Origin: a virus
DNA length: 64,000 nucleotides
Virus record (IMG/VR): IMGVR_UViG_3300044638_004964
Coordinates: 32,001-96,000 of that record
Strand: one strand, 5' to 3'
The notes below the pieces were generated by a model. It did not search any database, was not told the origin of the DNA, and worked only from the letters and a program-made list of their open reading frames with translations. Below are positions 1-64,000 of the stretch, piece after piece. The translations under genes and the position numbers were made by a program. How positions within the stretch are numbered: the stretch's first letter is position 1; the number at the start of each line of letters is the position of its first letter.

Positions 1-2
1 AT

Positions 3-1760
3 AGAGCTACTGGCGAGATGTATGAAACTCCACAGTTTGCTTATATGGCTATTGCTATGGCTTTATTCAACGTTGTTGATGAAGTTAAGGATGCCTATGA
101 ATGCTTCTCAACATTTAAAATTAATCTTCCAACCCCAATTATGGCTGGAGTTAGAACTAAAATCAAGCAATTCGCTAGTTGCGTACTAGTTGACGTTGAA
201 GATGATTTAGATTCTATCTTTTCTAGTATTCATGCTGTTGGTAAATATACTGCCCGCCGTGCGGGAATAGGATTAAATGTTGGGCGAATTCGCCCAATTA
301 ATTCTAGCATAAGGGGCGGTGAAGTTATTCATACTGGTCTTATCCCTTATCTTAAGATATTTGAATCAACGGTTAAGGCCACTAGTCAGAATGGTATTCG
401 TGGAGGTTCAGCCACTGTACATATTCCATTTTGGCATTATGAAATTGAAGATGTAATGGTTCTTAAGAATAACGCTGGAACAGACGATAATAGAGTACGA
501 AAGCTAGATTATTCCGTTCAGTTTAATAAGTTATTTTATGAACGACTAATTAAGAATGAAGATATTACACTATTTAGTCCAGAAGAAACTGGTGGACTAT
601 ATAGCTCTATGAATAATAACGAAGATTTCAAGAAGCTTTATGAAAAGTATGAGAATTCTCGAAATATTAAAATGAAAAAGAAAATCAACGCTAGAAAGCT
701 AGCAGAAATTTTCACTAAGGAAAGATTAGAAACTGGGCGAATCTATGTTATGAATATAGATAATGCTAATGAGCATGGATCATGGGATGCTCCAGTTTAT
801 ATGAGTAATCTTTGTCAAGAAATTATTCATCCCACAAAGCCAATTAATTCTATTGAGGATAAAGAGGGCGAGATTGGTATTTGTATTTTATCAGCACTTA
901 ATCTAACAGAACTAGATAGTGATGATGATATTGCTAATGCTTGCAGAATAGCTGTAAGAACTCTTGAGTCAGTTATAGATTATCAAGATTATCCAGTAGC
1001 TGCTGGAGAAAATTTCACAAAAAATCGTAGATCATTAGGTATTGGTATTACCAATTTAGCTGGTTTCTTAGCTAAGAATAAGTTAAAGTATGATGATCCA
1101 AATACTCTACAGCTAGTACATTCTACTATGGAAAAGATTCAATGGAATCTATTAAATGAATCATGCCGTTTGGCAGCAGAGCTTGGTTCTTGTAATAAGT
1201 TTAATGAAACAAAATATTCTAGAGGTTTACTACCGCTGGATTGGTATAAAAAAACAGTTGACGAACTGGTTAAGCCAGAGTATAATATGGATTGGGAGGG
1301 TCTAAGAGCCAGAATTAAAGAATATGGACTAAGACACTCAACCCTAACCGCTATAATGCCATGTGAGTCCTCTAGCGTTATCCAGAACAGCACAAATGGC
1401 ATTGAGCCTGTCAGAAGTCTACTTTCTTACAAGAAGGCTAAAAACGGCGTTCTAAAGCAGTTGGTGCCAAACTATGCGTCACGTAAAAACTATTATTCAT
1501 TAGCTTGGGAAATGGAAGATAATAAAGCTATACTTAATATATGTGCAATTCTACAAAAATTCGTAGATATGAGTATTAGCGTAAACTTATACTATAATTA
1601 TGCTCACTTTCCAGAAGGTAATATACCCTTGAGTGTTTTGATCAAAGATCAAATTTATGGTTTTAAATATGGTATTAAAAATTTTTACTATTGCAACACT
1701 CCAGATGGAGATGGAGCAACGGAGAAAGAAACCTGTGAAGGTGGATCGTGTGCAATTTAA
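3..1760 (+). CDS. nrdA: Ribonucleotide reductase class Ia alpha subunit (5' end outside window)
   Basis: Frame is open from position 3 (RATGEMYETPQ). Motifs: PTPIM, FASCVL, SNLCQEI (N-x-C-x-E catalytic), CILSA, tyrosine pair FYY, C-terminal CEGGSCAI cysteine pair. Confidence 0.97.
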   Translation, partial: RATGEMYETPQFAYMAIAMALFNVVDEVKDAYECFSTFKINLPTPIMAGVRTKIKQFASCVLVDVEDDLDSIFSSIHAVGKYTARRAGIGLNVGRIRPINSSIRGGEVIHTGLIPYLKIFESTVKATSQNGIRGGSATVHIPFWHYEIEDVMVLKNNAGTDDNRVRKLDYSVQFNKLFYERLIKNEDITLFSPEETGGLYSSMNNNEDFKKLYEKYENSRNIKMKKKINARKLAEIFTKERLETGRIYVMNIDNANEHGSWDAPVYMSNLCQEIIHPTKPINSIEDKEGEIGICILSALNLTELDSDDDIANACRIAVRTLESVIDYQDYPVAAGENFTKNRRSLGIGITNLAGFLAKNKLKYDDPNTLQLVHSTMEKIQWNLLNESCRLAAELGSCNKFNETKYSRGLLPLDWYKKTVDELVKPEYNMDWEGLRARIKEYGLRHSTLTAIMPCESSSVIQNSTNGIEPVRSLLSYKKAKNGVLKQLVPNYASRKNYYSLAWEMEDNKAILNICAILQKFVDMSISVNLYYNYAHFPEGNIPLSVLIKDQIYGFKYGIKNFYYCNTPDGDGATEKETCEGGSCAI

Positions 1761-2404
1761 AACGCATGTGTAATATATGTACTATTGAAAAACCATTAAC
1801 ATCAGAATTTTTCCATAAAAAATTAGACACTTTTCATTCTATATGTAAGGAATGTAGAAAAACTCAAGAAAAAACTAGATATTTAAAACAAAAAGGCAAA
1901 AAGAATATACAGAGTAAAGAGTATTATCAGAGCCACAAGGATAAACTTAAGTTATACGCCAAAAATTATAGACAAGAAAACACAGAAAAATTAGCAAATT
2001 ATGAAAAATTAAGGTATAAGAAAAAATCAGAAAAAAGAAAAATCTTAGCCTCTAAAGATGGTTCATCAAAAATACTACATAATATGAGAGTGTGTATTAA
2101 TAGGTGTGTAAGAAATAAACAAAAGTCATCACCAACACTCAAGTATCTGGGATGTTCTTTAGAGGAATTTAAAATACATTTGGAGTCAAAATTTGATGAA
2201 AACATGAATTGGTCTAATTATGGAAGACCAACAGGAACAAATCGGGATGGCTGGCACATAGATCATATTAAATCATTATCATCATTTAAATTTAGTAATA
2301 ATGATACATCAGAGCAATTTGAAGAAAAACTTAAATTAGCTTGGCACTATACAAACTTACAGCCCCTTTGGGGTCTGGATAATATATCAAAAGGGAAAAA
2401 ATGA
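1748..2404 (+). CDS. Free-standing HNH-type (homing) endonuclease
   Basis: N-terminal CxxC...CxxC, basic linker, then WSNYG...WHIDHIKSLSSF...HYTNLQPLW...N-x-x-K core. Overlaps the nrdA stop. Confidence 0.8.
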   Translation: MCNLKRMCNICTIEKPLTSEFFHKKLDTFHSICKECRKTQEKTRYLKQKGKKNIQSKEYYQSHKDKLKLYAKNYRQENTEKLANYEKLRYKKKSEKRKILASKDGSSKILHNMRVCINRCVRNKQKSSPTLKYLGCSLEEFKIHLESKFDENMNWSNYGRPTGTNRDGWHIDHIKSLSSFKFSNNDTSEQFEEKLKLAWHYTNLQPLWGLDNISKGKK

Positions 2405-2805
2405 AAAAATTAGACTTAATTTATAAGGTTGATGCTAATATGGATTGCCCGCCAGCTACTCAGGATATTGCTGTAAATCTAAAAAATAGGCAATATGCTA
2501 TAAATGTAGCTAATTATGGTCCAGCCAATCCAAACAATGAAGATGAAGAATATTGGCAGAAAAAAGCAGACCAGTTTAAAACATCCATAGATCAAGCTAA
2601 AACTATGAGATGTTCCAACTGTGCGGTCTTTATTATCAAAGAAAAAATGATGAATTGTATACAAGTTGGTTTAGCATCAGAAATGGAAAACGCTAAAAAG
2701 ATGATGGATTTAGCAGATTTAGGTTATTGTGAATTATTCGATTTTAAATGTGCCGGTAGTCGCACATGTGACGCTTGGGTGGCAAATGGACCTCTAAAAG
2801 ACTAG
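2401..2805 (+). CDS. Cys-rich hypothetical protein with HiPIP-like cysteine pattern
   Basis: RCSNCAVF...GYCELFDFKCAGSRTCDAW. Start overlaps the upstream stop (ATGA). Confidence 0.5.
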   Translation: MKKLDLIYKVDANMDCPPATQDIAVNLKNRQYAINVANYGPANPNNEDEEYWQKKADQFKTSIDQAKTMRCSNCAVFIIKEKMMNCIQVGLASEMENAKKMMDLADLGYCELFDFKCAGSRTCDAWVANGPLKD

Positions 2806-2824
2806 TGGAGAAATCTTTAAGATA

Positions 2825-3904
2825 ATGAAAACTATATTGAATAAAAATAATATCGACTACCTAACACAACCACTATTTCTAGGAGAGGATCTTTCTCTAC
2901 AGAGATATGACAAGTTTAAATATCCTGTATTTTTTGATCTCTTTAAGAAACAAATGGAATTCTTTTGGAGGCCAGAAGAAATTGAATTGAAAAAAGATAG
3001 AAACGATTTCAAGAATGACGATATAATGTCAGATAATGAACGCTTCATCTTTACATCTAATTTGAAATATCAAACCATGATGGATAGTGTTATCTGTCGC
3101 GGTGTTCCCACGCTGCTAGAATATGTTTCTAATCCAGAACTAGAAGCATGTATGAATGTGTGGCAATTTTTTGAACAAATCCATAGTTATAGCTATACCT
3201 ATATTATTAAAAATGTGTATAGCAACCCAAGCGATATTTTAGATAGTTGTTTAACAGACAAAGAAATTCTCAAACGAGCTAATGTTGCTATTAAAGAGTA
3301 CAATACTTTAAGAGACTTGAAAAAGTCTGGAACAACAAAAGACATTAAGAAACAAATATACTTAACACTAGTTAGTGTAAATATACTTGAAGCTGTGCGT
3401 TTTTATGTTTCATTTATTTGCGCTTTTGCTTTCGCAGAGAATAAGAAAATGATTGGTAATGCTGATATAATTAAGCTAATTAAAAGAGATGAGGCATTAC
3501 ATCTATATAATACTCAAGAAATTATTAAAATTTTGCACACTGTACCAGAAGAAGGATTTGTTAAAATAGCAGAAGAATGCCAAGAAGATGCTATTAAAAT
3601 GTTTGAATCAGCAGCAGCAGAAGAAAAAGCTTGGTCAGAATATCTATTTAAAGATGGGTCTATTATTGGACTTAACGAAAAAGTTATGGCTCAATATGTA
3701 GATTGGCTTTGCATGACCAGAAGAAAGAATATAGGTCTACCATACGATAAGGGTTGCAAAAATCCAATTGCCGGATGGACTGATCCGTGGATGAATAGCG
3801 AAGCTGTTCAAGTTGCTCCACAGGAACATGAGATTACTTCATATAAAATTGGTGCTAGCACAAACGATCTTGAGGATACAGACTTGGGAGGATTTGATCT
3901 ATGA
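2825..3904 (+). CDS. nrdB: Ribonucleotide reductase class Ia beta subunit
   Basis: FFWRPEE; metal ligands in MDSV, EQIHSYSY (with radical Tyr), LEAVRFYVSF and RDEALH; C-terminal QVAPQE..I.SY. Confidence 0.97.
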   Translation: MKTILNKNNIDYLTQPLFLGEDLSLQRYDKFKYPVFFDLFKKQMEFFWRPEEIELKKDRNDFKNDDIMSDNERFIFTSNLKYQTMMDSVICRGVPTLLEYVSNPELEACMNVWQFFEQIHSYSYTYIIKNVYSNPSDILDSCLTDKEILKRANVAIKEYNTLRDLKKSGTTKDIKKQIYLTLVSVNILEAVRFYVSFICAFAFAENKKMIGNADIIKLIKRDEALHLYNTQEIIKILHTVPEEGFVKIAEECQEDAIKMFESAAAEEKAWSEYLFKDGSIIGLNEKVMAQYVDWLCMTRRKNIGLPYDKGCKNPIAGWTDPWMNSEAVQVAPQEHEITSYKIGASTNDLEDTDLGGFDL

Positions 3905-4347
3905 TAAATACTAAAGATCTTGCTTGGACTGTGTGGTGCAAGCAAATTGAAACAAATGCAAAAACTCCAACTAAAGCCAACACAAATGATGCTGGATGGG
4001 ATTTGTATTCAACTATTGACACCATTCTTCCACCAAAACAAAGAAAAACTGTCAAAACGGGGATAGCACTAGAGATGCCAGAAAATATGGCTGGATTAAT
4101 TTGGCCACGATCTGGACTATCTGTAAAACAAGGGATTGACGTACTAGCTGGAGTTGTAGACTCTGGCTATAGGGGAGAAGTCATGGTTTGTTTATACAAT
4201 ACCTCTGATGAGAATGTATCGATAAGCTGTGGGGATAGAATCGCGCAGATTATATTCCAAGAGGTTCCTCGCGTCATGATGATTAATCAAGAAGGGCTAG
4301 GTTCCTCGCAACGGGGAGACAACGGCTTTGGCAGCAGCGGCAAATAA
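3901..4347 (+). CDS. dut: Trimeric dUTPase
   Basis: All five motifs present: AGWDL, PRSGL, GVVDSGYRGE, GDRIAQ, RGDNGFGSSG. Confidence 0.97.
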   Translation: MINTKDLAWTVWCKQIETNAKTPTKANTNDAGWDLYSTIDTILPPKQRKTVKTGIALEMPENMAGLIWPRSGLSVKQGIDVLAGVVDSGYRGEVMVCLYNTSDENVSISCGDRIAQIIFQEVPRVMMINQEGLGSSQRGDNGFGSSGK

Positions 4348-5029
4348 TAAATACGACAAATCGAAGAATACCAATAAAGAAAACCGTAAGAAGCAAAAAA
4401 CTTCTCAAACTAATGTTCTTGTCGCCAAAACGGAGAATCAAAAAGATTACATCAGATCTATTATAGAAAATGATGTTACGTTCTGCACTGGACCGTCTGG
4501 TACTGGCAAATCTTTTATAGCTGCCGGTATTGCTTCTGATCATATTCAGAAAGATAAGATTGACTCTATCATTGTTACTAGACCGCTAGTATGTACTGGT
4601 AAAGATATTGGATCATTACCGGGAGAATTAAATGATAAAATCAAACCATATCTGGCCCCGATGGAAGAAAATCTTAAGTATTTTCTAGGAAGAGATAAAT
4701 TTGGATTGTATTATAATACCAGAAGAATTCGTTTTGAACCATTAGAAACCATGAGAGGGGCAACCTTTCATAACGCCTATATGATTCTTGACGAAGCTCA
4801 GAATTGTACTCTTGATCAAATCAAGATGTTTATTACAAGAATGGGCGAAAATTCGAAGGTAATTATTAACGGTGATACTAAGCAAACCGACCTATATAGA
4901 GATAGTGGTTTATATTACTGTCTTGAAAGACTTGCTGGATTGCAAGGTATAGGAATTTGCACTTTAGATTACCAAGATATCCAAAGAAATGGTATAATAG
5001 GAAGGGTCTTGATGGCTTTAGAATCATAA
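4328..5029 (+). CDS. phoH: PhoH-family ATPase
   Basis: GPSGTGKS, TRP, LPG, MRGATF, ILDEAQN, TRMGENS, GDTKQTD, DIQRN. Start codon uncertain (TTG). Confidence 0.95.
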   Translation: MAAAANNKYDKSKNTNKENRKKQKTSQTNVLVAKTENQKDYIRSIIENDVTFCTGPSGTGKSFIAAGIASDHIQKDKIDSIIVTRPLVCTGKDIGSLPGELNDKIKPYLAPMEENLKYFLGRDKFGLYYNTRRIRFEPLETMRGATFHNAYMILDEAQNCTLDQIKMFITRMGENSKVIINGDTKQTDLYRDSGLYYCLERLAGLQGIGICTLDYQDIQRNGIIGRVLMALES

Positions 5030-5038
5030 GGAATTTAT

Positions 5039-5401
5039 ATGTTGTATGATTATTATTGTGAAGAATGTGGCAATGAACTAAAAGACGTTCAGCAGTCTAT
5101 CAAGGATGATGCTCTAATCACATGTCCCGACTGTGGAAAAGATGCCCTAAACAGGGTAATATATGGTGGGATAGGCTGCTTCGTCAAGGACATGAAAACG
5201 CTAGGACAGATTGGCGATAAGAACTGGTCCAATATGGGTCACTACAAGAGATCCGAAATTGAAATGGCCGCGAAGGAGAAAAGTGAGAAGGAAACTCCTT
5301 ACTTTTCTTCTTTCGGTTCAGCGACTCCCGCGAATAGAAAACAAATTAATAAGATGACACCGGCACAGAAAAAGAAATATATCATGGGAGGGGAAACATG
5401 A
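5039..5401 (+). CDS. FmdB-family zinc-ribbon protein
   Basis: YDYYCEECG...CPDCG...RVI; AAGGA ribosome-binding site upstream. Confidence 0.8.
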   Translation: MLYDYYCEECGNELKDVQQSIKDDALITCPDCGKDALNRVIYGGIGCFVKDMKTLGQIGDKNWSNMGHYKRSEIEMAAKEKSEKETPYFSSFGSATPANRKQINKMTPAQKKKYIMGGET

Positions 5402-5733
5402 AATTTGTAGAAAGCTTTAATAAAGAAGACTTTGTAAAACCATCGGAATCATTAATGGTTGATAGGGTTGGTAAAAATACCGATGATGAAAAGAAGGCTT
5501 TTGCTAAATCTATGATTATAAGCCTTGGTGACACAAATCAAACCAAGTATTTTGTAAGAACACACAATAACGTGCCATACGATCCAAATGGTCAATATAG
5601 CCATAGAGAATCATATTTAAGAACAGAATTAAAACCTGTAACAAAACAGACTTTTGAAAGTTATGTTGCATATCTACAAACAAAGAATCAATTACACATG
5701 ACAAAGGCTCAAAGGAGTTTTATCAATGGCTAA
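5398..5733 (+). CDS. Hypothetical protein
   Basis: ATGA overlap with the upstream gene; part of a coupled operon. Confidence 0.7.
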   Translation: MKFVESFNKEDFVKPSESLMVDRVGKNTDDEKKAFAKSMIISLGDTNQTKYFVRTHNNVPYDPNGQYSHRESYLRTELKPVTKQTFESYVAYLQTKNQLHMTKAQRSFING

Positions 5734-6028
5734 TAAAAAAGGACCGCTAAGTAAAGTTGAATCTTTTTATGTTGAAGCTCAAGTTAAACTTGGCACTAGC
5801 GTAGAGGATATAGCTACTGATTTAAATAGACCACAATCATCAGTAGAAAGCTATATAGCTAAAACTTCTAAGAAAAAAGAAGCTACAGCAACGAGCGATC
5901 AGTTTGCTAGACAAAGTGGCGCAACAATTATGACAGAAAATGCTTCATCAATGATCGACGCAAAGAGAAAGAAACCATCACTGCCAGCAAAAACAATGTC
6001 TTGTGTTACTAGAATAAAAAACGTATGA
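5726..6028 (+). CDS. Hypothetical protein, possible N-terminal HTH
   Basis: SVEDIATDLNRPQSSVESYI resembles a helix-turn-helix; AAGGAG upstream. Confidence 0.6.
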   Translation: MANKKGPLSKVESFYVEAQVKLGTSVEDIATDLNRPQSSVESYIAKTSKKKEATATSDQFARQSGATIMTENASSMIDAKRKKPSLPAKTMSCVTRIKNV

Positions 6029-6663
6029 CTAGAATTGCTCTGTTCACAAGTATTTCTGCTAATATCGCAGAAATTGCTCATTTAACAACGCCAAACAAGC
6101 TAGAGTATTGTTTAAAACACGACTATTCTTTAATAATTGATAATCAAAAATATGAAGAAGCTATTGATAGAGTACACTCAATTATACATCTATTTGATGA
6201 ATATGATATTGTGTGGACACTTGATGCTGATGCTATAATTACAAATATGAGTATCCCCTTTCATACATTAGAATGTTTGGGAGATAATATAACAGTGTGC
6301 GAAGAGGGGATGGTTTATTGGAATATAATTAATTGTGGGTCAATGATTATGAAAAACACCCTTCAAACAAAAACTCTCCTACAATTAATCAGTATTAATA
6401 AAAGTAACTGGAAAAATTTACCAGCGTCGTGGCAAAGCTGGTTAGGATTGAACGCTGATGTATTTAGTAATATGTTAACCATTGCTCCTGTTGGATCGTT
6501 CAATTCTGTAGAATGGAATCTACCCGCTAATTCAGCAGCTTGGGGGCCACCGGGAAGCAATTGGAAAAATGGACATTTGGTATATCATCCATGCAGTATT
6601 TTCCCTAGAGAAGAACGTATTAAATATTTAAAAAACGCCCTAGAAACTAAAGTGATAAGATGA
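6025..6663 (+). CDS. GT-A glycosyltransferase, GT34/MNN10-like
   Basis: NKLEYCLKHDY, VWTLDADAII (DxD), INCGSMI, FNS, LVYH. Confidence 0.75.
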   Translation: MTRIALFTSISANIAEIAHLTTPNKLEYCLKHDYSLIIDNQKYEEAIDRVHSIIHLFDEYDIVWTLDADAIITNMSIPFHTLECLGDNITVCEEGMVYWNIINCGSMIMKNTLQTKTLLQLISINKSNWKNLPASWQSWLGLNADVFSNMLTIAPVGSFNSVEWNLPANSAAWGPPGSNWKNGHLVYHPCSIFPREERIKYLKNALETKVIR

Positions 6664-7091
6664 ATAACTTTATAACATCTCATGAATGTTGGCTTGTTGA
6701 ATATCGTAAAGATAAGTATAATGTTTGGATTAGGGCAACCCTTTCTAACGGAATAGAATATTATTTACCTAATCATGAACAATGGTTGGAATTAAAAACT
6801 TTGTGTGATCAGAAACATCTTAAAGTACAAAAACTTGGGTTGCAGTATCGTTCACACTTTGTTGAGGTTGACATGGGCGATGCAGAAGGTGTATACTTGG
6901 TTCGATCCCTCATCGGAAGAATGGGAGAAAATAGCAAACAGGCTATAACAATTGGAAAAGTTTATGGGAACATTGTTAAAAAGACGATGTGGGTAACTCC
7001 AGAGTTAGTTGAGGATTTGTCAGACGAAGATCCGGTCGAAAATTGTTTTATGGAAGCATTGATATTATATGACAAAGAAGAAAACAAATAA
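6660..7091 (+). CDS. Hypothetical protein
   Basis: Overlapping, coupled ORF; no recognised motif. Confidence 0.65.
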   Translation: MNNFITSHECWLVEYRKDKYNVWIRATLSNGIEYYLPNHEQWLELKTLCDQKHLKVQKLGLQYRSHFVEVDMGDAEGVYLVRSLIGRMGENSKQAITIGKVYGNIVKKTMWVTPELVEDLSDEDPVENCFMEALILYDKEENK

Positions 7092-7593
7092 ACCAGAATT
7101 ATTCAACAAAGATTACCAAAAAGAATGGTCAGAAACTCATAAGTACAAACATATCCACACTGGTGAACACTGTACTTTCGAAGCTTACGTTGCAGAATAT
7201 ATAGTATTGAGAAGGGCTGAAAAGCTCAACGATGGAAAACCATCATATAAATTTTGGACAAAGGGAGATCCCTTACACTGGTTGTGGAAAAAGCAACACG
7301 GTGCAGCTTTGCAGCTTAAAAAGAAATATAGCGAAGAAGCTATACTGTCGGCTATCAAGTCAAAAGATTTTGATAGACTGCTTGTTTTAGGGGTCCAGAA
7401 TGGGCGAGGATATAAAATAAATCCAGAAGCTGAAAAAGTCATAGCTAAACATCAAAGATATATAGACGAGCAGCAAAATAAACTAACTGTCAATCTAGAG
7501 CAAGAAGTTGAAGAAAAGAATCTTGAAACCAGAGCTACTCAGAGCTATAATAAAGGAAAGAAACCAACCATCAGTCAATTGAGGAATCTATGA
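7069..7593 (+). CDS. Hypothetical protein
   Basis: Overlapping, coupled ORF directly upstream of the recombinase. Confidence 0.65.
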   Translation: MTKKKTNKPELFNKDYQKEWSETHKYKHIHTGEHCTFEAYVAEYIVLRRAEKLNDGKPSYKFWTKGDPLHWLWKKQHGAALQLKKKYSEEAILSAIKSKDFDRLLVLGVQNGRGYKINPEAEKVIAKHQRYIDEQQNKLTVNLEQEVEEKNLETRATQSYNKGKKPTISQLRNL

Positions 7594-8693
7594 GCAAAGT
7601 TAAGAAAGCAAGTAAGTTTACAACAGATTTGGTAAGTAATAATATCGTAAATAAATATGGCGATGTTGTTAGAAGTGGAACGGAAGTTTTAGAAAATATC
7701 AACAATCTTAATGTCATTGGAGTATCTCCAGCATTAGATATTGCTTTGGGTGGCGGTTTACGCGAAGGCTCAGTGGTTGTAATGACGGGCGATCCTAAAA
7801 GTGGAAAGACTACAACCGCATTACATTTTGCAGCTAAGTGTCAGCAAAAGAGTAAAAGAGTAATCTATGTAAATACAGAGGGCAGATTATCTAAGCAAAA
7901 CTTTGTTGGCATTAAGGGGCTTAACTCTGATAATATTCTTATTATTGAATCAACTGATGAAAGAGTTTTATCGGCAGAAGACTTTCTCAACATCATTGAA
8001 AGCTATATTAATAATGATCCCGGCTGCTTGATTATAGCCGACTCGCTATCAAATATGGTTCCAGCAGTTGAGCTTGAGGGTGAAGTACGAACCGGCGTTA
8101 GAAATGCTCTACCACGACTTCTTTCCATGTTCTTCAAAAGAATCAGCGGAACACTCATGAAGAATAAGACCATCCTAGTTTGTATTACTCATAACATTGC
8201 TAATACTGGTGGTTCACCATACGCCCCACAAAAGATGGCAGATTGTGGCAATATGTTGCAATATCAAGCTGGCACCAATATGGTTATTACTCATAGAGGC
8301 AAGTGGCAAGTTCCAAAAGATACTGGCCCACACGTTGGTCAGATTGCAAACTGGTCTATTAAAACTTCATGTGCTGGCGGTAGACCTAATAGCACAGCGG
8401 AGAGTTGGATTAAGTATGGGATAGGCATTGATGAAGTTCAAGAGATTATTCATATCGCTTGTGAATTTAGACTTATCAAAGCTGCTGGTGCTTGGTATAC
8501 TATTCAGTGTGCGGTTGATGATCTAAGCAATCCAACCGTGAATGAAATGCTAGAAGAAAATAAGGTAGCAAAGACTCCAGAGGATATTGAAAGATTTTTT
8601 AAGTTTCAAGGCGTTAATGCTGTAGCTGATTTCTTGAATAATAATCCAAAGATGGCATCTTTTGTTTATGAAAAGATCAAGGAGTTGCATTGA
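7590..8693 (+). CDS. recA: RecA/UvsX-like recombinase
   Basis: SPALDIALGGG, Walker A GDPKSGKT, YVNTE, Walker B IIADS, YGIGID, GAWY. Confidence 0.88.
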   Translation: MSKVKKASKFTTDLVSNNIVNKYGDVVRSGTEVLENINNLNVIGVSPALDIALGGGLREGSVVVMTGDPKSGKTTTALHFAAKCQQKSKRVIYVNTEGRLSKQNFVGIKGLNSDNILIIESTDERVLSAEDFLNIIESYINNDPGCLIIADSLSNMVPAVELEGEVRTGVRNALPRLLSMFFKRISGTLMKNKTILVCITHNIANTGGSPYAPQKMADCGNMLQYQAGTNMVITHRGKWQVPKDTGPHVGQIANWSIKTSCAGGRPNSTAESWIKYGIGIDEVQEIIHIACEFRLIKAAGAWYTIQCAVDDLSNPTVNEMLEENKVAKTPEDIERFFKFQGVNAVADFLNNNPKMASFVYEKIKELH

Positions 8694-9112
8694 AAGTTAA
8701 AGGAATTAATGGGAAAGAATATATTTGGAATCTTACGAAGTACGATATATTCTACGATGATGCTCGTAAGCGTTCAAAATATCATATTCGTGCTAGAAAC
8801 TTATTAAGAGAAATATTTCACAGCTATAGAATTCTTGAGGAAGTTAAACTACCGGGAAGCACAGCATTAAATAGAAAATCTGTTCTTTACCTTGACTTCT
8901 ACATTCCATCCACTAAGATGGCGTTTGAAGTTCACGGTGAACAGCACTATGAATACTGCCCATTTTTTCATAAGAGCAAAGCAGATTTTTTGAAGGCAAA
9001 AGCCCGCGATGAAGATAAGATAGAGTGGTGCAACATTAACGATATCCAGATTGTAATCTTAAAATTTTCAGAAAGTGATCATGAGTGGCGAGAACACATT
9101 GAGGGCATCTGA
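8690..9112 (+). CDS. PD-(D/E)xK endonuclease, DUF559/Vsr-like
   Basis: LYLDFYIP...AFEVHGEQHY...RDEDKIEWC. Confidence 0.75.
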   Translation: MKVKGINGKEYIWNLTKYDIFYDDARKRSKYHIRARNLLREIFHSYRILEEVKLPGSTALNRKSVLYLDFYIPSTKMAFEVHGEQHYEYCPFFHKSKADFLKAKARDEDKIEWCNINDIQIVILKFSESDHEWREHIEGI

Positions 9113-9557
9113 GAAACTCTCAGAACACCTAAGTCAAATAACATCATATATTGATCTCAGTAACACAAAGTTTTCTTCATTCAGAGAAGAATATTTGCTG
9201 GTTGCAAATTTATCATCCGACGAACTTAAAAAGTTAACTCAACAGGAAGCATTTGATACAGCCTATTTGCTATATGGATATTCTACTTATATTCAAGATG
9301 AGATAAACAAGAACAAAATAGCATTAGCTTGGTGTAATGATCAGCTTGAAAAATTAGTGGTTGCTCATAACGACGAGTTTGGTCAATATACTAAACACGA
9401 AGTTAAACGACAAATTATCATTAAGGATAATAATTATGCAGCTTCAGTAGATAAAATGAGAGAGGTTGCAGAAGCAAGATTACAAGCACTAGATGGTAAA
9501 GTATATGAACTGAAACGCAAAGCAGACATTCTATTAGAAAAAGCTAAGAGGATATAA
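9081..9557 (+). CDS. Helical protein, possibly a UvsY-like recombination mediator
   Basis: All-helical coiled-coil character, size, and position near the recombinase. ATG at 9081 preferred. The function is a guess. Confidence 0.4.
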   Translation: MSGENTLRASEKLSEHLSQITSYIDLSNTKFSSFREEYLLVANLSSDELKKLTQQEAFDTAYLLYGYSTYIQDEINKNKIALAWCNDQLEKLVVAHNDEFGQYTKHEVKRQIIIKDNNYAASVDKMREVAEARLQALDGKVYELKRKADILLEKAKRI

Positions 9558-9988
9558 TGGATCTTAATAATTTTTTAAATTCACTAAGTGACGAACAGAA
9601 GAAGCAATTAGCTGGAGCTTTATTAAGTTCAGTAGAATCAGAAAATCCTCCAGTTAAAAAAGAAAAAAAGCCAAAAATAAAGCAAACAAAACCAAAAGAA
9701 CCACCATCAATTATTGTAGATGATAATTTCACAGTAACTAGAGCAGAATCAAAAGATTCTCAAAATAGGAGAAAAGAACCCGTGAGAGCCAGAAAGAATG
9801 AGTGGAAAGACACAGGCGAATTTAGGGATGTTAATTCCTCAGATTACGACCTAGCGCCTAGCCCAAGAAAACGCGAAGCACCAAAAAAGATTGATGTAGA
9901 CTGTCATGTTTGTGGCAGGTCATTCAAGGCCGATCAAAGATTTGTATTTGGAGAATATCACCGCTGCAATAGGTGCGTTGGAAAATAA
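9557..9988 (+). CDS. Hypothetical protein with C-terminal zinc ribbon
   Basis: CHVCG...CNRC; GAGG upstream. Confidence 0.65.
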   Translation: MDLNNFLNSLSDEQKKQLAGALLSSVESENPPVKKEKKPKIKQTKPKEPPSIIVDDNFTVTRAESKDSQNRRKEPVRARKNEWKDTGEFRDVNSSDYDLAPSPRKREAPKKIDVDCHVCGRSFKADQRFVFGEYHRCNRCVGK

Positions 9989-9990
9989 TT

Positions 9991-11472
9991 ATGGATATTA
10001 AACTAACAGATATTGGTGCAGAACGAGCAGTCTTAGCGTCACTATTGCAAAATGGTATAGACGCATATGTATCAATATCGCACCTTATTAGTCATAAAAC
10101 TTTTGGTCATGCCAATAATCAGATTCTATATAAATGTATAGAGCGGATTATCACTAACGATCAAAAGGTGGATATACCATCTATTCTATCGGCAGCTTCT
10201 CAGTTGAATTTATCAGAAAGTATAAATACAACACAAGAGTTAAAATACATCAAATCTCTTTTCGACTTCCCAGTTAATAAAGATAATGCTCTTAGCTTTG
10301 CGATACAAATTAAGAAGTTTGAATTTGCTAGAAAGATTAAAGCACTAACAGCAAAAATACATAAAGATGTTGATGATGTTACTGGATCTGAATCTATCAA
10401 TGATATTATTCAAATTCTAGAAAACCCAGTTACAGACTTTCTAAGAGAAGATGACGGTGGAGACACTCCAAAGAAAATTGGAGAAAACATCGGAGATTAT
10501 ATTACATTCTTAGAGGAGAATAAGTGTGATATCATTGGTATACCAACAGGATTCAGCAGATACGACGAGGCCATTGGCGGTGGTCTTAGACGTAAATGTG
10601 TTGACCTTGTTTCTGCTAGACCAAAAGTTGGCAAGTCAGTATTTGCTGATAACGTGGCTCTAAATGTTTCTTCTAAAAACGTTCCGGTTCTTATGCTAGA
10701 TACTGAAATGAGCAAAGAGGATCATTTGAATAGATTGTTGGCAAATATAAGTGGTGTTCCGATCAATGAAATTGCTACTGGTAAATTCGTAGATGATGAC
10801 GAAAAGAGAGAAAAGGTTCAAGATGCTGTTAAGCATATAGAATCTATTCCTTATTGTTACGTTAGCGTTGCTGGAAAGCCATTTGAACAAATCCTCAATC
10901 TTATTAAGAGATGGATTATTCAAGAAGTTAAGATGGATCAGTATGGCAAAACCAATGATTGTTTAATTATCTATGATTATTTGAAGTTAATGTCATCTAG
11001 TTCTATTACCAATAATATACAAGAATATCAAGCTCTTGGTTTTCAAATTACCGCACTTCATAATTTGTGCGTCAAGATGGATTTTCCATGTTTGTCATTT
11101 GTGCAGTTGAACAGAGATGGTATAACCAAAGAAAGCACCGACGCTGTTTCTGGATCAGATAGACTTATCTGGCTATGCACATCGTTCTCTATATTTAAAA
11201 TCAAATCTCCAGAAGAATTAGCAGAAGATGGACCCAGTGCTGGAAATAGAAAACTTGTACCAATTGTTTCAAGACACGGTGGCGGGCTAGACGATGGAGA
11301 TTATATTAACATGGTCATGGATGGATCTCATGCTAAATTAAAAGAACTAAAAACACGCAACGAATTTAAAAACCAACCAACTGGTGATACTGGATTAGCA
11401 GATTCAGATTCACTAATTAAAATAAGAATACAAGATGGACTTACACAAGCTCAAGATTCTATTGAACAGTAA
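9991..11472 (+). CDS. dnaB: Replicative DnaB-family helicase
   Basis: AERAVL, GIPTGF, Walker A ARPKVGKS, TEM, IYDYLKL, QLNR, SRHG. ATG at 9991 preferred over the upstream GTG. Confidence 0.93.
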   Translation: MDIKLTDIGAERAVLASLLQNGIDAYVSISHLISHKTFGHANNQILYKCIERIITNDQKVDIPSILSAASQLNLSESINTTQELKYIKSLFDFPVNKDNALSFAIQIKKFEFARKIKALTAKIHKDVDDVTGSESINDIIQILENPVTDFLREDDGGDTPKKIGENIGDYITFLEENKCDIIGIPTGFSRYDEAIGGGLRRKCVDLVSARPKVGKSVFADNVALNVSSKNVPVLMLDTEMSKEDHLNRLLANISGVPINEIATGKFVDDDEKREKVQDAVKHIESIPYCYVSVAGKPFEQILNLIKRWIIQEVKMDQYGKTNDCLIIYDYLKLMSSSSITNNIQEYQALGFQITALHNLCVKMDFPCLSFVQLNRDGITKESTDAVSGSDRLIWLCTSFSIFKIKSPEELAEDGPSAGNRKLVPIVSRHGGGLDDGDYINMVMDGSHAKLKELKTRNEFKNQPTGDTGLADSDSLIKIRIQDGLTQAQDSIEQ

Positions 11473-12454
11473 AGCTGAAACTATCTTTAAGAAGCTAGGC
11501 ATGGACTGTGAAGTGCTTGGAGATAATATTTACTCCAAATGTCCAATTCATGAAGGTAGCGACAACCCAAGAGCATTCTCATATTCTATAGAAAGAGGAA
11601 TATGGAAGTGTTGGACTAGAGATTGTCAACATCAATACAATAACGACATATTTGGACTAATAAGAGGTTCGTTATCGAATAGCGAAGGCGTAGATGTTGG
11701 CTTTAAAGAAGCTTTAAAGTGGTCCTGCGATCTATTAGATTTAAAACGCGGCAAGGTGCATAGTAAACAGGTAGTAGAAGAGCCGAATGAATTTGTTGAA
11801 CTTGTATCATTGCTAAATCACTCAATAGTTCAAAAAGAGCATAGTGAAATAGATGCAGAATGTGATCTAGCAATACCTTCACCGTATTTTATATCCAGAG
11901 GTTTCAAAAAAGAAACCCTAAATTATTTTGAAGTTGGGGACTGTGTTAATCCTAAGTCTAAGTTGTATGATAGAGCAATAATACCTATTCATAACGACGA
12001 TGGAGCCAAACTGGTTTCATTAATAGGAAGATCAATGAAGGAATATAAATTACCCAAATTCTTATTTAGCCCCAAGGGATTTGACAAAAGATATTTTTTT
12101 TACAATCTTCACAGAGCAATCAACAAAGCTAAAGAAACCGGATGTTTATTTCTTGTTGAAGGACAGGGGGATGTTTGGAGATTATATGAATCTGGGGTGC
12201 ATAATGCTGTTGGAATATTGGGTAAAACAATCACAAAAGAGCAAGAAGATAAACTATTAAAAATGCCAGTAACTCATCTTATTATATTAACTGATAACGA
12301 TCAAGCTGGAAGAGAATCAAAAACGCAAATACAAAGACAATTGGGAAGAGTTTTTAAACTAACATTTCCTAAAATTTCAACAAAAGACATTGGCGAAATG
12401 ACAACGGACCAAATCAAAAGTAAAATACTACCACAAGTTAAAGGAACTTATTAA
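11435..12454 (+). CDS. dnaG: DnaG-type primase
   Basis: CHC2 zinc finger (CPIH...CWTRDC), IIPIH...GR, PKF, TOPRIM VEGQGD and DNDQAG, KDIGE. Confidence 0.92.
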   Translation: MDLHKLKILLNSKAETIFKKLGMDCEVLGDNIYSKCPIHEGSDNPRAFSYSIERGIWKCWTRDCQHQYNNDIFGLIRGSLSNSEGVDVGFKEALKWSCDLLDLKRGKVHSKQVVEEPNEFVELVSLLNHSIVQKEHSEIDAECDLAIPSPYFISRGFKKETLNYFEVGDCVNPKSKLYDRAIIPIHNDDGAKLVSLIGRSMKEYKLPKFLFSPKGFDKRYFFYNLHRAINKAKETGCLFLVEGQGDVWRLYESGVHNAVGILGKTITKEQEDKLLKMPVTHLIILTDNDQAGRESKTQIQRQLGRVFKLTFPKISTKDIGEMTTDQIKSKILPQVKGTY

Positions 12455-13194
12455 TGGCTAAGATTATAGGCATATCTGGGCGAAAGCAATCTGGGAAAAA
12501 CACAGTAGCTAATTACATAAATGGGTCCGTGCTAATTGGTAAGGAAATGGTAAAAGACTTCTTTATTAACGAAGATGGTCAGCTTGTTATCAAAACAACT
12601 AATAGTAATGGTGAAGATGGGTATGGAATATTTGATGTCACCAGAAAAGATGATACATTTATTGAGTATGCTAGTAGAGAACTGTGGCCATATATTAAGA
12701 CCTATCATTTCGCAGATTTGCTAAAGAACATATCAATTCATTTGTTTGGATTAAGCCCAGCAGAGGTTTATGGTACAGATGATGACAAAAACAAAGAAAC
12801 AAATTTGCTATGGGAAAGTATGCCAACGAAAGAAAAGAAAACTGGCAATGTAACGAATAGAGAATTTCTAGAATACTTTGGGACAAAAATTGTTCGCAAA
12901 ATTAAGCCAGAGGCATGGGTTGAGGCAACAATGAATAATATTCTTAAAGAAAATTCTGAAATAGCAATTATACCGGATGTTAGATTTCCAAACGAGGTCA
13001 ATGCTATAAAGAATGCTGGTGGCAAAGTTATCAGATTGACTAGAAACATTCACGATAGTAAGATAGAGTGCGAAACAGCACTGGACGAAAAGAATTTTGA
13101 TTGGTCACTATTCGACCATGTTATAGATAATTCTAATTCATCAATAGAAGATCTATGTAGCAGTGTAAACAATCTCAAACAGTATTGGAACTAA
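12454..13194 (+). CDS. Deoxynucleoside monophosphate kinase
   Basis: GISGRKQSGKNT P-loop, FADLLK, REFLEYFGT, IPDVRFPNE. Confidence 0.88.
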   Translation: MAKIIGISGRKQSGKNTVANYINGSVLIGKEMVKDFFINEDGQLVIKTTNSNGEDGYGIFDVTRKDDTFIEYASRELWPYIKTYHFADLLKNISIHLFGLSPAEVYGTDDDKNKETNLLWESMPTKEKKTGNVTNREFLEYFGTKIVRKIKPEAWVEATMNNILKENSEIAIIPDVRFPNEVNAIKNAGGKVIRLTRNIHDSKIECETALDEKNFDWSLFDHVIDNSNSSIEDLCSSVNNLKQYWN

Positions 13195-13195
13195 T

Positions 13196-14218
13196 ATGCT
13201 AATAACATACATAAGATCTTCAAGTTATAATAATTATTCTTACTGCCAAATGCAGTATTTTATAACATATGTTTTGGGCCATCAGTCAACCAGCGGCAAG
13301 AAAGCAGAACTTGGAACTATTGTTCACAAGGTTATGGAAACACTAGCTGGTTTTAAAAAGTATCACCAAGACAATCCACGTAAACATAACCTATATGTAA
13401 AAGATGATGCCTTGGGCGATGTTGAAATTAAAAAATCAGAATTATTGAAGGACAGTATCGTTGTAGACTTACTTGATAAAAGCTATAATTTTTATACATC
13501 TGGATCATCTCACGCTTTTACAAAGGGTGATAAAGATACCTGTATGGGTCTTGTGTGGGACACATTAAGATATAATCATGGTCAATTTGACCCAAGACAC
13601 AGAACTGTAGTTGCCCCAGAACCTCATTTTGATATTCCAATTGATGAAGATTGGGCGCATTATGAATATGAGTTTCCAGATGGTAGAAAAATCAAGGGAC
13701 AATTAGCTATTAAGGGAACTATAGATCTAGTTACAGAAACAGCTAAAGACACTATTGAAGTAGTCGATTGGAAGACGGGTAGACGTTTAGATTGGGCCAC
13801 TGGCGAAGAAAAGACATATGAAAAACTATGCTCAGACCCTCAGTTATTACTATACAATTATGCCATTTCGAAGCTATTTCCTCATTATGACCACACGATA
13901 ATGTCTATATTTTTTATTAAAGATGGTGGACCTTTCTCTATGTGTTTTGACAAAGCAGATCATGGTAGATTCTTAAAAATGCTTAAGAATAAGTTTGAAG
14001 ATATCAAGGCGAATAATACACCAAAACCCCTGTCACAAAGTAGAGATAGCTGGAAATGTACTAAGTTGTGCCATTTTTACAAAAACAACTGGCCGGGAAC
14101 AGACAAAAACATGTGTATATACATAGAGAATCACCTAAAGGACGAAGGTATGGAGAATACCCTTAAAAAGTGTACAAGAGAAGGTTTTGACATTGGTTTT
14201 TATTCCGCTCCCGGTTGA
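13196..14218 (+). CDS. Cas4/RecB/AddB-like PD-(D/E)xK exonuclease
   Basis: N-terminal Cys (SYCQ), GTIVH, GTIDL, VVDWKTG, QLLLY, C-terminal C..C..C (likely Fe-S ligands). Confidence 0.88.
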   Translation: MLITYIRSSSYNNYSYCQMQYFITYVLGHQSTSGKKAELGTIVHKVMETLAGFKKYHQDNPRKHNLYVKDDALGDVEIKKSELLKDSIVVDLLDKSYNFYTSGSSHAFTKGDKDTCMGLVWDTLRYNHGQFDPRHRTVVAPEPHFDIPIDEDWAHYEYEFPDGRKIKGQLAIKGTIDLVTETAKDTIEVVDWKTGRRLDWATGEEKTYEKLCSDPQLLLYNYAISKLFPHYDHTIMSIFFIKDGGPFSMCFDKADHGRFLKMLKNKFEDIKANNTPKPLSQSRDSWKCTKLCHFYKNNWPGTDKNMCIYIENHLKDEGMENTLKKCTREGFDIGFYSAPG

Positions 14219-14230
14219 AAGAAAGATATT

Positions 14231-15085
14231 ATGAAATTAACTATTGGTATGGCCACTTATGACGATTTTGACGGTGTGTATTTTACGATACAGGCTCTCA
14301 GAATGTATCATGATATATGTCAGTCAAATGATGTAGAATTTATAGTTCTAGATAATAACCCCAACGGTAAACATGCACAAACTCTTTCTGGGTTTGTAAA
14401 TGGATGGACCGGCGGAAAAGGTAAATATATACCAAAAAATGATAGAGCTTCATCTTTTAATAAATACAGCATAGTCGAACACGCCTCTGGGCAATACGTT
14501 CTTATTATAGATTGTCACGTACTGTTAGTCAAAGATTCTTTAAAGCATTTAATGGATTACTATGATAGTCATCCAGACTGTAAGGATTTAATCCAAGGTC
14601 CACTACTTTACGATGATCTACAAAATTATTCCACAGAGTTTGCTCCGCAATGGAGAGGCGACATGTATGGAACTTGGGATACAAACAGAGAAGCTCACGA
14701 TGCCGGATTACCATTTGAAATACAATTACAGGGCATGGGATTATGTTCTTTTGAAAAAAAGAACTGGCCGGGAATAAATCCACACTTTAAAGGATTTGGT
14801 GCAGAAGAAGGGTACATATCTGAAAAATTCAGAAGAAATGGTGGGAAAAATATTTGTATCCCACAATTAAAATGGGTTCATCGATTTGGTCGCCCAGACG
14901 GTGTAAAATACCCATTAATTTTAGAGGATAGAATATGGAATTATTTTATCGGATGGTTGGAAATAACAAAAGACCCAAATCACGAAATGATAACATCAGC
15001 ATATGAACATTTTAAGAATAAAATCCCGCCGGGAAGTATAGATAACATTTTAAATCAAGCTAAACACTTAATTTTGGAGAATTAA
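14231..15085 (+). CDS. GT2-family glycosyltransferase
   Basis: LTIGMATYD, IVLDNN, IIDCH, FKGFGAEE, WVH. Confidence 0.85.
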   Translation: MKLTIGMATYDDFDGVYFTIQALRMYHDICQSNDVEFIVLDNNPNGKHAQTLSGFVNGWTGGKGKYIPKNDRASSFNKYSIVEHASGQYVLIIDCHVLLVKDSLKHLMDYYDSHPDCKDLIQGPLLYDDLQNYSTEFAPQWRGDMYGTWDTNREAHDAGLPFEIQLQGMGLCSFEKKNWPGINPHFKGFGAEEGYISEKFRRNGGKNICIPQLKWVHRFGRPDGVKYPLILEDRIWNYFIGWLEITKDPNHEMITSAYEHFKNKIPPGSIDNILNQAKHLILEN

Positions 15086-15087
15086 TT

Positions 15088-15990
15088 ATGCCCATTCCAA
15101 ATAGACGAAAAGATGAAGATAAGAATAAATTTGTTGCCAGATGTATGGGTGACAAGGTTATGAAAAAAGATTATCCAAGCAATAGCCAAAGAGTTGCTAT
15201 CTGCTTGGATCAAGCAACAGCCGATTGTGACTGTGTAGAAGCTGCTGATTTTAAAATGCAATTAGAAAATTATGGCTATGAAGAAGATGTTAATGATGAC
15301 AATTTTTATATTCCAACACAGGCAGAATATGAAGACTTTGGCGAAGAAACAGAAGAGTGGGATATTGCTGAAGCAAAACCGGGACTATGGGAAAATATAA
15401 GAAAGAAGAAAGATCGATTAGGCAAAAAATATAAACCAGCAAAGCCGGGAGATCCAGATCGCCCAGATAAAGATGCTTGGAAAAAAGCTCAGTCTGGTGA
15501 TAGCGAAATGGCTATTGATCAAATAATGAAAATGAGCGATCAGATCATGGAAGTGGTTGCTAGACTAAAAACTATGCAGATACCAGTAGAATTTCAAGAT
15601 TGGACAAAAGACATGATTTCCAAAGCTGAAATCTATATACAGAACGTGTATGACTTTGTTAAGTATTACGAGCCGGGTAAATATGAAGATGAGTATACAA
15701 AAGAAGTAGATGAGCCATCAGAAATGGAAACTGAAGATTCTTATGCTTCAGAATATCAAGGTCGCAAAGTGACATTAAATAAACCATTTAGAACATCAAA
15801 TGGCCCAAAGAAGTTTGCAGTATATGTTAAGAATGAAAGTGGCAACGTTGTTATTGTTAGATTTGGCGATCCAAATATGACAATCAAGAAGAATATTCCA
15901 GAACGACGAAAAAGCTTTAGAGCTAGACACAACTGTGAGAACCCCGGCCCAAAATGGAAGGCTAGATATTGGGCTTGTAAAAGCTGGTAG
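15088..15990 (+). CDS. Multi-module hypothetical protein
   Basis: Four small compact modules separated by acidic linkers; GGAG ribosome-binding site. Confidence 0.7.
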   Translation: MPIPNRRKDEDKNKFVARCMGDKVMKKDYPSNSQRVAICLDQATADCDCVEAADFKMQLENYGYEEDVNDDNFYIPTQAEYEDFGEETEEWDIAEAKPGLWENIRKKKDRLGKKYKPAKPGDPDRPDKDAWKKAQSGDSEMAIDQIMKMSDQIMEVVARLKTMQIPVEFQDWTKDMISKAEIYIQNVYDFVKYYEPGKYEDEYTKEVDEPSEMETEDSYASEYQGRKVTLNKPFRTSNGPKKFAVYVKNESGNVVIVRFGDPNMTIKKNIPERRKSFRARHNCENPGPKWKARYWACKSW

Positions 15991-16030
15991 TTGAAGTAAA
16001 GTTGTTGGTTCGGCGGTATAATAGTTTGAT
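15991..16030 (+). promoter_or_regulatory. Putative promoter upstream of dnaE-N
   Basis: Perfect TATAAT at 16017-16022 in one of the few intergenic gaps. TTGAAG lies 20 nt upstream, which is non-canonical spacing. Confidence 0.4.
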
Positions 16031-16068
16031 AGCAGTCGCATACACATTGAAATTGACAAGGACAATAT

Positions 16069-17673
16069 ATGTTGAATTGGTGCCCACTAAGGAATTACAC
16101 TCATTACAGTTTATTGAGGGGTTTTTCAAAGCCAGACGAGTTAGCAGCAAAGTGTAAAGAAGAAGGATATACTGCTTGCGGTATTGCTGATTATAAGACA
16201 ATATCTGGGGTTGTATCTTTTTATCAAGCTTGTCAAAAGAATGGGATAAAACCTATCATTGGTTGCTCATTTGATGACTGCGCTTTGTTTGCTAAGAATA
16301 GTGCCGGTTGGCATGATCTTATTCACCTAGTATCATCTATAGATGATGAAGGTAATATATCTAGCACTATTTGGTCAAACACTCTAAAGAAGGGCAATGT
16401 AATAAAGGTGTCTAATGATGCCTCACTATTTCCCATTAGTTATTATGTTAAAAAAGAAGATGCGACATTGCATCGTATACTATTATGCTCTGAATTAAAA
16501 ACCACACTTCCAAAGATTCAGAAACAAATACGCAATGGTGATCTACCAAAAGATATAGAATATCAATTTACTCACGACGATAAAAACGTTTGGTCAAAGG
16601 AAGAGGCACAAAAAGCAATTAGCTCAACATCATCCAAAAATCTAGATAATATTTCTAGTATTATAAATGAGTGTGAGAGCTATAATATTCTAAGCAAGCC
16701 CAATCTTCCAAAGTTCGCTTGTCCAAATAATCAATCAGAAGAGGATTATTTGAAGGAACTATGTCGCGTTGGCTGGAAAAATATATTAATAGATGGTGAT
16801 AAGGTTTCTAAACCAGAAGATAAAGAAAAGTATCTAGAAAGATTCAAGGAGGAATTTGATGTTATTAAGGGTGCTAATCTATTCGGTTATTTCCTCATTG
16901 TTAGAGACATTATACACTATTGCGAAAGTCAAGGTTGGTTGTGTGGTCCCGGTAGAGGTTCAGCGGCTGGATGCCTAATCTCATATCTTATTGGAATCAC
17001 AAAGATTGATCCAATAGAATTTGACCTACTGTTTGCTAGATTTTATAATGCTGGGCGAAATAGTGAGGACCATATCTCACTTCCAGATATTGATATGGAC
17101 GTTCCCGGCAAGAAGCGTGACGAAGTTATATCTTATCTTAAGAATAAATATGGTCATGATCACGTTAGTCAAATGATTTCGTTTGGTAGGCTACAGGGAA
17201 GAAGTGCTATAAAAGAAGTTTTACGCATAAATGAAGCGTGTTCTTTTGGTGAAATGAACACTATAACAAAGAGTATTCCTAACGAAGCTGAAATTTCTGA
17301 CCAACTTGCCGACATGGATGACGATAATAGATCTATTATACGTTGGGCACTAATTAATAATGCCAATGAATTAAGGGATTTTTGCCACATAAACGAAGAT
17401 GGTAAGCTAGAAGGAAATTATGCTGAGTATTTTGATCAAGCTATAAAGATTGAGGGAACATTTAAAACACAGGGAAAACACGCCGCCGGTGTTGTTATAT
17501 CAGCTAAGAAATTGAATACCGTTTGCCCGATGGTTAAGCAGCGTGATTCATCTGAAAAGATTGCGGGATTAGAAATGGCAGACCTAGAAGCTCTAGGACA
17601 TGTCAAGTTTGACGTTCTAGGAATTAATTTACTAGATAAAATTATGATGATACAAGACTTAACTGGAGTATAA
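16069..17673 (+). CDS. dnaE: DNA polymerase III alpha (DnaE), N-terminal part: degenerate PHP, palm and thumb
   Basis: THYSLL, GIKPIIG, GYFLIV, GPGRGSAAG, PDIDMD, GKHAAGVVI, VKFDVLG; stops shortly afterwards at TAA. Confidence 0.93.
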   Translation: MLNWCPLRNYTHYSLLRGFSKPDELAAKCKEEGYTACGIADYKTISGVVSFYQACQKNGIKPIIGCSFDDCALFAKNSAGWHDLIHLVSSIDDEGNISSTIWSNTLKKGNVIKVSNDASLFPISYYVKKEDATLHRILLCSELKTTLPKIQKQIRNGDLPKDIEYQFTHDDKNVWSKEEAQKAISSTSSKNLDNISSIINECESYNILSKPNLPKFACPNNQSEEDYLKELCRVGWKNILIDGDKVSKPEDKEKYLERFKEEFDVIKGANLFGYFLIVRDIIHYCESQGWLCGPGRGSAAGCLISYLIGITKIDPIEFDLLFARFYNAGRNSEDHISLPDIDMDVPGKKRDEVISYLKNKYGHDHVSQMISFGRLQGRSAIKEVLRINEACSFGEMNTITKSIPNEAEISDQLADMDDDNRSIIRWALINNANELRDFCHINEDGKLEGNYAEYFDQAIKIEGTFKTQGKHAAGVVISAKKLNTVCPMVKQRDSSEKIAGLEMADLEALGHVKFDVLGINLLDKIMMIQDLTGV

Positions 17674-17674
17674 A

Positions 17675-18280
17675 ATGGCCACTCAGTGTGGAAAATATAT
17701 TGGTCAAAAATTTGGAATGTTAACTGTTCAAAAAATTACTAGTAAAACCAAAAAATCTCATTATAGGGCCGAATGTTTGTGTGATTGTGGTAATACTGTT
17801 ATACGCCGCATAGATTCTCTAGTACACGATAAATCAAAAAGTTGTGGGTGTTCAGCATTCAAAACAGGGTGCGAACATGCCTTATATAGAGGATACGAAG
17901 GTTTGAGCCTGAGACGCTGGTCTAAAATCAAAACAATGGCAAAAGATCGTGGATATAATGTCAAAATAGATATTAAATATGTCTGGGATTTGTATGAAAA
18001 ACAGGGAAGAAAATGTGCGATAACTGGAGTTCCCATTATCTTCTCTAAACAAAACAAAGACAATGTTGGCACAACAGCATCTTTAGATAGGATAGATAAT
18101 AATAGAGATTATATTGAAGGAAACGTACAGTGGGTGCATAAACGTATAAACATAATGAAAGGTAATATGAATACAAATGAATTTTTAAATATTTGCGAGG
18201 CTGTAGTTGCAAAAAATAAAGAAGAAGATATATTTGAGACACCAGTACACTATACAAGAAAGATGTTTTATGGCAAATAG
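17675..18280 (+). CDS. HNH-like homing endonuclease
   Basis: GQKFGMLTV...CLCDCG...SCGC N-terminal module; CAITG...SLDRIDNNRDYIEGNVQWV...N..K core. Confidence 0.82.
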   Translation: MATQCGKYIGQKFGMLTVQKITSKTKKSHYRAECLCDCGNTVIRRIDSLVHDKSKSCGCSAFKTGCEHALYRGYEGLSLRRWSKIKTMAKDRGYNVKIDIKYVWDLYEKQGRKCAITGVPIIFSKQNKDNVGTTASLDRIDNNRDYIEGNVQWVHKRINIMKGNMNTNEFLNICEAVVAKNKEEDIFETPVHYTRKMFYGK

Positions 18281-18950
18281 AGATTATATTATATTCGACT
18301 TTGAAACAGGCTCAAGAAATCCTCACAAAACCCAACCAACTCAGATTGCAGCAATAGCTCTAGATGGTAGAAACTTATCAGTTAAGGGACAATTTAATAG
18401 TGAAATCAAGCCCATATTTGACGATGAAGAGGCTATATCTCTTGGGCTAGATCCACTTCAAGATGAAGCTTTAAAGATAACTGGAAAAACTAGAGAGGCT
18501 CTAGCTGAAGCTCCCTCAATTAAATCAGTATGGTCTAAATTTGTAAAGTTTGTTGATCAATATAATTGGAAGGGTGATCCATTTTTTGCTCCAATTCCAG
18601 TTGGATTTAATATCCTTGGTTTCGATATGCACATTGTTAATAGGCTATGTAGAGAATATGGTCCTTGGGATAAAGAGCGAGAACAACAAAAACTATTTAG
18701 TAAAGTCTATAAAGTTGATATCATGGACAATGTTTTCGTATGGACAGAAAGTGATCCATCAGTTAAGTCTATTAGCATGGATTCGCTACGAGAAAGAATG
18801 GGTCTTAGCAAGGAAAATGCTCACGATGCTCTACAGGACGTTAAGGACGAGGCCAATATATTTATCAAGCTCATGAAAACCCATAGATCTGTTTATCAGA
18901 ATATTACTTTTGATAAAGCTTTTGCTAATGGTGGACTGTATGTTAAATAA
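18270..18950 (+). CDS. dnaQ: DEDDh 3'-5' exonuclease (DnaQ/epsilon-like)
   Basis: ExoI FDFETG, ExoII GFNILGFD, ExoIII HDALQD. ATG at 18270 preferred. Confidence 0.88.
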   Translation: MANRDYIIFDFETGSRNPHKTQPTQIAAIALDGRNLSVKGQFNSEIKPIFDDEEAISLGLDPLQDEALKITGKTREALAEAPSIKSVWSKFVKFVDQYNWKGDPFFAPIPVGFNILGFDMHIVNRLCREYGPWDKEREQQKLFSKVYKVDIMDNVFVWTESDPSVKSISMDSLRERMGLSKENAHDALQDVKDEANIFIKLMKTHRSVYQNITFDKAFANGGLYVK

Positions 18951-19308
18951 AGTTTGCAACAAGTGTAAAAAGGAATTACCAATTGAACATTTTAGCAAAC
19001 ATAGCGGCAGCAATTATTTAAGACCAGAATGTAAATCTTGCAATAATTTGCTAAGTAAAATACGAAGCAGTCTCAGGAAAAAGCATGAAACCCCTCCAGA
19101 AAATTATCAATGTCCAATTTGCAATAGAAGCGAGCATGAGATATCTTCTGGTGGAGGAAATAAAAAAAGCAAGTGGGTGCTAGACCACAATCACCAAAAT
19201 AATAATTTTAGGGGATGGTTATGTCACACATGTAATATGGGTATAGGTTCTTTTTCTGATAATATTGATACATTGTACAAAGCTATAGAGTATTTAAAAA
19301 ATGATTGA
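18940..19308 (+). CDS. Endonuclease VII-family (HNH) endonuclease
   Basis: CxxC..CxxC N-terminus; CPIC...LDHNH...FRGWLCHTCNMGIG. ATG at 18940 preferred. Confidence 0.85.
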   Translation: MLNKVCNKCKKELPIEHFSKHSGSNYLRPECKSCNNLLSKIRSSLRKKHETPPENYQCPICNRSEHEISSGGGNKKSKWVLDHNHQNNNFRGWLCHTCNMGIGSFSDNIDTLYKAIEYLKND

Positions 19309-20863
19309 CTACAACGACAAGAAGACTTGGCAATTATTTGCAGAAGGTAAAACTAAGGGTATCTTTCAGTTAGAAAGTAATCTTGGTAAGGCTTGGGCTA
19401 AAAAAGTTGCTCCAACAAATATTGAAGAATTATCTGCTCTTATTGCTATTATTAGACCGGGAACGTTAAAAGCTTTCGTTGATGGAAAGTCTATGACCCA
19501 GCATTACGTTGACAGAAAGCACGGCAGAGAAGAGGTTGTATATTTGCATGAATCTCTGGAAGAAATCTTAAAGCCAACGTATGGGGTTCTAGTTTATCAA
19601 GAGCAGTCCATGCGTATAGCTCAAAAGGTCGCTGGCTTCAATCTACAAGAGGCCGACGTTCTTCGTAAGGCCATTGGAAAGAAAAAGGCTGACCTCATGA
19701 ATGAAGTTAAGAAATCATTTATTGAGGGGTCACAGCGAGTTGGAATGGTAACAAAGGAAGAAGCGGAACAGATTTTCGGATGGATTGAGAAGTCTGCACG
19801 ATATGCTTTCAATAAATCCCACAGTATATCTTATGCCGTATGCTCATATTGGAGTGCCTATTATAAAGCCCACAATACTCCAGAATTCTTTTTATCGTAT
19901 CTGTATTATGCTAATGAAAAGCAAGATCCACACCAAGAAGTTTATGAACTTATTTCTGAAGCAAAGCTATTTGATATACAGGTAAGAACACCTAGTCTTG
20001 CCAATTTCGATACAAAATTTAACTTTAGACATGGGAAGATATACTTTGGGATTAAGGATATCAAATCTCTCACTGGTAAAACTGGCGATAAATTGATAGA
20101 AGCGGTCGAAGAATCAGAAAAGCTTGCTGGTAAAAAAATTACTAAATTCTCATGGTTAGAGTTATTGATATATTTTAGCCCCAATATAAGTTCCACTTCT
20201 TTTAAAGCTTTAGCCTCAATTGGTTTTTATAGAGACTTTGCAGAAAAGATTAGTAGAAATAAAGCGCTGTATGATTATGATATATTTAAGAATTTAACAC
20301 AGGCTGAGAAAACTTGGGTTTTAACTCAATACCCGACTAAAAAGTGGTCAACATTTATGGATTGTTTGAAGGATTTGGCACCAACTAAAAAAGAAGGTGG
20401 TGGAACTAGCAAAGCCGATAGAAGACAATTTATAGAGAATGAACTACAATTATTAATAAATCCACCATACGACTTGGAGGATGAACCAAGCTGGTTAATA
20501 GATCAAGAAATTAAATTCTTAGGCTGTCCAGTTACAATGACTAAAATTGAAACATCCGATACTTCCGCAGCTAATACAACATGTAAAGATGTTGTTAACG
20601 GAAAAAAGGGTAAGGACTTGTGCATAGTTGCCAATGTCCAAAGAGTTTCGGATTATAAAATAACAAAGGGTGAATCAAAAGGCCAAATGATGTCATTTCT
20701 AACAATAGAAGATGATTCATGTATCCTTGATAGCGTTATAGTATTTCCAAAAGTTAGAGATAAGTACAAATATGTGCTTTACGAAGGAAATAATCTAATT
20801 TTCTGTGGGAATGTAGCCGACCACGACTCGTCCTTTATAGTGAACCAAATTCATGAGATTTGA
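19301..20863 (+). CDS. dnaE: DNA polymerase III alpha (DnaE), C-terminal part: fingers, HhH, OB fold
   Basis: GIFQLES, IRPG, TYGVLVYQEQ, ADVLRKAIGKK, YAFNKSHS, YYKAH, IYFGIKDIK, KGQMMSFLTIED. Confidence 0.93.
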   Translation: MIDYNDKKTWQLFAEGKTKGIFQLESNLGKAWAKKVAPTNIEELSALIAIIRPGTLKAFVDGKSMTQHYVDRKHGREEVVYLHESLEEILKPTYGVLVYQEQSMRIAQKVAGFNLQEADVLRKAIGKKKADLMNEVKKSFIEGSQRVGMVTKEEAEQIFGWIEKSARYAFNKSHSISYAVCSYWSAYYKAHNTPEFFLSYLYYANEKQDPHQEVYELISEAKLFDIQVRTPSLANFDTKFNFRHGKIYFGIKDIKSLTGKTGDKLIEAVEESEKLAGKKITKFSWLELLIYFSPNISSTSFKALASIGFYRDFAEKISRNKALYDYDIFKNLTQAEKTWVLTQYPTKKWSTFMDCLKDLAPTKKEGGGTSKADRRQFIENELQLLINPPYDLEDEPSWLIDQEIKFLGCPVTMTKIETSDTSAANTTCKDVVNGKKGKDLCIVANVQRVSDYKITKGESKGQMMSFLTIEDDSCILDSVIVFPKVRDKYKYVLYEGNNLIFCGNVADHDSSFIVNQIHEI

Positions 20864-20914
20864 TGTGTTTTTTCAGCCTGTACCTGCTAATATACAAAGA
20901 TAGGAGATCAATAG

Positions 20915-21226
20915 ATGAATATATGTTGTTTTACTGGATATTTGCTAGAAGACCCTCGCATATCCGACATTGATGGTGTTACTCTTGCGGAATTTGTCAT
21001 GGTTGTCTATACTTATAGAAAAACCAAGAGTGGAGAAAAGAACAGAATACCAACATATGTTAGATGCGAAGCTTGGCATACTGGTGCTGAAACACTAGAA
21101 AAATATGCCACCAAGGGAACTAAGCTAAATGTTCACGCTTCTGCCAAGAATGTTTCAAAAGAAGATCAAAGAGTTTTGTTTAGAATTAACGAATTCGACT
21201 TTTGTAATCAAGACTTTGAAGACTAA
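20915..21226 (+). CDS. ssb: Short single-stranded DNA-binding protein (OB fold)
   Basis: MN...GYL..DP, CEAW...AE....Y..KG..L.V pattern; AGGAG upstream. Confidence 0.75.
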   Translation: MNICCFTGYLLEDPRISDIDGVTLAEFVMVVYTYRKTKSGEKNRIPTYVRCEAWHTGAETLEKYATKGTKLNVHASAKNVSKEDQRVLFRINEFDFCNQDFED

Positions 21227-21882
21227 TGACCATACCAAATAATATTCTTTTAACTTGGAAAGATCGTCAAATTCCAAATTATGTTATTAGCAATATTACA
21301 AAAATCAATCCTAATATAAATATTAGCTTCTTCGATGATAATGATATTAAGAATTTTCTTGAAAGTCATTACGGAAGAAACTATGTGGATTTTTTTAATT
21401 CAATAAAGCTTGGTTATAACAAGGGCGATTTCTTTCGATATTGTTATCTATATAAATATGGTGGATATTATTTTGATATTGATATAGAACATGTTTTACC
21501 AATTTCTGAAATAGTGGATAAAGATACAACATTTTTTAGTATTATATCAGCATTACTTCCGGGACACATATTTCAAGCAATATTATTCTGTGAACCAAAT
21601 CATTTAATTATCAAAAAATGTATAGATGACATGTTTAAGTTTGGCCCAAATCCTCCAATAACTTCATCGTATATTGGTCACACAACAACTTGTATGTTTA
21701 ATAATATAGGATCTTTTTTAGAAGATGTTCCAAGAGAGGGTATCTTCACTAGCAATAAAGAAAAAATATGTTTGGGAAAAGAACGTATGTATAATAGTAG
21801 ATACGTATGTACTTATCAAAATAAAATAATAGCCTTTTCAAGATACAAAAACTATAATAGAGAAATGGGATTTTTAGAATGA
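21226..21882 (+). CDS. GT32/OCH1-like DxD glycosyltransferase
   Basis: IPNNILLTWK, DFFRYCYLYKYGGYYFDID. Confidence 0.88.
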   Translation: MTIPNNILLTWKDRQIPNYVISNITKINPNINISFFDDNDIKNFLESHYGRNYVDFFNSIKLGYNKGDFFRYCYLYKYGGYYFDIDIEHVLPISEIVDKDTTFFSIISALLPGHIFQAILFCEPNHLIIKKCIDDMFKFGPNPPITSSYIGHTTTCMFNNIGSFLEDVPREGIFTSNKEKICLGKERMYNSRYVCTYQNKIIAFSRYKNYNREMGFLE

Positions 21883-23534
21883 GAAAAAAGAGAATTCTAT
21901 TTTGTAGCGAAGCGACATTTTTAAATACAGGATATGCTACATATACTAGAGAGATATTGAATTATCTACATAGTACTGGTAAGTATGAATTAGCGGAAAT
22001 GGCTTCTTATGGTGAAAAAAATGATCCCAGAGCAGCAAATATTCCTTGGAAATTTTATGGTGTTATTCCACCAAATAATGCTAGCGAGGATGAGAAAAAA
22101 CAATATCACTCCTTTCCAACAGCGCAGTTTGGAGAATTAGCATTTGAGCCAACGTGTTTGGATTTTAAACCAGACGTTGTTTGTGATATAAGAGATTTTT
22201 GGATGTTGGATTTTGCTGAACGATCACCATTCAGACCATTCTTTAAATGGTGCATTATGCCAACGGTCGATGCTCGACCACAAGCTAGACAATGGATAGC
22301 AACATACCAATCAGCAGATGCTTGTATAACATATTCAGAATGGGCTGGAGATGTATTAAAAGATCAATCTGGTGATAATATTAACTATTTAGGGATATCG
22401 CCACCATCGGCACATCCAGCATATCAACCAATTGATAATAAAGAAGCGCTGCGTCAAAGTTATGGTATCGATCCAGATTTAAAAATTGTTGGAACAGTTA
22501 TGCGTAATCAAAGACGCAAGCTATACCCAGATCTATTCCAAGCTTTTAAAACTTTATTGGATAGCGTTGATGATAGTTCGAAATATATGTTGTATTGCCA
22601 CACAAGTTATCCAGACTTAGGTTGGGATATTCCAGAATTGTTACAACAATACCAGCTATCGTCCAAAGTATTATTTACATACATATGCGCCCAGACAGGT
22701 AAACCATTTCCATCTTTATTTAAAGGTGCTATTGCTCAATCTCCATTTACTGGTCAGTATGGAGCAACTCTATCCAATGTAAAGCAAGGTGTTGACTATG
22801 AAGATTTATCTAAGATTATAAATCTATTTGATATTTATATTCAATATGCTAATTGTGAAGGATTCGGTCTACCACAGGTAGAAGCTGCCGCTTGTGGCGT
22901 TCCAGTAATGTCCGTTGACTATTCAGCTATGGAAAGCGTTGTTAGGAATTTAGGTGGCATACCATTAACGCCAAAAGCTTTGTACAAAGAATTGGAAACG
23001 GGATGCTTAAGGGCGGTTCCAGATAATGATCTAACGGCCCAAAAATTAATTGAATTTTTTAATCAACCAATTAGCATAAGAAGAAAACATGGATTTGAAA
23101 CTAGACAAGCGTTTTTAAGATATTATCAGTGGAATAAGAGTGGAAAAGTTTGGGAAGATTATTTTGATAGCGTAGAAATACTTCCAGAAGAATTAACTTG
23201 GAAATCTAAACCTAGAATTATACAACCACAACCAAAACCACAAGAAATACCAAAAGGAATGACCCATGAAAGTTTAGCTAGATGGTTGATAACAGACGTT
23301 TTATGTGAGCCAGACAAAGTTAATTCATTTATGGAAGCTAGATTAATAAGAGACTTGATGTATCAAACATCAACAGCTACAACTGGTGGAATGTATTTTA
23401 ATGAGAGCGCTGCCGCTTTTGATGGTAAATTGTCAAGAAGTCCATTTAATTTTGATATAGCATATAATCACATGGCTAACTTGTGTAATAGAAGAAATCA
23501 CTGGGAACAAATAAGAACCAATTACAATAAATAA
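21879..23534 (+). CDS. GT4 (GT-B) glycosyltransferase
   Basis: TGYA, VMRNQRRK, EGFGLPQVEAAACGVPV (E-x7-E). Confidence 0.9.
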   Translation: MRKKRILFCSEATFLNTGYATYTREILNYLHSTGKYELAEMASYGEKNDPRAANIPWKFYGVIPPNNASEDEKKQYHSFPTAQFGELAFEPTCLDFKPDVVCDIRDFWMLDFAERSPFRPFFKWCIMPTVDARPQARQWIATYQSADACITYSEWAGDVLKDQSGDNINYLGISPPSAHPAYQPIDNKEALRQSYGIDPDLKIVGTVMRNQRRKLYPDLFQAFKTLLDSVDDSSKYMLYCHTSYPDLGWDIPELLQQYQLSSKVLFTYICAQTGKPFPSLFKGAIAQSPFTGQYGATLSNVKQGVDYEDLSKIINLFDIYIQYANCEGFGLPQVEAAACGVPVMSVDYSAMESVVRNLGGIPLTPKALYKELETGCLRAVPDNDLTAQKLIEFFNQPISIRRKHGFETRQAFLRYYQWNKSGKVWEDYFDSVEILPEELTWKSKPRIIQPQPKPQEIPKGMTHESLARWLITDVLCEPDKVNSFMEARLIRDLMYQTSTATTGGMYFNESAAAFDGKLSRSPFNFDIAYNHMANLCNRRNHWEQIRTNYNK

Positions 23535-23538
23535 TAAC

Positions 23539-24657
23539 ATGAAAATACTATACATTGGACATTATAAAGAAGGAAGTGGCTGGTCTAAAGCTGCTATAGA
23601 TTTGATATTATCTATGCACAGCGTTGGTCTTGATGTTACTTGTAGGAATATAAAGTTAACAAATAATAATCCAGAAGTAGATCCAACGATTATAGAATTA
23701 GAAAATAAACCATTATCTGATATAGATATTTGCATACAGCATGTGTTGCCACACCACATGGTAGGCACTCAGAAATTTAAAAAGAACGTCGCCTATTTTG
23801 TTGCAGAATCTAGTACAACTCTATATAATCCTTGGTTTATTTGTTTGCAACACATGGACGAGGTTTGGGTTCCTAATAAGAATTTGATGGACAATTTGAT
23901 TAATGATGGACTAAATAAAGAGGTCAGGGTTGTTCATCATGCGTCAAACAATTCAAAAATGATTCAGCCAGATATTAAATTTACATTCCCTAACAACAGT
24001 AATTTTAAATTTTATTATATTGGTGAATTAAATGATAGAAAAAATGTTGAATCAATTATTAGGTCTTTTCATAGCGAATTCGCAAACTTTGAGCCAGTAT
24101 CTCTAGTATTAAAAATAAAAAAGCATGGAGTGTCTGCACAAGAATTAACAAAATACTGTGAACAAATATGTACAACTATTAAAAAAGAACTTAGGATGCA
24201 CAAGGATGTTGATAGTTATCACAAAGAACTTATTATTGCTGATGATATTGACGATAAGCATATAGATATATTGCACAATTCGTGCGATTGCTTTGTTGCC
24301 CCAAGTCACGGGGAAGGATGGTCTATACCAGCTTTTGACGCTATGAGATATGGTAAAACTCCCATATGTAGCAATGAGGGTGGCCCAAGAGAGTTTATAG
24401 ATAGCAACGATAAGAACACTGGCACTCTTATTAATGGCATATACTCTACGTGTAATCATTCTGATCCAGCCTTTATGGATATATTTACAGGTAGAGAAGA
24501 TTGGTTTATTCCAAGCGAATATGAAATTAAAAAAGCCATGAGATTTTACTATGAAAATCGTGACAAGATAGACAGGAAAGCTGGCTTTAAAACATCAGAG
24601 AAATTTTCATATAAAACTATTGGTAATACGATAAGGGACATTCTAAATGATAAATAG
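23539..24657 (+). CDS. GT4 (GT-B) glycosyltransferase
   Basis: SGWSKAA, DEVWVP, RKN, PSHGEGWSIPAFDAM..GK. Confidence 0.88.
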   Translation: MKILYIGHYKEGSGWSKAAIDLILSMHSVGLDVTCRNIKLTNNNPEVDPTIIELENKPLSDIDICIQHVLPHHMVGTQKFKKNVAYFVAESSTTLYNPWFICLQHMDEVWVPNKNLMDNLINDGLNKEVRVVHHASNNSKMIQPDIKFTFPNNSNFKFYYIGELNDRKNVESIIRSFHSEFANFEPVSLVLKIKKHGVSAQELTKYCEQICTTIKKELRMHKDVDSYHKELIIADDIDDKHIDILHNSCDCFVAPSHGEGWSIPAFDAMRYGKTPICSNEGGPREFIDSNDKNTGTLINGIYSTCNHSDPAFMDIFTGREDWFIPSEYEIKKAMRFYYENRDKIDRKAGFKTSEKFSYKTIGNTIRDILNDK

Positions 24658-25642
24658 TATAAAAAGGATAATCAACTGCTGTAATAGAGATATTAATGCG
24701 GGATTTAATATATTAACGTTTCCAACCCACGAAAGATATGAAAGTCAGTTAGCAAAAACTGGGCATAATTTTTATTCATTCAATATCAAGGATGGCAAAA
24801 AGTGGAATAGGGAACAAATAACTCCTCCAGAAAATTATCATATTCTTCCAGAAGGATATATTTGCGAATACATACCTTATGATTTTATTTTGGTGCAAAG
24901 TAAATTTTGGCAATATCAAGTCGCACAGCAAATTAATCAAACTCTGATGCTTCCGATAATTGTATTAGAACACACTTTACCAACACCGCAGACAATATCA
25001 GAACAAAATATACAAATAATGAAAAAAATGGTAGGAGATATTAATATTTTTATCTCTGAATATTCTCAAAAAGAATGGAATATAGAAGCTGCATCTAATG
25101 TTATTCATCATGGCATAGATACTAATACTTTTAAGCCATTGGATTTGGATAAAGAAAATACCATACTGACTGTTGCTAATAATTTTGTTAATCGTGATTA
25201 CTGTCTAAATTATAGCGGGTGGAAAAGAGTAACTAATGGATTACCAGTAAAATTGATTGGGGACACAAAAGGATTATCAGTATCAGCTTCGTCTACAGAT
25301 GAACTTGTTGAGGAATACAATAAGTGCGCTGTTTATTTTAATAGTTCAACAATTAGTCCAATCCCAACATCTTTACTTGAAGCCATGTCTTGCGGTTGTG
25401 CCATTGTGTCCACTGCAACCTGTATGATACCAGAAATTATACAGAATGGAATAAATGGATTTATATCAAACGATGAAGAAGAATTGAAAGGCTATATTAA
25501 AATATTACTAGAGGATGAAAACTTGAGAAAGAAAATCGGAAATGAAGCTAGAAATACTATACTAGAAAAGTTTTCTCAAGATACATTCATAAACCAATGG
25601 AATAACGTGTTCAATAAAATTTACGAGGTTTCTACAAAATGA
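24647..25642 (+). CDS. GT4 (GT-B) glycosyltransferase
   Basis: VIHHGIDTNTF, PTSLLEAMSCG, EIIQNGINGF. Confidence 0.88.
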   Translation: MINSIKRIINCCNRDINAGFNILTFPTHERYESQLAKTGHNFYSFNIKDGKKWNREQITPPENYHILPEGYICEYIPYDFILVQSKFWQYQVAQQINQTLMLPIIVLEHTLPTPQTISEQNIQIMKKMVGDINIFISEYSQKEWNIEAASNVIHHGIDTNTFKPLDLDKENTILTVANNFVNRDYCLNYSGWKRVTNGLPVKLIGDTKGLSVSASSTDELVEEYNKCAVYFNSSTISPIPTSLLEAMSCGCAIVSTATCMIPEIIQNGINGFISNDEEELKGYIKILLEDENLRKKIGNEARNTILEKFSQDTFINQWNNVFNKIYEVSTK

Positions 25643-26067
25643 AAATTCATATAACAGAGAATATTGAAAATATAATTGAGGGCTATAATATGTCTCCTAT
25701 TATATATGGAAAAGTAGATATAGATAAATATCCAGATAATTCTGTAACAGAAATTATAGCCATAGACGCTATAGGTTCTATTCCAGTAGAATTATTGAGT
25801 AATTTCTTAGATCAAGTTGTTAAAAAGATGAGAATGGGTTGTACTATGACTATTGGTGGCATTGAATTGGGCTTATTAGCCAGAAATGTTGTTAATGGAA
25901 GAGTAAATAGTGAAACATTCAATGGCTTGGTATTTAAAAATAAATCTATATTTAGTTCTGTGGATATTGTTAATATGTTAACACAACGTAATCTTGTTAT
26001 AGACAACGTAAACATAATAGGAAATAATTATGAAATCAAGACCTCAAGACCCACAAATAAAAACTAA
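25639..26067 (+). CDS. Truncated or degenerate class I methyltransferase-like protein
   Basis: YPDNSVTEI...LDQVVKKMRMGCTMTI resembles the post-motif-I part of small SAM methyltransferases; no glycine-rich SAM loop. Confidence 0.45.
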   Translation: MKIHITENIENIIEGYNMSPIIYGKVDIDKYPDNSVTEIIAIDAIGSIPVELLSNFLDQVVKKMRMGCTMTIGGIELGLLARNVVNGRVNSETFNGLVFKNKSIFSSVDIVNMLTQRNLVIDNVNIIGNNYEIKTSRPTNKN

Positions 26068-26767
26068 TTGCAAAACTTGTCAGTGTGCTATATATGAAAA
26101 TAATACTCAGATAGGATGTTCTTTTAATAGAATACAAAAGTTTGGCGACAATGTAATCGAAGCATACGATGATGAAAAAGAATTCTATATCATCAAACGT
26201 TTCTGTAATTATTTTAGAAATCAGAATTGGAATAATGGCGTTTTAGATCTTGAGAAAATTAAGCATGAGTCATCTGTAAGTTTTGATATTATTATTGATT
26301 GCAGCAATCTAGATACGGAGATGGATACTGAAAGCGTTATACAAATATTGAGTGATATGAACTATTATACAAATAAAGTAAATATCATACTTTTGCATCT
26401 CACATCGTGCGATAAAAATATCAGAAAAAATATTTTCAAGGTGTTCTGCTCTAAAAAGTGTCAAATTGTTGAAACTGTTGACTTAAGTGAATATCTGCAT
26501 TCTTTTGCAATTTCTTCAAAGTCAACGTATCATATCTTGGTAGATATGTCCAACAAGTCGCAACTATTGAAACTACATAAATTAAATGATGCAATCAATG
26601 ATGACATTAAGCAAGCTATAGTATTCAATATAAACACAGTTAGGGCTATATCAAATATTGTCTATAGAATAGAAAGTTTGTCAAACGAACAGTCCGATTA
26701 CAAAGTTAATGTATCCAGCATTGTTAAGAAATCTTTAGAATCCAATTTATCAATAGATATATTATGA
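26030..26767 (+). CDS. Hypothetical protein (Cys-rich N-terminus)
   Basis: CKTC.C...C...C N-terminus; lies inside the glycosylation cluster. Confidence 0.6.
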   Translation: MKSRPQDPQIKTNCKTCQCAIYENNTQIGCSFNRIQKFGDNVIEAYDDEKEFYIIKRFCNYFRNQNWNNGVLDLEKIKHESSVSFDIIIDCSNLDTEMDTESVIQILSDMNYYTNKVNIILLHLTSCDKNIRKNIFKVFCSKKCQIVETVDLSEYLHSFAISSKSTYHILVDMSNKSQLLKLHKLNDAINDDIKQAIVFNINTVRAISNIVYRIESLSNEQSDYKVNVSSIVKKSLESNLSIDIL

Positions 26768-27501
26768 TTAAAAATAAGTGTATAACGTCTCCCAAAGCTA
26801 AAAAAGCAATACAAAAAAATTCAGATTTTATCACTGTTATTTTACTGTGTGATTCTCCGGGATATAGAATGAGGTCTTATGGGCCAACTTCTCTGATCTC
26901 CATATCTAATAAAAAACTAATAGATATTCAAATAGAAGCGATAAAACAAACATTTGATAATTTTGAAATAATATTGTGTGTTGGCTTTGATGCTGAAAAA
27001 ATTTGTAAATATGTTAGATCGAAGTATTTTAATTTAAATATAAGGTTAGTAGAGAATCAGCTATTTAAGAATTCTAACTCATGTGAGGCAGCTAGACTAA
27101 CCATGAACAATACTAACAACACAAAAATAGTTATGTGCGACGGTAATTTATTACTTAATTCCAACGTATTGTCTATGGTTGAGGATGTTGATTCGTGCGT
27201 TTTTACAGAATCGTCGCCATGCGTAAATTTGGAAGTTGGCCTAAATATAGATGAAAAAAATCAAGTGCAATATTTTTCATTTGGTGCGCATAAAACTTGG
27301 TCAGAAATACTATACTTAAATAATATAGAGATTATTGAAACATTTAGAAAAATTGTATCCTCTCAGGACTATAAGAATAAGTTTATTTTTGAAGCACTTA
27401 ATGAGCTTATTAAAACTAAACACAAGTTAAGATGCTTTACTAACGATAAAAGCGTCAAGAAAATAAACAACATTAAAACATATCATTCAATAACGAGGTA
27501 G
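26764..27501 (+). CDS. Sugar/choline-phosphate nucleotidyltransferase-like protein (degenerate)
   Basis: VILLCDSPGYRMRSYGPTSLI, IILCVGF, VEN, CDGNL follow the LicC/GlmU-type layout with altered catalytic motifs. Confidence 0.65.
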   Translation: MIKNKCITSPKAKKAIQKNSDFITVILLCDSPGYRMRSYGPTSLISISNKKLIDIQIEAIKQTFDNFEIILCVGFDAEKICKYVRSKYFNLNIRLVENQLFKNSNSCEAARLTMNNTNNTKIVMCDGNLLLNSNVLSMVEDVDSCVFTESSPCVNLEVGLNIDEKNQVQYFSFGAHKTWSEILYLNNIEIIETFRKIVSSQDYKNKFIFEALNELIKTKHKLRCFTNDKSVKKINNIKTYHSITR

Positions 27502-28358
27502 TGATGAAAGTATTAGTAGAAAATTATTCATCTGTATATTGCACAGAACCTTTGTATCTAAGCACAACCATAGACTCTATAGACGGCTGTTCCTCTGCTA
27601 TATTTCCGTCTGATAGCAAGATGAGTGTTTATGATAAATTTGACTTAAGTAAGCCAAATGTCTACATAACACACGCGATGTTGTTAAACAATGATATTAT
27701 ATCTTATCTTGTGGAAAATAAAGGTATCGATATTATTATGAATATTAGCGGTTTAGATCAAGAGCAATTATCTCAAGCTGAGAAATTGTTTTTGTATCAT
27801 AATCTCAAACCCCTTTTATTTTTTATCAATTATTCTCATCATGGCCTTGTTAGTAAAAATTTTAATATTTTTACACTCCCACACTGTGCAGATATATACT
27901 TAGGCGTGAATAAGAAGATGACATATAATATAGAAAATGGTATTTTGGTTTCTGATAAATCTCAAATATCAAAAAGAGAAGGAACCTATCACTATATAGC
28001 AATCAATAGGAGTTTGAGTAACGATGTTGATATTTGTATGTCAACTATTCAGTTATCAAATATTTACGCAAATTATGATCGCCTAGTAATTAAACCTTTT
28101 AAAAAAATAGTCCCTCAATATTTCTATGATGCTGTATTTTATGGAAAATCGGTTGTTTATGAAACCGACAAAGCTGATGATCCAATGATAGATATTCTAA
28201 GGGCGGCATTCAAAGATTTAGATCCACAAGCTCTAAAAACAACCGTAAAAAGTAAACATACATGTTTAAATAGAACAAAATCATTATTGTCGCAATTGCC
28301 ATGCAACGATATTGTCATTAAACTAGGCAAAATGATGGAGACAATACAATGGGAGTAA
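27501..28358 (+). CDS. Divergent GT-B-like protein
   Basis: C-terminal FYDAVFYG...HTCLNRTKSLL resembles the CgeB/Glyco_trans_1_2 tail. Confidence 0.45.
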   Translation: MMKVLVENYSSVYCTEPLYLSTTIDSIDGCSSAIFPSDSKMSVYDKFDLSKPNVYITHAMLLNNDIISYLVENKGIDIIMNISGLDQEQLSQAEKLFLYHNLKPLLFFINYSHHGLVSKNFNIFTLPHCADIYLGVNKKMTYNIENGILVSDKSQISKREGTYHYIAINRSLSNDVDICMSTIQLSNIYANYDRLVIKPFKKIVPQYFYDAVFYGKSVVYETDKADDPMIDILRAAFKDLDPQALKTTVKSKHTCLNRTKSLLSQLPCNDIVIKLGKMMETIQWE

Positions 28359-29101
28359 CAGTTATATTAAGTGGATATAAAAGACCATATACTTTACAGG
28401 CTCAATATGATGCTATATTAAGGCAGACTTATAGACCACAATCTATAATGTTATGGGTGAATGTAGTAGAAGATCTAAGTAACTATCCCCAAGAAGTTAT
28501 TAATAATTGTGAATCAATTGTTTCTAATGGTAATTATGGGGTATGGGGAAGATTCTCAATGGCTCTCAATGCTAGAACGGACTTTATCAATATTATAGAT
28601 GATGATACCATTCCCGGCGACAGATGGTTAGAGAATTGTATCAATACAGTAAATATTCAAGATGGTATTTTGGCAACTAGGGGCGTTATAGCAGATAAGC
28701 AAAATGATAAGAGTTATCCAGCACCTCAAAGTTATAAAGCTATTGGATGGTGTGACCCTAACGAAGAAACAACTAGAGTTGATATGGGTTGTCATTCTTG
28801 GTTTTTCGCCAAACCAATTCTAAGAGCATTTTGGGCTGAGATGCCACTTAATATTCCAATGAATTATGGCGAAGATATGCATCTATCATATATTGCTCAA
28901 AAACATTTTGGATTATTTACATACGTTCCCCCACACCCAAAAGATAATAAAGAGTTGTGGGGATCTATGCCAGATACAGCATCTAAGTATGGAGAGGACA
29001 AAGCGGCCATATCTTGGAGTGGAGAAGCTAATGCTGGAATGAATAGATACTGGAATTTTATTAGGAATAACGGTTATAAAACTATAGCAGATGAATCATG
29101 A
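28349..29101 (+). CDS. GT2/GT-A glycosyltransferase
   Basis: VTVILSGYKRP, WGRF, IIDDDTIPG, GEDMHLS. Confidence 0.85.
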   Translation: MGVTVILSGYKRPYTLQAQYDAILRQTYRPQSIMLWVNVVEDLSNYPQEVINNCESIVSNGNYGVWGRFSMALNARTDFINIIDDDTIPGDRWLENCINTVNIQDGILATRGVIADKQNDKSYPAPQSYKAIGWCDPNEETTRVDMGCHSWFFAKPILRAFWAEMPLNIPMNYGEDMHLSYIAQKHFGLFTYVPPHPKDNKELWGSMPDTASKYGEDKAAISWSGEANAGMNRYWNFIRNNGYKTIADES

Positions 29102-29835
29102 AACTAACTACTCCACCAAATAAAAGTTACCAAGAAGATATCAAGATATTCCATAAAGCATTGCTAAATAAAGAAAACTTTAGTTTTTCCAAGTTCTGCG
29201 ATGGAGAATGGGCTGTTATAAAAAATCAAGCAATAAATAATAAAGAATTTTGGTTTGATCCAAACAATGCTAAAGATCAATATAAACGATCTAGTTTAAT
29301 AAACGCTTTCCAGTTTGATCACCCAAATTATTTTGTTGGAGTAACTTGCGTTAATGTATTCGGATTAGAAACTCACAAAGCAATGAAGCAAATATGCGGG
29401 CTTCCAGAATATAGATTGACATGGGCAGATATTTGGGTAAACTCAAATTATTCATTTTATCTCAGAAATATAATTCCAATTTATAGAGAAAGACAAACAG
29501 TTTTATTTTGCAATTCTCAGTCTCAAGTATCTAATTTACCATTTGAGCCAAGAGCAGTATTCAATATCTCTTATAATGCTTGGGAAAACGATTGGTCAAC
29601 AATAGAAGAAGCGAAGAAATATATTACTCAGAATAATATACAAGATCATATTTTCTTGTTTTGTTGCGGTCCTTTTGGTAATATACTATGTCATCAATTA
29701 ACACAATTTAATGATAGAAATACATATTTAGATATAGGATCGACATTAAATCCTTTATTGAAATCCGCTGGATTTGAGAGAGACTATTATATGGGCAACA
29801 ACTTTTTTTCAAACTTAATAGGAGCTTGGGAATGA
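29098..29835 (+). CDS. GT-D fold (DUF1792-like) glycosyltransferase
   Basis: FSFSKFCDGE and FCCGP...LDIGS match the S..RFGDGE / GP...DIG pattern of GT-D proteins. Confidence 0.65.
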   Translation: MKLTTPPNKSYQEDIKIFHKALLNKENFSFSKFCDGEWAVIKNQAINNKEFWFDPNNAKDQYKRSSLINAFQFDHPNYFVGVTCVNVFGLETHKAMKQICGLPEYRLTWADIWVNSNYSFYLRNIIPIYRERQTVLFCNSQSQVSNLPFEPRAVFNISYNAWENDWSTIEEAKKYITQNNIQDHIFLFCCGPFGNILCHQLTQFNDRNTYLDIGSTLNPLLKSAGFERDYYMGNNFFSNLIGAWE

Positions 29836-30317
29836 ATCTAGGAATTTATATCAATAGTCTTGATAATCATGCTCAATTAAAACATGTGGCAAAAATAATT
29901 AATAATTCACTAGGATCAGAGATTAATGATGCTAGCATATTTTTTGACGGTGTTGCTAGCGTTCCATTTAAAATAGATTGTGGGCTTTTCAATTCAACAG
30001 ATTTATGGAATTTTAATGGATGCTTAATAACAACATCTTTGGACAATGCTTTTACAGCACTTAAAATAGTCAACAATATAGAACTGTTTTATTATTATAA
30101 TTGGGGAGAGAATAAAAATATTCTTTCTTTAATCAAACTACTTAAGAATAACGTCAAGGTTATATGTAGAAACCAAGAAGATGCTGATGAATTATATAGA
30201 CTAACAGGAAAAAAATGCGTAGGAATTTCTGAAGACTTCGATAATATAGTTACTATCATAGCGGAGAATACTGATGGACGATTTAAAGATCGTGAAAATG
30301 TATGTAGATCAGCATAA
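29832..30317 (+). CDS. Hypothetical protein, possibly a degenerate GT-B N-terminal domain
   Basis: ATG at 29832 overlaps the upstream stop; alpha/beta pattern; last gene of the cluster. Confidence 0.5.
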   Translation: MNLGIYINSLDNHAQLKHVAKIINNSLGSEINDASIFFDGVASVPFKIDCGLFNSTDLWNFNGCLITTSLDNAFTALKIVNNIELFYYYNWGENKNILSLIKLLKNNVKVICRNQEDADELYRLTGKKCVGISEDFDNIVTIIAENTDGRFKDRENVCRSA

Positions 30318-31041
30318 GAGTACATACGAAATTGCTGAAGAATGCAATACTTATCCAAATAAGATAAGGCGTATTCTTTTAAAGAATGGCGTTGCGCTCA
30401 AAACTAAAAGTGAGGCGCAAAAGAATGCTATTGAGCAAGGCACAGCTATTCATCCAACTAGTGGTAAAAAAAGAACAGATACTGAAAAACTAAAAATCAG
30501 TTCTGGTCTTCAAAAATATTGGGATAATATGAGTGAAGAATTATATGACTGTAGAATTAAGCAAGCTAAAACAAGATGGCAGAATATGTCAGAAGTTGAG
30601 AAAGATAATATGCTTTCATCAGCAATTAAAGCTATTCAATTAGCTGGCAAAGAAGGATCTAAATTAGAAAAATATTTACAAGCAGAATTGGGCAATGCTG
30701 GCTATAGGATTGAGTATCATAAAAAGGGCTTGATAGTCAATGAAAATCTAGAAATCGACATGTACATCCCAGCACTCAAGACTATAATAGAGATAGACGG
30801 ACCATCCCACTTTCTTCCAATATGGGGAGAAGAAAAACTGCAAAAACAAATTAAAGCAGATTTTCATAAAACAGGCTTGATTCTAAATAAGGGCATGGTA
30901 ATTATTAGGGTTAAGAACTTGTCAGATTCTGTATGTTTGGCAAGCAAAGAAAAATTGAGGCTTGACATTCTTAAGCAGTTGAGTAAGATAGAGAAGTCGT
31001 TCCCAAGTAAATCAGAAAGGTACATTGAGATAGAAATATGA
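30274..31041 (+). CDS. Homing-type endonuclease (HTH + NUMOD3-like + Vsr/DUF559-like domain)
   Basis: STYEIAEEC...KIRRIL HTH; GKKRTDTEKLKIS; EIDMYIP...IEIDGPSHF. Confidence 0.78.
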   Translation: MDDLKIVKMYVDQHKSTYEIAEECNTYPNKIRRILLKNGVALKTKSEAQKNAIEQGTAIHPTSGKKRTDTEKLKISSGLQKYWDNMSEELYDCRIKQAKTRWQNMSEVEKDNMLSSAIKAIQLAGKEGSKLEKYLQAELGNAGYRIEYHKKGLIVNENLEIDMYIPALKTIIEIDGPSHFLPIWGEEKLQKQIKADFHKTGLILNKGMVIIRVKNLSDSVCLASKEKLRLDILKQLSKIEKSFPSKSERYIEIEI

Positions 31042-31802
31042 ATACCACACAAGATGAAGATTTGTTCGTTGGTGTCGAATTGCAAACAGCTTCCAATACT
31101 GACACATCCGTTAAGAATGTTGCTCAATCCAATATTCCATCAATGCTTTCGTCAGAATGGCATGATTACGCAATGACATTGTTTGATCCATCAGAATTGA
31201 TTGATGGTCATCCTCTAGTCGCTGGTCTAAGGCGAGTGTCAGAGCTTGTACTTGGTCCAATTGTTTTTAGCGGACCAACACAGGTCTTTCCAGTTCAAAG
31301 AGAAGATCATCATGGTCGAGCAACTGTTGTATTCTCAGTAGAATTTGCAAATGGCATGAGATATGCTGAAGTTGCTGATTCTTGGGAAGGTAATACCGAT
31401 GATATGTTCTGTGCGTTCGCGGTTGCTATCGCCAGCACAAGAGCAGAAGCTAGAGCTTTGCGAAAGGCTCTCAAGATTAAGGGTGTTGCTGCCGAAGAAC
31501 TTACTAAGAAGGATACCGCGAAGATCGTTCGTGATATCTCTAACACAAAGGCGAGTAGCGATGGAGATTATAATGAACAAAGTCGCATGAGCGATGCACA
31601 ATATAACTTCATGGATATAAAGTGTAAGCAACTCAATATTGATGGACAGAAACTATTCAAAGAATTTAATGTTGATAGTGGCAAGAAGGTATCTAAGAAA
31701 GTCGCTAGTGATATTATTGATAGACTCAATGATTACCAGCGGGACAAAAACTCAATTCCAGCATCTATAACAGGTTATAAAGAAGGGTGGCGTGACTCAT
31801 GA
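31038..31802 (+). CDS. Putative single-strand annealing protein (Rad52/Sak-like)
   Basis: ATVVFSV...AIASTRAEARALRKAL core; C-terminal SDAQ...SKKVASDIIDRL helical module typical of phage annealing proteins. Confidence 0.55.
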   Translation: MNTTQDEDLFVGVELQTASNTDTSVKNVAQSNIPSMLSSEWHDYAMTLFDPSELIDGHPLVAGLRRVSELVLGPIVFSGPTQVFPVQREDHHGRATVVFSVEFANGMRYAEVADSWEGNTDDMFCAFAVAIASTRAEARALRKALKIKGVAAEELTKKDTAKIVRDISNTKASSDGDYNEQSRMSDAQYNFMDIKCKQLNIDGQKLFKEFNVDSGKKVSKKVASDIIDRLNDYQRDKNSIPASITGYKEGWRDS

Positions 31803-32140
31803 AAATTTCATATACAACAAAGAATGGTAGAATCCAAGCAGAGTTTAATGGTGAATCAGCTAAGGATCTATTTACAGATATTAACAGATTCCAAGAAGTC
31901 TTTGAGGAAGATACTTGCGGAAAGTGTGGCAACACTGATGTAAAGTACGTTGTTCGAACTGTCGATGATAACCAGTACTACGAACTTCGCTGTGGTAGTC
32001 TTAAGTGTGCCGCTAGGCTATCTTTTGGTGTCAATAAGAAGGGTGGCGGGTTATTCCCAAAGCGCAAGGATGGCGAAGGAAAGTGGCTACCCGACAATGG
32101 TTGGGTAAAGTGGAATCCCAAGACTGAACAAGCAGAATAA
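31799..32140 (+). CDS. Zinc-ribbon hypothetical protein
   Basis: CGKC...C....C; GGGLFPKRKD..GKW. Confidence 0.65.
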   Translation: MKISYTTKNGRIQAEFNGESAKDLFTDINRFQEVFEEDTCGKCGNTDVKYVVRTVDDNQYYELRCGSLKCAARLSFGVNKKGGGLFPKRKDGEGKWLPDNGWVKWNPKTEQAE

Positions 32141-32154
32141 TATAAGGAGATATT

Positions 32155-32454
32155 ATGAAGTATATTTATGCGTCTATTATTGCTCTATTTTCAACGGTTG
32201 GATATGGGTATGAAACCTTGGTTCCACAATATTACGGTCAAACCGTTGTGGTTCAACAGGTACAGCCGGTAACACAAGTTATGGTTTATCATGCTCCATA
32301 TTTTACCGTGAGTGTTCCGGTACAGGTGGTAACTCCGGTGGCGGCTGCTCAACCGGTTCAGCAAACCTTTTATTGGGGCTATCCATATCAACCAATAGTT
32401 GTAAACAACACTTGGCAACACCATAGGTGTAGGCTGTTTAATTTCAACTATTAG
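32155..32454 (+). CDS. Small exported Val/Gln/Pro/Tyr-rich protein
   Basis: AAGGAG ribosome-binding site; MKY plus hydrophobic stretch resembling a signal peptide; low-complexity mature region. Confidence 0.65.
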   Translation: MKYIYASIIALFSTVGYGYETLVPQYYGQTVVVQQVQPVTQVMVYHAPYFTVSVPVQVVTPVAAAQPVQQTFYWGYPYQPIVVNNTWQHHRCRLFNFNY

Positions 32455-32478
32455 GCCAGCTAGCTGGTCCTATGAATG

Positions 32479-32520
32479 AAAAAAGAAATGGGGGTGGCTC
32501 AAACCACCCCCTAACTTTTA
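32479..32520. terminator. Bidirectional intrinsic terminator between the convergent arms
   Basis: Stem GGGGGTGG (32490-32497), loop CTCAAA, CCACCCCC (32504-32511); A-rich run on the left and TAACTTTT on the right. Confidence 0.85.
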
Positions 32521-32576
32521 TCTAATTAAAACAATCTCTTTAGCTTGAGATATGTTTAGTGATATTTCAACAATTA

Positions 32577-33290
32577 TCATAGATATTCAACAGTAAAATA
32601 TAGGCCGTATTGGGTTTTGCTACCAATGGTAACTGGTTCTGAACTAATAGCAGCGTACCAATCGTGTCTATCAGATTGATAAAGACTTCCTTGAGTGGTA
32701 GTATATCCTAAAGCAGTATTAGTATCACTACTATTTGTATTTTTACCACTTGGGCCGGGAGAAGGTGTGAATGTCATGTCGGACATAGCATCCGTGGGGT
32801 CGAATTCATACCAAGCTGTTGAATCTCTACCCTTGTGATTTAGATTTAATACAGTGCTTGTTGTAGCTGGATGCCTAGCCTCATAAACATACGTAACCAC
32901 CCCACTAGCATGATTTGCTATGTTGTTACGATCAAATATGCGCAATTTGCAATTTTGAACCTTTACGGGTTCTGAATGATTAAAACGAATATTTAATGGG
33001 CATAAATAATTTGGTAGAGCGTCTAAGTTGATAGCAGTGGCACTATTAACACTAACTGTTCCCTTTGTATTTACAGTTCCAATGCTGCTCATGGCAGTAT
33101 TATTTAATCTAGCCCCTTGAGCAGTTCCTAAAGCGTCAGTTACAAAGGTGGTCGTTTGTTGCTGACCAATCGGTACAGAAATGCCAAAACCATTTCCATA
33201 AAAACCAATGCCAGAACCGGCTGAATGATTAATTAATTCGCCGTCACCAGTAACGTCTTTAATATTTGCGTAAAATTTAATTTCAGCCAT
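32577..33290 (-). CDS. Putative virion structural protein
   Basis: Beta-rich, Thr/Ser/Gly-rich; AGGAG upstream; last gene of the tail arm. Confidence 0.6.
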   Translation of the reverse strand: MAEIKFYANIKDVTGDGELINHSAGSGIGFYGNGFGISVPIGQQQTTTFVTDALGTAQGARLNNTAMSSIGTVNTKGTVSVNSATAINLDALPNYLCPLNIRFNHSEPVKVQNCKLRIFDRNNIANHASGVVTYVYEARHPATTSTVLNLNHKGRDSTAWYEFDPTDAMSDMTFTPSPGPSGKNTNSSDTNTALGYTTTQGSLYQSDRHDWYAAISSEPVTIGSKTQYGLYFTVEYL

Positions 33291-33335
33291 AAAAATCTCC
33301 TATATTGTTGATTCTACGTAATATATACACGAAAA

Positions 33336-36300
33336 TTAACCTGCACTTATTTCTAAAACGACATATTGCCTATCGCCGTTAATAAATCCACCAGTTTCAT
33401 ATAAAATTGTATGCATAATATCATTATGGAAAAAATAAAATGCTTCATATTTACCATCATTGTTTTCTATTAATGTCAATTTGGTGTTAAATTGACCCTG
33501 TGCAACACTATATCCATCATCGCTACCTATGGTTAATCTGGGTATTGATTGAATTCTATCTTGAGGTGAAGAATCTAGCATTAATTTATCATATACTATG
33601 CCAGTTTCAACTTTAATTTTAGCATTTTTCCCATTCACGCTATTATCTGATTTATGTCTAACTATTGATGCAAAATCACTTGGTAAAAATCCAGCACCAT
33701 ATGTTTTATTTCCATTTGAATCTTTGAATTCGATGCTTGTAATTGCTCCAGTGCTTGATACTGATTTGACTATCGCTTTTGCTTCTTTTGCGAAAGTAAG
33801 CTCATCATTAATAGCATAGCCTTCCCCACCATTTTCTATCTCGCCTTTATTAATTCCTATTACTCTTTTGTAGTATCTAAAACCGCCACCGGTAAGAAGC
33901 TGACCTCTTCTAATTGGATTAATTCTCCACTCTAATTCTGGCCTAAGAACAGCTTTAAGATTTTCTGCTGTATTATTATCAGCACTTGTCCATCCATATC
34001 TATTAATTATAGCATCAACCGGAATAGGCTGATTGTCTATTTGAGAATCTGACGGATGCCCAGCGGTAGGAATTCTAAAATCTACTGATGTAATAGACTT
34101 GTCAACACTTTTTTCATATTTAGCAGATGATAACGACGATGTATTATATTTTGCTGGATCAGTTTTTGGATCCCAATCACCTTCATAAACTATTCCGGCA
34201 TTTTTAATATCGCTCCCAACGTTACCACCAATACCAGATGAATTAAATGGATTAAAATGAAGTATAGCAAAATATCTGGGATCATATATTGTTTGTTCAT
34301 CTGGCCACTGATCAAATATTCTTACATGAAGCGCGGTTGTTCCAAAGTCATTATAACTATCTGCAAGAGATCCCCACTGTCGAACACTCCTGTCTCGAAA
34401 AGCATTTTGACTACCACCAAGCACTATTCCACCGCCCAACGGTATAACTGAAATAGGAGTAACTTGACCTCCAGATACAGTAGTCCTTGGGGTTAGTCCA
34501 AAATATTGATTTGTTGTCAAATTAATTGTTCCACCTTTTTGTGCTGAAAATTTATTTCTAGCAGCTATAATACCAACTAAATTAGATCTTTCACTTCCAC
34601 TTGTCTCAGAAAATATAAGAGGCCCACCAAGAGGTGCGGTTCCGGGAAATTTTACATATTCACCATAATAAATTGTTTTATTGCCTTTTGATGTTACTTT
34701 GAATAAGTCTGGCCTAAGACCATCACCTTCCTCTCTAGAAAACATATCACCAAAAAGATTACCAACAGGTTTTGAAAAAGCTCGCTGTATTACTTCATTA
34801 AATTTGGGTTTTTGTCCAGCAAATTCATCGTCAGCACTTATCGCAAATTCTGCTTGCAATGGAGAAAATTGTATTACATTTGGAGAAACAGGATCTAAAG
34901 CAAATAAATTTCCACTGCTAGCAGCATTTGCTAACCATGTATATCTATTTTTATCATTTAGAAACTGAGTATAACAATCTAATAAATTTTTATTTTCAAT
35001 TTCTGCTTTTACTAAAGATTTTAAACTTTCAATGGGATAACTATATTTACCATCAAATGATCCGTTTAGTGCTACCTCTGCTGGAAGTTGACGTAGATTA
35101 TAGTCGGTATCATCCGCAAACATAAAAAGATTTTCGGATGCTATTAAATTATCTTCTGTACTTTTAGAAAAAATTTTGGTTCCATCAGATCCACGCAAAA
35201 ATTGAGCGTTGGTGGCTCCTAGTGGATAAGGTATAAAAGCTTTATTAGGTCTATTTTTAAGAGCATATACTTGTGCCGCGCTATATCCATCTGGAAATAC
35301 AGTTCCCCAGAATACTGGCATTTGCGAGTATTTCGCCTCTTCAAATTCATCAATAATAGTACTTGGAGAATGATAAACATTGGTGCGTCCAATAAGATTA
35401 GCAGAATTACTGCCACCAAGCCCATTTCCCAATTGATCAAATATAGTACTTTGAACATACTTTGTGTTTGGCACAATGTCGTATGATGATGATTCTGGTA
35501 GGGGTGCTTTTAATGCTTCTTCTTCTGATAAAGCAATGTTGATATTTAATTTTGCTATTGTATTAAGATCATTTAAATTTGACCATTTTTTAATATCTTC
35601 ATTTGTAATTGCTGGTTGAGTATTTTCATCGCCTCCAAGTTGTAACATATGTCTATAGTATTGTATTCTTCTAGAATTTTCGTATTGAGTTGGCGTAATA
35701 CTTCTTCTGTTTGATTCTCTATCATCTTTAAATAAAACGTCTGAGTTTGCAAGTAATTTTGTAAAAGACCACCTACCTACTTTTAATGTTGCGCTTTGTG
35801 GTTCTAGCGGCTGCGGCGCATCAAATCCTTGAACAATCCATTCTCCATCGATATGTGAACACATTACTATTGACCCACTTTTAAAACTTCGCAGTGAGCG
35901 ATTAACAACTCTAATTTTTTCAATTTTTTTTTCGTCGCCACACGTTATACAGTTGGGACCGAATAGATGAGGATTACCATCTTCAATAGATAGTGGCATA
36001 GCTACGCCCGTAGTAAATTCACCCATATAATTATCGCTATCGGCAAGATAGAAATTTTTATCTTCAGCAGTATCCGTTAATGCAACAGTAACATTTTTAA
36101 TGTTAGCTTTATCAATATCTGTTAATAATTTTGCTAATATTTGTTGAGTGCCAGATTCCCAAACTCCTAACGATTTATTGAAAGACATTTTTAGTGGGCC
36201 ACTGACCATATTGGTTACATTTTTATCATCATTTTCAGATGGAGATGAATAAAAACCTATATTGTTTTGTTTATCTTTTGGATTATTAGTATTCTTTGCT

Positions 36301-36896
36301 CCATATTTAGCACCAGTTGATCTTCTTGGTACACCTGTAACCAAATTGGACGCTTTGTGTGCCAACACTCTTTCTCCGGTTAGTGCGTCAGTATTATCTT
36401 TAAAATATAACCTTAGATTAATTGGAAAACTTTCACCACCAAGTATTTCATTAATAGTTGAATCTAATTGTAAATAGCCATATGAGCTATTTTGAATTTC
36501 ACGAACGCTATTGAGTGTATCTTCATCGGTATGATTTTCTTTGGTTTTTAATACCTCAAATTTATTTATCAAGTCTATCATCTTATCATTATCTATTGTT
36601 TCCTTTTCAAAAGTCTTAGAAGATAGATTAAATTTATAGTAATATCTTGATTGTATAATTCCATAAAAAGCTTGAAGAAAATCTTGTTGATTGTTATCTT
36701 TTGCGGATACGAATAAAGTTTTAAGAGTTGAATTTATACTTGTTTGTTCAATTTCTATATAATTATTTTTACAATGAGAATACAAAGAGGGTAATGTAAA
36801 TTGGGGCAATCCAATATAAATAAAATCTTGATTATCTGTTGTGAACAAATAATGCAATTTACTTGTATAGTTCAATGTTCCTGTAAAAATAGACAT
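33336..36896 (-). CDS. Large putative tail/baseplate protein
   Basis: 1186 aa in the tail operon; contains a GGEGY..ND.L...A.....V...GAITSI beta-repeat seen in phage structural proteins. Confidence 0.6.
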   Translation of the reverse strand: MSIFTGTLNYTSKLHYLFTTDNQDFIYIGLPQFTLPSLYSHCKNNYIEIEQTSINSTLKTLFVSAKDNNQQDFLQAFYGIIQSRYYYKFNLSSKTFEKETIDNDKMIDLINKFEVLKTKENHTDEDTLNSVREIQNSSYGYLQLDSTINEILGGESFPINLRLYFKDNTDALTGERVLAHKASNLVTGVPRRSTGAKYGAKNTNNPKDKQNNIGFYSSPSENDDKNVTNMVSGPLKMSFNKSLGVWESGTQQILAKLLTDIDKANIKNVTVALTDTAEDKNFYLADSDNYMGEFTTGVAMPLSIEDGNPHLFGPNCITCGDEKKIEKIRVVNRSLRSFKSGSIVMCSHIDGEWIVQGFDAPQPLEPQSATLKVGRWSFTKLLANSDVLFKDDRESNRRSITPTQYENSRRIQYYRHMLQLGGDENTQPAITNEDIKKWSNLNDLNTIAKLNINIALSEEEALKAPLPESSSYDIVPNTKYVQSTIFDQLGNGLGGSNSANLIGRTNVYHSPSTIIDEFEEAKYSQMPVFWGTVFPDGYSAAQVYALKNRPNKAFIPYPLGATNAQFLRGSDGTKIFSKSTEDNLIASENLFMFADDTDYNLRQLPAEVALNGSFDGKYSYPIESLKSLVKAEIENKNLLDCYTQFLNDKNRYTWLANAASSGNLFALDPVSPNVIQFSPLQAEFAISADDEFAGQKPKFNEVIQRAFSKPVGNLFGDMFSREEGDGLRPDLFKVTSKGNKTIYYGEYVKFPGTAPLGGPLIFSETSGSERSNLVGIIAARNKFSAQKGGTINLTTNQYFGLTPRTTVSGGQVTPISVIPLGGGIVLGGSQNAFRDRSVRQWGSLADSYNDFGTTALHVRIFDQWPDEQTIYDPRYFAILHFNPFNSSGIGGNVGSDIKNAGIVYEGDWDPKTDPAKYNTSSLSSAKYEKSVDKSITSVDFRIPTAGHPSDSQIDNQPIPVDAIINRYGWTSADNNTAENLKAVLRPELEWRINPIRRGQLLTGGGFRYYKRVIGINKGEIENGGEGYAINDELTFAKEAKAIVKSVSSTGAITSIEFKDSNGNKTYGAGFLPSDFASIVRHKSDNSVNGKNAKIKVETGIVYDKLMLDSSPQDRIQSIPRLTIGSDDGYSVAQGQFNTKLTLIENNDGKYEAFYFFHNDIMHTILYETGGFINGDRQYVVLEISAG

Positions 36897-36897
36897 G

Positions 36898-39800
36898 CTA
36901 AGTCCTCCAAATTGTTAAATTATCATTATCAAAACCGTCCTCATACATATCCTGCTTTGCGGCGAAATTGCCATCATATACACATGGCATGTTTGGATGA
37001 AATACTTCTTTTGCTGTTGCGTAGTAGTTGTCACTCATCGAACTACCAGCAGAGTTGTAGCTTGATCTTGCGAGATGAAGATTGTCTGCAAAATTAGAAG
37101 CAGTATTAGATAAACTTGAATTAGACTGTAAGGACACTTGAGTATCATAAGATGTTGATGTTATTTCGCTGCCAGTAGCCCCGTACATACCGGCGGTTCT
37201 TCCAGTGTGACCAATATTGCTTCTTGGAGTTACAGTAGCTACCATAATATTATTTTGATCATTAGGATTAAAAATATCATCCAACCCATCGTTTTTCGTC
37301 ATGTTGGCTACGCTTCCAATATTATCATATATACTTTGATAATTTGTTCTCGTGGCATTTTTACCAAGACCTTTTCTAATCAAAGAGTTTTTTTCATCTC
37401 TTAGTTTTTGTCTTTCTCTACTTATTTTACTAATATGATCTTGTTTTTGTTTTTGTAGTTTTCCAAATTTAGCTGTATATAAATCCATTTTGCATGTTGT
37501 TTTGACTCCGTTTTCAGAAACGTCTACTGATAAGTTGGTAACAAGAGGACCGCCATTCAATAATTCTTTACCAAGAGTAATACCGAAAGGTGCTGAAGGA
37601 ATAACAAAACCACCCCTTTCTGTTTGTAATAATAAGCTATTTGCAAATTCTGCTTGTAAAATTCCAGCAGCATTCATCAACTGATATCCAGAATAATTCC
37701 AAGGAGCTAAATTTTCGTCTTTTATGAAATCAACTTTACCAGCCACATTTTCATAAACTTTTGCTTGAACATCAGACTGAGAAGAAACCCAAGGACCATA
37801 ACATCTTTCTTTTGACATTAACGGCAATACAACCAAATCTGGATATACTGGAGATGGAACAGCAGCATTTATACGTTGTGGAAATGCAAAATTTAAACCA
37901 TTTTGAGCTACTTTATAAGCTGCTCTAGCCGCATCTAGTGTCATTGGATCAAATTTAAAATTTGGATCGTTTAATATATTTGGTTCATTGCCAAAATATG
38001 TTGGTTTGTCAAATCCCCTTAATCCTTTTATAACGTCTAGATGCAAAATGTGTTTTAAGGCTATGGCATTACCCTGCTGAAAAGTTGAATCTCTAAATCT
38101 AGCATCCATCGTGGGAGAAATTCTTGATGGTAATGTTATTAAGGCATAAACGTGGCTTGTGTCAAGATTTTTCGTATCAGTATCTATTATATCACTTTTT
38201 AACACATCGCTGTATACAGACTTAAATTCTAAAACCTCAACAATTTCCCCATCGGTAGTTTCTGGCACATAGTGAGATTCATAATATGAAAAACTATTTT
38301 CATAACTATTTGTTGCGCAAACGTAAATTTTATTTGGCTTAGAATATTGACCTATATCCTTGACACTTTGTCCATAAACAGACAAAGATTTTTTTTCTGT
38401 TTTTGGTATTAGATAAAAATGATCATCTAGGTCACATTTTACAAATGCTACTGTTTTTTGTGGAACTTCTTTATTGAGATCATTTGGATTTGGGAATGAT
38501 AAAAATTTATCAGTTTTTGTATTATCTAATTCATTAAGAATGTCTGGAATAAAGTTATTTTGTTCAATTTTTTGTTGAGTAAAAGAATCTGGACTTAATC
38601 CATCTAAAGATAAGTATTGACTATTATCAAATCTTACATATGCAGAAATTCTATTGCCGTCGTTTAAGAAATTCTTGATATCTTGTGGGACTAGTCCTTG
38701 ATTTACACCGAGGCTTTTATTGCCTTTGGTATTTTCATATAAATCAAAATCTATATAACCACCTTGTTTTGATGGCTCATAATTAAATTCATATTCTTCA
38801 CTTATTGGATTCCAATTTGAATATAAAGCTCCTTTAAACTGTGAGTATGCAATATTATCTTCTCTTGTTAGGAAAGATCTTATGTTATTATATGTTAACT
38901 TTCCATCAACTTCACTTTTTATCTTTCTTTTAAACTCTTCGCTATTTTCATAATATGGATCATATGTAATAGACCGTGGACGAAACCCAAATGGGCCTTT
39001 ATCATATTCATTTACCGAAGTGTCGCCATCTTTTAATTGTATATTAGGACTATAAAACAAATTAGCTTCATTTGGAATTCTAACCAAGAATTTTTTACCC
39101 AAACATTCTTCAGCGACCTGTTTAACAAAATTATAAACCCTACGAGAATTTTCACTAGTTTTTTTGGATAATCTATTTAATATTTTGAATGTTTTTCCAA
39201 GATCAGTTAATGTATTGTCTATTAATCCTATAACATCATTTGTTTTATTGCCTCCAGCTATTCTAATGCCTTCAAGCCAATCATAATATGCTTGTTCTTC
39301 TGCGCTTTGAATTCCATTAGGTCCAGTTCCATCATTTATTGCCGTCCATTGAGTATTAACAAGGTTTGAAAAATCATCAGCAGAAGCATTTTGAAGTGCT
39401 GCTAAATTTGTTAATATTGTATTGTAAGTATTCTGTATGCTGGCTAATCCTGCCGAAGCAATGCCAATTTTTGTTGCTCTTTTATAATATAAAGGATAGC
39501 CGTATGGTGGATTACAAGGACTTGATGGTAAATCATCGCTTCCAAATTTTGCTCCATCGGTATATGTATCAAACACAGATCTTGGAACAGAAACGCCATA
39601 GTTTTGAGATATACTAGGTCTTGGTATAACTCCTCCGGGAGCGCCCGCTGGAGGTGCTGGCGTTTTTCCCAAAGATGCAGTTTCTAATACGTCATCTTCT
39701 TCTGTGCTTTCCATATATACATCATTATATGTTTGTAAAAACTCTGACCATCTTTCATATGAAATCAATGATGCTCTTAGTTCCATTTCTGTTGCTACAT

Positions 39801-41559
39801 AATAATTGCCAACACCATTAGCATTTAAACTTGTTGAATCAAGTAATATTTGCTGATAAGCACCAAATCCTCTTGGAATTGTAGCCACCCTATTTCCATG
39901 ATTTCCTAACAATCCGTAGTATGGAATAATTTGTTGATTTAATGATGTTTCAAATTTCCACTGATTTCCCAATAATGATGATGCTTGATTTTCTTTTCCG
40001 GCTTTTTGTTTTCTTATTTCTAAATCATCTCTATCGGCATTAGCTGAGAAATAATACATATCAACTTCTTGTGCGCCAACAATAAACTTGTCAGTTGTAA
40101 CATTAGATAATTCAAAACCAACATCTTGATTTTCTACATAAATACCTTGCGAGGCAAGATTATCGATATACTTTTTAATAGCCCCGTATTCTGGCTGTTT
40201 TGATCTATCAATAGCATCAACCCTAATAATTCCAGCTATAATTTCTTTTGGTTTATCATCACTCATAGCTGTATTATTAGCACTATGAAATCTTTTGCAT
40301 GATGGGTGATCAATAATTGGTAATAATGTTACAAATAAATCGCTACTTGTAATATCGCATATTTCTAAACATAAATCTAATAGGTTTATTTGATCAAAAT
40401 CAAAGAAGTAGTAATCCTCTATCTCTTTTAATCCACTTAAATCTACAATATAATTAAAACCACGAAAGTTAATATATCCACCAAAACCAGCATCTCTATA
40501 TTCTTTTGGTATTTGGCCATCGATTCCTAATAAAGAATTAAGCCCCTGTCTTAATCTATAATATGGTATTCCTTGGCTACTACGTCGAGCAAAGCCGGTT
40601 CCAGTAATTGGAAATCTTGGTGGAAATTCTGATGCACTTTTATATTCGACTCCAGCTATTGTAAAATTAAAATTAGAATTAGTATTAGTAAAGGTGCTAT
40701 ACATATCATAGCCAGAATAAGAATAGCTCCCATCGCTATTAATATTTTTCTTTAGCACATCTGTAAATTGATAATTTTGTTGCAATTGTCCAGATAAAGA
40801 TTCTGTTGGATTATATTCTAAAAATCCATAGATATTAAACATATTTGCATGTTTAAATATTGTGCCAGCATAGTTATTTAATATCAAAGTAGTATTTGCT
40901 AGTATCTCTCTTGGGTCAACAACTTGAACAGAGTATGCTGGATTTGCAGATGGTCCACGATTTTGAATATATGACTGAAGAATGCCGCCAAATGTTAGAT
41001 GATATTTACCCCTGTATATACTATTTAAAAATTTAGTGTTGTCGATAATGGTATTATTTTGTAAGTTTACATATTGACCATCACCAAGAGATGTGAAATT
41101 GTTTTTATCATAATTTCCAACTATAACGGGCGGAACATCTACGAAAGTGTTCGTATTGTATATATCGTCAAAGACTTTTTTGTATGCTTCTTCTACAGAT
41201 GCATGATTTGTTCCAAATTTAAAAAATACGGGAGAACCTACTGGGGGTGGAGAAAATCTGTCATATAGCCCATTATGATAGACATCATCGCCAACACCCT
41301 GTGGCGATCTATCTGATTTATTATATTCATCGTTTATCAATTCAACGGATAATTGGGAACTATTATCTCCAAAGCCCCCATTAAGATTAAAAGATCTTAT
41401 GGATGCTCCTAAGAATGTTTGTTGTATAAATCCCAAGTTTTCAGAAGTCCAACCGCCAACAGAAAAACTTTGTGGTATAACACCACTATTTATTGGCCAA
41501 TTTGTGCCGTAATACCCAGAGGCGGGACTTATAGAATGATCTCCAGCGGGTCTTGTCAT
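36898..41559 (-). CDS. Large putative tail hub/baseplate protein
   Basis: 1553 aa downstream of the TMP; hub-like C-terminal VTNLSVDVSENGVKTT followed by a coiled coil. Confidence 0.55.
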   Translation of the reverse strand: MTRPAGDHSISPASGYYGTNWPINSGVIPQSFSVGGWTSENLGFIQQTFLGASIRSFNLNGGFGDNSSQLSVELINDEYNKSDRSPQGVGDDVYHNGLYDRFSPPPVGSPVFFKFGTNHASVEEAYKKVFDDIYNTNTFVDVPPVIVGNYDKNNFTSLGDGQYVNLQNNTIIDNTKFLNSIYRGKYHLTFGGILQSYIQNRGPSANPAYSVQVVDPREILANTTLILNNYAGTIFKHANMFNIYGFLEYNPTESLSGQLQQNYQFTDVLKKNINSDGSYSYSGYDMYSTFTNTNSNFNFTIAGVEYKSASEFPPRFPITGTGFARRSSQGIPYYRLRQGLNSLLGIDGQIPKEYRDAGFGGYINFRGFNYIVDLSGLKEIEDYYFFDFDQINLLDLCLEICDITSSDLFVTLLPIIDHPSCKRFHSANNTAMSDDKPKEIIAGIIRVDAIDRSKQPEYGAIKKYIDNLASQGIYVENQDVGFELSNVTTDKFIVGAQEVDMYYFSANADRDDLEIRKQKAGKENQASSLLGNQWKFETSLNQQIIPYYGLLGNHGNRVATIPRGFGAYQQILLDSTSLNANGVGNYYVATEMELRASLISYERWSEFLQTYNDVYMESTEEDDVLETASLGKTPAPPAGAPGGVIPRPSISQNYGVSVPRSVFDTYTDGAKFGSDDLPSSPCNPPYGYPLYYKRATKIGIASAGLASIQNTYNTILTNLAALQNASADDFSNLVNTQWTAINDGTGPNGIQSAEEQAYYDWLEGIRIAGGNKTNDVIGLIDNTLTDLGKTFKILNRLSKKTSENSRRVYNFVKQVAEECLGKKFLVRIPNEANLFYSPNIQLKDGDTSVNEYDKGPFGFRPRSITYDPYYENSEEFKRKIKSEVDGKLTYNNIRSFLTREDNIAYSQFKGALYSNWNPISEEYEFNYEPSKQGGYIDFDLYENTKGNKSLGVNQGLVPQDIKNFLNDGNRISAYVRFDNSQYLSLDGLSPDSFTQQKIEQNNFIPDILNELDNTKTDKFLSFPNPNDLNKEVPQKTVAFVKCDLDDHFYLIPKTEKKSLSVYGQSVKDIGQYSKPNKIYVCATNSYENSFSYYESHYVPETTDGEIVEVLEFKSVYSDVLKSDIIDTDTKNLDTSHVYALITLPSRISPTMDARFRDSTFQQGNAIALKHILHLDVIKGLRGFDKPTYFGNEPNILNDPNFKFDPMTLDAARAAYKVAQNGLNFAFPQRINAAVPSPVYPDLVVLPLMSKERCYGPWVSSQSDVQAKVYENVAGKVDFIKDENLAPWNYSGYQLMNAAGILQAEFANSLLLQTERGGFVIPSAPFGITLGKELLNGGPLVTNLSVDVSENGVKTTCKMDLYTAKFGKLQKQKQDHISKISRERQKLRDEKNSLIRKGLGKNATRTNYQSIYDNIGSVANMTKNDGLDDIFNPNDQNNIMVATVTPRSNIGHTGRTAGMYGATGSEITSTSYDTQVSLQSNSSLSNTASNFADNLHLARSSYNSAGSSMSDNYYATAKEVFHPNMPCVYDGNFAAKQDMYEDGFDNDNLTIWRT

Positions 41560-41942
41560 AATGATTTTCTATATTTTGTATTGTAGATATTAAAACCAGA
41601 AACAGCTAGATTATAAAAGCTTGATGTGTCTATTTCAAAAGCGTATGAGGAAATTTCTAGTATTCCTTGTCCACCTTTAGGACTTATTACATAATGAATG
41701 TATGGATTAAAAACTTTAAAGTCATTTATAGATAGATCTCTTGATAATGGAGCGTTTGATAGCTTAGTATTTTCTGTAAAGTTAAAACCATTGCGATTTA
41801 ATACTGGAACTGATGTTGTAAAAACCGTGACTATTTCAGCCTGAGAAATATCTTCAAAATTGGCTTCTCCAGAAGCTAATATTCCACTTGGATATTCTGA
41901 AAGAGATTTTTCCCCAGATGTTAATGGAGTAAATAGTCCCAT
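41556..41942 (-). CDS. Small hypothetical structural protein
   Basis: Coupled ORF in the tail operon. Confidence 0.55.
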   Translation of the reverse strand: MGLFTPLTSGEKSLSEYPSGILASGEANFEDISQAEIVTVFTTSVPVLNRNGFNFTENTKLSNAPLSRDLSINDFKVFNPYIHYVISPKGGQGILEISSYAFEIDTSSFYNLAVSGFNIYNTKYRKSL

Positions 41943-41944
41943 AA

Positions 41945-43693
41945 TTAATGATCCAATTCATATGTCCAATTAAGACTGATGGAGTATCTTCCATCTTTTG
42001 GGTTCCAACTTTCCGATGGTGGACTCAAAAAATATTTTCTAATTCCCGGCTCATTTGCTGGACTTAGTGCGCTAATCAATTCATTAATCTGAGTTCTAAT
42101 TGGCTCATTTAAACTAGGTTTCGATAACACAAAACTATTTCTATTTCTACCATATGGTAAATCCGTATAATCTACTACAAATTCGATTCCAACGCTTCTT
42201 TGATATTCTGTGCGACCACCAATGTATTGTAAAATTGGTCCGGTTTGTCTACCAAGAACTGGAATTACAGCAAAAATATCTCCGGGATAAGTATCATTAA
42301 TAGAAATATTTTCCGATAATACGCCCGACATGTAATTCATGGGACGATTATCAAATTCAATATTATACGTTATCTCTCCTGTGAATTCATTAACTCCCAA
42401 ACTTAAACTTTTTGGTTGAGCATTTAAAACAGGGGCAACAGAATTGTCCGCTCTTTTATACAATGATGATGTTAAACCATATTGTCCGTTATTACTAATT
42501 TCACGATATTTTGCAAGAGCATTTTGATATGGGGAGATGCCTACCGGTCCAGTTCCACCATATAAAGATCCGCTAGATGGAACAGTGCTTAATCCTTTAA
42601 TACTTCCCTGTATTGATACTGATATAAGTGGAGCATCTAGACTACTACTAATATTCATATTATAGTTTTCATATGCCGTTCCACTTGATAATAACCAAGT
42701 GTCAACCAAACTATATTGACCGTTTGTTTTGTCAATACTTTCAGTTCTTGAATGATTATATCCTCCAAAAGCTTGAGAAATATTAAGAAAATCTTTAGCG
42801 AACACTTGTTCTATATCAAGGCTAGGGTATTCATCATATCCATTACTAGACTTAGCTATTTTTTTCTTTATGAAATTCTTAGCTTGTTGCCATCCCTCAT
42901 ATCTATGAACTTCGTTAGACTGTCCCGATGGGGCATATGTTACTTTACCTGTTGCTGAAATATTTCTAGTAAGTCTATAAGTTCTAATGCTTGTTATACC
43001 TATATTATTTGATGTGGTATTTGTTACTGCATTTTGATCATCTACTTCTATTGACCAATTTTCTGTAAAATCTTCTATAAAGCCACCAAACTCATTGATT
43101 AAATCTGTTTGTTTTTTTCTAACATTAGAATTGTAAAAATTGGTATTAGCATCAGCGCCGCCGGTTGCGAAAGTACTACCCAGTGATCCATCTACAAAAA
43201 CTTTGTTCTGCTCGTCTAATAATACATCAGCTCTTAAGGTGATTGTATATCTACATGTATTTACATATATGCCTTCTTCAAAATTAATTGATTGAACAGT
43301 TGGATAGCATGTAATAATGGGTTCATCAGATCCACCGCTATCAGTATTTCCAGAATCAACAGAAATTGGTAAAATTTCTATTTTTTGACCATCAAGAGCA
43401 AATAATTCTCTAAGAGCGTTTTGTTTTTGTAGTATTGATCTTAATTTTTGATCAAACGGTACAATTTGTCCGCTTGGTCTAGTATAAACGCTAACAAAAG
43501 AGCCGCTAGGCTGAATAGTATTCGCTACATATATTGGCGATCCTTCATCGTCAATAATCGTACCAGTAAGAGTAATGTCATAGGTGCCACCAAAAGTACC
43601 AATTTTATTCCTTTGTGCGGAATAGGATATGGATACGAACGGGGTTGGTCTAATGACACACGGAGACGTATGATTATAATATACTGTTATCAT
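41945..43693 (-). CDS. Putative distal tail/baseplate protein
   Basis: Repeated beta-strand units (ITLTGTI, YTITL, ITYNIEF, YSISLNW); position downstream of the TMP. Confidence 0.5.
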   Translation of the reverse strand: MITVYYNHTSPCVIRPTPFVSISYSAQRNKIGTFGGTYDITLTGTIIDDEGSPIYVANTIQPSGSFVSVYTRPSGQIVPFDQKLRSILQKQNALRELFALDGQKIEILPISVDSGNTDSGGSDEPIITCYPTVQSINFEEGIYVNTCRYTITLRADVLLDEQNKVFVDGSLGSTFATGGADANTNFYNSNVRKKQTDLINEFGGFIEDFTENWSIEVDDQNAVTNTTSNNIGITSIRTYRLTRNISATGKVTYAPSGQSNEVHRYEGWQQAKNFIKKKIAKSSNGYDEYPSLDIEQVFAKDFLNISQAFGGYNHSRTESIDKTNGQYSLVDTWLLSSGTAYENYNMNISSSLDAPLISVSIQGSIKGLSTVPSSGSLYGGTGPVGISPYQNALAKYREISNNGQYGLTSSLYKRADNSVAPVLNAQPKSLSLGVNEFTGEITYNIEFDNRPMNYMSGVLSENISINDTYPGDIFAVIPVLGRQTGPILQYIGGRTEYQRSVGIEFVVDYTDLPYGRNRNSFVLSKPSLNEPIRTQINELISALSPANEPGIRKYFLSPPSESWNPKDGRYSISLNWTYELDH

Positions 43694-46600
43694 TATTTTC
43701 CTCTGATACGCAGATTAAGTGTGTCAGTATCTGTTCCTATCCCACTAGCAAACAGAGTCAAACCAGAATTAGATATTACCGTTGGATCTGGACAGTCGGT
43801 AAATAAATACAGGCCAGACGGTATGCCCGACGCAAAACCCGTTATAGAGCTAGTGTACATTCCTAAATTATTATACACAAATGCGTTATCATCAACATTT
43901 GTATACATATTCATATTATTATCAATATCTACAGCTTTACCAAAATTGGTTAATATCATACCTTGGCTAATCGGAGTACCATACATATACTGGCCGTCTA
44001 TCGCAAAAATGTACGGTCTGTGCTGAATAAATCCCTTAGTTACTGGATCTTGCCCAGAAGCTTCAAGGAAAATCTCACCTTGATTATTACTATAAATAAC
44101 ACCACTAGCAAGATATGATTTGTTATTATCGCTATTATTCTTAAAGCTGATATTAATTGTTGGATTTCCGTCGATTAAAGTTTCTCCAAAAACCCTAGCA
44201 TTGAGGAAACTATCCTTGCTGGGGCCAGATGCTGGCTGTTCTCGTAGCATAACGTCTAAAGCGTAGGATGCTCCAGCACCATTTAGTGGCTGAGTTGATG
44301 AATGATTTCCGCTTATGGCATACTGATGAAATGGTGAGCCTACGACAATCGAATAGTCTGAATCGGTTCTATTAGCCATGTCTATAGCCACAGAATCCCC
44401 ATAATAACTATTAATACGTTCTCTTGAATTGTACCCTTCGGCAACAGATTTTTGAACTAATGTCCACTTTTGTTTTCTTGTTGGCCAATCAATAATTCTA
44501 TTTTCAAAAGTAAAAATAGCACCATTATTTAATGATATATTTCCACTTGTTCCAAAGGCATCTCTATTGGATTTACTTCCTAAGTCATAGAATGATAAGT
44601 AGTAATTGTCGAATTCTTTGTTGAAAAATTTCACGCCAAAAGAACCAGAATTAACAATTATATGATTTTCATAATCATGTCCGGGAGCGCCAATAACCAT
44701 TGTATCATTATCAATAGCAACATCGTAGCCAAATCTATCACCTACGATTGAGTTTCCAGAGTTGCCGCTGCCAATGTTTATACTTTCTGGTCTAAGTTTT
44801 TCAGTAAATTCCCAAGGAGTTTTTGCTCCAAGAAGGCCGCTACCATTGTAGGTTTTTTCAAAAATATAAACTGATCCTGCGCCACCATTATATCCAAGTT
44901 GAATACCAGAAGATAATCCTCCACTAACATAGTGATTCCAAGGATTTATAGATTCATCAGAAAATGCAGCAAATGGTGAGCCAACGACCAATTTATTGTT
45001 ATATAGATCTATTGAGTAACCAAATAGATCGCCGGGGTATCCAACTGAAAATCTATCAAAATTTAAATAATCGTATCCGGTCTTCTTCATTAATTCTGGC
45101 ATACCTCCAGCGAAAGAAGCGTCCTCATACAATACGCCTTCTATGACTCCACTAAATTTAGCTGTTGCTCCATAAGCACTTTGTAGATTTGCAAACTCTG
45201 CTATTTTTTGTTTTATAATTTTTTGAATTTCTTCAAAATCCATTGCATTATTATATGGTTGCCTTGTTCTTAAAACATACCTTGGATCATACTTGGATTC
45301 TTTATCGTCAAAATTTGATAATAGCGATTGAGACGTAGAGCCATTATTAAATAGATAATTAATTCCACTACTATTATATAGTGCGTAGTATTTCTGAGGA
45401 CTTCCCCTTTCTGGAGCTATAATTTTCGTCATGGTGTTAAATTGTCTACCAAAATTACTATTTCTTGGTGACGTTGGATACATACTTGTTAGAAAACTAA
45501 TTGTATTTTGTGAAATTAAATCATTTTCGTCTATCATACATGGACCTTGAACAAAGCTAGAATCAGCAAGAACTGTAATTCTTGATCTATTATTTCCAGC
45601 TAAGAAAGATGATATTGATTCTTGCGCTGCTACCACTGGTCCATCAGCAATTAATTTGTCATTCATTTTGTTTTCAATGCACCTATCAGAAGAACAATAT
45701 TTTGTATTATCTGTGCTAATAGGTCTAAAGGCTGAAAATGTTATAGTTTCTTCTGGAATAGCTTCTCTGGTTTTAATCTCATCGAAACCATCAAGAATTG
45801 GGATCTTTGTAACTTGTGTCAAAACAGTTTCTATAACTGGAATTGATGCTCCAGAAACTGCTAATAGCCTAGTGCTTTTTGGTGCGTAAGTTTTATTTTG
45901 ATTTAATAATCTTTGATTGTTGCCATCAAAGTACATTGTTAGTGCGGACATTCCACTCGGTATTTGAACATTTATAGAATATGTATTGACAAATCCAATC
46001 GTAGCTGGAGATAAACGTCTAAAAACGCCCACTGGTGCGTTTTCAAGAGTAACGAATTGATCACTATTAATATCTAGATCTACTATTGGGGAAGACCTAG
46101 GCATAGTTGGATATGGTAAACCAGCTTCTGTATTGGCATTTGATATAAAGACATTTAATGGCTCTGTTTCACTACTAGTTTCAGAAACTGTGTCAACAAA
46201 TATTTTATATCCAGATCCAGCAATTACTGGGAAACTAACCTTCGCAACGCCGCTTTTCATTTGCCAATATCCAATTAACTTTCTTCTGGTTGCCTTTATG
46301 GAATCATCTGCATAGCAAACCCTATTATTTATATCTTGAGTTTTGATAGGGACAAATCTTATCTGGCTTATTAATTGATATGAGGTTATCTTTGTTTTTC
46401 CATTGCCAGATAGATCTGATGATTCATTAAATGCTAAAGTTTGAAATCTTGTTTGTGCAACTGGATATATATTATCTTCATCTAAAAAGTGTGGTGTGAT
46501 TGAAATACCCAATAGTGAGCAAAGTTGTGATGCTGTTCTAGCTTTACTTTGCACACTGGAAAGATTATTACCATCATATGTTATTACTAGTTTTTTATTT

Positions 46601-49600
46601 CCGATACTTAACCAATTCTTAATGGAGTTGATTTCCTCGTTATTAGGTAGAGTATCTGGATTTGCTATCCAGCAAATATCGTGTGTTGAATATAGTGTTT
46701 GTACATTTACATCAACGGTGTGTCCAAGGTTAATAAATAATTGATTTAAGTGAGAGTCATTGTAACCGTCTCGGAAATTTGTTCTATTCGTCCATCCACC
46801 AAGTTGTGCTATATTAGATTTTAAATTTTCAGTATTATAAGCTATGTTGGCATAAAAGTTTATATTCCTATCACCTTGACCATTATATAGCTGTGATCTA
46901 GATTCTGTTACAACGCCAGCGATTAAAATAACTTTTGACGATGAAGCTTCATAGTTTTGTTGGGCGCAATATGTTGAAAAATCATCCAAGACAAATCTTT
47001 CTATAACTGTTCCTTCTCTAGATGTAGCAGATGACTGTAACAAAGAATCTCTATCATCAAAAAGCTCTGGATCAAAAAATCGCCCAAGACTATTTGTATT
47101 TCCATAATTTGTATTTAGATATGTATAATTTCCGCTACTCGATGACCAGATAAACTCAATACCACTTCCGATGTTTGTATTATCAAAATTGGTAAATGAT
47201 GTTGATTCACTTCGTGTTTCATATCTATATCTTGGAAAAGATTCGTATCTTGCTGGAATTGCTGGATATGTTATAGTATTTACAACAGATTCTGCCGCAA
47301 CTAATAATGGAATTGGTTCTAAATTTGTAAGATCATATCTTGGTGCTGATATGTCTGATTGAGAGCAACAATCTGGAGTAAAAGTCTTGAAAACTAATGG
47401 CCAATTAACTGGATAAATAATCGTTGGTCCAGAACATCTATCACATTGCTCTAACCATTCCGCTCTTAAATCGCCATTGTGTATAAGTGGCATTTGACAT
47501 TCGTGATTAAGAGGATTATCCCACATATCTTTTAAGTCGCATGGCATAGTATATCTATAATCTGGCAAATGCATTCTAATATCAGCAACGCCGTAGCCTC
47601 TTAAAGTTTGTGGCTGAATATAAGTTGATGCTCCTTGTGATGGTCTAAAGGATGGAATTACATTGAAATCACATCCAGAAACTAAAGCTTCGTATTCATT
47701 TCTAGCTGGATGAAGTCTCATTCTAGATTTTAATCCAGATAAAATTTTATTAATTATATTATTTGATTTTAAGTAAATTCCATTATTTTCCCATAATGGA
47801 TCATTGCCAACAAGCACTAGATTCCTATCTCCAAGCTCTAGCCACTTTATAAGTTTATCTAAAATTTCTTCGCTGAGAGCGTCGATTTCTGGCGTAATAA
47901 TAAAAGCTAATCCAGCTTCTTTTGGTATATTTAAATCTGAAAATTCTGTTTTTTCGAAATTATAATTTTGAAAAATTTGAGACAAGTATCTAAAATGTCC
48001 ACTATTTTCTGGAGAACTAATGCTTTCTTCTAAGTTTCCGAACTTTGTGAATTCTACAACTTTATTATGAGGATAATAATTTCTAGACTCAAATAATCTT
48101 ACTGCTCCAGCATTGGTATTTGATTGCCAACTTGACTTTATAGGTCCATTTAAACCATCGATATTTAATGGTTCATTATATCCATCATTCTTATACCACA
48201 CGTTGCCATCATCCCACTGATTTAAACTATCAGTTGGTGAACCAAAAGCTACGATAGTACCGTCTTCGTTAACAGCAACACTATATCCAAGTCTTGGTGT
48301 TGGAAGGAATCTTTGCGGGATAAATTCCCAAGTTCCAAGTATAGACAAATCTGAGTATCTGAATGATTTGATATTTATATATTCATTGATATTTAAGTAT
48401 CTTCTAGCTTCGAATCTTTCTGTTGTATTTAAAGCAACATATAGAGTTTTACCAGCTTCTAATAAACCAAGACTTGCAACGTTAGTTATATATTCTAATC
48501 TAAGTTTTGCGTATCTACCTATGCCACCGCTTTGAGAACTCTTTAGATTGATCCAAGGGCCAATGTCATTGTATAACCTTACTTTTTCATCGTTATTATA
48601 TTCATAAATTTCACAAGCGTTATTGATATAAGGTGATCCAATGGCTATTACTTCTGTATTATTACTAATTGCTACAGCGTGTCCGAATCGGTCTGGAATA
48701 CCATAAGAATCTGCTGGAGAATCTATTTGTTGAATTAAACTCCAAGTTCCACTTTCTTTTTCAAATATATAAACTTTACCGCCACTAGTTGGCACATAAT
48801 TAAATTCACCCAAATTAGGATTGAAGTATTGACTTCCAACACCAGATGTGATGTACTTTACTTGATCGTTAAGCACAAGTCTTCCAGTATCAAGAGTATG
48901 GTTAAGGATATCTTGACTCATTTTTATCCAATTTTCAGCATCATTAAATGTTGGAACAAATTCTGTAATCGCTCCAGAAGATTGAGTTCCATAAAAATCA
49001 GATACTCCACTTTCAAAACTATATTGCTGATAGTATGAAATAAATTGATCTATTGCGCCACCACCATCTCCATTTAAAGACTCTTTACCTAAAGACGCAC
49101 TATTGTCAACATAGAATCCAACTATGGGTGGTATATTATTATTTATTAAGTCTTCATTATATGGGAATGCTTCATTAAATGCTTCTTTAATTCCACTAAG
49201 TATTTTCTCTGTTTGTAAGTCACTTCCTTGTCTACGATGAATCCTCTTTTTGGTAATGAATGTTGGTTTTGGATTTGGGAATTCTTCTGATGGTGCGCTT
49301 TCAGTATCGTCAAGGGTTGGTTCCAGTATTATAAGCTTTACATCAAATGCTGTTGATGGACTTGAAAAATATTTAAAGATTACGTCTTTATCTTTTATGC
49401 TATTGAGAACATCGACGTATGTTCTAGTGCTTTTTCCTTGGCCTACAATTGGTGTAAATTCATCAGTAAAAATCATTAATCCAATTTGAACACTTGATGG
49501 ATTTACGCTTTCAAACGTGCGCGACCATAGTGAACTTGGTCCACCAACAACGAGAACTTCTTTATTTGGTTCATGTAAAGAATTATTTCCAGAATAAATT

Positions 49601-52600
49601 GCTAAATCTAAAGAATGTCCAAACTGTCTACCTTCTTGTCCAACTTTCCAATATCTTTCTGTGATTGGCTCAAATCCAGCAACTAGAGTTCTTGTTGCTG
49701 TTGTGTAATAATCTCTGATATAACCAGATGGCAAATTAATTTGTTCTTCTAATACCCAAGGAGATTTATGTTCATTGATATTTAATGACCAAGAATTTCC
49801 GCTGGGCGCTGGTAGTCTTCTATAAAGAAATACTGTTCCAGCATCTTCAAGGACATAATTTACTGGATCAGAAACACTACTAAGTGGCGAACCAATTGCT
49901 ATTAGATCATTGTTTATAGCAACTGATTTACCATATTGAGCATTAACTTGTCTTCCACTTGCTACATATGGTTCATCGCCAATTAATTTAATTCCAGATT
50001 GACCAAATCCTTGAATATAGTAATTTATATCTTCTATTTCTGGTGGAACTGATATATAGTTGTTGCTTCCGGTTTTTCCAGTAATAAAAACTTTATATGG
50101 AGCATTTGGTATTAGATCTGTATATTTTCTAATACCATAAAAATGTCCACTATAACCTATTGGTGAATTAAATCCGCTAGTAGATAGATTGGTATATGTA
50201 TTTTTTGCTCTAAAAATTCCACCATCAACGCATAAGTCGTTATACCAAGTTTTATCATGAATAGTGAAACTGCTTTCTTGACAAGAATTTTCTGTTCCAC
50301 AATTACCGTAACATATTAAGTCTACGCCGCGAATTTCGTCATTAGCACTTAGTGTTGAATATTTATTATCATCAACTGATATGTTCTTTCCAACGTTATC
50401 ACTATTCCAGCTAATTCCGGCTTGTTGTGCAGTGTCTTGATTGTATGCTAAATAGTTTATTACGAATAATGGTAGACTATCTTCTAGTTTAGTAACTGTG
50501 TAATCTTGTGCAGCAACGTATAAATTTAAAGAATTTTCTGCGCTAATAAAGACATCTCTTAGCTCTGTATATAAAGACATTCTACTGTTTGGATAACGGC
50601 TATCTCCAGCAGTATTTGAGAATGCGTATAGACCTAATGAGCTAATACTGTAATCAGATATTGGTTTATTACTTAAGAATAAAGAGATATTTCCAGAGGT
50701 TGTTGGTGATGATAGTGAGTTCTTGGTAAATAGATTGATTCCCTGTTCATCGAACTGATTAAATCTACCGTCAACGAATAATATTGGACCAAAAGATGGA
50801 GAAGCTCCAAAAATATCGAACGATGAGTAGTTGCCATCTGAACTATCAATGGTTCCAATATTCAATGTGTAAAGCGGTAGAGTTCCACTTGATAATACCG
50901 CTCCAGAACACATTAGATTCATACCGTATCCATTGTTCCAAACGGAAGATGCTGTTGGAATGGGCATTCCGCTGGAAAATAAATTCAACCCACCAACTCC
51001 ACTTGCATTATCCAATCCATACGAATACAGATTTATGTTTGCCAAGGATATAGATTCACCACTACACACAAGATTAAATTGAGTATTATTACTAGGACCG
51101 GCTGTTACGCTATTAGCTTCAACGAGAGCATTTTCTAGTCTAACATTTGCACTATGGATTTTAATAGTAGCATCAAATGGAGATCCACTAGGATATACTA
51201 AGTCATATTGCAAAAACATATCATTAATATCAGTAGAATAATACTTTGTATCAAATTCTGATGTGTTTCGCTCTTGATCAAAATTAGCCCAAGGCTCGCT
51301 GGTGTCGATTAAATCGTTAAAATCAAAAATACTTGATAGTTTTTCCCAACAACCAGATGGGGCTAAATAGTGGGTGTGTCTATTAATTAGACCCCAATTT
51401 ACTTTGCTTGGTCTATCAACAGGCTCTTGATTTTTAGTATATAAACTTACAATTAACTTGGGGCCGATATTGCCATCATTCCAAACTACATTGTCTAATG
51501 TTTCGTATTCAATTATTGTATCAACAACCATAGCGCGTTCTGCAAAGTCGTATCCTCTTGGTAAGGTTTTGCATATTCTTGGTGGCAAAGACAAGAAATT
51601 TGGATTTGCATCTGGAATATCAGATAGATTAAATCTTAGGAAATCATTTTCTATTTGAGTGTGATAGCATACTCCAGATGTTGGAACGCTTGATGGAAGA
51701 ATAGAATCGGTTGTCAGGTTATATGCCGATCCATCGTGTTTTAATCGGTGAATTATATAGTCAGCACCAACTCTTTTTGTGAATGAGTTGTATGCTGGTG
51801 AAAATGCGCATATCTTAAAAGCTCCAAGATTCCATTCTGATGTATCATCATCTACATATTGCCATAATTTAAATTCATCTTTATCATAACTCTCGGATGG
51901 ATTCCAAAATTTATGCTTAATGGTTTCAAAGAAATGCTCGACTTGCATTTGTTTGTATAGTAAATCGACTTGTCCAGCATTATTATCTATTAAGTTGGTT
52001 CCGTCATCGTTATATGTAGAGATGCCGATATCAGTGATAAATAAATTACTACCAATGCCACTGCCATCACTGTAGCCAAACTTTAAATGACTATTACCAG
52101 AGGTCAATATGAATGATGATGATTGATCTCTCAGGTGATGGAATGTATTTGTTGAACTTTTTTCGTTATCTGTATAAAGCTTTAGCTTATTAGATAGGTT
52201 GTCATTGTATGTTAAAATAACAGATATTGGGTATTGATATTCGTAATAATATAAATTATCTTGAACTTTTTTAATCGATCCATTTGAAGCTCTAGCATAA
52301 CCTGTTAAATGGCCATTTTCATATCCCAAACTAAACTCTAGATTTTGACCACTATCATATTTAGCAAATATTATACCACTATTCCATAGATTATATCCAA
52401 CGCCACTCATATTGATATCTGGACTAAATCTTGCAAAAATAGAGAATCCACTAACAGTATCGATGTTTCCAAAATCAATATAGCCAGTATTACCAGAAAC
52501 TCTTACGGCATTGTCATACGAATCTGATATTAATCCATATAAAGAATCATTCTCGTAGCCATCTATAGAAGTCCAGTCTATAGTTTTATATGGTGTATTT

Positions 52601-55014
52601 TCTGAAAATAGCGATGTTGAATTGAATCTTAGTCCAATGTTTTTGATTTTATTATACGATCCAATATACTGACCACTAATTGGTGCAATGTGTGGAATAC
52701 TATCAGAAACTATAAAACCATTACTATCGTTATTAAATGAGAAATAACCATTTAAAAATGGAGTATTGAGTTGAGGATTATAGAATGAGAAGTCAAACTG
52801 ATAAGGGTCGAATGGGCCAGAAACTACATTTCCCTCTACCCCTCTCCATCTTCTAGAATAGTTAGTCTTTAATGTTGATGGTGTCTTATAACTATGTGGG
52901 ATATCTTCAATTAATGAAACTGGTGCGTATTCTGGACCAGTATTTATAAGATCGTCGTTGCTTTGTCGTGTAGATGGATAAATTTTTACTGTGCGAGAGT
53001 CTAATTCTCTGCTACCTTGACCAACGGTATGAAGCATTAATCCATTGGAGGGCTTATAATGAATAACAAGCTCTATCTTTGATATCGAAGCGCCGCTTGG
53101 TATGGGATAAATATCTAGATACAGATTCTCAAACGAGGAACTCATTGAGTAATCTTTTGACTTTCCTATTGCTATACGATCTTCGTATATTTGAAGCGGT
53201 ATAGTATAATCAACAAACGATGTACTATTAATAACGGGCGATGTGGCTAACTTATAGTGATCGCCACCATCATTATTAGTTAAAGATGATGTGTAGAACT
53301 CGTCTTTGTCAGAAAGGGCTTCTGATGAAATTCCTAATTCATTAGTTGGATTAAACCCAGAAGATGATGGTAGTGTTCCAGTTCCAGAGACATTTTGTAA
53401 AAATCCACCAACCGCTGGAGTTATATTCAATAATTTATCATCGCTATAGCCAACAACGTCAAGAACATAATCTCTACTCCCAGAAGCTTTTCTTGCGCGG
53501 ACTTTTAGCTCTATAGAGTCTATAGTGAAAAAATTATCAGTGGCCGCAACATTGCTAAGTGCCGCAGAATCAAAACTATTATCTTTACCAAAACTAAAAG
53601 CTCCATTTTGATATTCTATTACTCTTGTTGGAGCTTTGTGGCTAAACTTTAGATTCAATTTGCCAGAATCTGTTATTTCGTTTATGTAGTTTAAAGTTAT
53701 ATAGTCGCTACTAGAATCGTTAATAAGAATATTATTTAATACATTTGATCCACTGGCGCTTGTATTATATGTTGAAGAATTACTAGACTTCCAAGTACTA
53801 TTAACTTGCGGATATATATCCGTATCGAAGTCATTTGTAAGTACTTGAACTGGGAATATTGATCGTGAAATTCTTTGACCAATTGGGGCGACTTCTGAAT
53901 AAAAATTAAGATAGCTATCTCTGAGTATTCCAACTCCACCGCTGTTACAAATCTCTATAGAAGAAATTCTTAAATTATTCGTTGGGATGGATGGATAATT
54001 TTCTGGTGAGGATAGGTTTATTCCAGAAGTAGAACAGTCATTTTCGTATCCAAAATTAAAGCCAGTATTGAATGGGTCATCTAAACAAGTTGAATTTACA
54101 TCTATATTAAGAGTGTATCCGCTACCCTCTTCCATGAATGGATAATCTTTATCCCATGTGTGAAGTAATAGATTGTTTACATCTGGCTCTGAAATATAGG
54201 TTGAGTAATTTATATTCTCTACTGCATAATTAGAATCACCCCTAAGAATAATATCTTTATATTTTATGATTAGATTACCAGACGGATCTTCTAGTCTAAT
54301 ATTTGACAGGGTGTATTTTGGGGGAACGTGGGATATATAGTTCTTAGTTGGGGCCGATGCTCTTATAAATAAGAAGCTTTCTTTAGCAACTTGAGTAGGT
54401 GTTGTTACTTCAAATTTATATCTAAAATCACCATCGGTAAATATAGATGATGGTTGAATATATGAGTCGATTTCGTCAGATATTCTGGTGCTATTTTTGA
54501 AATTTTGAGTATAGTTACCAGTAAAAATACCCTCATCGATACTAGAATAAAGATTGCCTGTCCCCAAATTTTTATTAACAAAATAATTACCATCAAGGAC
54601 AGTTACTATATCTTTAATGGGGTATAGTTTTTCTGTGGCTTGAAAATTATCTATACTATTTATTTTGGTTATAGATCCAGCAAATTTATCTGTATAAGAA
54701 TTATACAGTCGGCTTGATGAAGATAATCTTCCAACCAAATTGCCAGAGACTGTTAGTGTGCCGCGAATATCACTATTAGACGATTGCGGTAATTCCTGTA
54801 AACCAAAAGACATATTACTTTTGGCTTGAAAATCACCATCTACCGTTAGAGTTGCTGTTAAACCAATCCTTTTACTAAGATTAGGTTTTAATTTTCCTAT
54901 AGCAGATATTCTAGCAGTGGGGGATAAAGTAGCTAATGTTTTAGCTTTAAAAGAACTTGATGATTTTAATCTACTAGTTCGTTTTATCTGACAAGATATA
55001 CAATCTAATGACAT
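43693..55014 (-). CDS. Giant (3773 aa) adhesin-like tail protein with LamG-like domain and seven FG-GAP blades
   Basis: Blades begin YGKSVA, FGHSLD, FGHAVA, LGYSVA, FGYSID, FGYDVA, YGDSVA, each followed by G(S/A/G)P. LamG-like FSIFARF...IIFAKY...LKLYTD. Confidence 0.75.
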   Translation of the reverse strand: MSLDCISCQIKRTSRLKSSSSFKAKTLATLSPTARISAIGKLKPNLSKRIGLTATLTVDGDFQAKSNMSFGLQELPQSSNSDIRGTLTVSGNLVGRLSSSSRLYNSYTDKFAGSITKINSIDNFQATEKLYPIKDIVTVLDGNYFVNKNLGTGNLYSSIDEGIFTGNYTQNFKNSTRISDEIDSYIQPSSIFTDGDFRYKFEVTTPTQVAKESFLFIRASAPTKNYISHVPPKYTLSNIRLEDPSGNLIIKYKDIILRGDSNYAVENINYSTYISEPDVNNLLLHTWDKDYPFMEEGSGYTLNIDVNSTCLDDPFNTGFNFGYENDCSTSGINLSSPENYPSIPTNNLRISSIEICNSGGVGILRDSYLNFYSEVAPIGQRISRSIFPVQVLTNDFDTDIYPQVNSTWKSSNSSTYNTSASGSNVLNNILINDSSSDYITLNYINEITDSGKLNLKFSHKAPTRVIEYQNGAFSFGKDNSFDSAALSNVAATDNFFTIDSIELKVRARKASGSRDYVLDVVGYSDDKLLNITPAVGGFLQNVSGTGTLPSSSGFNPTNELGISSEALSDKDEFYTSSLTNNDGGDHYKLATSPVINSTSFVDYTIPLQIYEDRIAIGKSKDYSMSSSFENLYLDIYPIPSGASISKIELVIHYKPSNGLMLHTVGQGSRELDSRTVKIYPSTRQSNDDLINTGPEYAPVSLIEDIPHSYKTPSTLKTNYSRRWRGVEGNVVSGPFDPYQFDFSFYNPQLNTPFLNGYFSFNNDSNGFIVSDSIPHIAPISGQYIGSYNKIKNIGLRFNSTSLFSENTPYKTIDWTSIDGYENDSLYGLISDSYDNAVRVSGNTGYIDFGNIDTVSGFSIFARFSPDINMSGVGYNLWNSGIIFAKYDSGQNLEFSLGYENGHLTGYARASNGSIKKVQDNLYYYEYQYPISVILTYNDNLSNKLKLYTDNEKSSTNTFHHLRDQSSSFILTSGNSHLKFGYSDGSGIGSNLFITDIGISTYNDDGTNLIDNNAGQVDLLYKQMQVEHFFETIKHKFWNPSESYDKDEFKLWQYVDDDTSEWNLGAFKICAFSPAYNSFTKRVGADYIIHRLKHDGSAYNLTTDSILPSSVPTSGVCYHTQIENDFLRFNLSDIPDANPNFLSLPPRICKTLPRGYDFAERAMVVDTIIEYETLDNVVWNDGNIGPKLIVSLYTKNQEPVDRPSKVNWGLINRHTHYLAPSGCWEKLSSIFDFNDLIDTSEPWANFDQERNTSEFDTKYYSTDINDMFLQYDLVYPSGSPFDATIKIHSANVRLENALVEANSVTAGPSNNTQFNLVCSGESISLANINLYSYGLDNASGVGGLNLFSSGMPIPTASSVWNNGYGMNLMCSGAVLSSGTLPLYTLNIGTIDSSDGNYSSFDIFGASPSFGPILFVDGRFNQFDEQGINLFTKNSLSSPTTSGNISLFLSNKPISDYSISSLGLYAFSNTAGDSRYPNSRMSLYTELRDVFISAENSLNLYVAAQDYTVTKLEDSLPLFVINYLAYNQDTAQQAGISWNSDNVGKNISVDDNKYSTLSANDEIRGVDLICYGNCGTENSCQESSFTIHDKTWYNDLCVDGGIFRAKNTYTNLSTSGFNSPIGYSGHFYGIRKYTDLIPNAPYKVFITGKTGSNNYISVPPEIEDINYYIQGFGQSGIKLIGDEPYVASGRQVNAQYGKSVAINNDLIAIGSPLSSVSDPVNYVLEDAGTVFLYRRLPAPSGNSWSLNINEHKSPWVLEEQINLPSGYIRDYYTTATRTLVAGFEPITERYWKVGQEGRQFGHSLDLAIYSGNNSLHEPNKEVLVVGGPSSLWSRTFESVNPSSVQIGLMIFTDEFTPIVGQGKSTRTYVDVLNSIKDKDVIFKYFSSPSTAFDVKLIILEPTLDDTESAPSEEFPNPKPTFITKKRIHRRQGSDLQTEKILSGIKEAFNEAFPYNEDLINNNIPPIVGFYVDNSASLGKESLNGDGGGAIDQFISYYQQYSFESGVSDFYGTQSSGAITEFVPTFNDAENWIKMSQDILNHTLDTGRLVLNDQVKYITSGVGSQYFNPNLGEFNYVPTSGGKVYIFEKESGTWSLIQQIDSPADSYGIPDRFGHAVAISNNTEVIAIGSPYINNACEIYEYNNDEKVRLYNDIGPWINLKSSQSGGIGRYAKLRLEYITNVASLGLLEAGKTLYVALNTTERFEARRYLNINEYINIKSFRYSDLSILGTWEFIPQRFLPTPRLGYSVAVNEDGTIVAFGSPTDSLNQWDDGNVWYKNDGYNEPLNIDGLNGPIKSSWQSNTNAGAVRLFESRNYYPHNKVVEFTKFGNLEESISSPENSGHFRYLSQIFQNYNFEKTEFSDLNIPKEAGLAFIITPEIDALSEEILDKLIKWLELGDRNLVLVGNDPLWENNGIYLKSNNIINKILSGLKSRMRLHPARNEYEALVSGCDFNVIPSFRPSQGASTYIQPQTLRGYGVADIRMHLPDYRYTMPCDLKDMWDNPLNHECQMPLIHNGDLRAEWLEQCDRCSGPTIIYPVNWPLVFKTFTPDCCSQSDISAPRYDLTNLEPIPLLVAAESVVNTITYPAIPARYESFPRYRYETRSESTSFTNFDNTNIGSGIEFIWSSSSGNYTYLNTNYGNTNSLGRFFDPELFDDRDSLLQSSATSREGTVIERFVLDDFSTYCAQQNYEASSSKVILIAGVVTESRSQLYNGQGDRNINFYANIAYNTENLKSNIAQLGGWTNRTNFRDGYNDSHLNQLFINLGHTVDVNVQTLYSTHDICWIANPDTLPNNEEINSIKNWLSIGNKKLVITYDGNNLSSVQSKARTASQLCSLLGISITPHFLDEDNIYPVAQTRFQTLAFNESSDLSGNGKTKITSYQLISQIRFVPIKTQDINNRVCYADDSIKATRRKLIGYWQMKSGVAKVSFPVIAGSGYKIFVDTVSETSSETEPLNVFISNANTEAGLPYPTMPRSSPIVDLDINSDQFVTLENAPVGVFRRLSPATIGFVNTYSINVQIPSGMSALTMYFDGNNQRLLNQNKTYAPKSTRLLAVSGASIPVIETVLTQVTKIPILDGFDEIKTREAIPEETITFSAFRPISTDNTKYCSSDRCIENKMNDKLIADGPVVAAQESISSFLAGNNRSRITVLADSSFVQGPCMIDENDLISQNTISFLTSMYPTSPRNSNFGRQFNTMTKIIAPERGSPQKYYALYNSSGINYLFNNGSTSQSLLSNFDDKESKYDPRYVLRTRQPYNNAMDFEEIQKIIKQKIAEFANLQSAYGATAKFSGVIEGVLYEDASFAGGMPELMKKTGYDYLNFDRFSVGYPGDLFGYSIDLYNNKLVVGSPFAAFSDESINPWNHYVSGGLSSGIQLGYNGGAGSVYIFEKTYNGSGLLGAKTPWEFTEKLRPESINIGSGNSGNSIVGDRFGYDVAIDNDTMVIGAPGHDYENHIIVNSGSFGVKFFNKEFDNYYLSFYDLGSKSNRDAFGTSGNISLNNGAIFTFENRIIDWPTRKQKWTLVQKSVAEGYNSRERINSYYGDSVAIDMANRTDSDYSIVVGSPFHQYAISGNHSSTQPLNGAGASYALDVMLREQPASGPSKDSFLNARVFGETLIDGNPTINISFKNNSDNNKSYLASGVIYSNNQGEIFLEASGQDPVTKGFIQHRPYIFAIDGQYMYGTPISQGMILTNFGKAVDIDNNMNMYTNVDDNAFVYNNLGMYTSSITGFASGIPSGLYLFTDCPDPTVISNSGLTLFASGIGTDTDTLNLRIRGK

Positions 55015-55018
55015 AATT

Positions 55019-58000
55019 TTATCCTAATACTGATCCGTTATTTTGTATTCCGTTTTCCGTTGGGTAAGAATTCTTTAGTTTCTCAGAAACTTTGCCCATT
55101 ACTCGGCTCTCTAAATTGTCCGCAAAAGCATTCAACATATTTCCACCCATAACATTAACATCGACTTTAGTATCGGCTATTTGGTGAGATATTGTGGTTG
55201 GTAATGACTTGATACTTTCTGCTACTCCGTTAACATAACCCATCACTCTGGTTAGTGCTTGTGTTAATTTTTCAAAAGATTCCGTAGATCCACTTCCGCT
55301 ACTAGATGATACACCACCTCCAGCATAATATTGAACTTTACCACCTCTAGCAAACCCCATGACGGCAGAACTATTAGTCATGCCACCGCCCGTCCCGTTC
55401 ATTTGTTGTAATATTTGTAGATTATTGCCACGATTAACAGCTTCTCTTCTGACTACAAATTCTCCGGGAGTTAACATTGCGGGAACAGTATCGGTTCCTC
55501 TTGGGATAAACATTCCACGATTAGCGTATATTAAGCCACCATTTGCTTTTCCTAAAGCCGCAACGGCAGCTTGTCCTCTTTCTTGTACTTTATTATAAAT
55601 AACTTGAGCATCCCTGACATTGATTGTGGCCGATTCTAATTGCATATTAGCCATCTCTGCCCCAAGCTGTCCAGTTTCTCCAAGAGCGGTGCCATAATCT
55701 CTCAATCTAGACTTAGAAGCTTCCTCTTCTGCCGTTGTTCCGCTAGCAACTTGTGCTAATCTAGGATCAGTGACTCCTCTAGCACTTAAAGCAGAACCAA
55801 AAGCTTGTTGAGTTAAACCTCCCTGTCCAGCTAATTGAGTGCCGTATAAAGACTGAACACCAGCTTCTTGCTGTCTTCTAATATCTTGTGCTGCTAAACC
55901 TAAAGCTTCTGGACCAAAAGCTCCCATCAAAGATTTATTCCCAGTAGCTATAGCGGCAGTTGCCCCAACAGTAGCTTGTGTTTGCATAAACTTGTCAATA
56001 TCACCAGAAACAAGAGCATCTATAGAATCTTTTTCTAATTTATTTTTTTCACCAATTAATTTGAGATTTTCTTCTTCAAGCTTAACAAGTTCTCTTATAG
56101 TATTAACTTGGTCTTTTTGAGCTTTTTGCAAGTCTTGTTGCATTTCATTCATTCTTGCGCCATTAGCTCCTTCGAATCCGTTCTGCTCTGTTCTTGATCC
56201 TTCAATTGCTGTAAATTTATCTAGAATTTCTTTATTTCGTCCACGAATGTCTGCTAAACTTCCAGTGTTCATATTTGATAGACCTAAGTTATTAACATTG
56301 GCTCTATCTAATACGTTCTTTCTTCTTTCTTCATTTGTGACTACTTTGCCGCCATATTTACTTTGTAGTTCTCGCCCCTCTAATGTTAAGGATAATGCTT
56401 CTTTTTGAGCCTCTAAAGCATTTCTTTCTGCTTCTATTCTTTTCTTTGTTAGGTCAATTAATACCTGTTCGGCTTTTTGTCTATCTTGAGCAATTTTTTC
56501 AATTTCTTCAAACGCTTTTTTTTGTGATTCTGATAACTTATCACCAATAACACTCTTATCTCCACTTAGTAATTTTTCAACGTCTTTTTGATCTAACTCT
56601 AGACCTCTAATAACAGATTTTAGATTATCTTTGATTGCTCCTTCTGGTAATCCATTAGATAACTCTTCAGCAAATCTATTTTTTAATTCATCTGGGCTTA
56701 GAATTTTACCAGTAACTTTCATTTCGTCTCTTATTTCATCAAAAGCGGCACCGTAGTTTTGCTGGGCTTGGATAAAGGCTGCGGTATTGCCTTTAAATTT
56801 AGCAACATCGCCGGGAGAAACTCCAAGGCTAGAAAGATTTTTACCGACATTTTCCATAGACTGTTTGATTTCATCTGGGTCCATAGATGCTGCCGCGCTA
56901 CCCATTGCTTCTTGCAAAAAGGCAACATCATTAACGAACGAAGAGCCACCAACTTCTAAACCAGCAGCAAACTTAGTCATACTCGCTGACTGTGCGCTAC
57001 TTATAGAAGTTGCTGAACGTAAACCCAAACTCATTGCGTCCAAAGCTGCTCTTGCTGTTTCAATTTCTTTTGATAAATTTTTAAAACTATTTTCTAACTC
57101 TTGAGACATTTCATACGCTGCTTCTGACTGTTGTTGCAGCAGGTTAGCGGTGTCATTATCGCCTTTATTTCTAGCTTCTATTGATTGATTAGCTAAAGAT
57201 AAGCCTTTTGCTCTTAAGGATGTTGCTGATTCGCCACCGCTAGCTTGAATTTCTGCATCAATTGTTGCTTGATCTTTATTAAGCAATATTCCCGATCTCA
57301 TAGCCTCATTAGTTAGAGGTCTTCGCATCTCAAACGCTTTTCTTTGAGCATCCATTGAAGATTTGTTTAATCCTTCGTTTTCTTTATCAATTCTAGCATT
57401 TCGTGTAGATGCGCTTTCAACGTATCCTAATGTTGCGAAACTTGCTACATTTCTACCAAAACCTTCAAGACCTCCTTGATTTTTATTTGCATTATTTGTT
57501 TGTATCGCTTTTTGATTAGCTTGTTCTAAATTATTTGCTTCCGTTGTAACATTTCTAATTTTTGACAAGGCATCTGCTGCTGATATAGTTCCTCTATTGA
57601 AATCTTCCATCGCTTTTGCGGCATCTTTTTCGCCTTGTTCAAAAGCTTTTTGAGTTTTGGTTGCTTGAGCTTGAGCTTCTGATAAAGCTACTACACTGTC
57701 TTTAGTATTTCCACCAAATAATTCCGATATAGCTTCTGATAGACCCGGATCTTGTGAAGCAATTAAAGTTCCAAGACCAGCACCTATAGCCGCTCCGATT
57801 GGGCCACCAAGCATAAATCCAAGTACGGCACCACCGCCACCTAAAGCCATTCTGCCAGTATTTCCAGCTTCTAAGCTGTATTGATCAGATGCAGCTTTTC
57901 CAGCAGCCTCAACGTCGCCACTTTCAATAGCTTTTTTCTTTCGAACTTCTGCATCACTGAACGCTGTTACCGCAGCATTAAATAAAGATATTGCAGTTGT

Positions 58001-61000
58001 GGCAACGGCTAAAGGTCCAGCAAGTCTACCAAACTGAAATGCAACTTTACCTATCGGGCCACTCAAAGACCTAAAAATATCGCCAGTTCTTCCTTTAGGT
58101 ATAAATTGTTCTACGTCTACTCCGGGGGAGCTTCTTAAACGTCCGCTTTTGTTACGTCTTAAAGCTAGTCCTCTAAGTATATCTCTGTCGGAACCAGATC
58201 CGGGATCTCTATAATTTAATAATCCCGGAACCCTTTGCCCAATACCAGTAGAACCGCCACGCCTAAAAGCATCTATGCTATCACGAAGATCTGAGCTTCT
58301 AGCTCTTCTATCAAACGGTCTAGTAACTTTGCTTTGAAAATCACCTCCGCTCTTCCCAGATAAAAATTTACCAACACTTTGCTTTGTAAGAGATACTCCA
58401 AATCCTTCTAAGGCGAATACAACTCCGCCAATTGTGGTAATCATACTTAGTACAGAATTACCAAACTTTTGCATAGCTGAACTATTATCATCAATTGGTG
58501 GCAACATAGCTTGTAGTGCGCCAGACGCTACGCTTATACCAAGTCCAAAATTATTAGTAGCTTGTGTGGCTCTTTGAGTTGCTTGAGCTTGTGCGGCAGT
58601 GTTTACAGTTGCTCCGGGTCCACTTGGGGCGGTAACGGGTTGAACACCCGTTCCGGTAGATCCACCAGCAAATTTTTGAACTATTCCACCGTTAGCATAT
58701 TTACCAACCTTATTCATGCGATTAAGATTGCCATAACCAATACGCTGTGCGGACGATCTATTAACAACAAACTCGCCGGGAGTTAATAGTGCGGGAACAG
58801 TATCTGTGCCAACCCCGCCACCGGTTGCGAATCTAGCCACGCGATCTACTCTAGAGCCTTTGTTTCTAATAGCATCTATTGCTGGCTGTTTACTGCCGCC
58901 CTGAGTAAATATCATATTCTGAACTGGAATACCAAACTGCGAACTGAGATATTCAGCCGCGCCCTTAACTCTTTTTGACTTGCTTATAATGCTTACTTTG
59001 CGAGCATCTATTTGTCCATTTTTAATTGCAATTTGTAATTCTCTACCAAACTGTGTAATTGGGGCAGTTTGTAGATCTTGAAGACGCTTTGCCTCATCTC
59101 TAAAATATGTATTTAGCGATGCGTCTTTTGCTCCCGGAGTTGGGGCTTTGGCGTAAGCTGTATCGCCAATTGTTCTTTTGAGTGTTCTGTCAACATCAAC
59201 CGCGCCACCGCCAGCCTTGATTAAAGCTTGTATTGCCGCGCTTGGCCTTGGAAGAATTGAGCCGGATGCTTGTAGTATATCATCAACAAGCGGAGCGTTT
59301 TCTATACCTTTAGCTCTACCACCCATAGCAAATTTTTGAATTATTCCACCAGCAGCTTTTTTAGTAGCTAAATCATTTTTAACAAGATATCTATCAACTT
59401 GAGCTAGAAATTTGCTGTTATTTTTACCGCCACTACCAATAGTTCTAGTTACGTCTGTTGGTATATTGGAAGCTATTCCAAATTTTGATGATACCGCACC
59501 AAGGCCAGAAGGAAAATCTAATGGTGAATTTATGCCGTCTTTTTCAAAGGGCGCACCAACAAGTGCTAATGAAGATTCTAGATAAGCACCAGCAGCATTA
59601 TAAAATCCAGCTTTTTTGATTACATCATTAATAAATCCTTGTTCTAGTTTTGGTCTTGCTCCTACGCTTGTTGCTAATTTTGTGCCAATATTTTTAATGG
59701 TATCGATGAACCCACTTTTCATGACACCTTCATATTGTTTGGATTCTTTTTTATTTAATCTAGCGCCTTGGATAGAGACTTGTGTTTTTGTTTTGGGTGT
59801 AATGCCAAGCGTGGGACCGTAAGCATTTCCAAATAACCCAACTAATCCAAACTTGGGAACATTAGCAAGTTTTTCTTGATTTTCAAATCCTTTTTTTCTT
59901 TTTGCTAATTCATTAGCAACTCTAGATGCGCCAGCCCTTGATAAAGCCGTATTTCCACTGAGCGATGATAATTGATCATCTGATAAAGATGCAAGATTGG
60001 ATCTAGCTGGGGTTCCAGATCGTGGAATAATAGCTTTGCCACCACGATCAAATCTTTGTACTTCTCCACCCCTGTTCATGCCAGCTAAGTTACTAGCACC
60101 TAACTTTTGAACACTACTTTTTCGTATAACAAACTCGCCGGGGCTTAACATAGCTGGAACGGTATCTCTATTACCAACGCCGGGAACCAAACCGCCAGTG
60201 GCAAAATGATGAACTTTTCCACCTTTATTAAAAGTGCGACCAGATTGTAATCCAGCGGCAGTTGCTCCAACGAATGTTCCAATTCCTCTAATTGCCCTAA
60301 AAGCAGCTACTGATGCAAGCAACGGAAGTAATGGCTTAATTGAGTCTGCAACTTTAATTAAAGCACTTGCAAGCGTAAGTGCTGTATTAGCCATGATCTG
60401 AAATGTCGAAGTTTCAGTAACGCTACGAATTAATGCTAGAAATTCTTCTCTTACTTTTGCTATACGAACAGCTAAAGCTGCTTGTGCCGAAGCAGCATCT
60501 TGAGATAATGAATTATTAGCTTTTGTAGCAACATTCAAAGCGGCTTCTGCTGTAGAAAATTGCTGTAATAGTGGAAGAACTTTACCAATTTGTCGGAATC
60601 CACCAAGCTCTTCTGCGACTTTGATAAATGTAATATCTCTTTCGCCAAGACCAGCTAAACCTTCACTGAGTCTTTTAACAGCTTCGAATGGTCCAACGAA
60701 TTTACCTTCTAGGTCTACTAGATTAACACCGAACTGTTTTAAAAATTCAATAGTTTCTGGTCGTTGAATACGTGTGAAAATTGTTCTTAAGCCCGTACCA
60801 ATACTTTCAGCACTTTCGCGGGTTGTTGCTCTGACTGATGTAAATAGGGCGAGTAGTTCATTAAGATCACCGCCAGAAGATTTAAACACACCGCCCGTTC
60901 TACGAATAACGTCGATCAAGTCGCTAGCTTCAACGGCGAATGCGCCAGCAACAGCATTAATTGATCCTAACTGGCTCTCTAAAGCTCCAACGCCCTGTCG

Positions 61001-61576
61001 AAACTGAGCAAGAATAGCAATAGCACCTTCGGCAGTTTGCGTTATGCTATCAAAGTTGGGGGCTAGTGCTGCTTGTGCTAATGAATTAAGAGCAACTTTG
61101 GTATCGGAAGCACTTAGGCCGGCCTGTGTTAAAACCGTAGTAACTTCTAGCAATGACTGTGATGATACACCAAACCCTCTTGCTAAATTAGTAATTTCAT
61201 CAGTTAAATCTCTTAAGCCGCCCACGCTTTTGCCGGTGACTTGGGCAACCTTAACTAACTGACGCTCAAAATCAATAGAAGTTTGTATAGCATCGCTAAG
61301 TGTGCTAGTAAACAAACCTACTGCTCTAGTAGCTATAGAGAAAGCGGCAAAACGGCGAATAGACACAGCAAAAGCTCGACCCATCCTATCAGCAGCCGAA
61401 GTTGCTTGATTGGTGGATTGAGTTATTTGCTGTATCTGTTGCTGTGCCCGTGCTGATCCTTGAACCTGTACATTAACGTTAATACCATTAAGTTGGCTCT
61501 GGATTTGGCTAACAATTTGCGATACATTGTTAGGGGCTTGTAATTGTAATTGAGCGGTTAATACGAAACGTGCCAT
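55019..61576 (-). CDS. Tail tape measure protein
   Basis: N-terminal TP901/PhageMin_Tail-like region (DFERQLVKVAQVTG...), Ala/Gly-rich hydrophobic segments, long coiled coils, three DTVPA(M/L)L(S/T)PGEFV motifs. Confidence 0.92.
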   Translation of the reverse strand: MARFVLTAQLQLQAPNNVSQIVSQIQSQLNGINVNVQVQGSARAQQQIQQITQSTNQATSAADRMGRAFAVSIRRFAAFSIATRAVGLFTSTLSDAIQTSIDFERQLVKVAQVTGKSVGGLRDLTDEITNLARGFGVSSQSLLEVTTVLTQAGLSASDTKVALNSLAQAALAPNFDSITQTAEGAIAILAQFRQGVGALESQLGSINAVAGAFAVEASDLIDVIRRTGGVFKSSGGDLNELLALFTSVRATTRESAESIGTGLRTIFTRIQRPETIEFLKQFGVNLVDLEGKFVGPFEAVKRLSEGLAGLGERDITFIKVAEELGGFRQIGKVLPLLQQFSTAEAALNVATKANNSLSQDAASAQAALAVRIAKVREEFLALIRSVTETSTFQIMANTALTLASALIKVADSIKPLLPLLASVAAFRAIRGIGTFVGATAAGLQSGRTFNKGGKVHHFATGGLVPGVGNRDTVPAMLSPGEFVIRKSSVQKLGASNLAGMNRGGEVQRFDRGGKAIIPRSGTPARSNLASLSDDQLSSLSGNTALSRAGASRVANELAKRKKGFENQEKLANVPKFGLVGLFGNAYGPTLGITPKTKTQVSIQGARLNKKESKQYEGVMKSGFIDTIKNIGTKLATSVGARPKLEQGFINDVIKKAGFYNAAGAYLESSLALVGAPFEKDGINSPLDFPSGLGAVSSKFGIASNIPTDVTRTIGSGGKNNSKFLAQVDRYLVKNDLATKKAAGGIIQKFAMGGRAKGIENAPLVDDILQASGSILPRPSAAIQALIKAGGGAVDVDRTLKRTIGDTAYAKAPTPGAKDASLNTYFRDEAKRLQDLQTAPITQFGRELQIAIKNGQIDARKVSIISKSKRVKGAAEYLSSQFGIPVQNMIFTQGGSKQPAIDAIRNKGSRVDRVARFATGGGVGTDTVPALLTPGEFVVNRSSAQRIGYGNLNRMNKVGKYANGGIVQKFAGGSTGTGVQPVTAPSGPGATVNTAAQAQATQRATQATNNFGLGISVASGALQAMLPPIDDNSSAMQKFGNSVLSMITTIGGVVFALEGFGVSLTKQSVGKFLSGKSGGDFQSKVTRPFDRRARSSDLRDSIDAFRRGGSTGIGQRVPGLLNYRDPGSGSDRDILRGLALRRNKSGRLRSSPGVDVEQFIPKGRTGDIFRSLSGPIGKVAFQFGRLAGPLAVATTAISLFNAAVTAFSDAEVRKKKAIESGDVEAAGKAASDQYSLEAGNTGRMALGGGGAVLGFMLGGPIGAAIGAGLGTLIASQDPGLSEAISELFGGNTKDSVVALSEAQAQATKTQKAFEQGEKDAAKAMEDFNRGTISAADALSKIRNVTTEANNLEQANQKAIQTNNANKNQGGLEGFGRNVASFATLGYVESASTRNARIDKENEGLNKSSMDAQRKAFEMRRPLTNEAMRSGILLNKDQATIDAEIQASGGESATSLRAKGLSLANQSIEARNKGDNDTANLLQQQSEAAYEMSQELENSFKNLSKEIETARAALDAMSLGLRSATSISSAQSASMTKFAAGLEVGGSSFVNDVAFLQEAMGSAAASMDPDEIKQSMENVGKNLSSLGVSPGDVAKFKGNTAAFIQAQQNYGAAFDEIRDEMKVTGKILSPDELKNRFAEELSNGLPEGAIKDNLKSVIRGLELDQKDVEKLLSGDKSVIGDKLSESQKKAFEEIEKIAQDRQKAEQVLIDLTKKRIEAERNALEAQKEALSLTLEGRELQSKYGGKVVTNEERRKNVLDRANVNNLGLSNMNTGSLADIRGRNKEILDKFTAIEGSRTEQNGFEGANGARMNEMQQDLQKAQKDQVNTIRELVKLEEENLKLIGEKNKLEKDSIDALVSGDIDKFMQTQATVGATAAIATGNKSLMGAFGPEALGLAAQDIRRQQEAGVQSLYGTQLAGQGGLTQQAFGSALSARGVTDPRLAQVASGTTAEEEASKSRLRDYGTALGETGQLGAEMANMQLESATINVRDAQVIYNKVQERGQAAVAALGKANGGLIYANRGMFIPRGTDTVPAMLTPGEFVVRREAVNRGNNLQILQQMNGTGGGMTNSSAVMGFARGGKVQYYAGGGVSSSSGSGSTESFEKLTQALTRVMGYVNGVAESIKSLPTTISHQIADTKVDVNVMGGNMLNAFADNLESRVMGKVSEKLKNSYPTENGIQNNGSVLG
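55454..60166 (-). repeat. Three copies of the DTVPAxLxPGEFV motif in the TMP (55454-55492, 58766-58804, 60128-60166)
   Basis: Similar at both protein and nucleotide level. Confidence 0.9.
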
Positions 61577-61612
61577 AGTTTCCTAACTTTGGTTAAGGCC
61601 GCTCACTATCCA

Positions 61613-62479
61613 TTAACTATCCGAAGATTTGGATTTCTTTACTTTTACTACCGCCTTGGCTTCTTCTATAGCTTGGTCGTTATCATCCAAATATGTTATA
61701 CTTGGAATGTAATTACCAGAATCATCTAGAATATTGCCATCTTTATCTGTTCTTTGACCATCACTATTGATATAGTAACCCTGCTTGTCAATTCTGCGTC
61801 CTTCTAAATCTACTGTTTCGCCCTTTTCATTGACTAAACTAAGATTTTCGTCTACATAATTGAACATTTTAAGGAACTTATTTTCGGGCAATTTGGACTC
61901 AAAATCCTTATCTACCGAATAAAGCATACCGGCTAATGTTGTAGCGGCGGCATACCCAATTTCATCGTCAGATCGTCTTTGATAGTCTTCTAAATCATTA
62001 TACACCTTATTGCCATTTTCATAATATGCGCAATTAGCAACTAAAAAGTCGAATTTGCTATTATCAGAAATAGATTCCGCTGTATTTTGCTCTAGAGATA
62101 ATCTTTCGGATATAAGATCGCGCAACTCATTCCTCTTTTTGCGCATTTCTATAGCAATTCTTTTACCTTCTGATGCTCTGAGTTTACCATTCTTGCCACC
62201 GACGTAAAGCTGTTTTTCTAGACTAAAAATAGTATCAGTTATTGACTTTTGCTTTTCGTCCTTATCTTTATCCCATACGCCTTGGGCGTTCATGAACTTT
62301 TCAAGTTCTTTCTTAGTCATAATTCCTTCACGAACACAGTCTGTCCAAACTTTCGCACCAATTCTTTGTGATGCTGACATTAGTGTGTTGCTTGGCTTTT
62401 TAACGTATAGTTTGATTGTTTCCTCTTTACCATTCTTAGTGATTGTAACATCAACAATTTTTTCTTTATCCTGTGACAT
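61613..62479 (-). CDS. Putative tail assembly chaperone (paralog B)
   Basis: Immediately upstream of the TMP; AGGAGG ribosome-binding site; similar to 62866-63891. Confidence 0.6.
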   Translation of the reverse strand: MSQDKEKIVDVTITKNGKEETIKLYVKKPSNTLMSASQRIGAKVWTDCVREGIMTKKELEKFMNAQGVWDKDKDEKQKSITDTIFSLEKQLYVGGKNGKLRASEGKRIAIEMRKKRNELRDLISERLSLEQNTAESISDNSKFDFLVANCAYYENGNKVYNDLEDYQRRSDDEIGYAAATTLAGMLYSVDKDFESKLPENKFLKMFNYVDENLSLVNEKGETVDLEGRRIDKQGYYINSDGQRTDKDGNILDDSGNYIPSITYLDDNDQAIEEAKAVVKVKKSKSSDS

Positions 62480-62491
62480 AATTTGTCCTCC

Positions 62492-62854
62492 TTAGTTCTT
62501 TGGTGGTTGAATAACTGGCATTTGGATTGAGTATCTTAACCATTCTACGTCATATTGAGCTAATTCAGCATCAATATTACGAGCTTGATTATTACCCTTA
62601 TCTAAAATTTCCGATCTAATCTTGTTGTATAAATCTTTGAGTTGTTCTTGGTCTTTGGTTAGTGGTTTATCAGAATTACTATTCCATAAAAACCCTAGAT
62701 TTTCTTCTATGCTACTTAAAGCTCCTATCATTGTTGTCTGAATTTTCTTTTTAAGAATTTTTGACAAACGTTCTTTTGAGTCAAGCTTGTATTTTGCTTC
62801 TCTAATTTTTTTATAGTCATTTATCTTAATATAATCTTCTGGCAAATTGTCCAT
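62492..62854 (-). CDS. Hypothetical helical protein
   Basis: AAGGAGG ribosome-binding site; lies between the two chaperone-like paralogs. Confidence 0.65.
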   Translation of the reverse strand: MDNLPEDYIKINDYKKIREAKYKLDSKERLSKILKKKIQTTMIGALSSIEENLGFLWNSNSDKPLTKDQEQLKDLYNKIRSEILDKGNNQARNIDAELAQYDVEWLRYSIQMPVIQPPKN

Positions 62855-62865
62855 TATATCCTCCT

Positions 62866-63891
62866 TTAATGTCTTCCTCTTAGTTGATTAGTTGCTTTCA
62901 TTTGTAAATTAAGTCGTTCGTCTGCAAATTGATCTTGGGTCGCGGTTCCTTTATTTTTAAGTAATTGCTCTCTTTGTTTTTTGATCATTGTTGCGTGTGG
63001 ATTATTTAATGAGTCAATTTTGCGAACATCTTTATCATTATTTGCCATTACGAAAACTTCTGAAGAATTCTTGATCTTGTCGTTTTTAACTGAATTTTCA
63101 AATTCTTTTTCGTTTATTTCTCTCTCCCTCTTTTGACTCTGTAATATAAACCAGCCGTCTAATAAATCATCGTCTTGTATTACTTCTTTTTGTGGGCAGT
63201 CCATAGATTCTTGAATATTATCATATGTTTGTGACCATATTATTAAATTTTTTTGATTATATGTCAATTCTTGATCTGGGCTATTATTAAATAGTTTTAC
63301 TTGAGCATTTTCTCTAATTACCCATAAAGATTTCCAAGGTTCTGATCTAGATAATTCTCTTATTTTAGATTCTGCTATTGCAGAATTTTGATATTCATCA
63401 ACAATATATTGTAGTGAAATAGTATCAAAGTCATACAATTCGTTGTTTTGATAAGTAGTGTTTCTTATTATCCATGCTAATTTTTCATACGAAGCAAAAC
63501 CTTCGCAAGTATTTAAATAATATTGATTTTTTTTATTGCTATGAGATATTAACTGTTTTTCTCCAGCCCTAATATATAATCTGATCTGTTCTCTTAGTGA
63601 GTCATTATTTCTAGCGTTATAAATTTCTATTTTTAAACGCTCAATGTCTTTATTTAGACCTTCTAATTTTTCATCGTCTGATTTTGTCCATAGATCTTGT
63701 TCTCTCATCCATTGGTCAATTTCGCTTTCATCCATCATCCCGTCAACATAAGCTTGCTGAAATGATTCGTTATAAACCTGACAAGCTTGAACGTATTGAT
63801 CAATAGTTGGTGGAATAATAACTAAATTTTTAACAAAATATTTTCCAGAACGTATGAGGGAAATAAAAAACTCCCGCTCATGTTGTTTCAT
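62866..63891 (-). CDS. Putative tail assembly chaperone (paralog A, with C-terminal extension)
   Basis: GAGG ribosome-binding site; N-terminal half aligns by eye with 61613-62479. Confidence 0.55.
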   Translation of the reverse strand: MKQHEREFFISLIRSGKYFVKNLVIIPPTIDQYVQACQVYNESFQQAYVDGMMDESEIDQWMREQDLWTKSDDEKLEGLNKDIERLKIEIYNARNNDSLREQIRLYIRAGEKQLISHSNKKNQYYLNTCEGFASYEKLAWIIRNTTYQNNELYDFDTISLQYIVDEYQNSAIAESKIRELSRSEPWKSLWVIRENAQVKLFNNSPDQELTYNQKNLIIWSQTYDNIQESMDCPQKEVIQDDDLLDGWFILQSQKREREINEKEFENSVKNDKIKNSSEVFVMANNDKDVRKIDSLNNPHATMIKKQREQLLKNKGTATQDQFADERLNLQMKATNQLRGRH

Positions 63892-63912
63892 AAAAACCTC
63901 ACAAGCGGGAGC
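63861..63912 (-). promoter_or_regulatory. Hairpin plus U-tract covering the ribosome-binding site and start codon of 62866-63891
   Basis: mRNA arms CUCCCGCUUGUG and CAUGAGCGGGAG form 12 bp (2 G-U), followed by UUUUUUAUUU. Confidence 0.7.
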
Positions 63913-63964
63913 TTACATGTTGTTTCCTTTTGAATCCTATTAAATTATCTTATCACTAACTGAA

Positions 63965-64000
63965 TTACAAGCCAGCGGGATCTTCTGGATGAGTTACAGT
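63965..64000 (-). CDS. 3' end of an upstream gene (...TVTHPEDPAGL*), possibly the tail tube protein
   Basis: Open frame from the window edge to TAA at 63965. Identity inferred only from gene order. Confidence 0.4.
   Translation of the reverse strand, partial: TVTHPEDPAGL

Follow-up and report, generated by a model that had tools for sequence, protein, structure and literature searches.

A giant tape measure protein (TMP) carries three copies of a conserved glycine-rich module, the first two of which bracket enzyme-like cargo, and we favour, with moderate confidence, the view that such modules serve as docking and processing sites and that the TMP delivers the bracketed enzymes to the host cell. 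The gene lies in the window, that is, the whole stretch of 64,000 nucleotides analysed here. The source is an uncultured phage whose record measures 106 kb, with an estimated completeness of 67%. Judged by its sequence, the gene product (P0001) is a TP901-type tape measure protein. It exceeds the cut-offs of Pfam PF10145 (80.4 bits, aa 129-313) and TIGR01760 (91.3 bits, aa 89-425), which bears out the identification as a TMP made in the first-pass annotation, and its PHROG matches are TMP families. Searches for PF09718 and TIGR01541 (TMP_2/Tape_meas_lam_C type) in P0001 gave no match. The features of the gene and its product are as follows.

55019..61576, minus strand: TMP gene (P0001), an open reading frame of 2185 aa (PF10145, TIGR01760, PHROG TMP families)
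60242..61576, minus strand: N-terminal TP901-type TMP core, aa 1-445 (PF10145, TIGR01760), with an amphipathic/hydrophobic stretch at its end
60020..60238, minus strand: junction module 1, aa 447-519, subtype T1 (HMM 95.3 bits); GG dyad, DTVPAMLSPGEFV core, L..MN, GG dyad
59351..60019, minus strand: slot-1 cargo, aa 520-742, fast-evolving, with a G..FE / DFP.GLG / (D/E)xK-like pattern
59318..59359, minus strand: stand-alone GG dyad AAGGIIQKFAMGG, aa 740-753, between both cargo domains (motif scan; similarity break)
58835..59317, minus strand: slot-2 cargo, aa 754-914, predicted HAD-like alpha/beta domain with helical cap (AF2, Foldseek, VIA)
58634..58870, minus strand: junction module 2, aa 903-981, subtype T2 DTVPALLTPGEFV (HMM 113.5 bits)
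57758..58465, minus strand: hydrophobic region, in which three segments are membrane-like: aa 1038-1064, 1185-1207 and 1250-1273 (hydropathy scan)
55577..57709, minus strand: long, highly charged stretch low in Gly and Pro, aa ~1290-2000 (composition)
55292..55558, minus strand: junction module 3, aa 2007-2095, subtype T3 PRGTDTVPAMLTPGEFV (HMM 69.8 bits), with homology to gpH 731-785
55022..55291, minus strand: C-terminal end, aa 2096-2185 (conserved cluster of 60 C-ends)

Paired GG motifs had been reported along the protein, and every one was found in place: FNKGG/FATGG at aa 449/458, MNRGG/FDRGG at 500/509, KAAGG/FAMGG at 740/749, FATGG at 916, YANGG/FAGG at 960/968, KANGG/YANRG at 2010/2017, and FARGG/YAGGG at 2075/2084. 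The pattern [FYM][ADN]xGG was counted 10 times where chance predicts 0.37, and none of 2000 shuffles of P0001 contained 10 or more. Three copies of DTVPAxLxPGEFV were also recovered as claimed, at aa 471 (60128-60166), aa 925 (58766-58804) and aa 2029 (55454-55492); the statement that this motif usually occurs once, near the TMP C-terminus, holds for lambda gpH and the E. coli phage grams. The GG motifs are not signals by themselves, as had been proposed, but parts of a conserved, glycine-rich module of ~75 aa with position-specific subtypes. It runs from a GG dyad through the DTVPAxLxPGEFV core and a short helix ending in L..MN to a second GG dyad. Among 121 homologues we counted 418 module copies (2-7 per protein); GG flanks the core on both sides in 351 of 357 cores, with 4.15 GG per 100 aa within modules versus 1.16 elsewhere. 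Subtype T1 is the first-position module in 97 of the 121 proteins and T3 the last-position module in 82. Junction module 2 has more than 599 matches in IMG/VR. The module of phage grams aligns to TIGR01541 positions 253-314, and in cultured phages the module sits beside or around peptidoglycan-hydrolase domains (VWB gp47, S-SCSM1 gp159, Imvubu gp21, Clawz gp56).

The homologues share a domain grammar: N-core, module, cargo, module, hydrophobic and helical tape of ~1000 aa, module, C-end. Segments of 1000-1300 aa between modules recur throughout the homologues, and the N-terminal core is kept in 113-114 of 120 homologues, with DNA homology blocks spanning aa 1 to ~500. The ~380 aa of cargo bracketed by modules 1 and 2 lie between this core and the membrane-active tape, which is taken to be helical. 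The repeated modules could also be relics of gene fusion or of duplication within the gene, left when several ancestral TMP or tail-lysin genes, each ending in a gpH-type C-terminal region, were concatenated, and now be mere linkers. Canonical TMPs do have a single module near the C-terminus, every unit of P0001 ends in a module, and some relatives possess two long tape segments with a module after each. However, few parts of the TMP are as well conserved as the modules in protein and in DNA, over hundreds of phages that are themselves divergent, and the module subtypes are maintained by position, which indicates purifying selection and not decay; we consider a fusion origin of mere linkers very improbable.

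Protein and DNA similarity among homologues stops and restarts at GG dyads. The homologue P0008 is ~99% identical to P0001 up to aa ~501, falls to ~10-15% over slot 1, and is similar again from aa 748; in P0005, P0007 and P0008 the similarity restarts exactly at the GG dyad at aa 740-753. In the DNA, blocks of homology stop at aa ~489-515, 743-760, 915-922, 963-980 and 2041-2069. Both the P0008 identity breaks and the DNA block ends fall where GG motifs were said to delimit domains. The related proposal, that inter-motif segments are cassettes between conserved flanks, was upheld by alignment with two corrections: the slot-1 break in P0008 and the DNA block ends agree with it, but aa 754-914 is retained, not swapped, in nearly all close homologues, and slot 1 is mostly filled by divergent alleles of one family. 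Other relatives add or substitute cassettes, such as an R-S-E type ADP-ribosyltransferase (ART), carried by some of them, whose Pfam score exceeds the cut-off and whose STS and ExE (EEE) motifs are intact. Clustering of 90 cargo segments from 84 loci yielded 39 clusters, and 19 of 20 cargo representatives searched against Pfam had no family match.

The two segments between the motifs have the bounds first assigned to them, aa 514-739 and aa 754-914, and both had been described as globular and enzyme-like. Structure prediction agreed for aa 754-914, where the AF2 model is a confident globular fold (pLDDT above 90), but not for aa 514-739, where it is mostly helical; because the latter model is of low confidence (mean pLDDT 56), the description is established for one segment only. 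The slot-2 domain is predicted to be a HAD-like DxDxT phosphatase-fold domain. HAD phosphatases were its best matches in Foldseek (probability 0.98, E 8e-3) and in VIA (Z 6.5, rmsd 3.8, 121 residues), scores for the HAD fold that are middling (Z below 8) and level with CheY-like receivers; the fold also matches viral nucleotidases and PNK phosphatases. Its invariant residues include DxDRT (aa 794-798), S-K-S (865-867), K896 and DD (765-766). Searches of HAD sequence families gave no match, and the canonical HAD motif IV was not found after the Lys; the DD is present upstream. The slot-1 domain carries an E..D..(D/E)xK-like, putatively nuclease-like pattern that is degenerate here (DVTR, Lys to Thr), and belongs to a family present in 98 of the 121 proteins, mostly as very divergent alleles.

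Instead of being injected, the inserted domains might serve the virion, for example the HAD-like domain in a non-catalytic capacity or during assembly, and slot 1 as a spacer or receptor-side adaptor, with their variability reflecting relaxed constraint and not an arms race. Several observations are in keeping with this. No free-standing or cellular relatives of aa 754-914 were found, and it occurs only inside giant TMPs; slot 1 is likewise confined to giant TMPs, without homologues in Pfam, the PDB or free-standing proteins; its copy here has lost the putative catalytic Lys; and nearly all tested cargo representatives have no Pfam family. On the other hand, DxDRT, S/T and K are invariant in all 52 sequences of the slot-2 domain, within 27 invariant columns overall, which argues for retained chemistry; the ART of relatives keeps its motifs; and sharp, allele-like replacement between near-identical flanks is not expected under relaxed constraint. 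We therefore hold a purely virion-serving role to be unlikely.

Downstream of the cargo, aa 1250-1273 of the hydrophobic region form a glycine zipper. The region gave weak Gly-zipper and PdsO-like matches, and relatives have PF13441/PF13488. The charged stretch that follows, aa ~1290-2000, would be the helical, possibly coiled-coil, length-measuring tape. Module 3 and the last 90 aa are the canonical tip-proximal end, positioned as in lambda gpH, and aa 2096-2185 are presumed by analogy to plug the tail tip and to correspond to the C-terminal helices resolved in gpH (residues 818-849; PMC10721106) and in the Douge TMP (residues 1658-1699; PMC13033339).

The module profile matches lambda gpH 731-785 (E 2.8e-5; iE 3.4e-12 with a separate module HMM) and two sites in the TMP of mycobacteriophage Douge, gp16 (E 3.3e-10). 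Lambda gpH is processed to gpH* and a ~14-kDa fragment (gpHC) cut from the region rich in Gly close to the C-terminus (PMC12617516). This gel-based mass puts the cut at about residue 715-720, within the Gly-rich N-flank of the module (run 701-745). In gpH, as in P0001, the module follows a hydrophobic Gly-rich stretch and precedes a short tip-plugging C-terminal end; gpH differs in having one module in 853 aa without an embedded enzyme, whereas P0001 has three modules and two cargo domains in 2185 aa, and in its N-terminal family (TMP_2/Tape_meas_lam_C versus TP901-type). T5 pb2 is cut to pb2* and pb2C between its hydrophobic stretch and its enzyme domain; pb2C stays in the tail, and its release into the host has been proposed (bioRxiv 10.1101/2022.09.20.507954). 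The order of hydrophobic stretch, cut and enzyme in pb2 corresponds to that of N-core, module 1 and cargo in P0001. However, the pb2 cargo is a C-terminal muralytic metallopeptidase for the periplasm, and that of P0001 lies inside the chain, on the N-terminal side of the membrane segments, with a cytoplasm-type chemistry; a PDB profile search with the module gave no match to pb2.

Cleavage at the modules of P0001 is suggested by these analogies. The modules may instead be uncleaved structural joints, short beta-strand/helix elements with flexible GG turns that attach the TMP to the lumen of the tube, to assembly chaperones or to adjacent TMP chains and allow bulky domains to be packed in the tail, the cargo staying tethered and the chain being ejected whole. 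Conservation extends over the full 75-aa module by position-specific subtype, and not over a minimal cleavage motif, with eight invariant columns across it, including D, P, G-E-F-V and N; this suits a binding or structural element no less than a signal for cleavage. The monomer structure model shows the module as disordered, as would be expected if it folds on a partner. No protease candidate, whether JAB, NlpC/P60 or of another type, was found in the phage record, and family searches with the neighbouring tail genes gave no match. Against this, the homologous region of lambda adjoins the actual cleavage stretch (PMC12617516), T5 pb2 is cut at the equivalent boundary, and a cytoplasm-type enzyme, such as the ART of relatives, would work better when released. 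We give uncleaved joints limited but real credence.

Lambda, T5 and mycobacteriophages already provide known cases of TMP processing and of enzymes borne on TMPs, so the suggestion of an undescribed system goes too far, and the first-pass interpretation as a whole is partly supported. Among the closest parallels, besides lambda gpH and T5 pb2, are TMPs of actinobacteriophages (TM4-type; Douge, Imvubu, Clawz, VWB), which are large, have internal enzyme domains and carry the same module in 1-2 copies; in Imvubu, modules at 974-1047 and 1743-1819 bracket an Rpf-like domain (1271-1344). Their cargo, unlike that of P0001, consists of cell-wall hydrolases of known Pfam families, and in the papers searched we found no account that treats the bracketing module as an entity of its own. 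Polyvalent proteins of phages and conjugative elements combine several conflict-type enzyme domains, are delivered with the DNA, and have been proposed to be processed into units (Iyer et al. 2017, PMC5512222, where tape measure proteins are nowhere mentioned). They resemble the P0001 family in joining ART, nuclease-like and phosphatase-like domains in one polypeptide, but are head- or conjugation-delivered and typically have their own MPTase peptidase, whereas no peptidase domain was seen in P0001. Sle1/Tme effectors of contractile injection systems (CIS) pair a TMP-like helical scaffold in the tail tube with exchangeable domains (PMC13277306, PMC11126660); they are cargo of bacterial CIS whose functional domain is C-terminal, and gpH-type modules have not been reported in them, whereas P0001 is a true TMP of a phage and carries its cargo internally.

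Under the delivery reading, the TMP would be threaded into the tube during tail assembly; the modules would be stations for docking and processing, and nicks would be made in the GG-rich flanks or beside them, in the case of the C-terminal module at the least. When the phage infects, the C-end and hydrophobic tape would exit first and build a channel through the envelope; the cargo and N-core would come next, before the DNA, and enter the cell, where the enzymes would act on host targets. Short and highly conserved, the GG dyads may serve as recombination joints through which cargo is exchanged between phages. Since exchangeable enzyme-like domains lie between modules, the tape is probably also a vehicle that delivers injected proteins.

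P0001, a protein of 2185 aa, is a tape measure protein (TMP) that carries three modules of the type found in gpH, the TMP of phage lambda. It is recognised by PF10145 (aa 129-313; 80.4 bits, cut-off 33.2) and by TIGR01760, tape_meas_TP901 (aa 89-425; 91.3 bits, cut-off 28.8), and several TMP families of the PHROG collection match as well. Three hydrophobic segments lie within aa 1038-1273, and a ~700-aa stretch is highly charged and low in Gly and Pro; the helicity of this tape is deduced from composition alone. The surrounding ORFs are on the same strand, small ones upstream and very large ones downstream, an order that would fit a tail gene block:

Window 61613-63891 (-): three ORFs of 341, 120 and 288 aa, upstream of the TMP
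Window 55019-61576 (-): the TMP ORF, 2185 aa
Window 43693-55014 (-): a giant ORF of 3773 aa, directly downstream, beginning 4 nt past the TMP stop

No neighbour matched a known family apart from FG-GAP repeats, which are the sole family match of the 3773-aa ORF (PF14312, E 2.2e-16; no PHROG match); its product is probably a very large protein of the distal tail or a fibre. The three upstream ORFs have no Pfam or PHROG match save a sub-threshold DUF3659, and a G/GT-type chaperone pair is not recognisable among them. PHROG profiles gave vague tail matches only on ten further ORFs of the record. Among GenBank phages, P0001 has no close relative at the DNA level, and protein-level matches are confined to the N-core (aa 1-445). 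The IMG/VR virus record that contains the window is linear, 105,961 bp long and estimated to be 67% complete. Its replication-side genes are on the plus strand and its structural genes on the minus strand, meeting near window 32,200-32,600. At aa 1192-1325 of the TMP (window ~57602-58003, minus strand), TIGR03789 (PdsO, sortase-associated OmpA-like) matches weakly, far under its cut-off (E 1.7e-5); this region is a glycine zipper, and relatives carry PF13441/PF13488 Gly-zipper and PF06897 matches there.

The first-pass annotation had described the TMP as punctuated by [FY]AxGG-type motifs and by three copies of DTVPAxLxPGEFV. All the motifs that it listed are found where it had placed them, the three copies begin at aa 471, 925 and 2029, and the excess is real: [FYM][ADN]xGG occurs ten times against 0.37 expected, a count reached in none of 2000 shuffles. 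The GG motifs are not independent elements. They belong to a ~75-aa module of four elements, which opens with a GG dyad (GG-x-[VI]-x-x-[FY]-[AD]-x-GG), continues with the DTVPAxLxPGEFV core and with ~20 residues that close in L..MN, and has another GG dyad as its last element. The arrangement in P0001, with modules delimited by HMM, is as follows:

aa 447-519: module 1
aa 740-753: stand-alone GG dyad, AAGGIIQKFAMGG, between the two cargo segments
aa 903-981: module 2
aa 2007-2095: module 3

The HMM detected 418 modules across 121 homologues, with 2-7 per protein, and a pattern scan of IMG/VR returned at least 599 module stretches. GG flanks are present on both sides in 351 of 357 cores, and GG density per 100 aa is 4.15 within modules and 1.16 outside. 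The module is disordered in the monomer model (pLDDT < 50), and a predicted complex of three module copies scored 0.01, which counts neither for nor against.

Profile and HMM comparisons both confirm homology between the [FY]AxGG .. GEFV .. IG.GNL .. YAxGG element and the C-terminal region of lambda-type TMPs. A profile of 55 modules (A4), run against the PDB sequence set, had two matches in gp16, the TMP of mycobacteriophage Douge (E 3.3e-10; residues 962-1036 and 1412-1464), and one in lambda gpH at 731-785 (E 2.8e-5); the module HMM gave an iE of 3.4e-12 on gpH, with an envelope of 705-798. In E. coli phage grams, the module lies directly after PF09718 and corresponds to TIGR01541 positions 253-314; neither PF09718 nor TIGR01541 matches P0001 or its module. 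In the two solved virions, the resolved part of the TMP is limited to the helix at its very C-terminus, 818-849 in lambda (PMC10721106) and 1658-1699 in Douge (PMC13033339), and the module lies outside it. Further cultured phages carry the module next to or around wall-hydrolase domains:

Streptomyces phage VWB gp47: module 781-855; SLT 959-1041
Cyanomyovirus S-SCSM1 gp159 (hub protein): module 589-669; glucosaminidase 697-816
Mycobacteriophage Imvubu gp21: modules 974-1047 and 1743-1819; Rpf-like domain 1271-1344 between both
Gordonia phage Clawz gp56: modules 886-966 and 1192-1280; SLT 1531-1617

Modules paired with enzyme domains are therefore not peculiar to the P0001 family. At the locus from Synechococcus phage S-SCSM1 (L089, 3192-6044), the module is in the baseplate-hub 'lysozyme' of a T4-like cyanomyovirus, right before the glucosaminidase. 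Its presence in a hub protein indicates that the module is not limited to TMPs or to siphophages.

With aa 440-1000 as query, 2685 of the 8000 candidates scored were significant, and the best 120 were analysed. The homologues have a common grammar: an N-core of ~446 aa, a module, cargo, the domain equivalent to aa 754-914, optional further cargo, and a second module, followed by a hydrophobic and helical tape 1000-1300 aa long, one more module, and a C-end of ~90 aa. Some homologues contain additional long segments with a module after each. In some relatives with a length of 3400-3800 aa (P0021, P0080-P0093, P0085 and P0105), two long tape-like segments (~1100 and ~950-1230 aa) are each closed by a module, and look like two rulers in series. 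P0021 has its two cargo domains in swapped order, and in P0080-P0093 the 754-914 domain follows module 1 directly.

Modules 1 and 2 enclose cargo that can be exchanged at GG joints. The homologue P0008 is ~99% identical to P0001 up to aa ~501 and only ~10-15% identical through slot 1 (aa 520-742), similarity returning exactly at KFAMGGRAKGI, aa 748; P0005 and P0007 show the same identity breaks. Pairwise similarity falls again just past the last dyad of module 2, at aa ~972. At the DNA level, blastn homology blocks shared with IMG/VR loci stop or restart at aa ~489-515, 743-760, 915-922, 963-980 and 2041-2069, that is, at module edges. In 84 loci seeded by the module, a set with less bias, the cargo segments between modules numbered 90 and fell into 39 clusters, and the 754-914 domain was present in only 16 of the 84. 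[FYWLMH]xxGG precedes 105 and follows 100 of 111 copies of this domain. The first-pass expectation that segments between GG motifs would vary as cassettes within conserved flanks thus holds for the flanks, for the varying contents and for the position of the joints, in alignments and DNA blocks alike; it was too simple for slot 1, whose core was recovered by iterated HMM searches in 98 of 121 homologues, so that the apparent swaps there are mostly very divergent alleles of one family. Such divergence is as expected of a component under diversifying pressure.

Module subtypes are tied to position: 97 of 121 proteins have the VPGxGNxDTVPAM type as their first module, and 82 of 121 have the PKGTDTVPAM type as their last. 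This argues for selection for position-specific roles and against decaying duplicates, and we consider it very improbable that the modules are mere fusion scars.

The two cargo segments, to which the first-pass annotation had attributed enzyme-like signatures, differ in how well they can be modelled: slot 2 (aa 754-914) folds with pLDDT > 90, whereas slot 1 models poorly. Slot 2 is a folded, strongly constrained, HAD-like cargo domain, an alpha/beta fold with a helical insert. Nearly all top PDB matches in Foldseek are HAD phosphatases, including human phosphoserine phosphatase (E 8e-3, probability 0.98) and AphA. In VIA-align, class C and class B acid phosphatases reached Z 6.0-6.5 (rmsd 3.8, 119-123 residues), led by a class C acid phosphatase at Z 6.5 over 121 residues, but CheY-like receivers were tied with them (Z 5-6) and every Z was below 8. 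Matches in BFVD are viral nucleotidases, phosphatases and PNK phosphatase domains.

The conserved residues in part resemble those of HAD enzymes. A motif I, VDVDRT at aa 793-798, follows the first core strand (model residues 47-50), its D, D, R and T being invariant in 52 of 52 sequences, and a helical cap (model residues 59-108) comes after DxDxT, as in C1-capped HADs. The candidate motif II is IIS-K-S after strand 117-121 (Ser in 50 and Thr in 2 of 52) and the candidate motif III is the Lys of GGSK (52 of 52), both assigned by position only. For motif IV, no conserved acidic pair was found past this Lys in the 52 sequences. A hydrophobic-DD element lies upstream of motif I (LVDD in 45 of 52, gapped in 7) and could be a permuted strand. 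No HAD family of Pfam or NCBIfam matches the domain, and a profile run exhaustively over 1.84 billion representatives yielded 53 relatives, none of them HAD and all within giant TMP-like proteins or their fragments. A search of 185,579 species genomes, in which a host was sought via prophages, gave no relative. Taken together, we judge the HAD-like assignment to be reasonably likely. A set of 29 'matches' to the HAD-like profile in P0140 (4320 aa) was rejected as a compositional artefact: the stretches are tandem repeats, 103 aa each, with a high content of Ala, Ser, Thr and Gly.

Slot 1 is less tractable. Its AF2 model, built on a shallow alignment, is helical with a mean pLDDT of 56, and falls below 50 in the motif region. 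The family has an invariant G..FE, a DFP.GLG and a further D that is followed by A-K in many relatives; the E and the two D residues do not vary among 12 sequences compared, and many relatives have DAK or EFK. The E..D..(D/E)xK layout would be that of PD-(D/E)xK nucleases, at the level of motifs only. P0001 and its nearest relatives have D-V/A-T-R, with Thr in place of Lys, and so lack the (D/E)xK pattern. The slot-1 profile found no match in the PDB and no sequence match in Pfam, its only short-protein relative was a contig fragment, and a slot-1 query in the IMG/VR scan gave nothing. Segment 440-986 likewise had no PDB match, and neither Pfam nor NCBIfam gave a significant match on the cargo segments or the module; matches to EAD6 (E 0.05) and GHL13 (E 0.008) were discarded as under cut-offs. 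ESM Atlas look-alikes of both cargo segments scored 0.78-0.85 and were uninformative.

Other relatives carry a recognisable enzyme. The ADP-ribosyltransferase (ART) family PF03496 is absent from P0001 but present in P0015, P0018-20, P0024, P0026 and the locus L036 (26.6-28.5 bits, cut-off 23.4), with FVSTSK and SEEEV motifs in the cassettes. In some relatives, a 219-aa ART cassette comes after the HAD-like domain and before the module that follows; the one in L036 is a separate case. For 19 of 20 other cargo representatives, Pfam gave no match.

Where and how gpH is cut is a question that dates from the 1970s. The mass of the released fragment is 14 kDa, and the site and the catalyst are stated as not known (PMC12617516). 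Computed from lambda sequence masses, 14 kDa places the cut near gpH residue ~715-720, an estimate made from the literature mass alone. This position falls in a Gly-rich run (701-745), preceded by a hydrophobic stretch, that makes up the module's N-flank. In T5, the TMP pb2 is cut between a hydrophobic stretch and a metallopeptidase domain, and the enzyme fragment remains in the tail (bioRxiv 10.1101/2022.09.20.507954). P0001 has the same order: the N-core closes with an amphipathic/hydrophobic stretch, module 1 comes next, and the enzyme-like cargo follows it. These parallels, which are of homology, are the main support for the first-pass idea that the motifs may be cleavage or handling signals.

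Two mechanisms were considered and dropped: C39 double-glycine leader sites, for which the hydrophobic spacing is wrong, and self-cleavage of the Asp-Pro or Asn type, since lambda and the P0001 family have no common conserved dipeptide. A protease hunt over the 106-kb record found neither Prok-JAB (PF14464) nor NlpC/P60 (PF00877), which is weak evidence because the record is only ~67% complete. The modules could also be uncleaved structural joints, which would agree with that absence and agree less well with the lambda and T5 parallels; we regard this as possible, if rather doubtful.

On the most likely reading, the modules would act as docking and processing stations, the chain being nicked in their Gly-rich flanks, and module 3 with the C-end would be a tip plug comparable to gpHC, the ~14-kDa fragment of gpH. 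The three hydrophobic segments (aa 1038-1273) and the helical tape would exit first and build a channel. The cargo, which is N-terminal to the membrane segments, would trail them into the cell, still before the DNA, and act there. Slot lengths range from ~120 to ~780 aa among relatives with conserved flanks, which suggests that the cargo is outside the length ruler. ART requires NAD, and this fits a cytoplasmic destination. We think it unlikely that the cargo has a virion-internal function and is not injected.

In its fullest form, the proposal is that the gpH-type module is a portable processing signal common to TMPs and hub proteins of very distant tailed phages, and that giant TMPs of the P0001 family are true polyproteins, cleaved at every module while the tail matures or at ejection. 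What would then enter the host before the DNA is a membrane channel former together with free enzymes that vary from phage to phage (phosphatase-like, nuclease-like, ART), as a first-strike counter-defence kit, with the GG dyads doubling as recombination joints for the kit. We offer this whole tentatively, as one possibility.

Parts of this picture have precedents. Processing of TMPs is known in lambda and T5, and muralytic domains on TMPs are known in T5 and TM4-type phages. The papers searched on TMPs in connection with ADP-ribosyltransferases, polyproteins, glycine-rich sequence or effectors contained no description of an arrangement of the P0001 type. Polyvalent injected proteins have been described, in a paper that never mentions tape measures (PMC5512222), as have TMP-like reconfigurable CIS effectors (PMC13277306). 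P0001 and its family have multiple effector-like domains in one polypeptide and might be compared with polyvalent proteins, which carry several conflict-type effector domains in a delivered chain and usually have a processing peptidase; no peptidase domain was found in P0001. Three aspects appear to be new: that the C-terminal element of gpH is recognised as a portable junction module, which recurs and brackets cargo; that a large family of TMPs from uncultured phages holds cargo of putatively non-lytic, cytoplasm-type chemistry; and that recombination joints map to GG dyads.

If the proposal is true, the P0001 family places the lambda gpH cut site within a sequence unit that is defined, occurs repeatedly and is conserved widely, and predictions follow directly that mutagenesis and mass spectrometry could address in lambda, in Drexlerviridae or in actinobacteriophages. 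With at least 599 copies in IMG/VR, the module would be a handle for splitting giant uncharacterised TMPs into domains, and would mark natural, tolerated junctions for the insertion of cargo into phage tails. The TMP would then serve in general as a vehicle, open to reconfiguration, that injects enzymes of the cytoplasm type and not cell-wall hydrolases alone, in a role parallel to that of head-packaged polyvalent proteins and CIS effectors.
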